A stretch of 64,000 nucleotides of DNA, from NCBI GenBank assembly GCA_010405405.1, contig MU004241.1, positions 1,337,942 through 1,401,941 of the forward strand. The letters are read 5' to 3'. This DNA comes from Microthyrium microscopicum (taxonomy: Eukaryota). The translations under genes were made by a program, and so were the position numbers. Each line of letters starts with the position of its first letter. Positions within the stretch are counted from its first letter, which is position 1. Below, in pieces: positions 1 to 64,000 of this stretch. The notes under the pieces are model-generated. The model was not told the origin of the DNA. It was given only the letters and a program-made list of their open reading frames with translations, and did not search any database.

Positions 1-376
1 TAATCTATAACCTATATATAATAATACTCGTCTTAACGAGCTCTATCTAATGGTGTTACTTATATTATTATAGCTAGCCTAATTAGGAAGTTATTTTAAA
101 AGTCATTTTAGTAAAATAATAATTGCTGCATCTTAATGGCTATTAGGGCTAGGGTAATATAAATTACATAATAATATAGCCCTAATCTAGGGCTACAAAA
201 TGGCATTTAAATTACACGCTAGGCCCTACTAGGAAGTAAAATAATAATAGAAACGTTTTTAATCTAATAATAGTAGACTTATAGAACCTGCCAGGACCTG
301 CCAGGACTTATAGAATTCCTTAGGACTATTAGGATATCTCCTCTTCCTAAGCTAAGCTTAACTTTTGCCAATATAA
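1..376. mobile_element. Right end of a RIP-degraded TIR DNA element, same family as 37674-38469; left part lies outside the window
   Basis: 1-376 aligns by eye with ~38104-38469 (e.g. tcttaacgagctctatctaat, tagggtaatataaatta). Similarity ends at aacttttgccaat, which matches the TIR of the complete copy. Confidence 0.65.
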
Positions 377-3300
377 TAGTAAACTAATTAAAGAACTAGT
401 TAATAAAAATAAGATAAGGTTTAAATACTTAGAAATAAAAGTAGTTTAATAGCTTTATAGAAGCATAGAATATAAATAAGTAAAAGAAGAACTAAAAAAG
501 TATAAAAAAGTATATACTAAGAGATTACTTATACTATTTTATTTAATAATAGTAATAAGAAATAAGATTATTTAGAAGAAGTTTATTATTAGAATAGAAA
601 AGCTCTTTACTAAATTATATAACCTAAAATATATTACTAAATAGTACTTTTACTACTAAGTCTAGGGCTATATATAAATAGCTTATACTTAGTATAAACT
701 AAACTATAGTAAATATATAAATAATTATAATATTAAAGACTATACTAAAATAAGCTTAGTCTAGTACTCTAATTATAAAGATAATAAAAGAGAAAAAAAA
801 GAAAAGAAAGAGTAAGACTAAAGATATTATATATAATAAAAAAATATATATAGAGTATACTAAACTTACTTTAAGAATATAAAAAGATTCTAAGTAGTAA
901 ATAAAAAATATATAGAATAAATAAGAACTACGTTATCTACTTAAACTATATTAATCTAGCTTATAAATAATAATAAATATATTATAGTAAATAGTATAAA
1001 GAAAAAAAAAGTAAAGACTAAGAACCTTAGAAAGCTATTAGTATTATAAAAAATAAAAAATAAGATATATAATAACCTAGTTTAAGATACTTAAAGATTA
1101 ATTATAAGTATATTTAACTTTAATAGAGATAATAATAGCTTATAAACTATAAGAAATAGTACCTTAGAAGAATAATAAAAAAATAACTATAGAAGAGTAA
1201 GATAAGCTATAAATAACCTTAGACTAATCTCTAATAATAAAATAAGTAAAATCTAAATAATAGACTTAGATAAATAGTATTAATATTATATAATATAACT
1301 ATAAAAGATTGAATAGAAGAAAAGTAAAGCTATTCTTTAATTTACTAAATAATATTAAGTAACTAATTATAGTAGTCTAAGACTTTAAAAAAATTATAAA
1401 GCTAAAGAAAATATACTACTTTTTTAGCTATACTTTAGTATATAACTAGAATAATTAATTAAGAGTATACTTTATAATAAGTAAAGCGTTTAATATAAAG
1501 AATTAATAAATAAAATATTATAACTAATTTATCTTAATACTACGCTTTTAATATAAGTATAAAATACTAATAATTATTAATATATATAATAAAGGCTTAG
1601 TAATAAGTAATTATAACTATATTACTAAATGCTTAATACTAATAAAAATAATTAATAAGGTAGAAAAAGAGATCCTATTAGTAGAAGATTTTAATTACTA
1701 CTACTATTAATAAGGAAATATAGTATTAGTTACTAAACCTTAAATAAATACTTTACTTTATAATATAATCTAGTAGAGACTTTACTTAAGTATACTAAAA
1801 AGAGAGCTAATTTATAAGTTATATAAGGAAAGAAAAGTAAGAATAATAAAGATAATAATTAACCTTATATTTATATATTAATTTCTTTAAAAAAGACTAG
1901 AGTTCTATAGCTTAATTAATACCTAGGTATTAATAAAAGATTATATCTTAATATTAATCTAGCTTACTCTAAGATAAAAAAAATATATATTAAAAGTATA
2001 ATATAATATATAAAAACTAGATATAAAATAATTTATTAAATATATAAATAATAGCTTATAAGATACTAAAGATATACTAATAAAGGCTCTATATAGAGTA
2101 ATAATAAAAGTACTAAAGATTTACTACTTAAAAGTAAAACTCTTAAAGTAAGCTTTATATAAATAGTTACTTATAACTACTTTACTAATATAAGAAAAGC
2201 GCTATATAAGAAGAAGATACTTCTAAATAAGAAATAACTAGGATAAGTATATATATAAATTAATTATAGTTTAGCTAAGGAAATCTTTACGTTAGAATAA
2301 AGTAGTATTTTAGTAGATCTTTATAAGGAAGATTATAAAGAATTATAAGTACTATAAGAATTAAGGCTTATAAAGAATAAGTAAATAAATAAGAGCTAAA
2401 GCTAGTAAACTAAAAGAAGACCTATATTTATTAGTATTTAGATAGATAACTAGTAATAACTATACTTATAATAATTAAAGTAAAGTAAATATACTATCTA
2501 TAAAGTTCTTTCTTTAAACTAGAGTAATAGACTTAAGTAATATAAATAATATTATTCTATCCTTAAAACTAGAAATAAACTATAAGATAATAATAGAAAA
2601 AATAAATTATATAATTAGTAGCCTTTTAAATTATAAAGTAATAGGACCTATTAATATACTAAATAAGGTCTTAAAGGCTCTTAGGCTTAAGGCGTAGCTT
2701 AAAAAGAAGGGTAATAATCTAAAACTAATAGAATTTAGTAAAAGACTAGTATTTATAATTAATAGAATACTAATAAGTAATATAATTCTAAAATACTTAA
2801 AGTAATCCTATATACTAGTACTAAAAAAGCTAAGTAAGAAAAACTACTTATTACTATTAGCCTACTAGCTAATTATTTTTAAGAATACTATAATAAAGTT
2901 AATTAAAAAGATTATTACTAATAAACTTACCTAACTTATAAAAAATAATAATCTACTACTTTAGAACTAGATAAAGGCTAAAGTAGAGTAATTAATACTA
3001 ATAGTAGTATAGCTCTTAAGGAATACTATTAAAGTAGTATAGAAAAGAAATATAAAAGCTATAGTATTAGTACTTAGCCTTAACCTTTAAGAAGTATATA
3101 ATAATATTAATTTAAGAAGACTTCTTTATATTTTAAAAATAAAGGAAGTCCCTTAGTAGCTAATTAATATAATAGTAAGCTTTACTACTAATTATATAAC
3201 TTAAATTATATTTACTAGGTACTAAAGCCTAATAATAATAATTAATATAAGAATCTTCTAAGAATTCTTCCTCTTACTTATCCTCTTTCTTTTCTTTATA

Positions 3301-6300
3301 TTAAAACTACTAGAATACTTTTAAAATATAAGTAATAACGTCTTTAGATTTAGGTTTATAAATAATATTATATTAGTTATATAGAGTAATACTACCTAAG
3401 AAAACTATATAAGACTAAAAAAAGCCTACTAGAAGTATACTAACTAGATAAATAGATATAGTATAAAGTTTATCTTTAATAAGTATTAAGTAATATACTT
3501 TACTTAGAATATCTACTACCTAGAAGTAGACTTATAATTTATAGTAATAATAGATAATATATCTACTAAGCTTATACTAAAGAGTATTAAGGTACTAAGT
3601 ATATAAATAAATAGAAAAATAAACTAGAAAGACTATATTAAAAAGACTAAAACTAAAGGATTTAAGTAAGTAGTAGTATTTTTAAAAATAGCGTAGTTAA
3701 GATAAAAACTAGTCTTTAAAAAGATAAAGCTTCTCTATATAGTAGTTATTAAGCTAACCCTTATATATAAAGTATAAGTATAGGGTTTAAGATTACTATT
3801 CCTTAAGGCGCTAAAGAATTATTATAAACTACTAGTAGTAATTTAAAATAATATACTTTATAAAATAATAAAAAAGTACTAAAAAACTCCTATTACTTTA
3901 TTAAATAAAGAAATAGGAGTTAAACTACTTTAGATAAATACTATAATTTTAGTAGAAGAATATACTAATAAGAATAAAGACTTAATAATAATATAAAAGA
4001 TAAGTAAAATTATTATTAAAGTATACTAGGTAAACCTCCTAAGGAACTAAAGAATACCTCCCTAGTAGTAATAACTAAAAAGCTTAGTAATACTTAAACT
4101 AGTATAGATATATATAACTAAGGTTATAACTTAAGGAATTAATATACTAAAGTAATAAAAAAAAAAATTAGAGATAAAGTAAAAGTAAGATACTAACTAT
4201 AGGTAAGTAACGTAACTAATAAATAGTATATTACGAAAGAAGAAGAAGGTAAAAACTAAACTAGAGCTAGAAATATTCCTAATTAGGATATATTATTATA
4301 AGCTCTAGATAGATACTTAGATAAGACTTATAAAGACGTAGTAGTATACTACTATAGTATTACGAATCTACTACTATTAATCCTATTATAATATTATTAG
4401 TATCCCTTATTACGTAATGCTAAGGGCTTAGCGCCTAAGGATTATCTAGTATAGCTTACCTATAACTATTTTTTACCTTCTTTCTTAGATTCTTTATATT
4501 AGTTTTCTTAAATTATATCTATTATTAACTTATACCCTTATGCCTATAAGTTCCTAATATAAAACTAATACCTTATACTATTTAAAAAATAATCTTAATT
4601 TTTAATATATTAAAATCTAAAAATTTAATACGTCTACCTATATAAATATAAAATCCTATTTTTAGATTTTAGTAAATCTAACCTACTAGTATAATAAATA
4701 CGTAAATTCTTAACTCTTAACTTTACTAGAAGCTTAGACTCTTAGTATCTAATTAAAGGGCTTAAAGAACCCTAATTAACTTAAAATTTCTACTCTACTA
4801 AACTTATAAGTTAATAATCTTTCTTTACTACTATTACTTCTCTTTACTACTATACTTATAGTAAGACTTTACTTATTCTATTATACTATAATAAGCCTTA
4901 AAGATAAACTATAATAAATTAGACCTTCTACTCTTTTCTCTAAATTATCTATTATACTTTTATAATCTATCTATATTTTATCTTAAGACTTCTTAGTATC
5001 TACGTCTATTACTTATACTTACTCTATATTAAACCCTTATCTTACTATAAGAAATATTATTAAGACTTATAAAACCTATTCTACGTCCTATCTTTATAAG
5101 TAATAGTAATTAAAGACCTAGAATACTACTTAATCTATAATTATACTACCTTATACTTAGACTAGAATTAATAGTAATAAAGATAATACTATAATAGAAC
5201 TACTTTATAACTAACCTTTATACTATAATTTCTTATACTCTTATTATAGCTCTATAGCTAAGGCACTTCTACTATCTAATATCTTAAAAATTACTAAGAG
5301 TAGCTATATTTATAGCTAATTATAATTCTAAAATAAAGGTAAAGAAAAGACATTCTTTACTAATCTTCTAATTGCTATTTTTTAACTAGTAAACTAAGCT
5401 TAGATTAAAGAATTACTATTAAACTACTAAATATCCTCTTATCTTATTACCTACTAATTAATTATTCTTAATAAGAAGAATTAAGTACTCTTAGTATAAC
5501 TTTTTTATAAAAAAATTATCTTCTAAGCCTAAAAAACTATCTTTTTAAATAATACTATTAAAAGTATTTTTCTAAACCCTATACTTATATATTATACTTA
5601 AAATAACTTATATTTAAAAGTTATTAAAACTTATAAAGAATTCCTTTATAGCGTTACTATATTACTAGAAATATAGTTTAAATAGCTATATAGTTATATT
5701 AAATTAGCCTAAGTAACTAATCTCTATACTTAAAAGACCTATACCTAACTAAATAATATAATAAATGCCTACTAATACTATAAATAAAATATTAAAGATA
5801 TAACTAATAAACTTAATAATACTATAGTTATAGCTAATAAAGTACGTATAAAAATAGATTAACTTTACTAATAACTTAACTATATAATTAAAACTAACTA
5901 TAAAGATAATAAACGCGTTTTTTATTTAGAGAACGCCTATAATATAAATTAATAAGAACTTAATAAAGTACTTAATAATATTAAATAACTACGTACTTCT
6001 TATATTAAGAAGTATAATAAAATTATAACTCTTTACCTTTAAAATAAAGATCTTAAGAACTAGCTTAGTTAGTTTATATATAAGTTTAAAAAGAATATCT
6101 ATTAACTTAATTCTAATAATAAATAAGTAATGCTTTTTCTTTATTAATAAGTTCCTTATATTTAAACTAATAGCCTAACCTTAGTAGTATCTAGATCCTT
6201 AGCTAGTAGTAAAAGTAAGAAACGTAAATAGAATAATTTAAGTAAATACTTTAGTTATAACCCTAAATAATATTCTATATAAAAGCTTTATATTAAAGAC

Positions 6301-9300
6301 TATCTTTATAATAAGTAAGCCTCTTTCTCTATAAAACTAAATACTACTATTTAAGTACGTAATAAAACTCTTAATATTACCCTTAGGTTTATTAAAGACT
6401 ATATATAATACAAATTACTAAACCTATACTTTAATATAATAAAGTTCTAAAAGAACCTAAATTAATATACCTAAAAGCGTAATACTTATAAAGACGCTAT
6501 TACCTAGTTATAAAATTCCTTAAATTAAATAAAAAAGACTAAGAAGCTTACTTTATATATTACTAAGTTTAATAATAAAATTATTAACGCTAGCTTTATA
6601 GAAGTAAATAAGATTACTTATCTTAAATATATAATCGTTAAGAAAATTATATAGTATCTATTCCTTTCTAAAGCTACTACTATTACTAAATATATTAACG
6701 AGTTATAAGTTATTAACTAAAACCTTAAACGCAAAACTAATAATAAGAATAAGCTATTTAATAATTAGAATAATAATAATAATAATTAGACTAATAACTA
6801 AATTAATTACGTACTATGCTATAAAGTTACTCTATACTAATATCTAATATAAAACTACTACTATACTTAATATAATAAATAAGGTTATAACTATAAAGAT
6901 AAGAACTTAAAGTATAAAAGTAAACTAGCTCTCTCTAATTTTAATATCTCTACTAAGCTTACTAGCATTTATCTATAGTAAAATAATACCTAACTATAAA
7001 ACCTAACCCTATAGTATAATTACTTATTAATATATAATAATTATTACTACTAAGACTAAAGAAACTAGATGCTCTTCTATAATGCTATACAAAGGAGCTA
7101 AATAAAATAGAAGCATATAATAAATAATAAAAACATTAAATAGAAGCTATTATTAACTATCTAAGTAACTCTAAAACTAAAAGCAACTCTATAGATATAG
7201 CTATTATATATATATTAATAACTTATATTCTTATTAACTAATTATTAAAATATTTTATTCTAAAGATAAGCTAATAGTAGAATACTACTAGTAATATTCT
7301 TATTAATAATAATACGTATACTAAAACAAAAGTCCTAATTAATATAAGTAATAGTACTTTTAGTATTATTAATCCTTATTACCTCTAAATTTATAACATT
7401 CTATTAATAGAAATAACCTAACCTTACTATACTAAAATAGCTAATAGCTACGCTATTATAAAGATAACCTATATAGTAGCTATTATATTATATATTAGTA
7501 TTTACTTTAAATAGATTCTTTACTTTATAATAAAAGTTACTAACTATAATATAATCCTTAGTAACCTATAAATAAATAAGTATAAAGTTATACTTTAAGG
7601 AAGCTAATATATATTAGGCTTCTACTCTAAGTATTATATAAAATACTATATAGCTTCCTATTACCTAATAACTATTAACTATAAGAGTTAAGTAGTTATA
7701 GATAAATAATAAAAAGGAATCTCTAATATCTATATAATATTACTATAAGTCTTTATAGCTATAATATAATATAAAGATTACTACTTTATAGCCTTTTACT
7801 AAAAAGACTTTAACGCCTTAAAAAAGAAAGAAGACCCTAACTTTATTTCTTAGTAAAACGTTACTAATATTACTATAATCTCTACTAAAAACTATACTAA
7901 ATAGCGTAAGAAGCTTAACTATAACTTACTAATAAAAAAGGAATTACTAAAGCTAATACTACTAGAGTTCTATTACTACGTCCCCTTATTTAATCCTTAC
8001 TAAGCTAATAAGCTACTACTATACTAACTAAGCTTTAACTATACTATTATTACTAACCTAAATATAAAAGTACTTATATATAAATTTTATAGCATATTTT
8101 ATTAATAAGTATAAGTTATTAAGAAATATATTAAGAATATACTTAGAAAAAGCTTTATCTAACTAAGTACTTCTTATTATACTATACCTATATTATATAT
8201 TAATAAACTAAATAGTAGTATTTATATCTACGTTAACTACTATAAACTTAATAAGATTATACTAACTAACTAAAATATATCTCTACTCTTAATAGAAACT
8301 TTAACAAAGATCTATAAAATAAAATTCTTTTTATAATTTAACGTTATTACTACCTTTAATAATATCTAAATTTATAAAAGAAATAAGTATAAAACTATAT
8401 TCTTAATACGTTATAAACTCTTTAAAACCTTAGTAATATTATTTAGTATAATAAAATTACTAAAAAGCTTTTAATTTTATATTAATAGCGTAGTATATAA
8501 ATACTTTAATAACTTTATTATAATCTACTTTAATAACGTTCTTATTTAAAATAAGACTAAAGAAAAGCATATTACCTCTATCTACCTAATTTTTAATAAA
8601 CTTAAAAAAGCTAAACTCTATCTAGATATTTCTAAATCTAAGTTTATAACCTAATTAGTTAAATATCTTAGTATTATTATTATACCTAATAAGATATAAT
8701 AGATAAGAAGAAGATTAACGCTATACTTAACTAGTACTACTCTACTTCTTTAAAAAACGTTTAAATATTCCTTAGCTTTATAAACTTCTATTACTATTTT
8801 ATTAAAAAATACTTAAAAATTATTATACTACTTACTATACTAATTAAGAAAAACGCTTCCTTATACTTCCTATAGAGTAAAACTAGACTTAAAGAATAAG
8901 CTTTTAATACCTTAAAAAAAACCTTTACTACTACCTTAATTCTTTATTACTTTAACTCTAATACTAAGACTTAAGTTAAAACTAATACCTTAAACTAGGT
9001 AGTAATAACTATTCTCTCTTAAAAAAACGTAAATAGTAAGCTTTATTTAGTAGCTTTCCTTTCTAAAAAGATAATCTTAGTAAAGTATAATTATAATATC
9101 TATAATAAAAAGCTATTTATAATTATATAAGTATTTAAGAAATAGAAACTTAAATTATTTTTAACCTTTAACCCTATATAAGTTTTTACTAACTATCTTA
9201 ACTTATATACTTTTATATTAACTAAAAAGCTATCTTACTATTAAGCTTAATAGGTAAAGTTTCTCTCTTAATTCTAGTTTAAAATTAAGTATTATAATAA

Positions 9301-11768
9301 TTCTTCTAATATAAAAGTAAATATATTAACTTAAAAATTATAAAATCTTTTAAAATCTAATAATAATCTATAAATTACTTAATAAATATAATTAATTCTT
9401 TCTCCTTATAACTTTAATACTTACTACGAAATCTCTTACTTTTATAATACTTAATATACTATTAAAATTACTATCCTTCTTATTAATAGTAAATAACCTA
9501 TAATAATTAAACTTACTATAATTATTACTAATAAAGTTAATACGCTAACTATAAAAGACAAGCTAATTAATTAACTAACTATAGAGGATTCTATCTTAAT
9601 TCTAAGCAAGCTAATTAATTACTCTAGAATAAATAGTATATTAGTTAACCTAAAGATATTATAAAAAGATATTATTAAGGCTAGCTAATTAAATAAGCTT
9701 ATCTAAGTAATTTATAACTCTAAAGCTATATAGTTATGTTACCTACTATATAATACCCTAGAAAAAGACCTAATTAAACTTAGTAATTACTAAGTACTTA
9801 CTAATAATACTATTTAGTATAAATAATAACTTCTTATCTTTATAAGACGTCTCTAATATTATGTTATTAAATATATATATAATTATAAAGTAATAAATTA
9901 TAGTAATATAGCTTTTATATACTAGCGCCTCTATTAATTTTACTATTAGCCTTATATAACTAAAAACGTAAAGTACTATATAAAAGTATATAAGTACGTA
10001 TTTTCTAAGCTAGTTAAATAAAAGAAGTAAAGTCTTTTCTAGTTATTTCTACTACTTAACTACGCCTAGTCTAATATCTTTATTAACTTTATAGTTACTT
10101 TACTACTCTATATTTACCTTAGAACTATCTATTATTATATTATAGTTATTATAAATAAGTTAATATATACCTAATAATTTATATCTCTTCCTAACTTAAA
10201 TATATAAATAATAGTTCTTACGTTCTTTAACTAAATCTAAAAATATACTAAATAACCTAACTCTATCCTTTTTAACTATAGTTTATAATTTATATTTATA
10301 TTCTAATAACGTTTCTATAAACGTATTAGTATTATTATCTACCTAACTATTACTTAATATCTATAAAGTAATAGTATTATAAAAATATTAATTATAGTAC
10401 TAAAAGCTTACTTTAGATACTTTATTAACTAGTAATAGAACGACTAAATAAGACTACTATTATTTACTAAGTTTAAAGCTAACTATACTATCTACGCCTC
10501 TATTAAAATAAGTCTCTTCTACGTACTTAATAATTATCTTCCTTAATTAGAATTAGAACTAATGCCTCTAAAAACCTACTTAAGAACTAAGCTAACCTAA
10601 ACTAAATAATAACTTACTAACTAATATCTTTATACCTATACTAACCTTTATAAGTATCTTTAGGAATAAATCTTATAATCTACTACCTTTATAAAAGAGT
10701 AAGCTAATAAGACTTATTAACTAGTACTAAACCTTAAACTAAGTAATTAAGTACGCCTTAACGCTTACTATTATAAATCTCTCTAACTATTAAAATCTCT
10801 TAATAATAAATTTATAAAACTCTTTAAGATTATTAAGAAGATTAATACCCTTACCTATAAGCTAGAACTACTAAAAAAGATAAAGATTTACTTTATTTTT
10901 TATACTTAACTACTCTACTTTATTTTTAAATATACTACTATACTTTAAGAACTAGATAACTCCTCTATAATTATAAATATAAATAATAATATAGAGTAAG
11001 AGTAGGTAGTTAACTACGTTATTAATAATAAAATAAGTATTATAAAAAACTTTAGTAAGAAGAAGATTTTATAGTATAAAGTCTAGTTTATAGAATAGGA
11101 TAACTAAAACTATAACCTTAATTAGTAACTATAGTTAAATCTTAACTCCTATCTAGAACTTATTACTAAGTATTATAACTAGAATCTTAATAAACTAAAG
11201 CTATATTCTATATTTATAAATCCTTAAAAAAAAAAAGAGAAGAAGTACGATTTAGATAGACTTTCTCTAAAATAGTAAAAAATACTACTATATATACTTT
11301 AATACTTAGTTTATAAATTAGAGTATTCTAAAAACATCTTAAGATTTATTAACGCCTCTTAATAGTTATTTTAGTAAGCTAGAGGGCGGTATAAGGAATA
11401 GATATATATAGTAATTATATATAAAGAAAGAATATTATCTTTACTTTTTATATTTTATATTTTATACTCTAAAAGCGTTAGAATTATAGAATTATATAAC
11501 TTAATTATAGATCTTATTCTTTTATAAGTTTTTAGCTTAGGAGTACTAATCTTAGAAAAAAGAATATTATTATAAATCTACTACTATTAATCTTATTATA
11601 ATATTATTAGTATCCCTTATTACGTAATACTAAAAGCTTAACGCCTAAGAATTATCTAGCGTAGCTTATTTATAACTATTTCCTACCCTTTTTCTTAGAT
11701 TCTTTATATTAATTTTCTTAAATTATATCTACTATTAGCTTACATCCTTACACCTATAGGTTCCTAAT

Positions 11769-14700
11769 TATAAGGAGCTAATAGGTACAATTAGGCAAGT
11801 AGAAAGTAGCTAGTATTATAGGATCTAAGTATAGAGAGAAGAGATCTAGAGATATAGCTATAAATATAAAGAAGTAGAGGCCTAGGATATCCTTAGATAT
11901 ACTAACTCTAAATAGGATAAAGAGATCTTATTTATAGGATTAAATCTTAGTATCTAAATACTACAATACTAAACTTATAAGGATTCCTTACATAACTTCC
12001 TCCCTTAAAAATAGACCTTATAAGCTATATCCTAATCTAATCTATTCTAGTCTAGTCTAGTCTAGTCTAGGCTAGGCTAGGCTAGTCTATATAAATACAA
12101 ACTTCTTTATATATATTACTACTAAGGGATATAATAATATACTATCTACTTACCTTAGTATTATCTAAATCTATTTAATAAAGAAGAGGATATCTATTTA
12201 AGCTAGTTTATAGTATTCTATAATTCCTTTAGTAGCGTAAATTAAAAACTAAACTAAGAGTATAATGCTATTTAATAAAATAAATAAATACAACACTTTT
12301 TATACTATATAATCCTAATCTATAGGTAGTTTATTAGCATTATAATCTTCTTCTTTAATTTAATTTACTAGTAGAGACTAAGATAAATATAGACTAGGCT
12401 TCTAAGAATAAAGCCTATAGAACTCTAATATAGTATTAGGCACATTAATAGCATTCTTCTAGGGCTACTAAGTTTTATTATAAAATCCTATCTATTTAAT
12501 TTTATATTTAAGTACCTTATTCTTACCTCTACTATTCTATTTACTATTAATAATTATATTAATAAGCTATTCTTCTTTATCCTCTTTCTTACTAATAACT
12601 ACTAAGAAAGGATTTAACTCTTATAATAGGTATGCGTTATTATTAATTAGATATAATAACTAGGCATAAAATACTAAGTATATCTTTATTAATTTAAGAA
12701 GATCTAATTTATATATTACTTTATTAATCTTATATAATACTTTAAAAGGACTAGCGCTCTTACTATTAAGTATCTTTAAAGGATAAGTTATATTATAATT
12801 TTAAATGTTAAGTTATACCTAGTTTTCTAAATAGAGATCTAGTACTAGACGTTAATATTTATTAGCGTAGAGCTTTTATTAAGCTTAAGCCTAAACTAAT
12901 TGCTCCTTTAGGAACTTATAAAGCTTCTTACAACTATTTTAAATTTAATTAATAGTAATAACTTCCTTACGCGCTATAATAAAAGTATAGGACGCTTTTA
13001 GTAGTAGGCAATAAACGAATTTAAGTCTTAATTTTAGTAGGAAACTATTTTATACCTTAAAAAGTATAAACCTAGTAGTAGTACTTATAGTAGAATTTAT
13101 TATAAACTTAGTAAATAGTAATAAGGCTACCTAATTATCCTAATCTTAATTAATAAAGGATCTAAGATACTATTTTAAAGTAGTAATAGTTATTTTAATA
13201 ATACTATTAGATTCTAGATACTATATAGTGCTTAATCTTAGTATAACGCCTATATATTTATATAAGTAACCCTAAAAGGTAGATATAAACTAAGTTCCTT
13301 AATCTAAGAGGATTAAGTCTAGCTAACTATATAACTTCTATACTTAATTAATAAATACTATAACTATTATTTCTACTAAAAAACTTAGGAGGGTAATAAA
13401 TTATTATAATTATATTAAATAATTAATAATAACTATAATATACTAGTAAACTATACCTTAGTATATATAACGTAGTAGTAAGATAGTAAAGTCTATAGAG
13501 ATGTTAGACTAAGCTTAATTTAGTAAAGGGAATAAATAAAGGAGCTTTTACTTCTTTTAGCGTACTAGTTTTGTAAAGATATAGTAATAACCTTTAATAT
13601 ATTTTTTAACGTATTCTAATATTCTTAGCTATTAATAATCTTATTAGAGGTAGTAGTAGGTTATTATAGTTCCTCTATAACCTATAACTTTATATTAATA
13701 TACTTATTTTATTACTTTATTCTATAAATATATTATTAGTATAAATAACTTTTATTAATAGAGGATAGTACTATTTAGTAGAGCCTTATAATCTATTAAT
13801 TTAATTTAATCTTAATCTAGTATACTAAAAGGTAAGAAGTAGTTTTTCTATACTTTTGCTAATTAAATCATAATAAGTAACTTATCTCCTTTACTTGCCT
13901 TTATTACTTCTTATATAAATTACTCTAGGTTAAAATCTAGGGATTTAGTATTAACTAGTAGTAAATTATCTAAACTAGCTAGAGCTCTATTCTAAGAGCT
14001 TTCTATAATAGATTCTAAATTAGACTTCCTTACTATAGTAATATTTAGCTTATCTAATATAAGCATAGCTATCTATATAAAAGATAAAGTAATAGAGTTA
14101 ATAAAGATTATAGCTAGTATAATAGCTTGTTTAGTACTAAATTAATATAGAAATAAGAGCAATTAATACTATTACTTAACTTATAGGTCTTTATTACTTT
14201 AAGATACGTTCTATAATCTTTAGGTTAAAGTATTAGCTTTACTATTATCTTTACTAGGGCGATACTTAATTAAGAAGTAAAACTATAATAAGAATTTAGC
14301 CTAGCGTATTTAATAATATATAAGCTTTTTAGTCTTTATAAAGATTTAAAGATTTTAATAATCTAAGAATACCTTTATAATATCTTTAGTACTAAATAAC
14401 TTAGGCTTCTATTCCTTAAAAGCGTAGATAATAGTAAGTAATTCCTTATTATAAATATTATAATTATATTTTGCTAGTAATATCTTTTTAGAGAAAAAGG
14501 TAACTAGTCTTAAATTACTATTTATATCTTTTTATAATAATATAGTAGCATAAGCTTAATCTAATATATTTATCTCTATTTAAGTTTCCTTAGTATAGTT
14601 AAAGTATTAAAGTATTAGTACGCTAGTAAAGTCTACTTTTAGCTTCTTAAAAGCTTATTCTTTAGGCCTATTAAGATTCTAGAGAAATATAACTAAAGTA

Positions 14701-17700
14701 TTCTTCTAGGTAACATTTATTAAGAATACTACTATAATAGAGTAATTAAAGATAAATTATTAGTAGAAGTTTATAAATCTAAGAAACGCTTATATATCTT
14801 TAAGATAGCTTAGTTATTCCTAATTAACTATAGTATTAACCTTAGAGGAGTCTATTTTAATACCTTCTATAGTAATAATTAGACTAAAGTATTTTACTTC
14901 TTAAATAGTAAACTCTAACTTCTTAATATTAAAGAATAAGCCTATACGTTCTAATATATTTAGTATTAAATATATATAGATATTATATTCTTCTAGTATT
15001 TTACTAAATACTAGAATATTATTTAAATAGATAATTATAAAATTATCTAAAAACTATATTAGTATATAATTAACGTATACTTAGAATATCCTTAGTCTTT
15101 TTATAAGGCTAAAGAGTAGTACTTTAAACTTAAATAGGCTATAGCGTATTAAGAATACTATTTTATATTTATCTCTAGGTTTAATATAAATACGTTTAAA
15201 GGTAGTAATAATATTAAACTTAGAATAATATTTTACCTTTATAAGGTATATAAGTATCTTATTAATAAGTAGTAAGACGTTACTATTTTTAATAATAATA
15301 TTATTTAACTTATAGTAGTTAATATAGATATAAATACTTCCTTCTAATTTACTTACGTAAAGTATAGGTATAGTATATTAAGATTTTAAACCTATAGCAA
15401 AACTACGCTAAAGTAAACTTTTAATATATTACTTAATAACTAACGCTTACTTTAGTAATATTAATATAAGTTAGCGTTTTAGAATTTTAGCGTTAAGAAT
15501 AAAATTAATAGCGTAGTTATATTTACTATAATATAGTATAAAGATATTTAAACGCTTTAGATTAAAGACTTTAAAATATTAGTAGAAATATTCTAAAATA
15601 AGTTTTAAAATTTCTTCCTTTAATAGGTAAGGATAGTCTTATTTATCTTACTATTTAAGATAATTCTCTTCTAATATAGTATATACTATAAGATTTATAG
15701 TAAACTTATTATTATTATCCTTATTATTAAAGGATTTTTTTTCTTTCTTATTATTAAAATCTTTAAGCTAGAATATATTAACTATAACGTCTTTACGCTT
15801 TATTAGTTTTTTAAACACTACTATAAATATAAAAGTAATATCTTATTCTTTAAGTAATTCTAAGTTTATAAATTATCTTTTTAAATTTATAGTAATTAGG
15901 TATTATAATATAATATAATTTATAATATATCTTATACTATAAAAGGTTAATATTCTTAATCCTCTATATAGGTTAACTTTATATTAATCTAGCTAGGATA
16001 CTCTTAGGATTAAATTATAAGAAGCTACTTTTATAATAAAATAGCTAATTTACTTAACGTAGTATCTAATACGTAGGTTAAGAATAGTAGCTTTATTAAC
16101 TATAAATACTAACTTACTATTAATAAGTATTACTAAGCGTAGATAAGCTAATTAAAACGTTAGAATACTATATTGCTAAAGATAATAAGAATTAATAATT
16201 TCTATTATACTACTACTAGTATTAATTAAAACGCTAGCATTAGAGTAAGTTAAACGTTATAGTATAAATACTAAGCTAATAGTAGTCTATTATAATCTAA
16301 TAATAAAATCTTTCTTTTTAATATTCTAAGGCTATACTACTAGTATAATAGAGGCTAATAAGATATAAATAGCATATAAGTATACTAAAGAGATATATTC
16401 TTTACGAATAGTATTTTTATACTTAAGGCGCTAAATATACTAATAAAGATAACTAAGTATCTTCTTAGTCTTCTCTTAAGCTTTTTCTTTAATATTCTTA
16501 TAGTCTTCTTCTACTTAATAAAATATCTCTTTAGCTTTCTTAGTATTTTAGTACTATTCCTTATTATATTAATAGAATATTTCCTTTATATACTTAATTA
16601 TAGTATTAAAGTCGCGTTTCTTTCTTTTATTATATATTTTAGTCTTATTTAGCTTCTTCTTATAATTTAGTAAAGAAGTATCTAATTTAAAGACTAATAG
16701 TTATTATCCTTAATAGTATCCTCTATAAAGAATTATTATTTTTTTTAAACCTTTATAAATATTACTACTAAAGATATAACTAAAGCTTTAATTTTATTAT
16801 TAGATAAGGGTTCTTAATCTTTATATAGTATAGTCTTATTAAAGTAGTAGTAACCCTTTTATCTATAATAAACATATTACTTATCTATTTTTAACGTATT
16901 ATAGACGTTTATTAGATAGTTAACGTTTCTATTTTTATTATTTTAGGTCCTCTTATTAGTAGACTAATTATTATTATAGCTATAGGAATTATTATTTATA
17001 GCTACGAGCTTATAATTAATTTAGTACGTAACTAGGTAAAGCTAGGTACAAAATATAATAAAACTACTAAAATACTAGCCTACTAGTAAGTCTATAAACT
17101 TATAATTAATAAGATCTTATAACTTAATAATCTTCTTATACTTAAATAGTTCTATATTTACTAAATTTATTAAGAAGCGGCTAATAAAGACTTAAAGGCC
17201 TTCTATATCTTTTATTTTAGTATTTAAGGACTTTAACTATGCCTTAGCATCTTTAAAAGCATTCTTAGAGTAATAATATCTATCTAGGTTAATCTATATT
17301 TCCTTTATAGTATAATAAAGGTCCTTTAACTTATAGCCTCTATATATAATTATAATACTATAAGTAGAGCTAATATAATAGATATAAATAAACTTAATTT
17401 TCTTCTTTTTAGTAAGAACGTAGAGGTATATATTCTTATTAAGAAGTATATCTAATATTTTCTCCTTCTACTATTTATAGTACGTAAGTTTACCTTTAAA
17501 ATTACTAGGTTCTTTAAACTTTATAAGTACTACTAGAGAGCTACTATTAGCTACTAATAATAGTAAGATATAATATATTTCTTAAGCTTAGAGCTATAAA
17601 TATAAAACTGCTAAATATATTACTTATAATATAGAGCAACCTAGAAATATATTATCCTTTAGATCCTTTAGATTAATATAGGCTTAATTTAAACTTGTCT

Positions 17701-19475
17701 AAAGTCTATCCTCTAACTCTTAGATTTAGTAGCAAAGATTAATAACTAACTCGCAATATTATATATTAGTATTATACTTCTTTACTAATTTAATAAAAGC
17801 TACCTATTTATTTAAATAAGTAGTAGTTAGTACTACTTTATAATCATAGTAGACTTAGCTAATTAGTACTTTAAGATCTATTATTATTTACTAATAGGTA
17901 GCTACCTCTTCTTATAGCGTATCTACTATTTTACTTAATTAACTTACTTCTACGTTAGTATCTATAAGTTCTTTTACTAGCTAGTCTTAAAGCTTTTGAG
18001 CGGACTAATATCGTAAGGCTATAGTTTAATTAACTAATAACGCTATATATAGTTATTTAAAGAATTAATCTTCTTTTATAAACTTAATATATTAATCTAG
18101 GTGCTTACTATTAGATATTAATGCGTAATATTTCTAGAGAGTAGTAGAATTATCTAGGTTCTTCTAGAGGACTACTAGTATCTATTTCTCTATTTTTAGT
18201 TCTACTTTATATAAAGCCTATATAAATAAAAGCTTTATATTAGTAAGCAATGCGACTTTACTATTAAGGTCTACTAGTTCTAAGGATAGGTAAGGTAGGA
18301 ACGATATAGGAACATTATAAAGTTCTTTTTTACGTGCTAGTAATTCTAACTAACGACAGATATTAATAAGTAATCTTGCTTCTAACGCGACTTTGTCTAG
18401 ACTATTAATAACGGCACTAGAGGTTACTACCTCTTTGCCTTTTAATCTTAGCTCTTTTGTTACGCTTACTAGCGTAATAGGTACTATGGTTAATAGTCTA
18501 GCAATAATCTTATAAGGTTATTAAGGGTTAATACTAACTTAAGTGTTTTAATAAAAGAATTCCTTATTATTATTGTCTAAAGCTACTTCTAATAATAGTA
18601 GTAACTTTTTAATAGATTTAATTAATAGGATGTTCTCTTACTATAGCGTTAATGCGATAGTTAACTATTAATTAGTTTCTATATCTAGGACGACTAGCTT
18701 CTTAGTAAAATAGCTATCTCTACTATAGTAGGGTGAAACTAAGCGGCTTTAAATACTAATACTACTATGCTTACGGGCAATATAAGAGTTACTTAATGTT
18801 AGTTTAAGACTAGGGATATGTAGCGCTTTACTTATAGTAATACGTAGCTAAATAGTGTAGTATTTCTTAATAAATTAGAATTAATTTAATAGATTAATAG
18901 ATACGGATTTAATAAGAAATAAGGTAAGTATATTTTATAGTTAGTAGAGAGGAAGTAGTGTAAACGCTTCTATGGATCTAAGAAGAACACTATAGGGCAA
19001 AGCTTAGGCCTTTAAGTAGTCTTTATTCTAGTAAATAACGCTAAATTTGCGTTATTCTAGTTAGTGTTTATAAATTTGCTAGTACTTTTAGCAACGCTAA
19101 TTCTAATTAAGGGCAGTATTGCTAAATACTAATTAGTTAGATCTATAGCACAACTACGATTAAGATAGGAATTAATAAACGCCTCTACGCGTTTATTAAT
19201 GATACGTAAATATACGTAGAGCGTAAAATTAATGTAGAGGTACTTAGATTATATAAGGAGCTAATAGGCACGATTAGGTAAGCAGAAAGTAGCTAGTATT
19301 ATAGGATCTAAGTACGGAAAGAAGAGATCTAGAGATATAGCTATAGATACAAAGAAGTAGAGGCTTAGGATATCTTTAGACACACTAACTTCAAACGAGA
19401 TAAAGAGATCTTATCTATAGGATTAGATCTTAGCATCTAAACACTATAATACTAAACTTATAAGGATTCCTTATA
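11769..19475 (-). mobile_element. Ty3/Gypsy LTR retrotransposon family A copy 1, full length (7707 bp), RIP-degraded; 224-bp LTRs at 11769-11992 (3') and 19252-19475 (5')
   Basis: Direct LTRs tataaggagcta...ggattccttaca (ancestral TG...CA); TSD ctaat (11764-11768 / 19476-19480). Reverse complement of the purine tract (acttcctccctt) abuts 11993. Body is the reverse complement of 45559-53238. Confidence 0.92.
12047..12088. repeat. (CTAGT)n/(CTAGG)n pentanucleotide run in the 3' UTR of Gypsy A
   Basis: ctagtctagtctagtctagtctaggctaggctaggctagtct; degenerate counterpart at ~52921-52960 in copy 2. Confidence 0.8.
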
Positions 19476-22400
19476 CTAATATATAGCGTAAAGAACGTTA
19501 TAAATTAACTAACTAATTAAACTCTATAATAGTCTTAATAAAGTATAAGTAATAGTACTTTTCCTTATATAATTAGAAGTTATTAGACTTAATAACTAGC
19601 TATATAGTATATAGATACTAATAATGCTTCTACTATAGTACTTATATAGCTACTAGTAATAAATAGTTTACTATATACTACTAAACTACTTACTATATTA
19701 TAAAGAAAGAATACTAGAATAAGTAATAATACTAAATAAGGCCTATATACTTTCTAATTTAAGAAATACCTAGGTAGTAACTAGATAGCTACTAAAGAGT
19801 AGAGCTCTTTAGTAATTTAGGCTAATTAAAAAAATTATAGAAATAGACTTTAAAGTATATAGAGAACTACTAAGACTTAAGAATCCTATAAATAACTAAT
19901 TATAATATTATAGTACTAATAAGTTAGTAATATATAATTATAAAAGAAATAGCTAAGTCTAAGAATATAATTAATTTTATTTTATATTTATCTACTACTT
20001 TTTATTAAATAATAATATTACTCTACTTAATAACTAGAATATCTCTACTAGTATATTTATTTTTATACTTTAAGTATAAAGCTTTAGTAAAATAGCTTAT
20101 AAGTAAGCTAAATCTTTATCTAATATAGATATATTAATCTTTAGCTTTTTCTTTTTTTACTATATTAGTAAGACTATAATAAAAGTAAACTAGACTCTAT
20201 AGCTAATAAACTTACTTACTAAACTATTTATAACCTTTACTTATTTAGTAGCCTTTTCCTTATTACTTAATAATATACTCTCCTTTATATTTTAATAAAT
20301 ATTAACTAAGTTAGTTATTACTTTATTAAAGGTACGTTAAAGGTATTTATCTTACTCCTTTAACTTTACTAATACCTTACTATAATATTAAAAAAAATAG
20401 AAAATTAAGAGTAAAGATATACTTATAGCTTTATACTTAGACTTCTACTCTTTATAATAAAAGTAAAGACGTTAACTAAAGCTAGCTTAACTATAGATAT
20501 AAGTAATTACTATAATAAGTATACTAAAACTAATTAGGTATTTACTATTAAGTAACTCTACGTAATAGTATAATACTTAAAGATAGTATAAATAAATTCT
20601 TATATTAAGAATATATATAGTCTATATTATAATAGTTAATATTATATATAAAAAAATACTAAAAAACTTATAATAAGAGCTAAGATAGGACTAGCTAATT
20701 TTATATTTAAAGATAGAGTAAAATTTTTAATATCTATAAATAAAGTAGTTTTTATCTTCTTTAAAGATAATAGAAGAGAGATACTTATAAGTATAAAATA
20801 TTTACTAGGTATTTAAAGGTAAAAGAAAGAGAAGAAAGAAAAGCTTATAAAGGACTTATCTTTAAAAGAGGACTTAAAGAGAGTAAGAAGTATAATAGAA
20901 ACTTAAAGAGGAAGAAGTAACTAAAACTATATAAATTTAAAATACTTTATATTCTAGAAGTAAATTATATAGACTACTAAAAACTTAAAAGCTACTATTT
21001 AGTAACCTATTATATAATATTAAAAAGTATAAATTAATAGAGAAAACTTAGTTAAGAAGTATTATAAGTACTCTACTTAATAGATATTAAAAGAGAAAGC
21101 TTAATATAGCTAAAGAATATTATAATACTAGAGCTTATTAAGAGTAGAAATTAATTATAAAAACTTAAGAATATATATTATATATATCTATTATAAAACT
21201 ATATAGAAAGTTAACTATATAAGAATAATAGTTATAAGCTTCTAAAAAGAAGAAGATTAATAGAAACTTATTAAACTATAATAGTAAAACTTAATAATAA
21301 GGTAATACTAAATAGAAATAGGTACTAAAAAGCTAAATTTAACTTATTTTAAGAAATACTATAGCCTTAAGTAATTAAATAATAGATAAGTTCTAAAAAG
21401 AAAACTAGTAATAAGAATAGTATTAAGAATTAAGATTCTAGCGTATAGTATAGAATCTATATAATATATAGTATATTTAAGCTATATAGAGCCTCTAGTA
21501 GTTAGTAACTACTAGTTACTTACTATATTAACCTACTAACTAGAATTTCTTTAGTAAGCTTTATAGTTTATAAAGAGATAATATAAGTCCTTTTATTTAG
21601 AAGTAGTAAACTAAAAGAATATTATAATAATACTAGAATAAGGCTACTAGAAGATAACTAAAGGAATACTATAGATTTCTTTATAAGGGTTTTTCTAAAA
21701 GTAAGAGTAGCGTCTATATAGCCTATTAGCATAGCTAAAAGATAATAAATAAGATTTATATATAGTACTTTTCTTTCTAAGATACTTATAATATACTTAA
21801 ATAGTACTTTTATATAAATTTATAAAGTTATAAAAACTATAGTAATAGTAGTTAACTTAAATAGCTTTTCTAAAACTAAGATAAAGTTATTTTATATTAT
21901 AAACTCTTTATATTATTTTATTATTATAAGAATACTCTAATTAAAAGAGTAGAATTCTTTTCTAAACTTTAAAAATAAGACTTTTATATAAAAGTAACTT
22001 TTTAATAGCTTTTATAGTAAAATTAAGATTATAAATACTAATAAGTTCTTTAAGTTAGCTTAGAATAGTTTATTCTAACTATTTAATTATTTAGTTAGGT
22101 TACTAAACCTAAATTTACTTATAGAAGAGCTTTTAAATAAGTATTTATAGTTTACTAATACTTTTAGTAAGTAAAATATATTTAAACTAGCTTAATATAG
22201 TCTATAAAACCTTAAGATTAACCTAAAGCTAAGTATAATAATACTATATAAACCTATTTATAGCCTTTTAAAGGCTAAGTTAGTTATTCTATATAAGTAC
22301 TTAAATACTTACTTTATAAAAAGTTAGATTTAAAAGTCTAAATTTCTTATTAAAGCCTTTATTCTCTTTATAAAGAAAAAAGATAGAATATTATAACTTT

Positions 22401-24399
22401 ATATAGACTACTAAGGCCTAAATAATATTATTATTAAAAATTAATATATATTACTTTTTATTAAAAAGTTTTTAGATAGACTTTAAGATACTAAATTTTT
22501 TACTAGTCTTAACTTATATAAAGCTTACTACTATTTATATATTAAAAATAGTAATAAGTAGAAAACTACGTTTAAAACTAAATATAAAATATTTAAGTAT
22601 ATAATAGTTTTATTTAGACTTATAAATACTCTTAGAGCTTTTTAAGTATATATTAACTAAATATTAAGAAGCTTAATAAATATAATATATATTATTTACC
22701 TTAATAATATTCTTATATATTCTAAAACTAAGAAGTAATATATTAAAAATATTTAAGAAGTTTTATAGTAACTTATAAAATACTATTTATATATAAAACT
22801 ATTTAAGTATAAGTTTTATACTAATAATATAAAGTATCTAGATTATATTATAACTCTAAATAGTACTACTATAAATTAGTTATAAGTTAATATATACCTA
22901 AATTAGCTAAAACTATATAATATATATTGAATAAAAAAGTTTATTAGCTTTATAAACTATTATTATTAGTTTATTACTAGATTCTTTTATATTATTATAC
23001 TACTAAATACTTTAACTTAAAAAGAACTAAGTTAGGCTCTAAAAAGCCTAAAGTTATAATAAGAGAAGTCTATAAATATTAAATTACTACTAAACGCTTT
23101 AGATTCTTTTAATAAACTAAAAGATTCTTTTATAAATATACTAATTTTAGCTTATTTTAACTTTATACTTTCTATATAATTAGAAATTAATACTTTTAAA
23201 AGAATAATTTATAAAATATTAAGCTAGAAATAGTATAATAAAAGCTAAAATAGCTTATAAAAACCTATTATATTTTATTCTTAGAAATTATCTCTACTAA
23301 AGAATTACTATAAAACTTTATAATAAAAGTTCTTAGTAGTAATTATAGATTTCTTAAAAGTATTTAGAAAGTACTTATAAAGCTTATTAGACTAATTTTA
23401 AGTCTTAATAGACTATATAAACCTTAAATTACTTAAAATAATACTAAAAATATTATTAATATATATAAAGTAAGTAGATTTACTCTTAAAATATAATTTT
23501 AATATTAAGTACTACTTAAGTAAGATAAATTTAGCTAATAAACTCTTAAGATAATTAGACTATATTAAAAAGAGCTAAAGAAAATAGAAAAAGATTATAA
23601 AAGTATTACTTAATTTACTTTATAATAAGTTATAACTTAATAATACTTTTATAGCTAAAACTAATACTATTAAACTTATAGATTTTATTATTATATATAT
23701 TAATATTAATATATAGTACCTTATTATAAATTAATTTAAGAAAAGTTAAAATAAGCTTATTAAGACTTAAAAATATCTAAAAATAAGTTTTAGTAAGATT
23801 TTAGCTATTAATAAATCTCTTTTAGTTAAGAATAACTTAGATAAAGCTAAATAAATAAGTAGAAATCTTATTTTTATTAAGGAAGAGTTATAAAAAAAGA
23901 AAATCTTATAAAGGTTTTATAATAATACTATAAAAAGTAGTTATAAAAGGTTAAAAAAGATACTTAAGAACATTAAGTACTATTATACTTAAAACTATAT
24001 TTAGAAAGACGTTAAGAACTATTATAAGGCTTATTTTAATTATTAATATAATAAATCTATTAAATAAGCTTAAAAAGAATTATTAATAACTTTACTAGTC
24101 TTAGAAATACTATAAAAGGATTTTATTATAAATTTTATTATAAATTTACTTTTAAGTATCTATAATAATTAAACTTATAACTTTATTATAGTAGTTATTA
24201 ATAAGCTAACTAAAATAGCCTACTATATCTTAATAAAAAAGAATATAGATATAAAGAATCTTATAAAAAATTTTTTATAAAAGATTATATATCTATATAG
24301 TATACTTTATACTATTATATTTAATTAAGAACCTCTCTTTATTTTTAAGTACTAGAAAATATTCCTTTATTATCTTTTTATCTTTAGAAAGCTTTTTAT

Positions 24400-25591
24400 T
24401 ATTATTAAATCTTATTTATTGTCTTTTAGCTACGCTAATAGGCTATATAGACGCTACTCTTAATAAGCGGGTAAAAACTCTTATCTAATTAGCTAATCTA
24501 CCTAAATCTAGCTAAGCATAGCTTGCTCTAAGCTTAAGGCTTAGTCTAGCTTTAGCTAATCTCTATATATTTAGCAAACTAAGGCGCTAACTATATAAGG
24601 GAAAACCCTGCTATTATGTTCTATAGGCTAATCTATACTAAGGCCATTAATACTATACTAAGCTCTATTAGCTTCCTAAGCTACAGAAGCATTAATAAGT
24701 TAGGTAAGCTAAATTCTAGGTAGTATCTAACCACAGCACCTCTCTAGGCTAGTATCTATTACGGGTAATTATTCTTCCATTTAGTCTACTGCTTTAAGTT
24801 CCTACAGTTGCTAATATTGTCGCCCTATAGGGCTAATTCCCTCCTTATTATTATATTAGATCCCTCTATTTATACCGTAATACTAAGTCTAAGGTAGCGC
24901 TAACAGTCTACTAAAAGCTATCCGTTTACGCTATGCTTTATTTTTAAGCCAAAATCTAGATCCTTCGGCTTAGCGTATTTTAGGTTACCTTCCCTAAGTC
25001 TACTAGCTTATTCCTATAGCGCTATATTTATGCCAACCTAAAAGCACTGTACTTACTAAGCCGTAATGTCCTAGATTCCGTAATTTATTACCGTATCGTT
25101 TAGTTTAATCTTTGCCTTCTGCGACTAGATTTTGGGCTTACTAAGCTAAGGCTACTCGTCTAATCTAATTACTAAGAGCCGTAAAAGAATTAGCTTTAGT
25201 ATGCTGAATTTACTACGCTTCAGTAATGTTATAGCTTATTTAATGTAGCTTTACGTAGTAGCTTGTTTCTAATTATATAATTTTAACGCTAGTTCGTTAT
25301 TAGTTAATAGGGCTTTAATAAGAATGATCTTGTAACTATATATAGCGGTCACGTAATGCAAAAATTCATACCTTTCGCAATATATTAAAAAGAGCTATAG
25401 CTTGTCCTCTACACTTACTAAAAAGGGAAGGATAACCTTTCCTAAAAAGTAGTAAACGTAGCTTTAAAAGTAAGTAACAATTGCCTTTTTAGGGTAGTAG
25501 GGGAGATAGGAATTAAACCCGTGCCCTGCGGATTCTTAAACAGGTAGGGCCTGCTATAAGATCGCAAGTACTACTACTATACTACTCCCTC
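24400..25591 (-). mobile_element. tRNA-headed SINE copy 1 (~1.19 kb), inserted in the Gypsy C integrase region
   Basis: 17-19 bp TSD (tc)tttagaaagctttttat at 24381-24399 / 25590-25608. Minus strand begins with a tRNA-like head containing GGGTTTAATTCC (RIPed B-box). It ends with the 57-nt LINE-shared tail (24406-24462) and (TAA)n. Confidence 0.88.
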
Positions 25592-27563
25592 TTTAGAAAG
25601 CTTTTTATAATATTTTATTTATAAACTAATAATTAAATAAAGTACTTAAATTAGAAAATTAAGTACTATCTATAAATTTATAAGTATTAAAAATAAGATA
25701 ATTAGGTAAGATAGCTTAGTTTAGCTAAGTTTAACTATAATAATAGTATTTACTTATTAACTAGAATTACTTCTTTTATTATATATACTAGAAGGAACTT
25801 CTATACTCTTAAATTAACTAAAATATTATTAAAAAGTATTATACTTAATATTAAAGAAATAGTAAACTATATTCTATCTTTATAATATATAATAAAAAAT
25901 AAATTAGCTAAAGTATAGTTATATTAAGCTAACTAGTATAATAAAGAAAAAAAAATATTTATTTAAATATTAGTAACTAAGTCTTACTTAATATAAAAAA
26001 TATTTAGACTACTTATATTAAAAAGAAACTTAATATTAAGTATATAAATCTTTTTAAAATCTTAAAGATTATAAATACTAATACTTACTAACTTAATTTT
26101 TTAAAGAATATATAAGTTTATAATATATTCTATATTTTTCTATTAAAGTTATATATATTAAATTCTTATTTTTTATAAAAGTTTATATTATTATAGAATT
26201 TCTTAAACCTAAAAGACTTAAATATATATAATATAGAGAAAGTAATAAAGTATATAATAAATAAAAAGAATAAATATTATTACTTTATAAAATAGAAAAG
26301 TTACTTAAAGTTAGAATTAATCTAAAAGTTTATAGCTAATCTTTCTTTAACTACTTTAAAACGCTATTATATAAAGTTAGCTAAAAAGAATATTATATTA
26401 ATAATAAGTATAATTAAAAAAGTAATTAAATATAAAATAATATATCTAGATAATATTATAGATAAGTTAATAAATTTTAACCCTATAAGACTAAAAAGAT
26501 AGCTTAAAAAGCTAAAGAAGACTTAAAAGACTTAAAATAAGCTTTTAAAAAAGAAGAATAGTTACTTTATAATTTTCTTACTAATTAGAACTTAAATTAA
26601 CTCTTTAATATATATATTATAATAAATTAACTTAAAATAACTTAAAAATAATATTAGATAATAAGTATATAAAAAAACTACTAAGTCTTAAATATATAAA
26701 TTAACTTAAAATAATATATAAAATAAGTTTTTATATATATAGAAGAAGTACTTTTTTAAGAACTCTTTTTAATATAAAATAGGGTTAAAATATATATTAA
26801 AAAATATATAAAAAAATAAGTAATTTCTAACTAAGAGTTAAATTAGTTATATAATAGTTTTATAACGGTATTTACTAATAAACCTATTTTTAAGAAGTCT
26901 TAAAAGGATATTTACTAACTAACTTATTTTTAAAAGATATAAAATAACTTAATATAATAAGAAATAGCTCTACTTAGCTAATTAAGACTAAGTATAAATA
27001 ATACTAAATTCTAAAAGATTTAAAATAACTTATCTAATCTTATTTTAACTTAAAAAGAAGCTACCTAGTTTTATTTACGCTTTTTTAAAGTAGAAGTTAT
27101 AACCTTAATTTTAGAATAGTCTTTATTAATATAACTATCTTTATAAAAAGCCTTAATAGCTTTTTTAATATAGTTCTTAATCTTATTATACTTAGAAGTA
27201 CTAAGATAGGCTTTATAGTACTTAAAAAGTACTTAAAAGTTTATAAAGATGCTAATTAGAGTTTCCTTAATATTAATAAATTATTATAAAATAATTAAAT
27301 ATAAAGTAACCTATTATAAATATAAAAAGACTTATCTAAAATATATTAGATTCTTAAAGATTAATAATATATATAAAATCCTTATATTAAGAATATAATA
27401 TATTATAGTACTTAAAGTACTTAGAAGGATAAAATTAAATATTAGTAGCTAAGAGAACTAGATAAGTTATAATATACTTCTTTAATTCTAAAGAGCTATT
27501 ATTTACTATTTTTTAAGTAGCTTTAGTATCTATATAGTAGTTAATAAGTATATAAGTTATATA

Positions 27564-27573
27564 NNNNNNNNNN
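27564..27573. other. Assembly gap (10 N)
   Basis: Run of ten N; true distance across it is unknown. Confidence 1.
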
Positions 27574-29469
27574 ATACTATTATAAAGTATATACTTATTC
27601 TTATAAGATAATTTATTCTAAGAACTATTCTTAAAAGTATAAATAATCTTATTAATTTTAATATAAACTAAAATAAGCTTAGTTTTATTATAAAAGTCTT
27701 AATAAGAAATAACTTACCTATATTAGTATAATATAGTATAAAATAAGTTAAAATAAAATATTACTTTTAAATAGTTCTTAGTTAATTTTATATTAAGGTA
27801 ATAAATAAAATACTTACTTATACTAACTTACTAAGTATAATAATAGTCTAAGTTAGAAATAAAGTAAAGTTTACTAGTTAAAAGAGAAGAAAAATATACT
27901 ATATAAACCTTTATATAATACTAATAAGAATTTAGGGTTAAGTAATATAATAATAAGCTAAGTAAAGCTATAATATTCTTATTAGTATATTTCTACTCTA
28001 TTTTATTCTTAAAGATTATTTTAATAAGATTTATAATATTAGTAATTAAGATTTAGTTATTATAGAACGTATTAATATTATTATTAATAAGAATAGTTAT
28101 TATAGTTTTACTAAAGTTAAAGTTATTCTTAATAAAAACTTAAATATTTTTAGTAAAATCTTTAAGTAACTTATTTATATTAACGTTTACTTTAAGTAAG
28201 ATAAATTTAAAAATATATAAGTTAGTTAAGATATATTATTAAAGATTAGAAGGATATAAAGTATACTAAAATAAATTAAAAAGACTTAAAAAGACGCTAA
28301 GTAGCTTAATAATTAAGAAAAGAAAAGTTATAGTTACTAAAAAGAAACTTATAACATAAAATAAGTTAGTAATAATAATCTTTATATATATTTATAAAAC
28401 TATAGAATTTCTACTTACTTTAAGATTTAGAGTATAAAAGATAAAAAATAAAAAATTTAGAATAAGAAAGATTATTTTATACTTAAATCTTCTTACCTTT
28501 TTAAAATAGCTAAATATTAATATAATAGTACTTAATAAAGACTTATAAGAGCCTTTTATAGTAAAGAAAAGTTATATATAATATAGTAAGTACTTAAAAA
28601 AGTTATAACTTTTTAAAAAGAAAAATATAATCTAAGCTTTAAAGTTTTTAAACTTTTAAGTAAAGATTTAAACGCCTTATTATAAATAATATAAAAAGGT
28701 TCTTAATTAGATGTAAAAAGTATTAAAATATATATATAAGAAATATCTTTTTAAGAACTTTTTTTAATATAAAATAAAATTAAAATATACTTCTAATTTA
28801 AAGCTAAATAAAGCTTATAAAGTAGTTTATATATAAGTTATAACTATTTAACTTACTATAAGCTTATTTATATTAAGCTAGTATAAATTTAGTATACTTA
28901 ATATAATATAGCTAATTAAGTTAAGCTATATATATTTTAATAACTAAATAACCTATACTATATATAAAATAACTATCTAATAATACTTTAATAAAACTTA
29001 ATTAAATATAAACTATAATACTATGCTATATTTATAAATAGATTAATTTAGCTTTAATAAAGCTAGTATTAACTAATTAAGATCTTAATAAAACTAGTAA
29101 CTACTTATTAAATATTTTACTAATATATTAAACTTTAATAACTAGACTCTTTTAAGTTTAAGTTAATATAGTTAATTATAACCTAAGATTAATAGAATAT
29201 AGAGAGCTATTTATTTAAAATAAGTAAAAAATAAAGAGCTATTTATCTTAAATAAATAATATACTAAAGTTAAAAAATAAAGATATTACTAAGTTATAGA
29301 AAACTTTTTAAGGTATAAGTAATTTAATCTTATATATTTAGTTAAGCCTTATTCTTTCTTAAGTCTTAATATAATAAAGTATAATTAAAAGCTATATATA
29401 AGTATAAGAAATATCTATTAGAATCTTTAAATATACTTTTTAGAATAAATAGCCTTAAGAAAGAAAATA

Positions 29470-29737
29470 ATATTAGAAACTAGAATACTTCTAATTTAAG
29501 ATAATTACTAATAGAATACGTTTATATAAAATAAAGCGTTATTAGTAAGGTTAACTAATAATAACCTATTATAAATATAAATAGCTTAGTAAAGTTCTTA
29601 TAGCTCTAAGTAATAAAGAAGAAAGATTATAAGGATCTAAGTAACTCTCTAATAATTACTCTTATTCTTATTTTTATATATCTATTTAAACTATAATAAT
29701 TATAGTCTTTACCTACTTAGAATAACTCGTTTCTAAT
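29470..29737. mobile_element. Fragment homologous to the internal part of the 28-bp-TIR element (family D); probably extends further left
   Basis: 29470-29737 aligns with 45515-45558 joined to 53244-53467 (e.g. aataaagcgttattag, aaactataataattatagt). This is the empty-site version without Gypsy A. Confidence 0.7.
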
Positions 29738-32700
29738 AGTCTAATAATAATAATTAATATAAAGATTCTTTAAAGATTTTCCTTCTTACTTATTCTTTTC
29801 TTCTTTTTTATATTAGAACTATTAAAATACTTTTAAGATATAAATAATAATGTTTTTAGATTTAGCTTTATAAATAATATTATATTAATTATATAAGGTA
29901 ATACTACCTAAAAGAACTATATAAGACTAAAAAAAGCTTACTAAAAATATACTAACTAGGTAAATAGATATAATATAAAGTTTACTCTTAATAAGTACTA
30001 AGTAATATACTTTACTTAAAATTTACTACCTAAAAATAAACTTATAATTTATAGTAATAATAAATAATATATTTACTAAGCTTATATTAGAGAGTATTAG
30101 AATACTAAGTATATAAATAAATAGAAGAATAAACTAGAGAGATTATATTAAAAAAACTAGAACTAAAAGATTTAAATAAATAATAATACTTTTAAGAATA
30201 ATATAATTAGAATAAAAACTAATCTTTAAAAAGATAAAGCTTCTTTATATAATAATCGTTAGGCTAACTCTTATATATAAAGTATAAATATAAAGTTTAA
30301 GATTATTATCTCTTAAGGCGCTAAAGAATTATTATAGACTACTAGTAATAATTTAGAATAATATACTTTATAAAATAATAAAAAAATATTAAAGAACTCT
30401 TATTACCTTATTAAATAAGGAAATAAGAGTTAAGCTACTTTAGATAAATACTATAGTTTTAGTAAAGAAATATACTAATAAGAATAAAGACTTAATAATA
30501 ATATAAAAGATAAGTAAAATTATTATTAAAGTATACTAAGTAAACTTCCTAAAAAACTAGAAGATATCTTCTTAGTAATAATAACTAAGAAGTCTAATAA
30601 TACTTAAACTAATATAGATATATATAACTAAGGTTATAACTTAAAAAGTTAATATACTAAAATAATAAAAGAAGAAATTAAAAATAAAAAGAAAGCAAAA
30701 TACTAATTATAAATAAGTAATATAATTAATAGATAGTACGCTATAAAAAAAGAAGAAAATAAAAACTATACTAAAGCTAAAGATATTTCTAATTAAGATA
30801 TATTATTATAGGCTCTAAATAAATACTTAAATAAGACTTATAAGAATATAATAGTATACTATTATAATATAAAGAACATTATAAATTAACTAACTAATTA
30901 AACTTTATAATAGTTTTAATAAAGTATAAGTAATAATACTGTTTTTTATATAATTAAAAGTTATTAAACTTAATAACTAGCTATATAGCGTATAAGTATT
31001 AATAATATTTCTACTATAATATTTATATAACTACTAATAATAAATAGTTTACTATATATTATTAAACTACCTACTATATTATAAAGAAAAATTACTAAAA
31101 TAAGTAATAATACTAAATAAGGTTTATATACTACTCTTTAATTTAAGAGATATCTAAGTAATAGCTAAATAGCTATTAAAGAGTAAAGCTTTTTAATAAT
31201 TTAGACTAATTAAAAAAATTATAGAAATAGACTTTAAAACGCGTAAAGAACTATTAAAACTTAAAGATTCTATAAATAACTAATTATAATATTATAGTAT
31301 TAATAAACTAATAATATATAATTATAAAGAAAATAACTAAGTCTAAGAACATAATTAATTTTATTTTATATCTATCTACTATTCTTTATTAAATAATAAT
31401 ACTACTTTATTTAATAACTAAGATATCTTTATTAATAAATTTATTTTTATACTTTAAGCATAAAGCTTTAATAAGATAGCTTATAAGTAAACTAAATCTT
31501 TATTTAATATAAATATATTAACCTTTAGCTTTTTCTTCTTCTACTATACTAATAAAGCTATAATAAAAGTAAATTAAGCTTTATAGCTAATAAACTTATT
31601 TACTAAACTATTTATAACTTATATTTACTTAATAGCCTTCTTTTTATTACTTAATAATATATACTCTTTTATATCTTTATAAGTATTAATTAGGTTAGCT
31701 ATTATTTTATTAAAAACGTATTAAAAATATTTACCTTACTTCTTTAACTTTACTAATATCTTATTATAATATTAAAAAAAATAAAACAATAAGAGTAAAA
31801 ATATACTTATAGCTTTATACTTAGACTTTTATTCTTTATAATAAGAGTAAAGATGCTAGCTAGAGCTAACTTAATTATAAATATAAGTAATTACTATAAT
31901 AAGCATACTAAAACTAACTAAATACTTATTATTAAATAACTCTATATAATAATATAATACTTAAAAATACTATAAATAGATTCTTATATTAAAGATATAT
32001 ATAGTCTATATTATAATAGTTAATATAATATATAAAAGAATATTAAAGGACTTATAATAGAAACTAAAATAGAATTAGTTAATTTTATATTTAAAGATAA
32101 AGTAAAGATTTTAATATTTATAAATAAAATAATAGTTTTTATTTTCTTTAAAGATAATAAAAAAAAAGTACTTATAAGCGTAGAATATTTAATAAATATT
32201 TAAAGGTAAGAAAAAAAGAAGAAAGAAAAGCTTATAAAAAACTTATCTTTAAAAAAGGACTTAAAAAAAGTAAAAAATATAATAAAAACTTAAAAAGAAA
32301 AAAAGTAACTAAAACTATATAGATTTAAAATACTTTATACTTTAAAGGTAAACTATATAGACTACTAAAAACTTAAAGGCTACTATTTAGTAGCCTATTA
32401 GATAGTATTAAAGAATATAGATTAATAAAAAAAAACTTAGTTAAAAAGTATTATAAATACCTTATTTAATAAGTAGTTAAAAAGAGAGCTTAATATAGTT
32501 AAAAGACGTTATAATACTAAAGCTTATTAAAAGTAAAAATTAATTATAAAAACTTAAAAATATATATTATATATATCTATTATAAAACTATATAGAAAAG
32601 TTAATTATAGAAAAATAATAGCTATAAGTCTTTAAAAATAAGAAAATTAATAAAAACTTAGTAAACTATAATAGTAAAACTTAATAATAAAGTAATACTA

Positions 32701-33158
32701 AATAGAAATAGATACTAAAAAGCTAGATTTAATCTATTTTAAGGAACGCTATAGCTTTAAGTAATTAAGTAATAGATAAGTCTTAAAAAGAAAACTAATA
32801 ATAAAGATAGTATTAAGAATTAAGATCTTAATATATAGTATAAAATCTATATAATATATAATATACTTAAGCTATATAAGGCTCCTAGTAATTAGTAACT
32901 ACTAATTACTTACTATATTAATTTACTAATTAGAATTCCTTTAGTAAGCTTTATAGTTTATAGAGAAATAATATAAGTCCTTCTATTTAGAAGTAATAAA
33001 CAAAGAGAGTATTATAATAATATTAGAATAAGGCTACTAAAAAGTAGCTAAAGAAACACTATAGGTTTCTTTATAAGGGTTTTTCTAAAAGTAAGAGTAG
33101 CGTCTATATAGCTTATTAGCGTAGCTAAAAGATAATAAATAAGATTTATATATATATA
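29738..33158 (+). mobile_element. Tad-like LINE copy 2, 5'-truncated inside RT
   Basis: Aligns with ~3226-4357 plus 19487-21761 and lacks the Gypsy B insertion (empty site ~30862-30870). Ends aagattta(ta)n. No clear TSD found. Confidence 0.85.
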
Positions 33159-36100
33159 ATAAATTCTTAGCTAATAATAAGTATAAAGTAAATAATAAGT
33201 AAAATAATTTTAATATAGTATTATATAAAATTAGTTATTAGCTAATTAAGGAATAATTATATTAGATCTTTCTTTTTAAATATAAGTTTTTTTAATAATA
33301 CTTTAATTCTTCTTTATACTCTTATAAGTAGTAATTTTAAGTTATCTTTTTATTTTTATATTATTATATTTTTAATATAAGTAGTTTTTATAGTAATAAT
33401 AGCTATCTACTATAAACTTTTATTTATTTTTATAGTGCTAGCTATTACTTATATTTAGTTAAAAGTTATATTATTATAATAGTTTTAATAAGATAAATCT
33501 AATTATAATAGTTTTATAAAATAATTCTAAGAAATTAATCTTTTAGTATAATAATACTTTTAAATTTATTATATAATACTACTTTTTTAAGCTATAAAGT
33601 ATATTTTTTATATTTATATTACTTATTAAACTTAGTTTTAGAACTACTTTACTTACGTTCTAAATATTATAGTAGCTTATAAGAGTCTTAGTTTTTTTTT
33701 TTTAAGTAAGTAAATTATAATTAACTTTCTATATAGACTAAAGTTTTACTTAAATAATAATATTAGTAAAATTATTACTAGTTTTTTAAAGAATATACTT
33801 TATAGAGTTTATTAATATTATTATACTTAGAAGTATATACGTCTAGTATTAGCTTTTATTATTTTTTATATTATATTCTAGTTTTATATAATATAAAATC
33901 TCTAATAGTTTTTTAAATAAGTAAGCTTATTTTTTATTTTAAATAAGATAGTTATAAGTTTTATTATTTAAGCTATTTTTAATAATTTACTATAATTACT
34001 AGTTAGTATTATATTACTTATTTAATAATCTAAATTACTTTAATATATAAATAGATTATACTAAAATTTATTAACTTTCTAGTTAATAGTTTCTATATAT
34101 AGCTTAATAACTTCTCCTTTAAGTAATATTTAAAAGTAATAATAGATCTACTAAAGTTTATTAAAACTATTATTTAGCTAGCTAAATAAGTAGCTAGGTA
34201 GTTTATATTATTATAATACACTATACTTTAAAATATATAAATACTATTAGAATATAAGTTAATTCTTTAAAGATCTATAAAAACGTTTAAGTCTTTATTA
34301 AAGACATAATATTAAGAATTAAACTTACTAGATTCTCTAAGATAGGTATTATAGTCTAAGTACTTTAGTCTAATTACTATTAAAAGCTAGTAAAACTACT
34401 TTTTTAGTTCTAGTATATTTTATAGTTAAGGAAACTAATAAGTTCCTAACTATTATAATTAGTAACTAGGTATAACTTCTAGGTAGCTTAGCTTATAAAT
34501 AAACTACTTTAACTTAGAAAGAAACTTTAGAGATTTTTAAGTAATAAAATAGAAACTAAGAAATTTCTAAGTAGTTTTTTAGTAATTACTTTTATTTTTA
34601 TTTCTATATATTTAATTTATTAAGTATATTATAATCTTTTTATTTACTTTATAATACTAATCTCTAATACTTTTCTATTTAATAGAAAAAGAGTATTTAT
34701 TTTTATAAGTAGTCTTTTTTAAACTACTATTAGCTTAAAAGAGTATATATTTATAATTACTTTAAAAACTATTTTAATATTACTTTATATAGTAGCTATA
34801 GTCTAAGCTTTAATAAATAAAAAAAGAACGTTTTATTTAATAAAGCTATTAATATAAGTAACTTTACTTATTTAAAAAATAGAAAGTAAACTATAGTAAT
34901 ACGCTAGTAAACTATAAATTATTATATTTAGTAGCTATGTTTTATATATAATATTTAGAAGTAGAAGTATAGAAATAACTCTTTTAAAGTTATATAGATT
35001 TAGAAAAGTAAAGTTTAAATAAATAAAGTAATTATTTAGAATTAATACTTAGTACTAGTTTACTAAGTAAAGTAGAGATTTTTTAGTTTACTACTTAAAC
35101 TAGAAACTACTTAGCTTAATTTAGATTAGTAAAACTTAATTTAAAAGTACTAGATAATATTCTAAAGTATTCTTTTAAATTATAACTATCTATTTAAGTA
35201 TTATATAGTAACTTACTTTTAATAGAAATTAATATTAGTAAAATAGCTTTACTATTTATAGTAATTTTACTATATATTAAAATATAGTTATAGTTACTTT
35301 TTTATATTACTACTTTTACTTCTTTAAATTTTTACTACTTTATATAAAAGTAGTATTTAGTTTTATAGTACTACTTAATTAAAAAGCTCTTTTTATTAAT
35401 ATTAATAATTTAGCTTAGCTAGAACTAATATTTTAAGTAAGTATTTTAAAGCTATTTTTATAAGTAAAAGTAATATTTATATAATAGCTTATTATACTTA
35501 CTAATACTAAGTAGTAATATACTACTTATTAACTTTTATAATTACTTATTTTTAATTAACTTTAGATAGTTACTACTTTATAAGCTTCTTTTTCTATTAA
35601 AGAATAAAATTAGAAAGCTAGAAGTTATTTAGATTTTACTTAATTAAGTATTCTATATAAGTAGTTATTATTATAAAAAAAGAAAGTAATTTTCTAGCTA
35701 ACTAGGCTTTAATTTAGTTTAGTAGCTTTTTTTCTTATACTATAGTTAAGTATATCTACTAGTTTTAGTAATAATTAAAGGAAAATATATATTCTTTATA
35801 GTAGTAAAAATATAGCTTTAAGTAAAAGTATATATAAGTAACTTCTAATATATTACTATTTAAATTAGTAAGTATTTTTTATATTATAGCTACTAATTTA
35901 GATAGGTTTTCTATAATTATTTCTAAATCTAATAGAATTATATATAAATATTAAATAACTTTCTAGGAGGAGTAGTATAGTAGTAGTACTTACGATCTCG
36001 CAGTAGGCCCTACCTACTTAAGATCCGTAGAGTATAGGTTTAATTCCCGTCTCCTTCACTACCCTAAAAAGGTAATTATTACTCGCTTTTAAAGCTATAT

Positions 36101-37657
36101 TTACCCCTTTTTAGGAAAGGTTATTCTTCCCTTTTTAGTAGGTATAGAGGATAAGCTATAGCTTTTTTTAATACGTTATAAAAGGTACAAATTTTTATAT
36201 TACGTAACTATTATATATAGCTATAAGATTATCCTTATTAAAGCCTTACTAACTAATAATAGACTAGTATTAAATTATATAATTAGAAACTAGCTACGTA
36301 AAGCTATACTAAAATAAGCTATAATACTACTAAAGTATAGTAAAATTAGCATACTAAGATAACTTTTTTATAGCTCTTAGTAACTAGATTAAAAGATTAG
36401 CCCTAGCTTAGTAAGCTTAAAATCTAGCTATATAAGGCAAGATTAGACTAAATAATATAGTAGTAAATTATAATATCTAAAGATACTATAGCTTAATAAG
36501 TATAGTACTTATAAGTTAGTATAAATAGCGCTATAGAATAAGTTAGTAAACTTAGGGAAGGTAACTTAGAATATACTAAGCTAAAGAACCCTAGATCTTA
36601 GCTTAAAAGTAAAGCATAGTATAGTAAATAGCTCTTAGTAGACTAATAGCATTGCCTTAGATTTAGTATTAAATAGTAAGAATAAAGAGATTTAATATAA
36701 TAATAAGGAAGGAATCTTAGCCCTTTAAGGAATAATAATATTAGCAACTTTAAGAACTTAAAGTAGTAGACTAAATAAAAGAATAATAACCTATAATAGA
36801 ACTAGCCTAGAGAAGTGCTAATAGGCTAAATACTCTCTAAAATTTAGTTTCCTAACTTACTAAAGCTTCTATAGCTTAGGGGGCTAATAAAGCTTAGTAG
36901 AGTATAATATTAGCCTTAGTATAAATTAGTATATAGAATACGATAGTAAGGTTTTTCCTTATATAGTTAGTATCTTAGTTTACTAAATATATAAGGGTTA
37001 GCTAAAGCTAGACTAGGCCTTAGGCCTAGAGTAAGCTAGCTTAGCTAGATTTAAATAGATTAGCTAATTAGATAAAGGTTTTTACCTACTTATTAAGAGT
37101 AGCGTCTGTATAGCCTATTAGCGTAGCTAAAAGACAATAAACAAGATTTAATAATAAATAACTTCCTAATAAAATAAATAGTACTAGTAAATATTTTAGT
37201 TTTTTTTACTAAAAAGTACTATTTTAGCTAACTTTAAAACTATATATTATAATAATAAACTAATAAATAATTCTAAAAACCTATAGGATCTATAAGCTAG
37301 TACTAAAGAATAGTTTATCTAAATTTAGCTTTCTTATAGCTTATATTTAAATAGTTATTTAAGTTTAAAATTATAAAGTTATTTCTTTTAGTAAAGTATA
37401 CTAAGAAATTCTTTCTAGTCTAAATTTTAGTAAAGAATACTAGACTATAACTTTAAAGCTATATATCTAATAAATAAAGTAGTTTAAAAGTAAATTAAAA
37501 AATAAATTCTATAATTTAGTACTTTTTAAAGCTATTTTTATTTAATCTTAAAGTAGAGACTTATAGTTATTAAATAATAAATTATTAAAGTTAGCTATTT
37601 TTAGTAAGAAATATAGTTTATTAATTAGTACTACTTATTTTATTATAGACTTAATTA
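33159..37657. repeat. Unclassified RIP-degraded sequence, interrupted by SINE copy 2
   Basis: Very AT-rich with TpA excess; no termini or protein motif I could recognise. Confidence 0.4.
35966..37154 (+). mobile_element. tRNA-headed SINE copy 2 (~1.19 kb)
   Basis: 14-bp TSD taaataacttYcta (35952-35965 / 37155-37168). Head 35966-36058 has A-box-like TAGTATAGTAG (35973-35983) and B-box-like GGTTTAATTCC (36037-36047). LINE-shared tail at 37094-37150, then (TAA)n. Reverse complement of copy 1 along its length. Confidence 0.88.
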
Positions 37658-38843
37658 TAGTATTATAATAAATATTATTAGTAAAAGTTTAGGTTAGCTA
37701 GTAGTCCTATAAGGTTCTTACTAGAATCGTTAGATATTAGTTTATTTTTAATCTTATTAGATTATACTTTACTACTAAGACTACTAAGACTACTAGGATA
37801 AGAGCTAAATTTTAATAGAAATTAATAAAGATCTTTAGCTTAGTAAGGAATATTAAAACTAATAATAAGATTCTCTAAGTCTAACCTTCTTTTATAGATT
37901 ACTAGCTATCTAGCCTAATATAGCTATTACTATATTACCTATATATATAAATTATAAGTTTTATAAGTATTTTAAAAGAACTAGCTAAATTTATTAAGGT
38001 TTTATAGAGTTAGTAAGAATAGAAGATATAAAACGCTACTTAAACTTTAAGTTATTAAGCTATACTTTTTATATCTAGGCTATAAATAATAATAGGGCTT
38101 TAATAATCTATAGCCTATATATAATAATACTTATCTTAACGAGCTCTATCTAATAGTACTAATTTTATTACTATAGCTAGCCTAATTAGAAAGTTATTAT
38201 AAAAGTTATTTTAGACAAAATAATAATTACTATATCTTAATAGCTATTAGAGCTAGGGTAATATAAATTATATAATAATATAGCCTTAACCTAGGGCTAT
38301 AAAACAATATATAAAACATAAGCTAAACCTAACTAAGAAGTTAGATAATAATAAATATAGTTTTAAGACTATAATAAGATATCTTTTAGAACTACTTATC
38401 CTACTAGGATCTACTTATCCTACTAGGATATTTCTTATTTTGTAGCTAACCTAAACTTTTACTAATAATATAAATAATCTAATTTAGAATATACTACTAT
38501 TTAGAATAGTATTTTAGTATATTTTAACTAACTAGAGTAAATACTATAAATATATTTAGAATTTTATTTCTAAATTAGTAAGTAAAGTTAATTTTTATTA
38601 CTAAGTTAGTAATATAGAAATTAGAAAGCTTTACTAAAGAATTACTAAAGAATTACTATAGACTTACTAAGAAATCTAAGAATTAATATATAAATAAAAT
38701 TTATTATAAATTTAGTAAAAGTAGATAAATAATATATTAGTATATTTCTTACTAATATTTATTAATATTTAGAATACGCTACCATTTAGCACTATTCTCT
38801 ATTTATTTATATTTAGAATAATATTCAATTTATTACAACACTG
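37658..38843. mobile_element. hAT-like non-autonomous element (~390 bp of own sequence) bordering the gene island
   Basis: Right end atttattacaacactg is the reverse complement of CAGTGTTGTAATAAAT; left end tagtattataataaat is its RIPed form. 8-bp flanks cttaatta / gttgattg agree at 7 of 8 positions allowing G>A. Confidence 0.6.
37674..38469. mobile_element. ~800-bp MITE-like TIR element nested next to the left TIR of the hAT-like element
   Basis: Inverted termini attattagtaaaagtttaggttagcta (37674-37700) / tagctaacctaaacttttactaataat (38443-38469). Possible ataaat duplication on both sides. Second copy at 1-376. Confidence 0.75.
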
Positions 38844-38873
38844 GTTGATTGGATTTGTAAAGTGGGGCAGCTT

Positions 38874-38883
38874 GTCACGTGAC
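38874..38883. promoter_or_regulatory. Palindromic E-box GTCACGTGAC, 143 bp upstream of the MFS start codon
   Basis: Perfect 10-bp palindrome with the CACGTG bHLH core, in promoter position; function inferred. Confidence 0.45.
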
Positions 38884-39026
38884 CCTGGACTATGGATTCA
38901 CAGCCACTGAGGCGAAACACCTCAGCTCAGGTGCTACCTCCAACATTTCTCTTCGTTGTGCATATTCAGCTCCTGTCCGATGCATTTCGTTTGCAAGAGG
39001 TCTATATCTGCGATATCTGAAACACT

Positions 39027-40451
39027 ATGAGGCAACCAGAACAGCCCATCGAAAATGATCTCGAGTGCAACGAAGTTGCCATTTCGGAACCTCCACAACC
39101 ACCAGATGGAGGGTTCGGCTGGGTAATGGTTGCGGCTTGCTCTACCATCAATTGTTTCACTTGGGGCGTAACATCGGTGAGAGACCTTCCTTCGACACCG
39201 TTTTAATCGTATGAGATTCGGCTAACCTCGAGGTATTCAGTCATATGGAATCTACTTGTCCGAGTACCTGCTTTCCAACACTTTCGACCGCGCAAGCCCT
39301 ATGGATTACGGTTTTGTTGGTGGTTTCAACTTTGCATTTGCCATGGTTATCGCTCCGTTAACGACCTATCTCGTCCCAAGGCTCGGGAAGCATGCCGTCA
39401 TGCTGGCAGGCAGCGTCTTGCAATGTGTCGGTTACATCGGGGCGTCTTTCGCAGGAAAGATCGTGCATCTATACATCACTCAAGGCGCCCTTGTTGGTTG
39501 CGGTATAGGTCTGATGATTGTGCCATCGATGGCCATTTTATCTCAGTGGTTTTCGCGAAAACGAAGTGTCGCCAATGGTTTAAGCTCCGCAGGCTCAGGT
39601 ATAGGCGGTATCGTCTTTTCCTGGGGCACAAGATCGATGATCAAGTCAATGGGACTTGCCTGGGCACTTCGTGCCACTGGACTGATCACACTAGCAGCAA
39701 ATTGCATTGCGATACTGCTCATCAGGGATAGGAATGATCACATCAAGCCAACGCAGCTAGCTTTTGACCTTGTGCTTTTGCGTCAATACAAGGTCATTTT
39801 GCTTTTACTGTGGGCTTTTATCTCAATGTTTGGCTACATTGCATTGCTGTTCTCCCTTTCGGATTTCGCGCTTGCTATTGGACTCTCGCGCGAGGAAGCT
39901 ACTGACATTGTTGGATTCTTGAACCTGGGTACAGCAGTTGGAAGGCCCATAATTGGCATCATGAGCGATCATTTCTCACGAGTCAACACTGCAGCAGTAC
40001 TCACGTTTTCATGCGGCATCATTTGCTTCGCATTATGGATGCCTGCCAAAACATATGGTCTGACGGTTTTCTTTTCCTTGCTCTGCGGAGCAATTCTGGG
40101 TGTTTTTTGGATGGCATGTATTCATTTTGCCGCCTACAACTTGGGAGCTGACTCGTACAGACGATATCTCCATTATGCGTTGAAGTTGCTGGTCTTAAAA
40201 ACCTTCCCTCGCTTCTCTCGCTTTCTTGGGCTACCATAATTCTTCCTACAACTTGTAAGTATACAAAACATCTTTGGAGGCGCTCCTAAAACTAAGGACC
40301 GACAGTTGCCGAAGCGATCGCTCTTCAAATACGCCGCCCAGATGCGCATATGCCGTACCTGTATCCTCAAATATTTGCCGGCCTGTCTTACATGCTCGCA
40401 AGTGCCTTCATGTTCGAATTACGGCGTGTCTTGCGCAAAATGCCGATTTGA
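39027..40451 (+). CDS. MFS transporter of the monocarboxylate porter (MCT/Mch-like) family; exons 39027-39176, 39241-40113, 40161-40254, 40306-40451
   Basis: N-terminal PPDGGFGW motif, SQWFSRKRSVANG loop and multiple hydrophobic helices. Splicing gives an open frame ending ...YLYPQIFAGLSY...KMPI*. Intron 2 needs a GC donor (GCATGT at 40114). Confidence 0.88.
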
Positions 40452-40683
40452 GGGGCCGGCGATTGGCGATGCAATCTCTATCATTACTAAAAATTGAGTG
40501 CATCCACAGAATCGAGTTCTAAAGTCTATGAGTATTATGCCGAGCTTAGCAATCCCTATTTACCCGTTGCTGTGTGCATACCTATAAAGCTACATAACAT
40601 GAAAATCGAAGCCCGGCTCAAATATGCGTACGAAATTAGCTATTACTATGCCTCCGTGGGAAAAAAAGAGCGGATACAAATGA

Positions 40684-42038
40684 TCAATTCTTCCAATCCC
40701 ACCGACGACCCAACCATTTTACAAGATACACCAGTGCCAGAAGTACTGGCACTTCGATCAAAGGTCCAACCGTCGAAGCAAGCGCTTGATCGCTGTCAGC
40801 ACCATAGGTCGCCACCGCTACCGCAATCGCAAGCTCGAAGTTGTTACTAGCAGCAGTGAAGCTCTGGGTAGTAGACAACCGGTATCCGAACCCAAGGCGT
40901 TTTGTGACGAGCAGGGTAAAGAAGAATATGACAGAGAAGTAGACGATCAAAGGCGCCGCTACTCGAACCACGGATACGATTTGGTGAACCACCCGGTGGC
41001 CTTGCGAAGCGAATAGGACGAGGATTGTGTAGAGAAGGCCAATAAGCGACCATGGAGCAGCCCATTTGAGGAAAACTCTATCGTACCATTCCGGACTGAC
41101 GAGTTTGCGGAGTGTGAATCGCGTTATGATGGCAACACCTAGTGGTATTCCAAGGAACACTGCAACGCTTGTTGCCACAACCGAATAGGATACAGCGACA
41201 GTCGACTCGGAGTGGCTGATGACTTTGATGAAGAGGACAGCTAGGGGGGCGTAGAGAACCATCTGTAGGATAGAGTTGATGGCAACGAGAATGGCACAGT
41301 ATTCGTTGTCGCCTCCGGCCAACCCTGTCCATATCAAGACCTTGTGCGTGGTTAGTGTATAAGGTCATATTATAGATTAGGACAAAACTTACCATGGCAA
41401 TGCAGCGGGCCAACCCAACCAAGATCAGTCCTTCACGAAGTTCACCTTTATCTGGTAAGAAAGCCCAGGATAGCCCAAGCTGTTGTCGTCAGCAGAGAAA
41501 GTAGAGCAGAGAAAGTAATCTTACCATCAACAATGGAGCAACGATCCAATTCATGACAATGCTGAACCCGATCTGTATCCAGATCTCTCGTTTGGCAAAG
41601 ACATGATGAAGGCTTTCGTACTTGACTTTACAAAGGATAGGATACATCATCACAAGCAGGCCGATAGCTATCACGAAATTAGCAAGTGTTCCAAGACTGG
41701 GGGAGTGGAGACATACCGATTGGAACGGACACCCTCACAAATTTTCCTTTATCCAGCGCAGGACCGACGTCGGACACAAAGTTTCCCAGCAAAACGCCAA
41801 TCACCATAGCGAGCAGAATCCAAACGGCGAGAAATCGGTCGAGCCATCCTAAACCCTTGAACACGGAGACTTTATCTTCCACTTTTGATTCACCAGCTTT
41901 CTCAGGATCGAGCGATGTTGAATGCTGAGTATCGTTCTGTAGAAGGTCGGATCTCGTGGCATCCAGAACTGGTGTTGACGGCAAAGATGTGGATACCGCT
42001 GGTGGAGGTGGATTTGCGAAGTCATCTTTTGCAGACAT
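40684..42038 (-). CDS. ACR3: Acr3-family arsenite efflux transporter; exons 42038-41717, 41667-41525, 41479-41393, 41340-40684
   Basis: Family motifs LDRFLAVWI, IAIGLLVMMYPIL, GLARCIAMVLIW (conserved Cys), ASNNFELAIAVA and GPLIEVPVL. Three canonical GT-AG introns give a continuous frame. Confidence 0.96.
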
Positions 42039-42511
42039 GATTTTTGGTTGCAATTGAACTTTTTTTTAGGGGTTGCTTCTCTCAATAAAAGGGAGTTCTT
42101 GATGAAAAAGACTGGTGAGCGGTTGTAGAATATTACTCTAGCGAGTGGATGGTTCGCGTTTTTGTACTGCGATTTCCCCAAGAGAACAGTATCGACTTTG
42201 CCAAGCAGAGCTGGACCAATCAAATCGTTTCTGTGACCGTTTACATTCAGCCCGAGATTCAATTCTGTTCCTCTCCGAATCCTTGCTAATCTAGAGCATG
42301 AAGCCACTCTGTGGCAAGTCTAGCTTGATGGTTTCAAGCATAATTCAATTCTGCACTTACATAGCCGTGCTTGGAAAAATCTAGGAAAATCCAGACATTG
42401 GCAGCTGCTCATTTCGTAGCTACCGGCCACGAGTAGACTTAACCTCAAGGACAGCATCGAGTTCTCCAGCATGGCTCTGTGATATGAAGGGGATGAATTA
42501 TGAAGGGACCT

Positions 42512-43275
42512 TTAAGGCATATCCATGATCTGAAATACTTTGGTGTTCTTTACAGTGCATTTCCTAGGACCATCGCAACCAAGCTCAACTCGCGCCTCCT
42601 CTTCGTTCCCATACCACCGCATCCCTGCTATTATGCTTGCCGCTACTTCGCACGATGTTTCGTGAGGGTCAATTTCATTTCCTGGTTGGATTGAATTGTC
42701 CTGATCATCGACTGAGAGGTTTATGTTTACGCTGGGAGACGTATCTTCCAACCTAACGTTCGCTTCGATCATTAACACCTCGATATCCTGCGAATCGTTC
42801 AGTTTCGAGACAGGTTCTCGATGCGGCGACGAAACCAGCGCGGTTGAAGGCGAGTTGACAGCAGAATCAAAAGTAGCATGACTGTCACTTTGCCGTGGGT
42901 CCGGGAGTGATGCAGACCCAGGGCTTTGAATCTCACGGCTTTGTACCGTAGAATCCATACACTGTTCGATATAATCATCAATTTCCTGCCTTGAAATGCC
43001 TTTCGCCGCCATGAGGCTTCGCAGTCTCTCATTTTCCCGCGCCACCCTGCAAGCAGCCTGTTGCAGTTCCAAACTGGCCTGAACTCCTCTCTGCTCATAT
43101 TCATGTATCCTTGTGCGCATATCCTCGATAAGCTCTTTCTGGCGCGCTCGCGAGCGACGTTGGTTTTCGCGGACTCGTATAGTTAGGGGAACACTGCCCT
43201 TCTAATAGTGACGTCGTTAGATAGTCATACATACAGAGAACATGGGATGGAACATAGACTCGCCTGTCTTGGCAT
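42512..43275 (-). CDS. bZIP transcription factor (~233 aa) with a C-terminal three-cysteine domain; exons 43275-43264, 43201-42512
   Basis: Basic region RVRENQRRSRARQKE followed by a heptad/coiled-coil segment (..VARENERLRSLM). C-terminus TSCEVAASII..LGCDGPRKCTVKN. The short first exon MPRQ joins in frame through a GCGAGT...CTAAC...TAG intron; exon 1 is less certain. Confidence 0.82.
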
Positions 43276-43539
43276 TGCGATGTATTCGGCAAACAGGAAA
43301 TGCGTTATTGCGCGATTTCATTCGGCGTAGGCAATTGTGTTATGTAAGTCGAAAAATCGGAGTCTACAGTAGCCTAAAGATTTCTGTCGCTTGGCGAGCT
43401 GACATAGAGTAGCCAATCAGATCTATGAAGTGACTAACCTTTTCCCGACCCGCATCATTTCGATGTGGATATCAAGCCTGGAGCAATCCTCCTCAAAAAC
43501 GAGGAATTATCAACTTGCTTTCGGTGCTCAGATCTTAAC

Positions 43540-44111
43540 ATGGCGGATTCAACAAAATCCAAAGCAGCGTGGTATGCCGCGTACCCAGTGGCGCGTACCC
43601 AAAACCCGGCGGCCATTGACAGAGCACAAGTTCTTCAACTTATCAAAGAATCGACAGGCGGTCCCCAAAGCTACGTGCTCGTTGATTTGAGACGAACTGA
43701 CCACGAGGCATCAGTCTCCTTCTCTCTCATTGCACCTTATGGAGCTAACGTTAAACCTAGGGGGGAACAATTCGAGGGTCCATAAATCTCCCAGCTCAAA
43801 GCCTATTCCCTTCTATCCCAACTTTATACGCCATATTCAAGGCTGCTGGTGTTGAAAAGGTGATCTGGTACTGCGGTATGATGTCAGGCTTGCCTATGCA
43901 TGCTGGGTACAACTAACAATAGCCAGGATCTTCAAAAGGCCGCGGAACCCGAGGCGCGGCATGGTTTGCGGATCATATTGAGAACGAGAAAGACGACCGT
44001 ATGCAAAGTTTGGTGTTGACTGAAGGGGTTAGAGGATGGGCTACCACTGGAGAAGAATACACGGCATTTATGGATGAATATGAGAAAAATGTTTGGGAGA
44101 AGAGCGAGTGA
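43540..44111 (+). CDS. ACR2: Cdc25/rhodanese-fold arsenate reductase (Acr2-like), paralogue a; exons 43540-43707, 43761-43875, 43927-44111
   Basis: LVDLRRTDHE|GGTIRGSINLPAQSL, active-site C(X)5R loop YCGSSKGRG and LTEGVRGW. Intron 1 donor is GC at 43708 or an in-frame GT at 43714. Confidence 0.88.
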
Positions 44112-44578
44112 AGAAGGCCACGTACCATATACAGAGGCAGTAGCTAAGTACCATAAGTTACATTGGAATCGAGAGACTGTTTCTTTACTTTTTACGACTG
44201 TAAGAAAATAAGAGGGTTTTTAAGTACGGACTCGCCCTACAATATCCCTTTGCACGCTGAAATCATTTCGCTCTCCCTCACCCTAGAACTCTCTTCTGCG
44301 CGTTGAACCTCATAACTGCTAAATTGACTTCCTCCTTGGCCTCTTGTATGGTCCCTGCAATTGCGTTCAGAAGATAAGGAGGTTGGCCGCCTCCTAACCG
44401 CGTCTCTACCGCTGGCCTTAAACTCAGATCAAGATTGATCAAGACCTGAAGGAACACCATTAAGAGGTGTTGCATGGTCCGATGACTTCGCCGATTCAAC
44501 CAAACCTTCACTACCAGTAAGCAATACTTGGAAGCTCTAGAACGATAACGTCGATGCAGAATTAAGCGACATGACATT

Positions 44579-44585
44579 TATATAA
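44579..44585 (+). promoter_or_regulatory. TATA-like element, likely the original arsH core promoter now displaced by the insertion
   Basis: TATATAA lies 32 bp left of the TIR; removing the insertion places it ~105 bp upstream of ATG 53968. Confidence 0.4.
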
Positions 44586-44616
44586 GCCAATCAAAACCAA
44601 GGAGTGACTACCTATC

Positions 44617-47600
44617 ATCCAGACATCCCCGCTAGGGGATGCCCGAAGAGAAGCTTTCGGACCCCCCCTTTTCGGGCCCCCCGTCCTGCAGGGGACCCAA
44701 CGCCTATTTTAAGCGCTCAATAGGAGTAATAGCGCCGCTACTAAATTTGTTAGTAAGCGCCATTTTGAGCCTAAGAAGAACGTATTTAATAGTAGAACTA
44801 GTAGAATTAGAGAGTAAGATCTTAACTAATTCTTAGCTAGTAAAGATTAATTTAAAGCTAAGATTTTAGTATTAAAGTTAATACTACTATATAAATAGAA
44901 ATAAAGAAAAAAAGTAATAGTAAAATTAAAGAAAAGAATAGATTTTAAAGTATTTATAATTCTTTACTATTTTTCTAGATTATTATAAAAAGAGTATAAT
45001 ATAATATTATATTCTTTTTTATTATATTTTAAATAATACTAATTAATCTAAGTTAGCTTATAATAGTCTATACTTACTTATTTTTACTTTTTAGCGTCTA
45101 GGCTCTATATAACTATAAACTCTAGTAAAATTAAAGTATTATTATTTATAATTTATAAATTATTAATAAAGATTAGCTTTATAGTATACTAAGTAGAAGT
45201 ACTAAAAACTTTATTATTATTAGTACTATTAAGATAGATTATTATAGATTATTAATAAACTAAAAGTAGTTAATAAAGTCTATTAAATTAATACTAATTC
45301 TATTATTTTAAAAAATAGTAAATATATATATATATAAGAAAATAAGTTAGTATACTAATAATAATAGCTATAGCTATAACTAGTAATATTAATATACTAT
45401 TTAGCTTTATAATAGTAACTATTCTTATTACTATAATAAGTAACTATAGCTATAACTTCTAGAGTATTTTTAAAAATATTAAAGTTAATAGTATATTTAG
45501 AAATATACTTATAAGTTATTAGGAACTAGAATACCTTTAGTTTAAAATAACTACTAATTATAAGGAATTCTTATAGGTTTAGTATTATAGTATTTAGATA
45601 CTAAGATCTAATTCTATAGATAACATCTTTTTATCTCGTTTAGAGTTAGTATATTTAAGAATATTCTAAGCTTCTACTTTTTTATATCTATAGCTATATC
45701 TCTAGATCTCTTCTCTTTATACTTAGATCCTATAATACTAGCTACTTTCTACTTACTTAATTATATTTATTAGCTTCTTATATAATCTAAGTACCTCTAC
45801 ACTAAATTTATACTCTATATATAAATTTACGTATTATTAATAAATATATAGAAGCGTTTATTAATTCTTATCTTAATTATAGTTATACTATAGATCTAAC
45901 TAATTAGTATTTAGTAATACTACCCTTAATTAGAATTAGCGTTACTAAAGGTACTAGTAAATTTATAAATACTAATTAGAGTAATATAAATTTAGTATTA
46001 TTTACTAGAATAAAAAACTACTTAGAGGTCTAAGCTTTGCTTTATAGTATTCTTCTTAGATTTATAGAGGCGTTTATACTATTTTTTTTTTATTAATTAT
46101 TAACACTTCTACTTTATTTCTTATTAAATCTATATTTATTAATTTATTAAATTAATTCTAATTTATTAAGAAATACTATATTATTTTAGCTACGTATTAC
46201 TATAAGTAAGGTATTATATATTCCTAGTCTTAAACTAGTATTAAGTAACTCTTATATTATTTATAAGTATAGCGACGTTAGTATTTAAAGCTACTTAGTT
46301 TTACTTTACTATAGTAGAGATAGTTACTTTACTAAGAAGCTAGTTATTCTAATAATTAGAACTAATTAATAATCTATTATAGCGTTAATTTTATAGTAAG
46401 AGAGTATCTTAGTAGTTAAATCTATTAAAAAGTTACTTTTATTACTTAAAGTAGCTTTAAATAATAAAAATAAGGAATTCCTTTATTAAAATACTTAAGT
46501 TAGTATTAATATCTAATAACCTTATAAGATTATTATTAGACTATTAACTATAGTACCTATTATACTAGTAAGCGTAATAAAAAAACTAGAACTAAAAAGT
46601 AAAAAAGTAATAACTTTTAGTACTATTATTAGTAGTTTACTAAATAAAAACGTATTAAAAGTAAGACTATCTATTAATATTTATTATTAGCTAGAATTAC
46701 TAGTATATAAAAAAGAACCTTATAATATTCTTATATTATTTCTATCTTACTTATCTTTAGAACCTATAAACCTTAATAGTAAAGTTACTTTATTTATAAG
46801 TTTAAAGCTTTTATTTATATAGGTATTATATAAAGTAAAACTAGAGGTAAGAAAATAGATACTAATAGTTTTCTAAGAGAATCTTAATAATTTTACTACT
46901 TTTTAGAAATTTTACGCTTTAATATTTAATAGTAAGTATCTAGATTAATATATTAAGTTTATAGAAGAAGATTAATTCTTTAAGTAACTATATATAGTAT
47001 TAGTAATTAATTAAACTATAATATTATATTACTAATTAGCTTAAAGACTTTAAGATTAGCTAGCTAGAAAACTTATAAATACTAATATAAAAGTAGGTTA
47101 TTTAGGTAAGTTAGTAGAAATACTATAAAAAGAAGTAGCTAATAATAGATCTTAAAGTATTTACTAACTAAGTCTAACGTAATTATAAAATAGTACTAAC
47201 TATAACTTATTTAAATAAATAAGTTACTTTTACTAAACTAGTAAAGAAACATAATACTAATTTATAATATTATAAGTTAGTTATTACTTTTTACTACTAA
47301 ATCTAAGAGCTAAAGAATAGACTTTAGACTAATTTAAATTAACTTTATATTAATTTAAAGAATTTAAAAAACAATATTTTCTTAGATTATTTTATACTAT
47401 AAGTAGTATATCTAATAATTTTATACTTATAGCTCTAAGCTTAAGAAATATATTATATTTTATTATTATTAGTAGTTAATAATAGCTTCCTAGTAATACT
47501 TATAAAGTTTAAAAAACTTAGTAATTTTAAATATAAACCTATATATTATAAATAATAGAAGAAGAAAATATTAAATATACTTTTTAATAAGAATATATAT

Positions 47601-50600
47601 CTTTATATTTTTACTAAAAAAAGAAAATTAAGTTTATTTAAATTTATTATACTAGCTTTACTTATAGTATTATAGTTATATATAAAGATTATAAGTTAAA
47701 AAATTCTTATTATACTATAGAAGAAATATAGATAGACTTAGATAGATATTATTACTCTAAGAACATTTTTAAAAATACTAAAGTATAATTAAAGTTCTTA
47801 AATACTAGAATAAAAGATATAAAAGGTCTTTAAGCTTTTATTAGCTACTTCTTAATAAATTTAATAAATATAAAACTATCTAAGCGTAAGAAGATTATTA
47901 AATTATAAGGTCTTATTAATTATAAATTTATAAATTTACTAGTAGACTAATATTTTAGTAGTTTTACTATATTTTATATATAATTTTATCTAGTTATATA
48001 CTAAATTAATTATAAGTCTATAGCTATAAATAATAACTCTTATAGCTATAGTAATAATTCGTCTACTAATAAAAAAGCTTAAAATAATAAAAAAAGTAAT
48101 ATTAACTATCTTATAGACGTCTTTAACGCTTTAAAAATAAATAAATATTATGTTTATTATAAATAAAAGGGTTACTACTATTTTAATAAAACTATACTAT
48201 ATAAAAATTAGAAATTCTTATTTAATAATAAGATTAAAGTCTTAGTTATATCTTTAGTAATAATATTTATAAAAGTTAAAAAAGAATAATAATTCTCTAT
48301 AAAAAATACTACTAAGAATAATAAATATTAGTCTTTAAACTAAATACTTTTTTACTAAGCTATAAGAAGAAGCTAAATAAGACTAAAGTATATAATAAAA
48401 AAAAGAAATATACCTTTAATACTAAAACTAAATATATAAAAGAGATATTTTATTAATATAATAAAAACTTCTACTAAAAGACTAAAAAAGCTAAAGAGAT
48501 ATTCTATTAAGTAAAGGAAAACTATAAGAATATTAAAGAAAAAGTATAAGAGAAGACTAAGAAGATTATAAACTACTTTTATTAGTATATTTAATACCTT
48601 AAATATAAGGATACTATTTATAAAGGATATATCTTACTAATATACTTATAAACTATTTATATCTTTCTAGCTTTTATTATACTAGTAGTATAGCCTTAGG
48701 ATATTAAAAAGAAAGATTCTATTATTAGATTATAATAAACTACTATTAGCTTAATATTTATACTATAGCGTTTAATTTACTTTAATACTAGTATTTTAAT
48801 TAATATTAGTAGTAGTATAATAAGAATTATTAATTCCTATTATCTTTAGTAATATAGTATTTCTACTTTTTAACTTATATATTTATACTTAGTAATACTT
48901 ACTAATAATAAGTTAATATTTATAATTAAAAAAGCTACTATTCTTAATTTATATATTAGCTATTATATTAAGTAAATTAGCTATTTTATTATAAAAGTAG
49001 TGTCTTATAATTTAATTCTAAAAGTACTTTAATTAGATTAGTATAAAGTTAATCTATATAAAGAATTAAGAATATTAATTTTCTATAGTATAAGATATAT
49101 TATAAATTATATTATTTTATAACGCTTAATTACTATAAATCTAAAAGATTAATTTATAAATCTAGAATTATCTAAAGATATAAATATTACTTTTATATCT
49201 ATAGTAGTATTTAAAAAACTTATAAAGCGTAAAGATACTATATTTAATATATTTTAGCTTAAAAGATTTTAATAATAAAAAGAAAAAAAAGCCTCTTAAT
49301 AATACGAATAATAATAATAAGTTTACTATAAATCTTATAATATACGCTATATTAAAAAAGAATTATCTTAAATAGTAGGATAAGTAAGACTACTTTTACG
49401 TATTAAAAGAAGAGATTTTAAAACTTATTTTAAAGTACTTTTACTAATATTTTAAAGTCTTTAATCTAAAACGTTTAAATATCTTAGCTTTATACTATAA
49501 TAAATATAACTACGCTATTAATTTTATTTCTAATATTAAAATTCTAAAATACTAACTTATATTAATATTATTAAAGTAAGTACTAGTTATTAAATAATAT
49601 ATTAAAAGTTTACTTTAGTAAGATTTTACTATAGGTTCTAAATCTTAATATACTATACTTATATTCTATATAAGTAAACTAGAAAAAGGTATCTATATCT
49701 ATATTAATTATTATAAATTAAATAATATTATTATTAAAAATAGTAATATCTTACTACTTATTAGTAAAACGCTTATATACTTTATAAAAGCTAAATACTA
49801 CTCTAAGTTTAACGTTATTATTACTTTTAAATATATTTATATTAAATTTAATAATAAATATAAAATAGTATTCTTAATACGCTATAGCTTATTTAAATTT
49901 AAAATACTACTTTTTAGCTTTATAAAGAAACTAAGAATATTTTAAGTATATATTAATTATATACTAATATAGTTTTTAAATAATTTTATATATATTTACT
50001 TAGATAATATTCTAGTATTTAGTAAAATACTAAAAGAATATAACGCTTATATATACTTAATACTAAACGTTTTAAAAGCTATAGGCTTATTTCTTAATAT
50101 TAAGAAGTTAAAGTTTACTATTTAAAAGGTAAAATATTTTAGTCTAATTATTACTATAGAAGGTATTAAGATAGGCTTCTTAAAGGTTAATACTATAGTT
50201 AATTAAGAATAACTAAGTTATTTTAAAAATATATAAATATTTCTTAAATTTACTAACCTCTACTAATAGTTTATTTTTAATTACTTTACTATAATAGTAC
50301 TATTAATAAATCTTACTTAAAAGAATACTCTAGCTATATTCCTTTAGAACTCTAATAGGCTTAAGGAATAAGTTTTTAAAAAGCTAAAAGTAGACTTTAC
50401 TAATATACTAATTCTATAATACTTTAATTATATTAAAGAAACTTAGATAGAGATAAATATATTAAATTAAGCTTATACTATAGTATTATTATAAAAAGAT
50501 ATAAATAGTAATTTAAGATTAGTTACCTTCTTCTCTAAGAAGATATTACTAGTAGATTATAATTATAATATTTATAATAAAGAACTACTTATTATTATTT

Positions 50601-53600
50601 ATATATTTAAGAAGTAGAAACTTAAATTATTTAGTACTAAAGATATTATAAAGATATTTTTAAATTCTTAAAACATTTAAATTTTAATAAAAATCAAAAA
50701 TCTTATATATTATTAAATATACTAAGCTAAATTCCTATTATAATTCTACTTTTTAATTAAATACTACCCTAGTAAAGATAATACTAAAGTTAATACTTTA
50801 ACTTAAAGATTATAGAATATACTTTAAAGTAATAAAAACTTATAAGTTAAATAATAATATTAACTACTTTTATTCTTATATTAATTTAGTACTAAATAAG
50901 TTATTAAGTTAGCTATAATTCTTATTAATCTAATTACTTTATCTTTTATATAAATAACTATACTTACGTTTAATAAGCTAAATATTACTATAGTAGGGAA
51001 GTCTAATTTAGAACTTATTATAGAAAGCTTTTAGAATAGAGCTTTAGCTAATTTAAATAATTTACTACTAGTTAATACTAAATCCTTAGATTTTAATCTA
51101 GAATAGTTTATATAAAAAGTAATAAAAATAAGTAAGAAAAATAAGTTACTAATTACGATTTAACTAGTAAAGGTATAGAAAAACTACTTTTTATCTTTTA
51201 AAGTACTAAATTAAGATTAAATTAAATTAATAAATTATAAGACTCTACTAAATAGTACTATTCTTTATTAATAAAAGTTATTTATATTAATAATATATTT
51301 ATAAAATAAAGTAATAAAATAAGTATATTAATATAAAATTATAGGCTATAGAGGAACTATAATAATATATTACTACTTTTAATAAAATTATTAGTAGCTA
51401 AGAATATTAAAATACGTTAAAAAGTACATTAAAAGCTACTATTATATCTTTATAAGATTAATATACTAAAAGAAGTAAGGCTTTCTTTACTTATTTTCTT
51501 TATAAACTAAGTATAATCTAATATCTTAATAAATTTTACTATTTTATTATTACGTTATACTTATTAAAGTATAGTTTATTAGTATATTATAGTTATTATT
51601 AATTATTTAATATAATTATAGTAATTTATTACTCTTCTAAGTCTTTTAATAGAAATAATAGTTATAGCTTTTATTAATTAAGTATAAAAGCTATATAGAT
51701 AGTCTAACTCTATTCTTTTAGATTAAGAAACTTAATTTATATTTACTTTTTAGAATTACTTATATAAACGTATAGGCGCTATACTAAAATTAAGTATAAT
51801 ATAGTACCTAGAATCTAATAGTATTACTAAAATATTTATTACTATATAAAAATAATATTTTAGATCCTTTATTAATTAAGATTAGAATAACTAAGTTATA
51901 TTATTACTATTTACTAAGTTTATAGTAAATTCTATAATAGATACTATTATTACTTTTATATCTTTTAAAGTATAAAATAGTTTTCTACTAAAATTAAAAC
52001 TTAAATCTACTTACTATTTACTATTTAAAGCGTTTTACGCTTTTATTATAGTATATAAAGAAGTTATTACTATTAATTAAATATAAAATAGTTAAGAAAA
52101 GCTTTATAAGTTTTTAAAGAAGTAATTAGTATAAGTTTAAACTTAATAAAAACTCTATACTAATAAGTATTAATATTTAGTATTAAATCTTTATCTTAAA
52201 AATTAAGTATAACTTAATATTTAAAATTATAATATAACTTATTTTTTTAAAATACTTAATAATAAAAGCGCTAGTCTTTTTAAAGTATTACGTAAAATTA
52301 ATAAAATAACCTATAAATTAGATTTTTCTAAATTAATAAAGATATACTTAGTATTTTATACCTAGCTACTATATTTAATTAATAATAATATATACCTATT
52401 ATAAGAATTAAACTTTCTCTTAATAATTATTAATAAAAAAGAAAGTAAAGAAAAATAGCTTATTAATACTATTATTAATAGTAAATAGAATAATAAAAAT
52501 AAAAATAAAGTACTTAAATATAAGATTAAATAGATAAGATTTTATAATAAAACTTAATAGCTCTAAAAAGATATTATTAATATACTTAATACTATATTAG
52601 AATTCTATAAGCTTTATTCTTAAAAGCTTAGTCTATACTTTTCTTAGTTCTTACTAATAAATAAAGTTAAAGAAGAAGATTATAATACTAATAGACTACT
52701 TATAGATTAGAATTATATAATATAAAAATTACTAATAGTATTATACTTTTAGTTTAGTTTTTAATTTATATTACTAAAAGGATTATAGAATACTATAAAC
52801 TAGCTTAAATAGATATTTTCTTCTTTATTAAATAAATTTAGATAGTACTAAAGTAAGTAAATAGTATATTATTATATTCTTTAGTAATAATATATATATA
52901 GAAGTTTTATATATATACAGACTAGCTTAGCCTAGCCTAGACTAGCTTAAACTAAACTAGAATAAATTAGATTAGAATATAGCTTATAAGGTCTATTTTA
53001 GAAGAAGAGAGTTATATAAGGAATCCTTATAGGTTTAGTATTCTAGTATTTAGATACTAAGATTTAATCCTATAAATAAAATCTCTTTATCTTATTTAGA
53101 GTTAGTATATCTAAGAATATCCTAAGTTCCTACTTTTTTATATTTATAGCTATATCTCTAGATCTCTTCTCTTTATACTTAGATTCTATAATACTAGCTA
53201 CTTTCTACTTATTTAATTATACCTATTAGCTCCTTATACTAATAGAATACATCTATATAGAATAAAGCGTTATTAGTTAAGCTAACTAATAATAACTTAT
53301 TATAAATATAGATAGTATAGTAGAGTCTTTACAGCTCTAGATAATAAAAAAGAAAGATTATAAAAGTCTAAGTAACTTTCTAGTAATTATTCTTATTTCT
53401 ATTTTTATATATCTACTTAAACTATAATAATTATAGTATTTATCTACTTAGAATAACTTATTTCTAATATAAGTAGCTTTTAAGTAAATTTTTCCTTAAG
53501 CTATAAAATATTATATTAAATTTTCTTATTTTTAAAATAACTTTAAAATCTTTAGATTTATAGCTTATAGCTATTCTATACGCTTCTTTATAACTAAAAA

Positions 53601-53897
53601 CTAGACGTAAATAAGTAGTTTAATAAAATACTTATAGTACGCTTTCTTTATTACTAAGTTAGTAATCTTACTAAAATTAGATATAGTATAACTATATAAT
53701 TATTATTAAATTCCTACCTAAAATAAATTATTTTCCTACTCTTTTTTTTTTTTTTCCTACTCCTCTTACTAGAATTAGTAGCTTTCCTTACTATTTTAGT
53801 TTAATAATATTACTAGTAAACGCCACTAAAATAAAGCTGGCGAGGTGGCCGGTTGGCGAGATAAACGGTGGGCATCCCCTAGCGGGGATGTCTGGAT
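44617..53897. mobile_element. Non-autonomous DNA element (family D, ~1.6 kb of own sequence) with perfect 28-bp terminal inverted repeats and nested Gypsy A copy 2
   Basis: atccagacatccccgctaggggatgccc (44617-44644) is the exact reverse complement of gggcatcccctagcggggatgtctggat (53870-53897). Interior is RIPed and matches 29470-29737. Confidence 0.85.
45559..53238 (+). mobile_element. Ty3/Gypsy family A copy 2, full length (7680 bp), RIP-degraded; 224-bp LTRs at 45559-45782 and 53015-53238
   Basis: Direct LTRs; TSD ctaat (45554-45558 / 53239-53243); purine tract agaagaagagag before the 3' LTR. De-RIPed ICxDYRKLN (~49697), YLDDILV (~49998), ETDASDW (~50450), chromodomain-like segment ~52450-52620. 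Confidence 0.92.
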
Positions 53898-53967
53898 CAA
53901 GGCATGGGTATCCGTTACATCCCATTCGTTATATGTCGAACTTGTCGTCGCACACAGTTCACAGGCA

Positions 53968-55058
53968 ATGTTCACGATTATCTTTGCTCTCCGTAAATCC
54001 TTCTTGAAACCTTTCACCAGAACCGTTTTCGAGCCCTTCTCTACAATGGCGATAAACAGCTCAGCAAATGGAATAGCAACCGGCATCAAAACCTCTCCAC
54101 AATCCAATGGTGACATCAACAACACGGCCGCTGCGCGCGCACAAGTCCTCATTGAAGGAGACATATCATACACTGGCCGTGATTTGTCCATATCTCCTGC
54201 AGAAGACGATGCCCAAGTGCGACAGGACTATCGACCCTTTCTCTTGGCGGAAGAGATTGCGAAGGGTGACTGGGTAGCTGAGCTCGAGCTAAATACGGCG
54301 CTACAGATAGTGGATAGGGAGATTATAAGGAAAAGCCAAGAGAGATTGAAGGTTCTGGTTCTCTATGGGAGCCTAAGGGAACGGTTCGTCTTGAACATGG
54401 AGAGTCAGTGTCGCAAATTCGCTAACGGAGGGACAGTTCATTTTCGAGACTATTGGCTTTCGAAGCCTCGAGAATACTGTTTAGACTTGGATGCGACGTT
54501 CGAGTTTACAACCCAGCTGGTCTTCCAGTGAAAGATGACGTTCAATTCTCCCACCCCAAGGTCCAAGAATTGCGGGAGTTAAGTAGATGGAGCGATGGTC
54601 ACGTCTGGGTTAGTCCTGAACAGCATGGAACCCTTACCGCGGTTTTCAAAAACCAAATAGATTGGATCCCACTTTCGACAGGCTCTGTTCGCCCAACTCA
54701 AGGGAGAACCCTCGCGATCGCTCAATGCAATGGCGGTTCTCAATCTTTCAACTCAGTTAATTCTTTGCGGATCCTTGGAAGGTGGATGCGAATGTTCACA
54801 ATTCCGAATCAAAGCTCAATACCAAAGGCTTATACCCAGTTTACAGAAAAAGACGGGCCAGAAGGGGGAAGCAGATTGATGCCGAGTGGGAATAGGGAGC
54901 GCTTGGTCGATTGTATGGAGGAGTTTGTTAAGTATACTATTGTTATGAGACCGCACTTTGATTTGTTTGGCGACAGATTTAGTGAGAGGATGCAGAGAAA
55001 AGCTAAAGAGGAGAAGGCGAAGGCCCAGGAGAAGCCCCATGAGAATACATCGGCGTAG
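53968..55058 (+). CDS. arsH: ArsH NADPH-dependent FMN reductase (organoarsenical oxidase family); exons 53968-54383, 54437-55058; alternative start 54046
   Basis: Splicing restores [19 protein letters not shown]. Further motifs [68 protein letters not shown]. Confidence 0.96.
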
Positions 55059-55288
55059 GGTATCAGAGGGTGGGGCAGGCAGAGAAAAATATAGACTTGA
55101 AATCAACATCCAGATGCAACTTTAGAACGGTCGCTTGGATACCCTTTTCAAATGGTCAAGTCTAGTACGGAAAAGCAATGCTACCTTCTCTTGAAGCGAG
55201 CCAATAGTTTGCATGTAGTGACATTCAGTTTGGAGATATATTAGGCTAGTGCACGTACCGAAAGCATCTATTTCGGATGTCGTAAACG

Positions 55289-55893
55289 ATGCACTTTTTC
55301 CAGCTCCAGCCTTCTTCCCGTTTGCTTCTCAATCATTTGCTCAAGTCTGTTTGCCGCTGCCAAATTGACCGAAGGACTGCCTCGACAATGACATCAATCC
55401 CCTTAGATTCCCCATGGGATCCTAATTACCCAATCGCCCGAAACCAGAATCCAGCATCACTCACTCGGCACGACATCCTCTCTATACTTTCCTCTGGCCA
55501 GAAGCCAGGTGAAGATTTCATACTCATTGACCTTCGACGAGAAGATCATATTGTAGGTCATCTCTCGTTCCAGTTCAATCGCACCATTTTAATTCAGACC
55601 AGGGCGGCGCGATCCAAGGATCCATTAACATACCAGCGCAAACTCTATACCCGACTATTCCAGCATTGTACAGTCTTTTCTCGAATGCAGGGGTTAAGTC
55701 TGTGGTATGGTTCTGTGGGTCATCTCAACATCGCGGATTTCGGGCTGCTGCGTGGTTCGACGACTATATTCAATCACGAGGCAATGAGGAGATGAGGAGC
55801 TTTCGACTTCACGAGGGAATCAAGGGCTGGGCGACTGGAGGCGCAGAGTTCACTCAACGGATGGATGGGTATGTTAAGGAAGCTTGGGATTAA
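55289..55893 (+). CDS. ACR2: Cdc25/rhodanese-fold arsenate reductase (Acr2-like), paralogue b; exons 55289 (or 55388)-55552, 55603-55893
   Basis: LIDLRREDHI|GGAIQGSINIPAQTL, C(X)5R loop FCGSSQHRG and LHEGIKGW. GT-AG intron 55553-55602 is at the same position as intron 1 of paralogue a. Confidence 0.9.
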
Positions 55894-56020
55894 CTTTTCT
55901 GCTGCAAGAGCAAAACACCGCTGTCTTCTGGTTTTTGCAGAGAAAGAGCGGCAGCATTACTCGGGCAAGAAAATTAGACTACTCTCGGGCTTTCCACCAT
56001 TCTTCAATTACAGTACATTG

Positions 56021-57419
56021 TTAATAACAGCTATATTCGGGTAATATCTAGTCGTAAGTCAGAAAATTAGCCACTGGACTCGATAAAGTAGTAATACACG
56101 TACCTCGTCCCTGCCCAAATTTCCCTCAGCGCCCTCACACGTCCTCGAATTTGTCCGATGTACAGACGTAGTCCGCTCAAACGGATATACCACCTGTAAC
56201 GGCATCTCGAATTCCATGGGTTTCGCGTGTATTCCACTCACGCTGATCTTCGCTAGAAAAGAATACGATCTCGCTAGTAGTACACTACAGAAACTAGGCA
56301 ATAATACCTGAGATGGGTTGATTTGGATCTTCAAAGAAGTACTCCAAGATTGCGGCTCATGCAAGGAGGGTGTCCACTCCAGGTTTCCATGGCGCTGTTC
56401 TTCCAGTCTTACAATGTCGTCATGAAGTTGTAGGAGATTTTCCGAAGACAGGTCGCTTTGGTTCGGCATGCAATGCATCGGCTTCGCAGAGTAGTATGTT
56501 TTAACCCGTATTCCAGATTTGATGCGGATAGCCATCTGCATCCGTCGATTTATGGGGAGTGTAGCACGAAGAGACAGCCGTAGAGTAGTTTCTGTTGAAG
56601 GCGTTGATGCTGAAGTGGGATATACAAGAGCATTTGGTTCGTCTAAGCTTGAGTTTAGAGTTCCGACGCGTGGTCCAAGATAGTATCGCCGTAGCATGGA
56701 TGTAACAGAGGCGATGAACTCGCTGGGGTAGTCAAGGGTATTTGTTGGAGGGGAAACCTCTGAATATGGAAGAATGTTGATTTCTTTGGCTGCAGTGACT
56801 TTCAGCCGCGCCTCTGTGTCGGTGGTGGTAGCGTAGTAGTTGAGCGAGGCAGATAGCAGGTATTGGATGCCCGCTCTTGGTCGGTCCGCGTCGTATGTGC
56901 GGTATCCGCTGGCTTGAAGGGAAGGGGGGAGAACCCGGCATACGACAGGAACTGAATGGTTATACTCCTTAGTAACTGGGGGAATAATGAAGTAGAATTT
57001 GAAGGTGTATATCCAGAGTTTTGATTGTTCAATTTGAATCGCGTTGACACTGAAATTTTGATGCATTTTAAGAAACTGCATCTAGCTTAGCGAAAATACC
57101 ACAGGAAAAGCAGGCTATCGCGTTTTTGACTAACTGTTTCTGAAGATTGATGCACAACTATGTCATAAACGGGTCTAGGGCGATCCACAACGAAGGTGGT
57201 CTGGAGACCTAATCGGATATTTAGAATGCCAATTCGCATCGGGTTTGTATATGTTCTACCTTGTAACGACATGTTGAGATTTCTGAAACTCAATTCCATA
57301 GAAGATCGTATTCGAACCTCGCCTTCAAGTGAGCTAAAGGGCCGGTATACATTGACGTTTCCGTCGCATTCCTCGCATTGAAAGAGGACAATTTCTACCA
57401 CGGGGGATTGTATTGTCAT
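56021..57419 (-). CDS. Arrestin-like (ART/Bul1-type) protein, ~412 aa; exons 57419-57260, 57208-57135, 57081-56104, 56047-56021
   Basis: Beta-rich pattern with LEGEVRI, FKFYFIIP, LPPSL..IQYLLSA and LLPSFCSVLLARSY. Three GT-AG introns keep frame; the last exon encodes ILPEYSCY* (LPxY-type motif). Family call is by motif resemblance only. Confidence 0.65.
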
Positions 57420-57999
57420 CTCGTGAAGGAATATATTGGGGATAAATGTGATTGCGATTGCGGAATGTAAGGTGTGTAGAAGTATGCAGATTGACGAAAT
57501 ATAAGAGGGGTTATATTTATTATCTCTTGAGCTCCCTTCCTCGTTATTGTGCTCTCGATAAGTCGGTTGTGCTGCGTGTGCGTGCAGGACCGACGGGCGT
57601 GGTCTATCCCTTGTATTTGACTTGTTCGCTGCAACCAATGAGACGGGTGCAGTGACTTACCGTATCATTGAATGCGCCTCACCCAGGTGGTTTCAGGCTT
57701 CAGCCTTCCAAGGTGACCACATGCGTCTTCAGTGACTGTCGGATGATTCGAATAATACCAAATCATCCCCTGTTATTGCAGCTCTCGCCATATACTGACA
57801 AATATGCGGGCATTGTGGAACAGGCGAGAACCTCTTCATTACTGTTCAGAAAACGTTGTTTGCCTTGTTCCTCGCTCTTTCATTAACTGACGCCAGCTCG
57901 ACTTTCCTTCCACTCCTAGTACTGCAAATTTTGGTTCCAGCAATTGCTTTGATTGGTTTTCCTATATTTGCTCCATGGAAGGAAGGGTTGGTGGAAACA

Positions 58000-58726
58000 A
58001 TGTCGACGATGCCACACGAGCCACAAAGTCCGTCTGCGACACAGTCTGCTAGCTCACCGCAACAAACAGCACATCTTTCTACAAGTAACAAATGCAAGCG
58101 TCCAGGACCAAGGTTGCAGCGCGACACTTCGACGCGTCGACGACAGACCAACTATCTATCAATTCAGCCGTTGCTGCAGCAACAACAGGTATTGCGGAAA
58201 GAACATGACGCTCCAGAAAAAAAAAGTTAGTAGGTGTTCGATCCAGTTAGCTTTATATGATCAATAATCAATCAATCCAGCAGCCCAGCATGGAGCCGCT
58301 TTGGAGGAGCTGACATCCAAATCCAATTATCAGTTCATCGCCGACGGCAGTCACTCTCAGCTTGGTCTCTCTTTTCCAGACGAAATTGTACTCAGCGTCC
58401 ACTCCAAACGTGAGAACCATTCAGCGGCGGAGCAGGCTCGACGGGATCGTCTTAAATCCGCTTTCCTGGAGATGTCCGCAGTGCTAGCCGGCAAAGGCCA
58501 AGAATCTAGGATCGATGTAAACAGATCCAGAGCAGTACATACGAAAGATGGCAACCCAGGGATCATCAATAAGGATAAAGATGCCGCAACGTTCCAAAAA
58601 GTGGTTCCAAAGGCAAAGCTTGTTGAGATGGCAATAGACAGAATCAACACTCAACAGAAGGAGTTGGAGGAGTTGAGGCGGAGCCTAGATAACTGCCAGC
58701 GTCGTATGGAAAAATGTCAAGAGTGA
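58000..58726 (+). CDS. bHLH transcription factor with a Pho4/NUC-1-like DNA-binding domain, ~223 aa; exons 58000-58225, 58281-58726
   Basis: KRENHSAAEQARRDRL (H-E-R E-box residues; compare Pho4 KRESHKHAEQARRNRL), long loop, helix 2 PKAKLVEMAIDRI and a coiled tail. The GTTAGT...CAG intron restores frame. Confidence 0.78.
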
Positions 58727-58944
58727 AAGAAATTGAAATACAAAAATGACAGGAAGCGCATCGAGATAATCATCTAATTTTTTCATGGCGGAAGCCCTTT
58801 AACGTTGGAGCTTCGTGAGCCACGGAAGAGGACGGCAAATGGCAATTCTCGTGGGTTACTCATCATGAGAACGGAGATAAGTGTTTAGCCTACAGATTGA
58901 CCTATTTGGTTCCTCGATCAAAGAAGGCGTTTTCTAAACGGCGT

Positions 58945-61425
58945 CAGTACATTTACTAAAAAGCGCCTAGATATTTACTAGAAAGCGCTAGAGCCAATAA
59001 TCCTATACAGACTATGCCTAAATAGGAAATTAATTAAATATTATTAGTGTAGAGCCTATAGAATTACGTGTTCTAGCTCTAATATTCTTAAAGTATAGAA
59101 AGATTAACTCTATTACTACAGACAAACGCTATAGGACTAGCCTAGAATATTAACTTTCTTAACTCTATTTTTACGCCTAAAATACGTTCTAAAAGAGATC
59201 TTATCCTACTATTACTTATTACTATTTATATACTCTCTTGTAGCTAATTTCTACTATATCTTAACCTTATTTTTAGTAGTATTACCTACGTTCTAGCGGT
59301 CTAAAGGAGGGTCGTTCTAGAAGCTATTAAGATTGCTATTAGGGTTATTTTTACTTCTTTAAAGTTACTATTATCGTTATAGTAGTAGTAGTTAAAGTAC
59401 TAATAGTACTATCTTATATAGTTATCTTAATAGTAGTAGTAGTAGAAACTAGCGTAGGAATTAGTACTAATACTACTAAAGCTATAGATCTAGCTTCTAT
59501 ATAGTAGAGCTAGCGTTCTAGCTCTATAATCTAAGTATAAAGTATAGTATTATTAATATTTTTAGGAAGCACTAAAGAAGCTATAGCTAAAGATAAGGCT
59601 ATAGTAATTACTAGACACTATCTTTTAGATATAGGACTACTTATAGAAGTAGTTAGATTAACTATTAAAGCCTCTATAGTAGTAACTATAACTTATTACT
59701 ACTTAGTAGTATATTATATATACTAATCCTTATCTATAGTTAAAAGATTAATGAATTCTACGTCTAGTACTATAGCTATAGCTCTAGCTTCTTTAACATT
59801 ATAATCTATAAGTACTAGTAGCTTAAATTAAGATAGGATTTAACTTAAAGGAGCCTATAGACGTTAATTAGGTTAAAAATAAGACTAAGAGGGCTATCTA
59901 CTAGTAGATACTTAAAGTAAAGGTAGAATCTATAGTAGTAGTAGTAGTAGCTATAGAGTAGGACTAATAAAAAGTACTAGAGGTTAAATATATAGCACTC
60001 TAGATTAAATTTAATTATAATACTAATATAGATTAATATCTTCTTACTAAAGCTACTATAAAGTATTCTAGAATAGATATTTCTTAATTATATAACTATA
60101 AAGTAATCTATATATTAAATTAAACGTTTTTAAGTATTCTATAGTTAGTTAAGTACTAGTAACCTTTTTTTACTATTTTTAATACTACTTTGTAATTAGC
60201 TTTAACGCGTAGGAACTAATATAGTATAAAGACAATTAGTAGAGAATAGGAAAATATTAAGTCTTTAATAAGGAATCTTTCTTATTAGAATTAAGCTAAG
60301 TAATTCCTTTTAAGTACTTAACTTAATAGTAGATAGCTTTACCTAAGGAATCTACTATCTTTAATATATTACTAGTAGGAGTAATCTATATCTTTAATGT
60401 ATTATAGAGGCTTTCTAGTAATAATATTATTATAGTATTAAAATATTAGAATCTATAAATAAAAGTAGTATATAATTTCTTCTTAAATAGTATTTAGGTA
60501 TTAATAAGATATTTAATAAATCTTAAGTCCTTAATATCTATAAATTAGCTTTTTATAGTATTCTAAGTAATATCTAGAGCTTTCTTAGTAGGAATATTAA
60601 TAACCTATAGATTTATTAGTAAAATAACTATTAGAAGAGCTAAGAGTAGCTTACCTCTTACTAAAGTAAAAGTACTATATTTTAAGATCTTTAAGTAGTA
60701 TCTCTACTCTCTTAATTTAGTATAAAATTAGTAGTTTTTTATATCTCTCTAATCTTCTATTTAATATTCTTACTATAGTAGAATTAACATATAAGCTATA
60801 GAGTAGGAATAGTAGTCTTAAAAGTATTTTTAAGTACTTTATATTAGTTTATAAATATAATATTTAAAAGTTTAGTTTTAGGCTTCTTTATAAGCTAATT
60901 AAACGTTTCTAAAGCCTATTTATATTTCTTTTTATCTTTACTTATTATAAAACAGAAAGCTATAGAGAAGTATTTATATATAGTAATAAATACTATAATA
61001 TAAAACATTAGTATTTTATAGTAATTTATTTTCTATATAGTATTAAAGAGTAAGATATTAGAATAAGCGTAATAAAGAGTAATTATAGACTTTAAAGTAA
61101 TAAAAAAAGATTTTAGATATTCTTATTTAAGTTAAATTCTTAAGATAAACTTATTATATAATTTTAACTTATTTAATATATATTCTAGTAGTATACAACC
61201 TACTAATTATAATATTCTTTTAGCTTAATTTACGTTATAAACGTCTTTAATATTAATATTAATTCTAGAATACTATAGATAGATTTTATTAAGAATCTTT
61301 ACTAGCTAGTTATTAGCCTAATAGAGAACATTAATTTTAGCTTTAAAGTTATTTATATAGAGAGTATATTATTAATAAGTAGTAAAGACATATAATTTAA
61401 TTAGAAAGTATAAATATTTATAATT
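58945..61425. repeat. Unclassified RIP-degraded sequence, probably a transposon, at the right border of the cluster
   Basis: Abrupt rise in AT/TpA. Short direct repeat atttacta(a/g)aaagcgc twice at ~58950-58988 resembles a terminal structure; family not identified. Confidence 0.45.
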
Positions 61426-64000
61426 ATATATAAATCTTATTTATTGTCTTTTAGCTACGCTAATAGGCTATATAGACGCTACTCTTACTTTTAGAAAAAC
61501 CCCTATAGGGAAACCTATAGTATTCCTTTAGTTACCTTCTAGCAGTCTTATTCTATTATTATTATAATATTCTCTTAGTCTACTACTTCTAAATAAAAGA
61601 ACTTATATTATCTCTCTATAAATTATAAGCCTACTAAAAGAATTCTAGTTAGTAGGTTAATATAGTAAGTAACTAGTAGTTACTAACTACTAGGGGCTCT
61701 ATATAGCTTAAGTATACTATATATTATATAGATCCTACGCTACGCGTTAAAATCTTAATCCTTAATACTATCTCTATTATTAGTTTCTCTTTTAAGACTT
61801 ATTTATTACTTAATTATTTAAGGCTATAGCATCCTTTAAGATAGGTTAAATCTAGCTTCTTAGTACCTATTTCTATTTAGTATTATCTTATTATTAAGTT
61901 TTACTATTATAGTTTAATAAGTTTCTATTAATCTTTCCTTTCTTAAGGACTTATAGCTATTATCTTTATATAGTTAACTTTCTATATAGTTTTATAATAG
62001 GCATATATAATATATATTTTTAAGTTTTTATAATTAATTTCTACCCTTAATAGGCTCTAGTATTACTATAGCCCTTAGCTATATTAAGCCCTCTCTTTTA
62101 ATACCTATTAAGTAAAGTATCTATAATACTCCTTAGCTAAGTTTTTCTTATTAATTTACGCTCTTTAATACTATATAATAAGCTACTAAATAGCTATCTT
62201 TAAGTTTCTAGTAGTCTATATAGTCTACCTTTAGGGTATAAAGTATTTTAAATCTATATAGTTTTAGTTACTTCTTCCTCTCTAAGTTTTTATTATATCT
62301 TTTACTCTTCCTAATTCCTTTTTTAAGAGTAAGTCCTCTATAGGCTCTCTTTCTTCCTCTCTCTCTTACCTTTAGGTACTTAGTAAACGTTCTATACCTA
62401 TAAGTATCTCTTTTTTATTATCTCTAAAAAAGGTAAAAACTATTTTATTTATAGATATTAAAAATACTACTTTATCCTTAGATATAAAATTAGCTAATTC
62501 TATCCTAGCTTTTATTATAAGTTATTTAGTATTCTTTTATATATAGTATTAATTATTATAATATAAACTATATATATTCCTAGCATAAAAATTTATTTAT
62601 ACTATTTTTAAGTATTATACTATTATATAAAGTTACTTAATAGTAAGTACTTAGTTAGTTTTAGTATACTTATTATAATAATTACTTATATTTATAGTTA
62701 GGCTAGCCCTAACTAGCGTTCTTACTCTTATTATAAAGAGTAATATTCTAAGTATAAGACTATAAGTATATCCTTACTCTTAATCTTCTACCTTTTCTAA
62801 TATTATAATAAAGTACTAGTAGAGTTAAAAAAGTAGAGTAAGTACCTTTAATACGCTTTTAATAAAGTAATAACTAACCTAGTTAATCTTTATTAAGGTA
62901 TTAAGGAGTACGTATTATTAGATATAAATAAGAAGGCTACTAAGTAAGTAAAAGTTATAAAAAGTTTAGTAAGTAAGTTTACTAGCTATAGGGCCTAATT
63001 TACTTTTACTATAGCTTTACTAATATAGTAAAAGAAGAAGAAGCTAAAAGTTAATATAGCTATACTAGCTATTAATTTAGCTTATCTATAAGCTATCTTA
63101 CTAGAGCTTTATACTTAAAGCGTAAAGATAGATTTATTAATAAAGATATCCTAATTATTAAGTAGGATAGTATTATTATTTAATAAAAAGTAGTAAATAG
63201 ATATAGAATAAAATTAATTATATTCTTAGACTTAGTTATTTCTTTTATAATTATATATTACTAGCTTATTAGTATTATAGTATTATAGTTAGTTATTTAT
63301 AAGATCCTTAAGTTTTAGTAGTTCTCTATATATCTTAAGGTCTATTTTTATAATCTTTTTAGTTAGCCTAAATTACTAAAGAGCTCTACTTTTTAGTAGC
63401 TATCTAGCTATTACCTAGGTATCTCTTAAATTAAAAAGTATATAAGCCTTATTTAGTATTATTACTTATTCTAGTAATCTCTCTTTATAATATTATAGGT
63501 AGTTTAGTAGTATATAATAAACTATTTATTACTAATAACTATATAGATACTATAGTAAAGAGATTATTAGTACCTATATGCTATATAGCTAGTTATTAAG
63601 TTTAATAACTTTTAATTATATAAGAAAAAACGCTATTACTTATACTTTATTAAGATTATTATAAAGCTTAATTAGTTAGTTACTCTATAATATTCTCTAT
63701 ACTATAGTAATATATTACTATATCTTTATAAGCTATACCTAAGTATCTATTTAGAGCTTATAGTAATATACCCTAATTAGAGATATTTCTAGCTCTAGTT
63801 TAGTTTTTACTTTCTTCTCTTTCTATAACGTACTATCTATTAATTATATTACTTATTTATAATTAGTATTTTACTTTTACTTTATCTCTAATCTCTTTTT
63901 TTATTATTTTAGTACGTTAACTTTTTAAGCTATAATCTTAGTTATATATATCTATACTAGTTTAAGTATTACTAAGCTTCTTAGTTATTATTACTAAGGA
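61426..64000 (-). mobile_element. Tad-like LINE copy 3, 3' part; continues beyond the window
   Basis: Reverse complement of 19487-21761 and ~4070-4357; shared tail at 61431-61487; lacks the Gypsy B insertion (empty site ~63700). Confidence 0.88.

Follow-up and report, generated by a model that had tools for sequence, protein, structure and literature searches.

Two SINE copies and their surroundings

The window, a 64,000-nt stretch of Microthyrium microscopicum DNA (GCA_010405405.1, contig MU004241.1, 1,337,942-1,401,941, forward strand), holds two SINE copies among pieces of a resident LINE (Table 1). The two ~1.19 kb copies named in the original prediction were recovered at the same places and are 81% identical over 1202 aligned columns, differing mostly by transitions (187, against 39 transversions, flanks included). 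In filamentous ascomycetes, changes at CpA and CpG are typical of repeat-induced point mutation (RIP), and copy 1 has lost 99/112 CpA and 145/174 CpG targets relative to L017, one of three intact copies elsewhere in the genome. From L002 and L003 it differs by only 0-3 transversions.

Table 1. Features of the SINE copies and of the partner LINE in the window
Feature	Position	Strand	Remarks
SINE copy 1	35966..37154	+	heavy RIP damage; in a young subfamily together with L002 and L003
Left TSD, copy 1	35952..35965	+	14 bp
tRNA-like head, copy 1	35966..36061	+	A box, intron-like insert, B box 36037-36047, CCA relic 36059-36061
Post-tRNA hairpin domain, copy 1	36062..36293 (end approximate)	+	conserved; four T5 runs
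Middle of body, copy 1	36294..36949 (limits approximate)	+	variable, non-coding, mosaic among copies
Pre-tail segment, copy 1	36950..37093 (start approximate)	+	conserved; predicted long hairpin; fifth T5 run
LINE-shared tail, copy 1	37094..37150	+	57 nt, then (TAA)n
Right TSD, copy 1	37155..37168	+	14 bp; one C/T difference from left TSD
SINE copy 2	24400..25591	-	RIP-mutated; mosaic haplotype other than that of copy 1
Upstream TSD, copy 2	25592..25608	-	17 bp, or 19 with two head bases included
Downstream TSD, copy 2	24383..24399	-	
Partner LINE, 5' part	373..4357	+	split by nested insertions; RT region 2359-3768; found by blastn to a full copy
Partner LINE, 3' part	19472..21764	+	tail 21702-21758; adjoins the 373-4357 piece in element coordinates
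Partner LINE, 3' 3.4 kb	29733..33155	+	tail 33092-33148
Partner LINE, 3' end	61425..64000	-	full-length copy leaving the window; tail 61431-61487; 14-bp TSD

Both long TSDs of the original prediction, different in sequence and length at the two sites, were found again. Copy 2 sits in a repeat, and in a paralogue of that repeat the target is present a single time, representing an empty site. The last 57 nt had been said to match the ends of three LINE copies, and in copy 2 they do so at 55-57/57 positions (E 1e-21 to 1e-24), with the first of these LINE tails belonging to the copy whose 5' part lies at 373-4357. For copy 1 the identity to the LINE is 96% across the 57 nt and 86% when 79 nt are compared. 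The tRNA head was likewise borne out by Rfam family RF00005, which scores 34.8 bits in copy 1 (cut-off 29) and falls just short in copy 2 (27.1 bits). ARAGORN called no tRNA anywhere in the window and called the head in 2/6 SINE loci tried. The predicted (TAA)n ending holds for the SINE, since 16/19 SINE ends run into (TAA)n or (CAA)n, but does not extend to the LINE, which ends in (TA)n in 27/27 copies having an end.

Elsewhere in the window, positions 39301-43120 and 53968-57081 form a gene island in which two transporters are encoded, one of the MFS and one of the SBF family (ACR3-like). Further island ORFs, without a Pfam match, are presumably ArsH-like and rhodanese/ACR2-like, and the island is probably an arsenic-resistance cluster. 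A 7.7-kb LTR element at 45559-53255, present again at 11769-19475, divides the cluster.

Head, body and copies of the SINE family

Collecting copies genome-wide, as the original prediction had proposed, yielded a family of at least 21 (40/49 candidates scored, the remaining rows being tail-only matches). Sixteen are full-length (1182-1218 bp, TSDs 13-19 bp) and five are incomplete through truncation or gaps. The full-length copies have TSDs and begin at the same 5' position in 16/16 cases, one of them ambiguous inside a TTA microsatellite. The unit that inserts starts at tRNA position 1 and ends in a short simple repeat. L017, L018 and L020 are nearly unmutated (GC 0.52-0.55) and served as intact references in place of a consensus. 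L020 lies antisense within a dead Gypsy pol gene, while L018 sits between two frames of a HET-domain gene, which it interrupts and whose spliced RNA it has joined; these sites mark both as late insertions.

The head occupies nt 1-97 and comprises a perfect 7-bp acceptor stem, a D arm, a T arm, a discriminator A and an encoded CCA, with a hairpin insert at the anticodon-loop position and a fold z score of -3.1. The A and B boxes are intact in L018 and L020, the A box of L017 carrying a G>A change. RF00005 scores 50-52 bits for the three intact heads, and in these loci Rfam returned the tRNA clan alone, with no match in the body; a tmRNA label covered only the tRNA-like domain, lay below the cut-off and was rejected. 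In the search for a parent tRNA 63/1518 candidates were scored. Of 22 host tRNA-like loci compared with the head, an intron-bearing tRNA-Ala(TGC) came top over the whole length and in each exon, whereas the insert was best matched by another intron-bearing locus of this set, L127, which we take to be tRNA Glu-TTC and ARAGORN calls Leu. The similarity of the insert to the Ala and Glu introns has p 0.008-0.02 with limits chosen by eye, and two further pattern searches added no candidate. The simplest source of the head would be an end-matured, unspliced pre-tRNA, that is, an intron-bearing, CCA-added molecule that may have supplied an Ala-TGC-like 5' half and a Glu-TTC-like insert and T arm. Viral contigs searched with the head motif gave 0 matches. 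In another repeat family, unrelated to the SINE, RIP-damaged tRNA-like stretches of 71-72 nt (L143-L146) also exceed the RF00005 cut-off.

Behind the head, nt 98-330 form a conserved hairpin domain of ~230 nt (z -2.6 for nt 98-240) with four T5 runs. In the three intact copies T5 runs lie at nt 144, 168, 201, 228 and 1130, one of the five directly behind a hairpin, and T6 never occurs. The notion of a structured body in general was dropped: L020 has an overall z of -3.0, but its strongest window, at -4.4, reaches only -0.8 in L017. Among 18 copies, transversion-polymorphic columns number 7/300 in nt 1-300, 53/700 in nt 301-1000 and 2/200 in nt 1001-1200, in bins whose limits were set after looking and of which the middle one may be inflated by indels. 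RIP-type changes affect 39/228 sites of nt 331-1140 in L018 and 32/227 in L017, against 0/53 of nt 98-330 in each, a contrast that nominal p values overstate given the patchiness of RIP; in heavily RIPped copies nt 98-330 are struck as much as elsewhere. Subgroups differ internally by 0-8 transversions, and copies are mosaic, with informative-site incompatibility in 53/207 near pairs and 344/874 far pairs (permutation p 0.001). These patterns would fit constraint on 330 nt at the 5' end and 200 nt at the 3' end, between which the sequence drifts and recombines.

The ~1 kb body was described from the outset as unexplained, and it matches neither the LINE, other genomic DNA, Pfam nor Rfam. It could be a captured and decayed protein gene, or an LTR-element fragment of strong-stop origin, and an encoded CCA is indeed what a tRNA primer would leave. 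The captured-gene check, however, came back empty: the three intact copies share no long ORF in six frames, Pfam returned 0 families for the body in six frames, indels between copies break frames, and the body search found no second genomic source (20/20 matches were SINE copies). The element is non-coding, and either origin is a very unlikely account of the body.

Several individual copies deserve mention. L021 (G000:C13:1105508-1105684) is an unmutated, 5'-truncated copy of 177 nt that ends in (CAA)n, has a 14-bp TSD and lies where GC content is normal; its flanks on both sides are present in run X2 (see below). L006, L007 and L009 are SINE copies with a LINE-type (TA)n end rather than (TAA)n, two of them, L007 and L009, being members of the most divergent SINE subgroup. 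At L015/L186 (G000:C4 near 1714200-1715900) a 5'-shortened SINE appears, by eye, to have inserted into a LINE copy, within its initial 25 nt, which dates some SINE activity after the insertion of that LINE.

The partner LINE and the shared tail

The partner LINE is 7.1 kb long and has at least 25 copies with TSDs of 12-19 bp. A profile of eight LINE copies led to P0001, a 1060-aa protein with APE and RT domains (E 1e-41), which maps back onto 8/9 LINE loci and onto the RT region in the window (tblastn, E 1.5e-28). The resident LINE of the original prediction is therefore a real one, with TSDs and with an APE endonuclease and RT in ORF2; P0001, the closest protein match, is without an RNase H domain. 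A Pfam search of 12 RIP-damaged LINE frames (stops as X) gave 0 families and a PDB profile search gave 0 matches, the frames being too degraded, and it was the protein profile search that settled the identity. The last 2 kb of the LINE (e.g. window 19600-21700) lie past the end of ORF2, and a stop-codon scan of five copies, a weak test under RIP, found no open frame there.

All 30 LINE loci examined are RIP-saturated. A search with the unmutated tail gave 40 matches and no intact LINE, and among the 109 matches of a genome search with RVT_1 the four open-frame loci that were read are three Gypsy-type elements and one unrelated ORF, again with no intact partner. Since every LINE copy examined has been killed by RIP, the SINE family is probably left without a working partner in this strain. 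Separately, the Gypsy-type elements L122, L123 and L125 retain long open gag/pol frames in an otherwise RIP-saturated repeat set.

A shared 3' end with weak similarity out to 79 nt could also be read as the trace of an internal deletion derivative of the LINE that gained a tRNA head. The check was run by RIP-aware alignment of the SINE against five full LINEs on both strands, in which the tail scored 105-109 (5/5) and the 1043-nt body 49-73, at the level of shuffles (61-98), with a positive control at 1502; only the tail is thus common to the two elements. Relatives of ORF2 gave no tblastn match on the SINE, and every match of the body search, as noted, is a SINE copy. A deletion derivative of this LINE is refuted, and the original reading withstood the test; as an account of the element in general, such a derivation is extremely improbable.

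A SINE/LINE pairing, on the other hand, is highly probable, with TSDs of 13-19 bp in the SINE and 12-19 bp in the LINE and nothing but the last 57 nt in common. No stem-loop was supported in the tail (z 0.1-0.6), with 0/8 pairs compensated in four near-identical sequences that offer little variation. A scan of metagenomes with the tail motif gave one match, attributed to chance. At L152:1090-1175 (G000:C2 near 840100) the tail occurs by itself as a 70-bp insertion with a 10-bp TSD and a (TA)n end, 47/51 identical to the SINE tail, its similarity beginning at the same place as that between SINE and LINE. This insertion lies behind a DEDDh_C (PF21762) gene and before an ORF with a similar RGG-rich end, and is present in run X2.

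Transcription, mobilisation and comparison with known systems

The tRNA-like head together with the same 57-letter end as the LINE makes the SINE a parasite of that LINE. Taken as a whole, the element is very likely a tRNA-SINE-type non-autonomous retroposon, and the first reading of it as a SINE with a LINE-shared tail is upheld by the tRNA-related head, variable TSDs, non-coding body and common tail. The ORF2 protein of the LINE would recognise the 57-nt tail and copy the SINE RNA by target-primed reverse transcription. Against this stand the absence of a supported tail stem-loop, the different terminal repeats of SINE and LINE and the failure to find an intact partner ORF2 in the searches above. 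Typical SINEs had also been said to be much shorter, and the element does lie far outside the 100-600 bp given for SINEs in PMC5063351.

The 5' junctions bear on the RNA that was copied. Extra bases occur at 1/16 SINE and 12/16 LINE junctions (p 0.0002; 21 locus-consistent LINE end pairs, of which 5 with no or weak TSD were left out), and in 8/16 LINE junctions a G stands next to the start. An untemplated G has been attributed to the cap (PMC3287187), and the clean SINE junctions suggest an uncapped SINE RNA, although a head beginning with five G makes an extra G harder to spot. The 5' end may thus have been uncapped from the start or trimmed at G1 by RNase P.

Pol III seems somewhat the better candidate as maker of this RNA, most likely acting from the internal A and B boxes, with the weak T5 terminators being read through in part. 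Plain Pol III transcription is doubtful given the five T5 runs, one behind a hairpin. In budding yeast 4-5 T act as weak terminators, and adjacent hairpins strengthen them (10.1101/2021.08.27.457903). That T6 is never reached in the intact copies, when 12 of 16 host tRNA genes called have T6 or longer within 40 nt, speaks for Pol III; that 3 of the 16 have T5 only speaks against it.

The same T5 runs and the 1.2 kb length speak for an RNA that Pol II makes, from a cryptic promoter or by reading through from the host, and that RNase P cuts at G1, with the boxes kept only for the tRNA fold. RNase P cutting would likewise give clean uncapped 5' ends, an AATAAA is present in the tail, and Blumeria Eg-R1 offers a precedent with internal T runs (PMC6022598). 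Eg-R1 is, however, described there as lacking A and B boxes, which are intact here, and intact copies never contain T6. Run X2, taken as RNA from two spliced introns with GT..AG joints, places L018 inside spliced HET mRNA, and L018 RNA thus needs no promoter of its own. L020, by contrast, occurs in RNA contigs without a host gene: one X2 contig has 39 differences, exactly the L020 count, where L017 would give 58. L017, with its altered A box, did not turn up in X2, but absence cannot be established from contigs. Thirteen contigs were placed for X2 against 166 for a DNA run, and contigs show neither ends, strand nor level. An apparent chimeric junction at L018:1835 in X2 proved to be a chance match of 23 nt with an unrelated gene, and coverage in run X6 was too thin to use, its 4 contigs (depth 2-4) all falling within the element and being identical to 0/18 copies. 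On balance, a Pol II origin is rather unlikely.

Returning to Pol III, the CCA would block RNase Z, and RNase P would read the acceptor stem and T arm. A speculative extension, which we hold with little confidence, is a built-in attenuator: the hairpin/T5 domain behind an unspliced, CCA-ended tRNA mimic would yield mostly short RNAs, few polymerases would make the 1.2-kb mobile RNA, RNase P would trim it at G1 and the CCA would keep RNase Z away. The 5' third would then be spared RIP by selection, by template switching from short RNAs or by Pol III shielding. Intact, transcribed SINE copies beside RIP-dead LINE partners provide a ready test system for the upper length of a Pol III retroposon, for T5 terminators in filamentous fungi and for the escape of part of a repeat from RIP.

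Few fungal SINE/LINE pairs were expected to have been described, and indeed two are catalogued in the table of PMC3747384 and one more in PMC5063351. A literature search that took in few subscription papers and no supplements found no paper on the present family or on intron-retaining fungal SINE heads. Mg-SINE with MGL/MGR583 in Magnaporthe and SINE2-1_BG with Tad1-24_BG in Blumeria are, as here, tRNA-derived SINEs sharing a LINE 3' end (PMC3747384), but Mg-SINE is 472 bp (PMC5063351) and the element here ~1.2 kb with an internal T5/hairpin domain. AfuSINE2-1a, paired with I-4_AO / I-1_AF in Aspergillus, is alike in its tRNA head, TSD, Tad-LINE-like 3' part and trinucleotide end, and in its printed head, by eye, A and B box are likewise far apart, while the main text of PMC5063351 makes no mention of an intron; by its description it differs in being 370 bp, with an (ACT)n end and ~125 nt of LINE-like tail (PMC5063351). 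Eg-R1/Egh24 of Blumeria comes closer in length (700-900 bp; PMC5063351) and in its internal T runs and AATAAA, and the conserved T5 domain recalls it, but it is described as Pol II-transcribed and without A and B boxes (PMC6022598), whereas the present element combines a complete tRNA fold with a LINE tail.

The best reading would be a tRNA-SINE/LINE pair of the Mg-SINE/MGL kind, longer and terminator-laden, which appears to be set apart, judging by the descriptions of known families, by its length, by the retained insert with CCA and by the conserved T5 domain. The present analysis adds the contrast between SINE and LINE junctions, signs of constraint across nt 98-330, the mosaic make-up of the copies and an RNA contig assigned to L020. 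As a system it is the familiar parasitism of a LINE by a SINE, here with an unusually long element that carries apparent polymerase stop signals.

Follow-up and report, generated by a model that had tools for sequence, protein, structure and literature searches.

An ascomycete arsenic-resistance cluster split by a transposon and carrying arrestin-fold and Pho4-like bHLH genes

The 64,000 nucleotides of Microthyrium microscopicum DNA analyzed here (GCA_010405405.1 MU004241.1:1337942-1401941; hereafter the window, in whose coordinates all positions are given) contain an ascomycete arsenic-resistance cluster, a single 10.8-kb unit that was later split by a transposon. The core of the cluster (ACR3, reductase, ArsH, and bZIP) is that of the known fungal arsenic clusters (yeast ARR1-3 and Starship cargo clusters) and is not new. 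The cluster also encodes an arrestin-type adaptor and a small Pho4-like bHLH protein, and the recurrence of these two genes beside arsenic genes suggests that it additionally governs the set of transporters present in the membrane. The features are as follows, each with the evidence for it:

39027-40451, plus strand: MCT-like MFS transporter, 416 aa, 4 exons (39027-39176, 39241-40101, 40161-40254, 40306-40451); intact model, MFS_1
40684-42038, minus strand: ACR3 arsenite efflux transporter, 402 aa, 4 exons; TIGR00832, Pfam SBF
42512-43255, minus strand: bZIP-like regulator, about 236 aa; ESM Atlas, orthologues beside ACR3, alignment
43540-44111, plus strand: Acr2-type (rhodanese, C-X5-R) arsenate reductase a (ACR2a), 157 aa, 3 exons; intact model, C-X5-R
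44617-53897, no strand: inserted DNA transposon, RIP-degraded, with a nested LTR retroelement; terminal inverted repeats, LTR pair, RIP indices, empty site
54046-55058, plus strand: ArsH (NADPH-FMN oxidoreductase, organoarsenical oxidase family), 319 aa, 2 exons; TIGR02690, FMN_red
55388-55893, plus strand: Acr2-type arsenate reductase b (ACR2b), 151 aa, 2 exons; intact model, uninterrupted C-X5-R
56021-57419, minus strand: arrestin-fold adaptor, 410 aa, 4 exons (57419-57260, 57208-57135, 57075-56104, 56047-56021); fold, LPxY, spliced RNA
58000-58726, plus strand: small Pho4-like bHLH protein, 223 aa, 2 exons (58000-58225, 58281-58726); Pfam HLH, deposited protein, Pho4 match

The eight genes, all intact, occupy two islands of normal GC content (38844-44616 and 53898-58940) inside RIP-degraded, AT-rich DNA. 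GC content is about 0.47 in the islands versus 0.15-0.27 elsewhere in the window; the RIP index TpA/ApT is 0.69-0.70 in the islands versus 1.57-1.76 in the flanks and middle block, and the index (CpA+TpG)/(ApC+GpT) is 1.24-1.32 versus 0.05-0.07. Built from their coordinates, the eight gene models run from ATG to stop with no inner stop and with GT..AG introns of 33-64 nt. Positions 1-38800 hold two stop-to-stop frames of at least 80 aa, both low-complexity and AT-rich, and the only frame of at least 90 aa off the islands in 36000-64000 is at 49649-49945. These scans bear out the statement of the first-pass annotation that the island genes are the only intact ones in 64 kb, and its gene calls, coordinates, and 44617-53897 insertion proved right. 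RNA-derived contigs (conditions unstated) cover arsH, ACR2b, the arrestin gene, and the bHLH region; the X1 contigs match the window at 100% identity and lack precisely the five introns predicted in arsH, ACR2b, and the arrestin-like gene, and the arsH and ACR2b introns are spliced in contigs of X2 as well. The same island occurs in three other organisms at about 95% identity.

The insertion has perfect 28-nt inverted repeats at its ends (I20; 44617-44644 and 53870-53897) and contains a nested LTR element (45559-53304, LTR pair D5), the interior of which duplicates positions 11769-19475 in inverted orientation. In the X8 and X10 contigs, which come from two other organisms, the letters before 53909 match positions 44579-44608 at 28 of 30, indicating that both carry the empty site. 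Because related organisms lack the insertion, the two islands are to be read as one 10.8-kb unit.

That this unit is an arsenic cluster we regard as close to certain. ACR3 matches the TIGR00832 acr3 profile on exon 4 (1.8e-70, profile positions 120-326) and Pfam SBF on three exons, with an intact 402-aa model. ArsH matches TIGR02690 (3.8e-85), exon 2 alone giving 284.5 bits against a whole-protein cut-off of 292, and Pfam FMN_red (5.7e-24). The two reductases are 61% identical over exon 2; both have the C-X5-R motif, which is split by the second intron in ACR2a, and ACR2b shows a weak Pfam Rhodanese match (E 0.07) and nearest Atlas clusters that carry Rhodanese (scores 0.92 and 0.87), whereas a reductase search of the PDB gave no sequence match. 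By homology, the two Acr2-type rhodanese reductases are predicted to convert arsenate to arsenite, Acr3 would export the arsenite, and ArsH would act on trivalent organoarsenicals. The bZIP-like, Acr2, and arrestin products gave no Pfam match at 0.01, and their labels rest on other evidence. For the bZIP-like protein, this evidence consists of its nearest ESM Atlas clusters, named 'BZIP domain-containing protein' (score 0.98) although they share no common Pfam, and of an alignment in which the basic region is invariant, as are three cysteines of a C-terminal module; its start is uncertain because the first intron would be only 33 nt. We considered filing it as a Yap-family protein (Yap8/Arr1) and rejected this, as it matches no Pfam family, bZIP included, even at E 10 and nothing in the PDB; its basic region also departs from the Yap type. 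It may nevertheless work like Yap8: it would be the cluster's own regulator, in the role of yeast Yap8/Arr1, with the three cysteines as the likely As(III) sensor.

The arrestin gene belongs to a fungal family for which Pfam has no model. Pieces of the window protein matched 0 Pfam families and stayed below the gathering scores of Arrestin_N and Arrestin_C; among the long relatives scanned (24 of 150 listed), two touch Arrestin_N and one touches Bul1_C, all below cut-offs, and one distant family member carries PF00339 and PF04425. A two-lobed (N and C) arrestin fold was found both for the window's own exon-3 product and for a full-length relative, for which the top Foldseek match is ARRD-6 (5.5e-13), and four UniRef relatives are named 'Arrestin-like N-terminal domain-containing protein'. 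The last exon, whose splicing is confirmed by the RNA contigs, encodes an LPxY motif seven residues from the C-terminus. PY-type motifs of this kind ([LP]PxY, for Rsp5/Nedd4 WW domains) are present in the tails of 38 of the 116 judged family members, and are 13 times denser in tails (38 in 5972 residues) than in bodies (18 in 36988). With 720 representatives at E<=0.001 the family is large, so that most of its members probably have no link to arsenic.

The bHLH gene is divergent from the arrestin gene, and the two share a 580-bp promoter. Its model is identical to a deposited 223-aa M. microscopicum protein and matches Pfam HLH (1.6e-6, 28.3 bits against a cut-off of 20.7). In the PDB, only yeast Pho4 (1A0A) matches its sequence at E<=1, and weakly (E 0.0075 over 44 residues), with a basic region nearly the same across 15 residues; a word-index search found only three relatives. 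The intron is not spliced in the X1 or X2 RNA contigs, which can hide a minor spliced form, and the unspliced frame ends after 76 aa, ahead of the bHLH domain. The window contains a single CACGTG hexamer, located in the MFS promoter; this count is at chance level (18 of 100 shuffles reach it), and the hexamer has no consistent placement in two of the related loci described next (L002 and L006); nor was a shared palindrome found in the cluster promoters.

Linkage was examined in 15 metagenome loci fetched with the arrestin profile, among which three independent sequences (L001/L002, L004, and L005-L007) extend at least 3 kb on either side of the match. In two of these three, ACR3 and an orthologue of the window's bZIP-like gene lie within 8 kb of the arrestin relative. 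The order in L001/L002 is bZIP, ACR2, ACR3, and arrestin, consecutively, the ACR2 relative thus sitting between the bZIP-like gene and ACR3; in L005-L007 it is arrestin, small bHLH, a PiT/PHO4-family phosphate transporter (Pfam 3.9e-119), ACR3, and bZIP, with 5.8 kb between the arrestin gene and ACR3. The window Acr3 is 78% identical to that of L005-L007 and 69% to that of L001/L002, the bZIP-like gene adjoins ACR3 in all three lineages, and the bZIP-like regulator and the reductase are divergent neighbours in the window and in L001/L002. The window bHLH protein matches the arrestin-adjacent one of L006 (BLASTP 2e-5), which lacks the basic-region histidine in the alignment. The family tree places the two arsenic-linked arrestin relatives in separate starred clades, so the linkage is either old or was gained twice. 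In L001 the cluster has a transposase-like fragment and a HET-domain gene at its flanks.

These data support a transporter-control layer made of the arrestin and bHLH genes, in which control of uptake would be the specific role. The first-pass annotation had attached three extra genes to the detoxification core; this is supported for the arrestin gene, whose relatives neighbour ACR3 and the same bZIP-like gene in two more lineages, and for the bHLH gene, which has a similar counterpart in L005-L007, but not for the MFS gene, for which the 15 loci yielded no relative. A reading that we judge unlikely is that only ACR3, the two reductases, ArsH, and the bZIP-like gene form a functional unit, and that the MFS, arrestin, and bHLH genes are neighbours that survived amid RIP-degraded repeats. 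The missing MFS relatives would agree with it, as would L004, where an arrestin paralogue with flanks has no arsenic gene nearby, the size of the arrestin family, the failure to find a shared cis-element, and the published Starship arsenic-gene list, which in its accessible part names no arrestin, bHLH, or MFS gene and includes two unnamed orthologous groups. However, arrestin relatives from two clades adjoin ACR3 and a bZIP-like gene in two other lineages, the pairing with a small bHLH gene recurs in L005-L007, and such recurrence by chance is very unlikely in genomes of about ten thousand genes. We consider that the arrestin and bHLH pair is probably a functional part of the cluster.

The MFS gene is more doubtful. 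Its model is intact, with a weak 5' site at intron 2 (GTTTTT), and its product matches Pfam MFS_1 (2e-25) and, in the PDB, MCT2 best (4.7e-15), followed by MCT8, MCT1, and MCT10, with 13 more MCT, OxlT, or SfMCT sequences besides MCT2. The best NCBIfam matches are the L-lactate MFS transporter (SfMCT; 5.5e-27) and the MCT subfamily (4.4e-20), all so far below the cut-offs that the match holds at family level only (2.A.1.13, MCT-like). The sole precedent for membership, which also tells against the reading confined to the core genes, is the MFS gene in the Ariane arsenic region of Botrytis, as that region is described in the accessible text. We only tentatively entertain that the transporter belongs to the cluster, for example as an exporter of organic arsenicals.

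Another unlikely reading, compatible with the others, treats the island as the cargo of a giant Starship, or as what is left of such cargo (cf. Hephaestus and Ariane), its content reflecting capture history. Starships repeatedly carry arsenic clusters whose accessory genes vary, the island stands isolated within 64 kb of degraded repeats, and the surroundings of the L001 cluster would fit. On the other hand, the frame scans found no intact captain-capable gene in the window, a captain being the DUF3435 tyrosine recombinase at one end of a Starship, the window's flanks are too RIP-degraded to read, the identified repeats are LTR elements and one inverted-repeat transposon, and the presence of the island in three other organisms equally fits vertical descent among close relatives.

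Yeast suggests how the pair could act. According to the accessible part of one source, Pho84 is the main entry route of arsenate in yeast, is driven by the bHLH protein Pho4, falls upon arsenic exposure, and binds Rsp5; Rsp5 and the arrestin-related trafficking adaptors (ARTs) also remove Hxt transporters when arsenite is present and send Acr3 to degradation (PMC11050377). By its PY motif, the window arrestin would recruit an Rsp5/HulA-type ubiquitin ligase to a plasma-membrane transporter, which would then be endocytosed, while the bHLH protein would act upon phosphate-regulon promoters. Together they could lower the entry of arsenate through phosphate transporters or switch the phosphate transporter used (none is encoded in the 64-kb window), the core genes presumably removing the arsenic that still enters. 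An alternative target, the cluster's own exporter Acr3 or the MFS transporter, whose turnover or sorting the arrestin would set, seems improbable to us: the arrestin gene directly follows ACR3 in L001/L002, the window Acr3 has a cytosolic, Asp/Glu-rich N-terminal tail of about 60 residues, and the same source reports arrestin action on yeast Acr3, but degrading an exporter would lower resistance, which makes the gain from carrying the gene hard to see, the partner gene is Pho4-like, and in L005-L007 the arrestin gene adjoins a bHLH gene and a phosphate transporter gene at a distance from ACR3. Overall, we slightly favor an arsenic cluster with an accessory arrestin/bHLH pair that lowers or switches arsenate uptake; taken separately, the proposal that the uptake route is the target of the pair, instead of Acr3 or something else, has in our opinion a little less than an even chance.

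As in the ARR/ACR cluster of Saccharomyces cerevisiae (ARR1/YAP8, ARR2/ACR2, ARR3/ACR3), a bZIP-type regulator, a predicted C-X5-R rhodanese-type reductase, and Acr3 lie side by side in the window, which differs from it by a second reductase and by ArsH, the MFS transporter, the arrestin-fold gene, and the bHLH gene. Fungal arsH/arsC/arsB clusters have been published, with bZIP as a frequent accessory gene (PMC12256816, in the accessible supplementary Table S3_3). Starship cargo (Hephaestus and the Penicillium/Aspergillus survey) has the same core of arsH, reductase, and arsB/ACR3 with frequent bZIP and variable accessories, whereas the window lacks arsM, Pho80, TRX1, and a P-type ATPase, and shows no captain. 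In the Botrytis cinerea Ariane region (preprint), ArsH, Acr3, a rhodanese Arr2-like gene, and an MFS gene are consecutive and are followed by 'ArsY', of unknown function; this likeness is by description in the accessible text, which has 0 occurrences of bHLH.

The arrestin protein resembles yeast ARTs and Bul1/2, which work with Rsp5, in its two-lobed arrestin fold and in the PY-type motif of its C-terminal tail. It belongs to a separate family, with at most sub-threshold similarity to Arrestin_N or Bul1_C, and is encoded within a resistance cluster, whereas yeast ARTs are general housekeeping adaptors; its ligase binding is predicted. The bHLH protein has an HLH domain, like the Pho4/NUC-1 regulators of the phosphate regulon, Pho4 being its only solved sequence relative, but differs from that type in having just 223 aa, a long loop, and a short zipper. 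The first-pass annotation knew of no such module, which is too broad for a core with bZIP, for variable accessories, and for a phosphate-pathway regulator inside an arsenic cluster: the arsenic region of Hephaestus (Paecilomyces variotii) carries a Pho80-like cyclin, likewise of the PHO pathway, where the window carries a Pho4-like bHLH. It stands for the arrestin and bHLH genes, of which the accessible published texts on fungal arsenic clusters yielded no mention. What is new here, relative to these systems, is an arrestin-fold LPxY gene and a Pho4-like bHLH gene as an accessory pair that recurs beside arsenic genes in unrelated fungi.

Most of the window consists of AT-rich DNA degraded in RIP fashion (GC 0.15-0.27), from which two islands of normal composition stand out, and RIP indices split sharply between the islands and the degraded DNA. 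The main features are:

about 38844-44616: first island, GC ~0.47, with the genes for the MCT-like MFS protein, ACR3, the bZIP-like regulator and ACR2a
44617-53897: inserted transposon whose 28-nt terminal inverted repeats (44617-44644 and 53870-53897) are perfect and G+C-rich, its interior being RIP-degraded to 18% GC
45559-53304: LTR element nested in the transposon
about 53898-58950: second island, GC ~0.47, with the genes for ArsH, ACR2b, the arrestin-fold protein and the bHLH protein

Outside the islands no substantial open frame was found: positions 1-38800 hold only two AT-rich frames of at least 80 aa, and the middle block a single frame of at least 90 aa. Repeated retroelement copies, about 85% alike, make up the degraded DNA. 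LTR retroelement copies, 82-90% alike, lie in both orientations (11769-19475 and 45559-53304; 19482-21561 and 61627-63706; others), and a frame at 15081-15377 resembles a RIP-mutated reverse transcriptase. The first-pass annotation had placed an insertion within the run of eight genes, and this insertion is real, with exactly the boundaries then claimed (44617-53897): the inverted repeats are found there, and contigs of two sequencing runs from other organisms (X8 and X10) show the empty site, the letters preceding 53909 being those of window 44579-44608 (28/30 alike) and 44609-53908 being absent. The cluster is therefore one 10.8-kb unit. The edges of the empty site fall 8 and 11 nt beyond the inverted repeats. 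The entire second island is present in three other organisms (X8, X10 and a further run, X2), mostly 95-99% alike. In relatives about 95% identical, two stretches are replaced (55987-56063, 74 other letters, and 57488-57584, 29), one in the ACR2b-arrestin spacer and the other in the promoter between the arrestin and bHLH genes, with no loss of the genes. A 99-aa ATG frame on the reverse strand between ACR2a and the insertion (44278-44577) matches no Pfam family at E 0.05 and is probably not a gene.

All eight gene models run from ATG to stop without an internal stop and have GT..AG introns of 33-64 nt. Contigs 100% identical to the second island, from one run (X1), skip five introns exactly as predicted, and are therefore RNA-derived, with the following joints:

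54383/54437: arsH
55552/55603: ACR2b
57260/57208, 57135/57075 and 56104/56047: arrestin-fold gene

The last of these confirms the tiny exon 4 of the arrestin gene. Three of the same five introns are skipped in the contigs of X2.

The arsenic core is a cluster of an already known kind. ACR3 and ArsH match TIGR00832 (1.8e-70) and TIGR02690 (3.8e-85), each from a single exon. Both reductase genes encode a C-X5-R motif and resemble rhodaneses, with 61% mutual identity over exon 2; their Pfam score is below threshold and a PDB sequence search gave no match, so that the label of Acr2-type reductase is based on the motif together with the look-alikes and gene position. At E 0.01 no Pfam family matched the bZIP-like, reductase or arrestin pieces, and at E 10 the sole match was Rhodanese (0.07); PDB sequence searches with ACR2b and the bZIP-like piece returned chance matches only. 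The nearest Atlas clusters of the regulator are named bZIP proteins (score 0.98), a Pfam bZIP match being absent. Compared with its orthologs in two other lineages, it shows a basic region that is invariant and, in a C-terminal module, three cysteines that are likewise invariant and that by analogy with Yap8 and ArsR are likely to form an As(III) site. The bZIP-like frame gains an ATG only through an unusually short first intron of 33 nt (43202-43234). A conserved upstream exon is likely, because the frame opens at the same lysine, just ahead of the basic region, in each of the three lineages. As to known clusters, yeast has ARR1-3. Starship elements bear clusters in which arsH, arsC and arsB are joined by accessory genes that vary, including a bZIP, in the available parts of the sources (PMC12256816 including supplementary Table S3_3; Hephaestus preprint; Botrytis Ariane preprint). 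The MFS protein is MCT-like (PDB MCT2, 4.7e-15; NCBIfam lactate, MCT and oxalate-formate models, all below cut-off), and no known arsenical carrier is among the nine NCBIfam families listed for it.

The arrestin-fold protein belongs to a large family. Six relatives were found by a word-index search, whereas a profile search of 1.84 billion representatives (clusters at 50% identity) returned 720 at E<=0.001, of which 130 reached E<=1e-30. No Pfam model covers this family: among 24 long members scanned, of 150 listed, two touch Arrestin_N and one Bul1_C, all below cut-off. Four members carry the UniRef name 'Arrestin-like N-terminal domain-containing protein', and two AlphaFold models were made. 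At its C-terminal end, the window protein has an LPxY motif. Of the 116 members that were judged, all of them with a tail of at least 15 residues after a conserved C-lobe end, 38 bear [LP]PxY in this tail, mostly no more than 5 residues from the end, and PY-type motifs are 13 times denser in the tails than in the bodies of family members. Adaptors of Rsp5/Nedd4 ubiquitin ligases are recognized by an arrestin fold together with a PY motif, and the window protein is a candidate for such an adaptor. A fungal family without a Pfam model thereby gains a predicted fold and a working hypothesis.

The bHLH model is letter-for-letter identical to a deposited 223-aa Microthyrium microscopicum protein. 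Its sole PDB sequence match at E<=1 is yeast Pho4, a weak one (E 0.0075) in which the basic regions agree almost completely, and a word-index search found only three relatives. None of the RNA-derived contigs listed for X1 (58018-58900, depth 488) or for the relative X2 skips the only intron of the gene (58226-58280), but such contigs may conceal a minor spliced form; if unspliced, the frame stops after 76 aa. Regulated intron retention could account for these contigs, as could an effect of assembly. The Pho4 site is the E-box CACGTG. The window has a single copy, inside a perfect 10-bp palindrome (38874-38883) at the island edge, 150 bp upstream of the MFS start; this is chance level, matched by 18 of 100 shuffles. 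Two metagenome loci with an arrestin-family gene, L002 and L006, show no consistent placement either: L002 has one copy, outside the cluster, and L006 has five, again a chance-level number, of which two lie between ACR3 and the bZIP-like gene. When k-mers and palindromes were compared across 13 promoter stretches from three lineages, no palindrome common to the cluster promoters was found and CCAATCA alone stood out, with six copies in the islands versus 1.5 expected, a number reached in 2 of 500 shuffles:

38846, 41797, 42216, 43413, 44587 and 57950: CCAATCA in the window

It probably represents the CCAAT box that is general in fungi, and copies are present in the L002 and L006 cluster spacers as well.

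What the arrestin and bHLH proteins do in such a cluster can be approached from yeast. As far as the available text of one review goes, Pho84 is the main arsenate entry there and is driven by the bHLH factor Pho4; it drops upon arsenic exposure and binds Rsp5, and under arsenite Hxt carriers are removed in an Rsp5-dependent way (PMC11050377). The available parts of the Hephaestus literature describe, in this arsenic-cluster Starship of Paecilomyces variotii, a Pho80-like cyclin, the kinase partner controlling Pho4 (Hephaestus preprint; PMC12256816). On account of these parallels we favor, tentatively, a reading in which the pair would control the arsenate/phosphate entry routes. This reading is weakened by the unspliced bHLH contigs, the chance-level E-boxes and the lack of a common promoter element beyond the CCAAT form. 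The main rival is that the arrestin acts on Acr3 instead, in line with the degradation of yeast Acr3 itself via Art3 and Art4, reported in the same partially available review (PMC11050377).

The null explanation, that both proteins are mere neighbors of the arsenic genes, is to be weighed against the gene content of other lineages. Metagenome contigs were scanned with the arrestin profile, and the 15 loci obtained were searched by tblastn with the window exon products and with Pfam. Two sequences combine the arrestin with arsenic genes:

L001/L002: one sequence in two records, arrestin match 36% identical; consecutive bZIP-like, ACR2, ACR3 and arrestin genes
L005/L006/L007: one sequence in three records, viewed over up to 10 kb, arrestin match 28% identical; arrestin, small bHLH, PHO4/PiT transporter, ACR3 and bZIP-like

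The small bHLH of L006 (Pfam 0.0023; BLASTP 2e-5 against the window bHLH) is like it in its long loop, short zipper and C-terminal end. Between it and ACR3 lies a PHO4/PiT-family phosphate transporter gene (L006 14510-16237, the same in L005 and L007; Pfam 3.9e-119), which is absent from the window. Tblastn with the MFS, arsH and bHLH products found nothing at E<=0.001 in the 15 loci, the L006 bHLH being detected by Pfam only. A further locus, L004 (29% identical), has no arsenic gene within its 9 kb. All remaining loci are too short to judge; in five of them (L003, L008, L009, L011 and L012) the neighboring frames have no Pfam family, so that these five count neither way. On the left side of the L001/L002 cluster are a HET-domain gene fragment (5.7e-24) and a transposase-like frame (L001 2-502 and 1240-2064), the latter resembling by eye the end of a pogo-type transposase. 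In a FastTree phylogeny of 97 rows (family members of at least 330 aa among P0008-P0154, together with the locus products and four named members; shorter rows omitted), one starred clade unites the window protein, a Varicellaria relative and L002, and L006 falls into another, adjoining the unlinked L004. Two clades of the family thus include arrestin genes linked with ACR3 and a bZIP-like gene. We consider it probable that the arrestin and bHLH genes belong to the arsenic module. A wider proposition is speculative and rather doubtful at this stage: fungal arsenic islands could encode a membrane-remodeling module of their own, in which, upon arsenic exposure, the arrestin-type ubiquitin-ligase adaptor and the Pho4-like factor would withdraw arsenate-admitting phosphate transporters from the membrane and rewire phosphate uptake; in one lineage the island would even include its own PiT-type phosphate transporter. 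The switch of such a module could be a regulated splicing step at the bHLH intron.

Full-text literature searches turned up no fungal arsenic cluster described as having an arrestin or a bHLH. In the available text of the preprint on Ariane, the arsenic-cluster Starship of Botrytis cinerea, neither 'arrestin' nor 'bHLH' occurs, and in the accessible part of the PMC12256816 supplement the sole arrestin is ROD1, filed under other cargo. The Ariane protein 'ArsY', or two unnamed orthologous groups, may correspond to one of the two genes. The cluster is of a known kind but has a new, conserved accessory pair. If the wider proposition is true, no trafficking adaptor dedicated to a eukaryotic resistance gene cluster would have been found before this one. 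The finding suggests that eukaryotic resistance islands can bear membrane-traffic regulators besides enzymes and pumps. Even in yeast there is no settled account of how arsenate entry via phosphate transporters is blocked, a review of 2024, in its available part, describing the mechanism of Pho84 degradation under arsenicals as ambiguous (PMC11050377); an arrestin adaptor and a Pho4-like factor encoded by the cluster would offer a direct genetic handle on this step. Fungal arsenic clusters seem to have recruited the PHO pathway at least twice, Hephaestus, as far as its description is available, with a Pho80-like cyclin in its arsenic cluster and the window with a Pho4-like bHLH; under the wider proposition the latter would represent a second, independent capture of this pathway by arsenic clusters.
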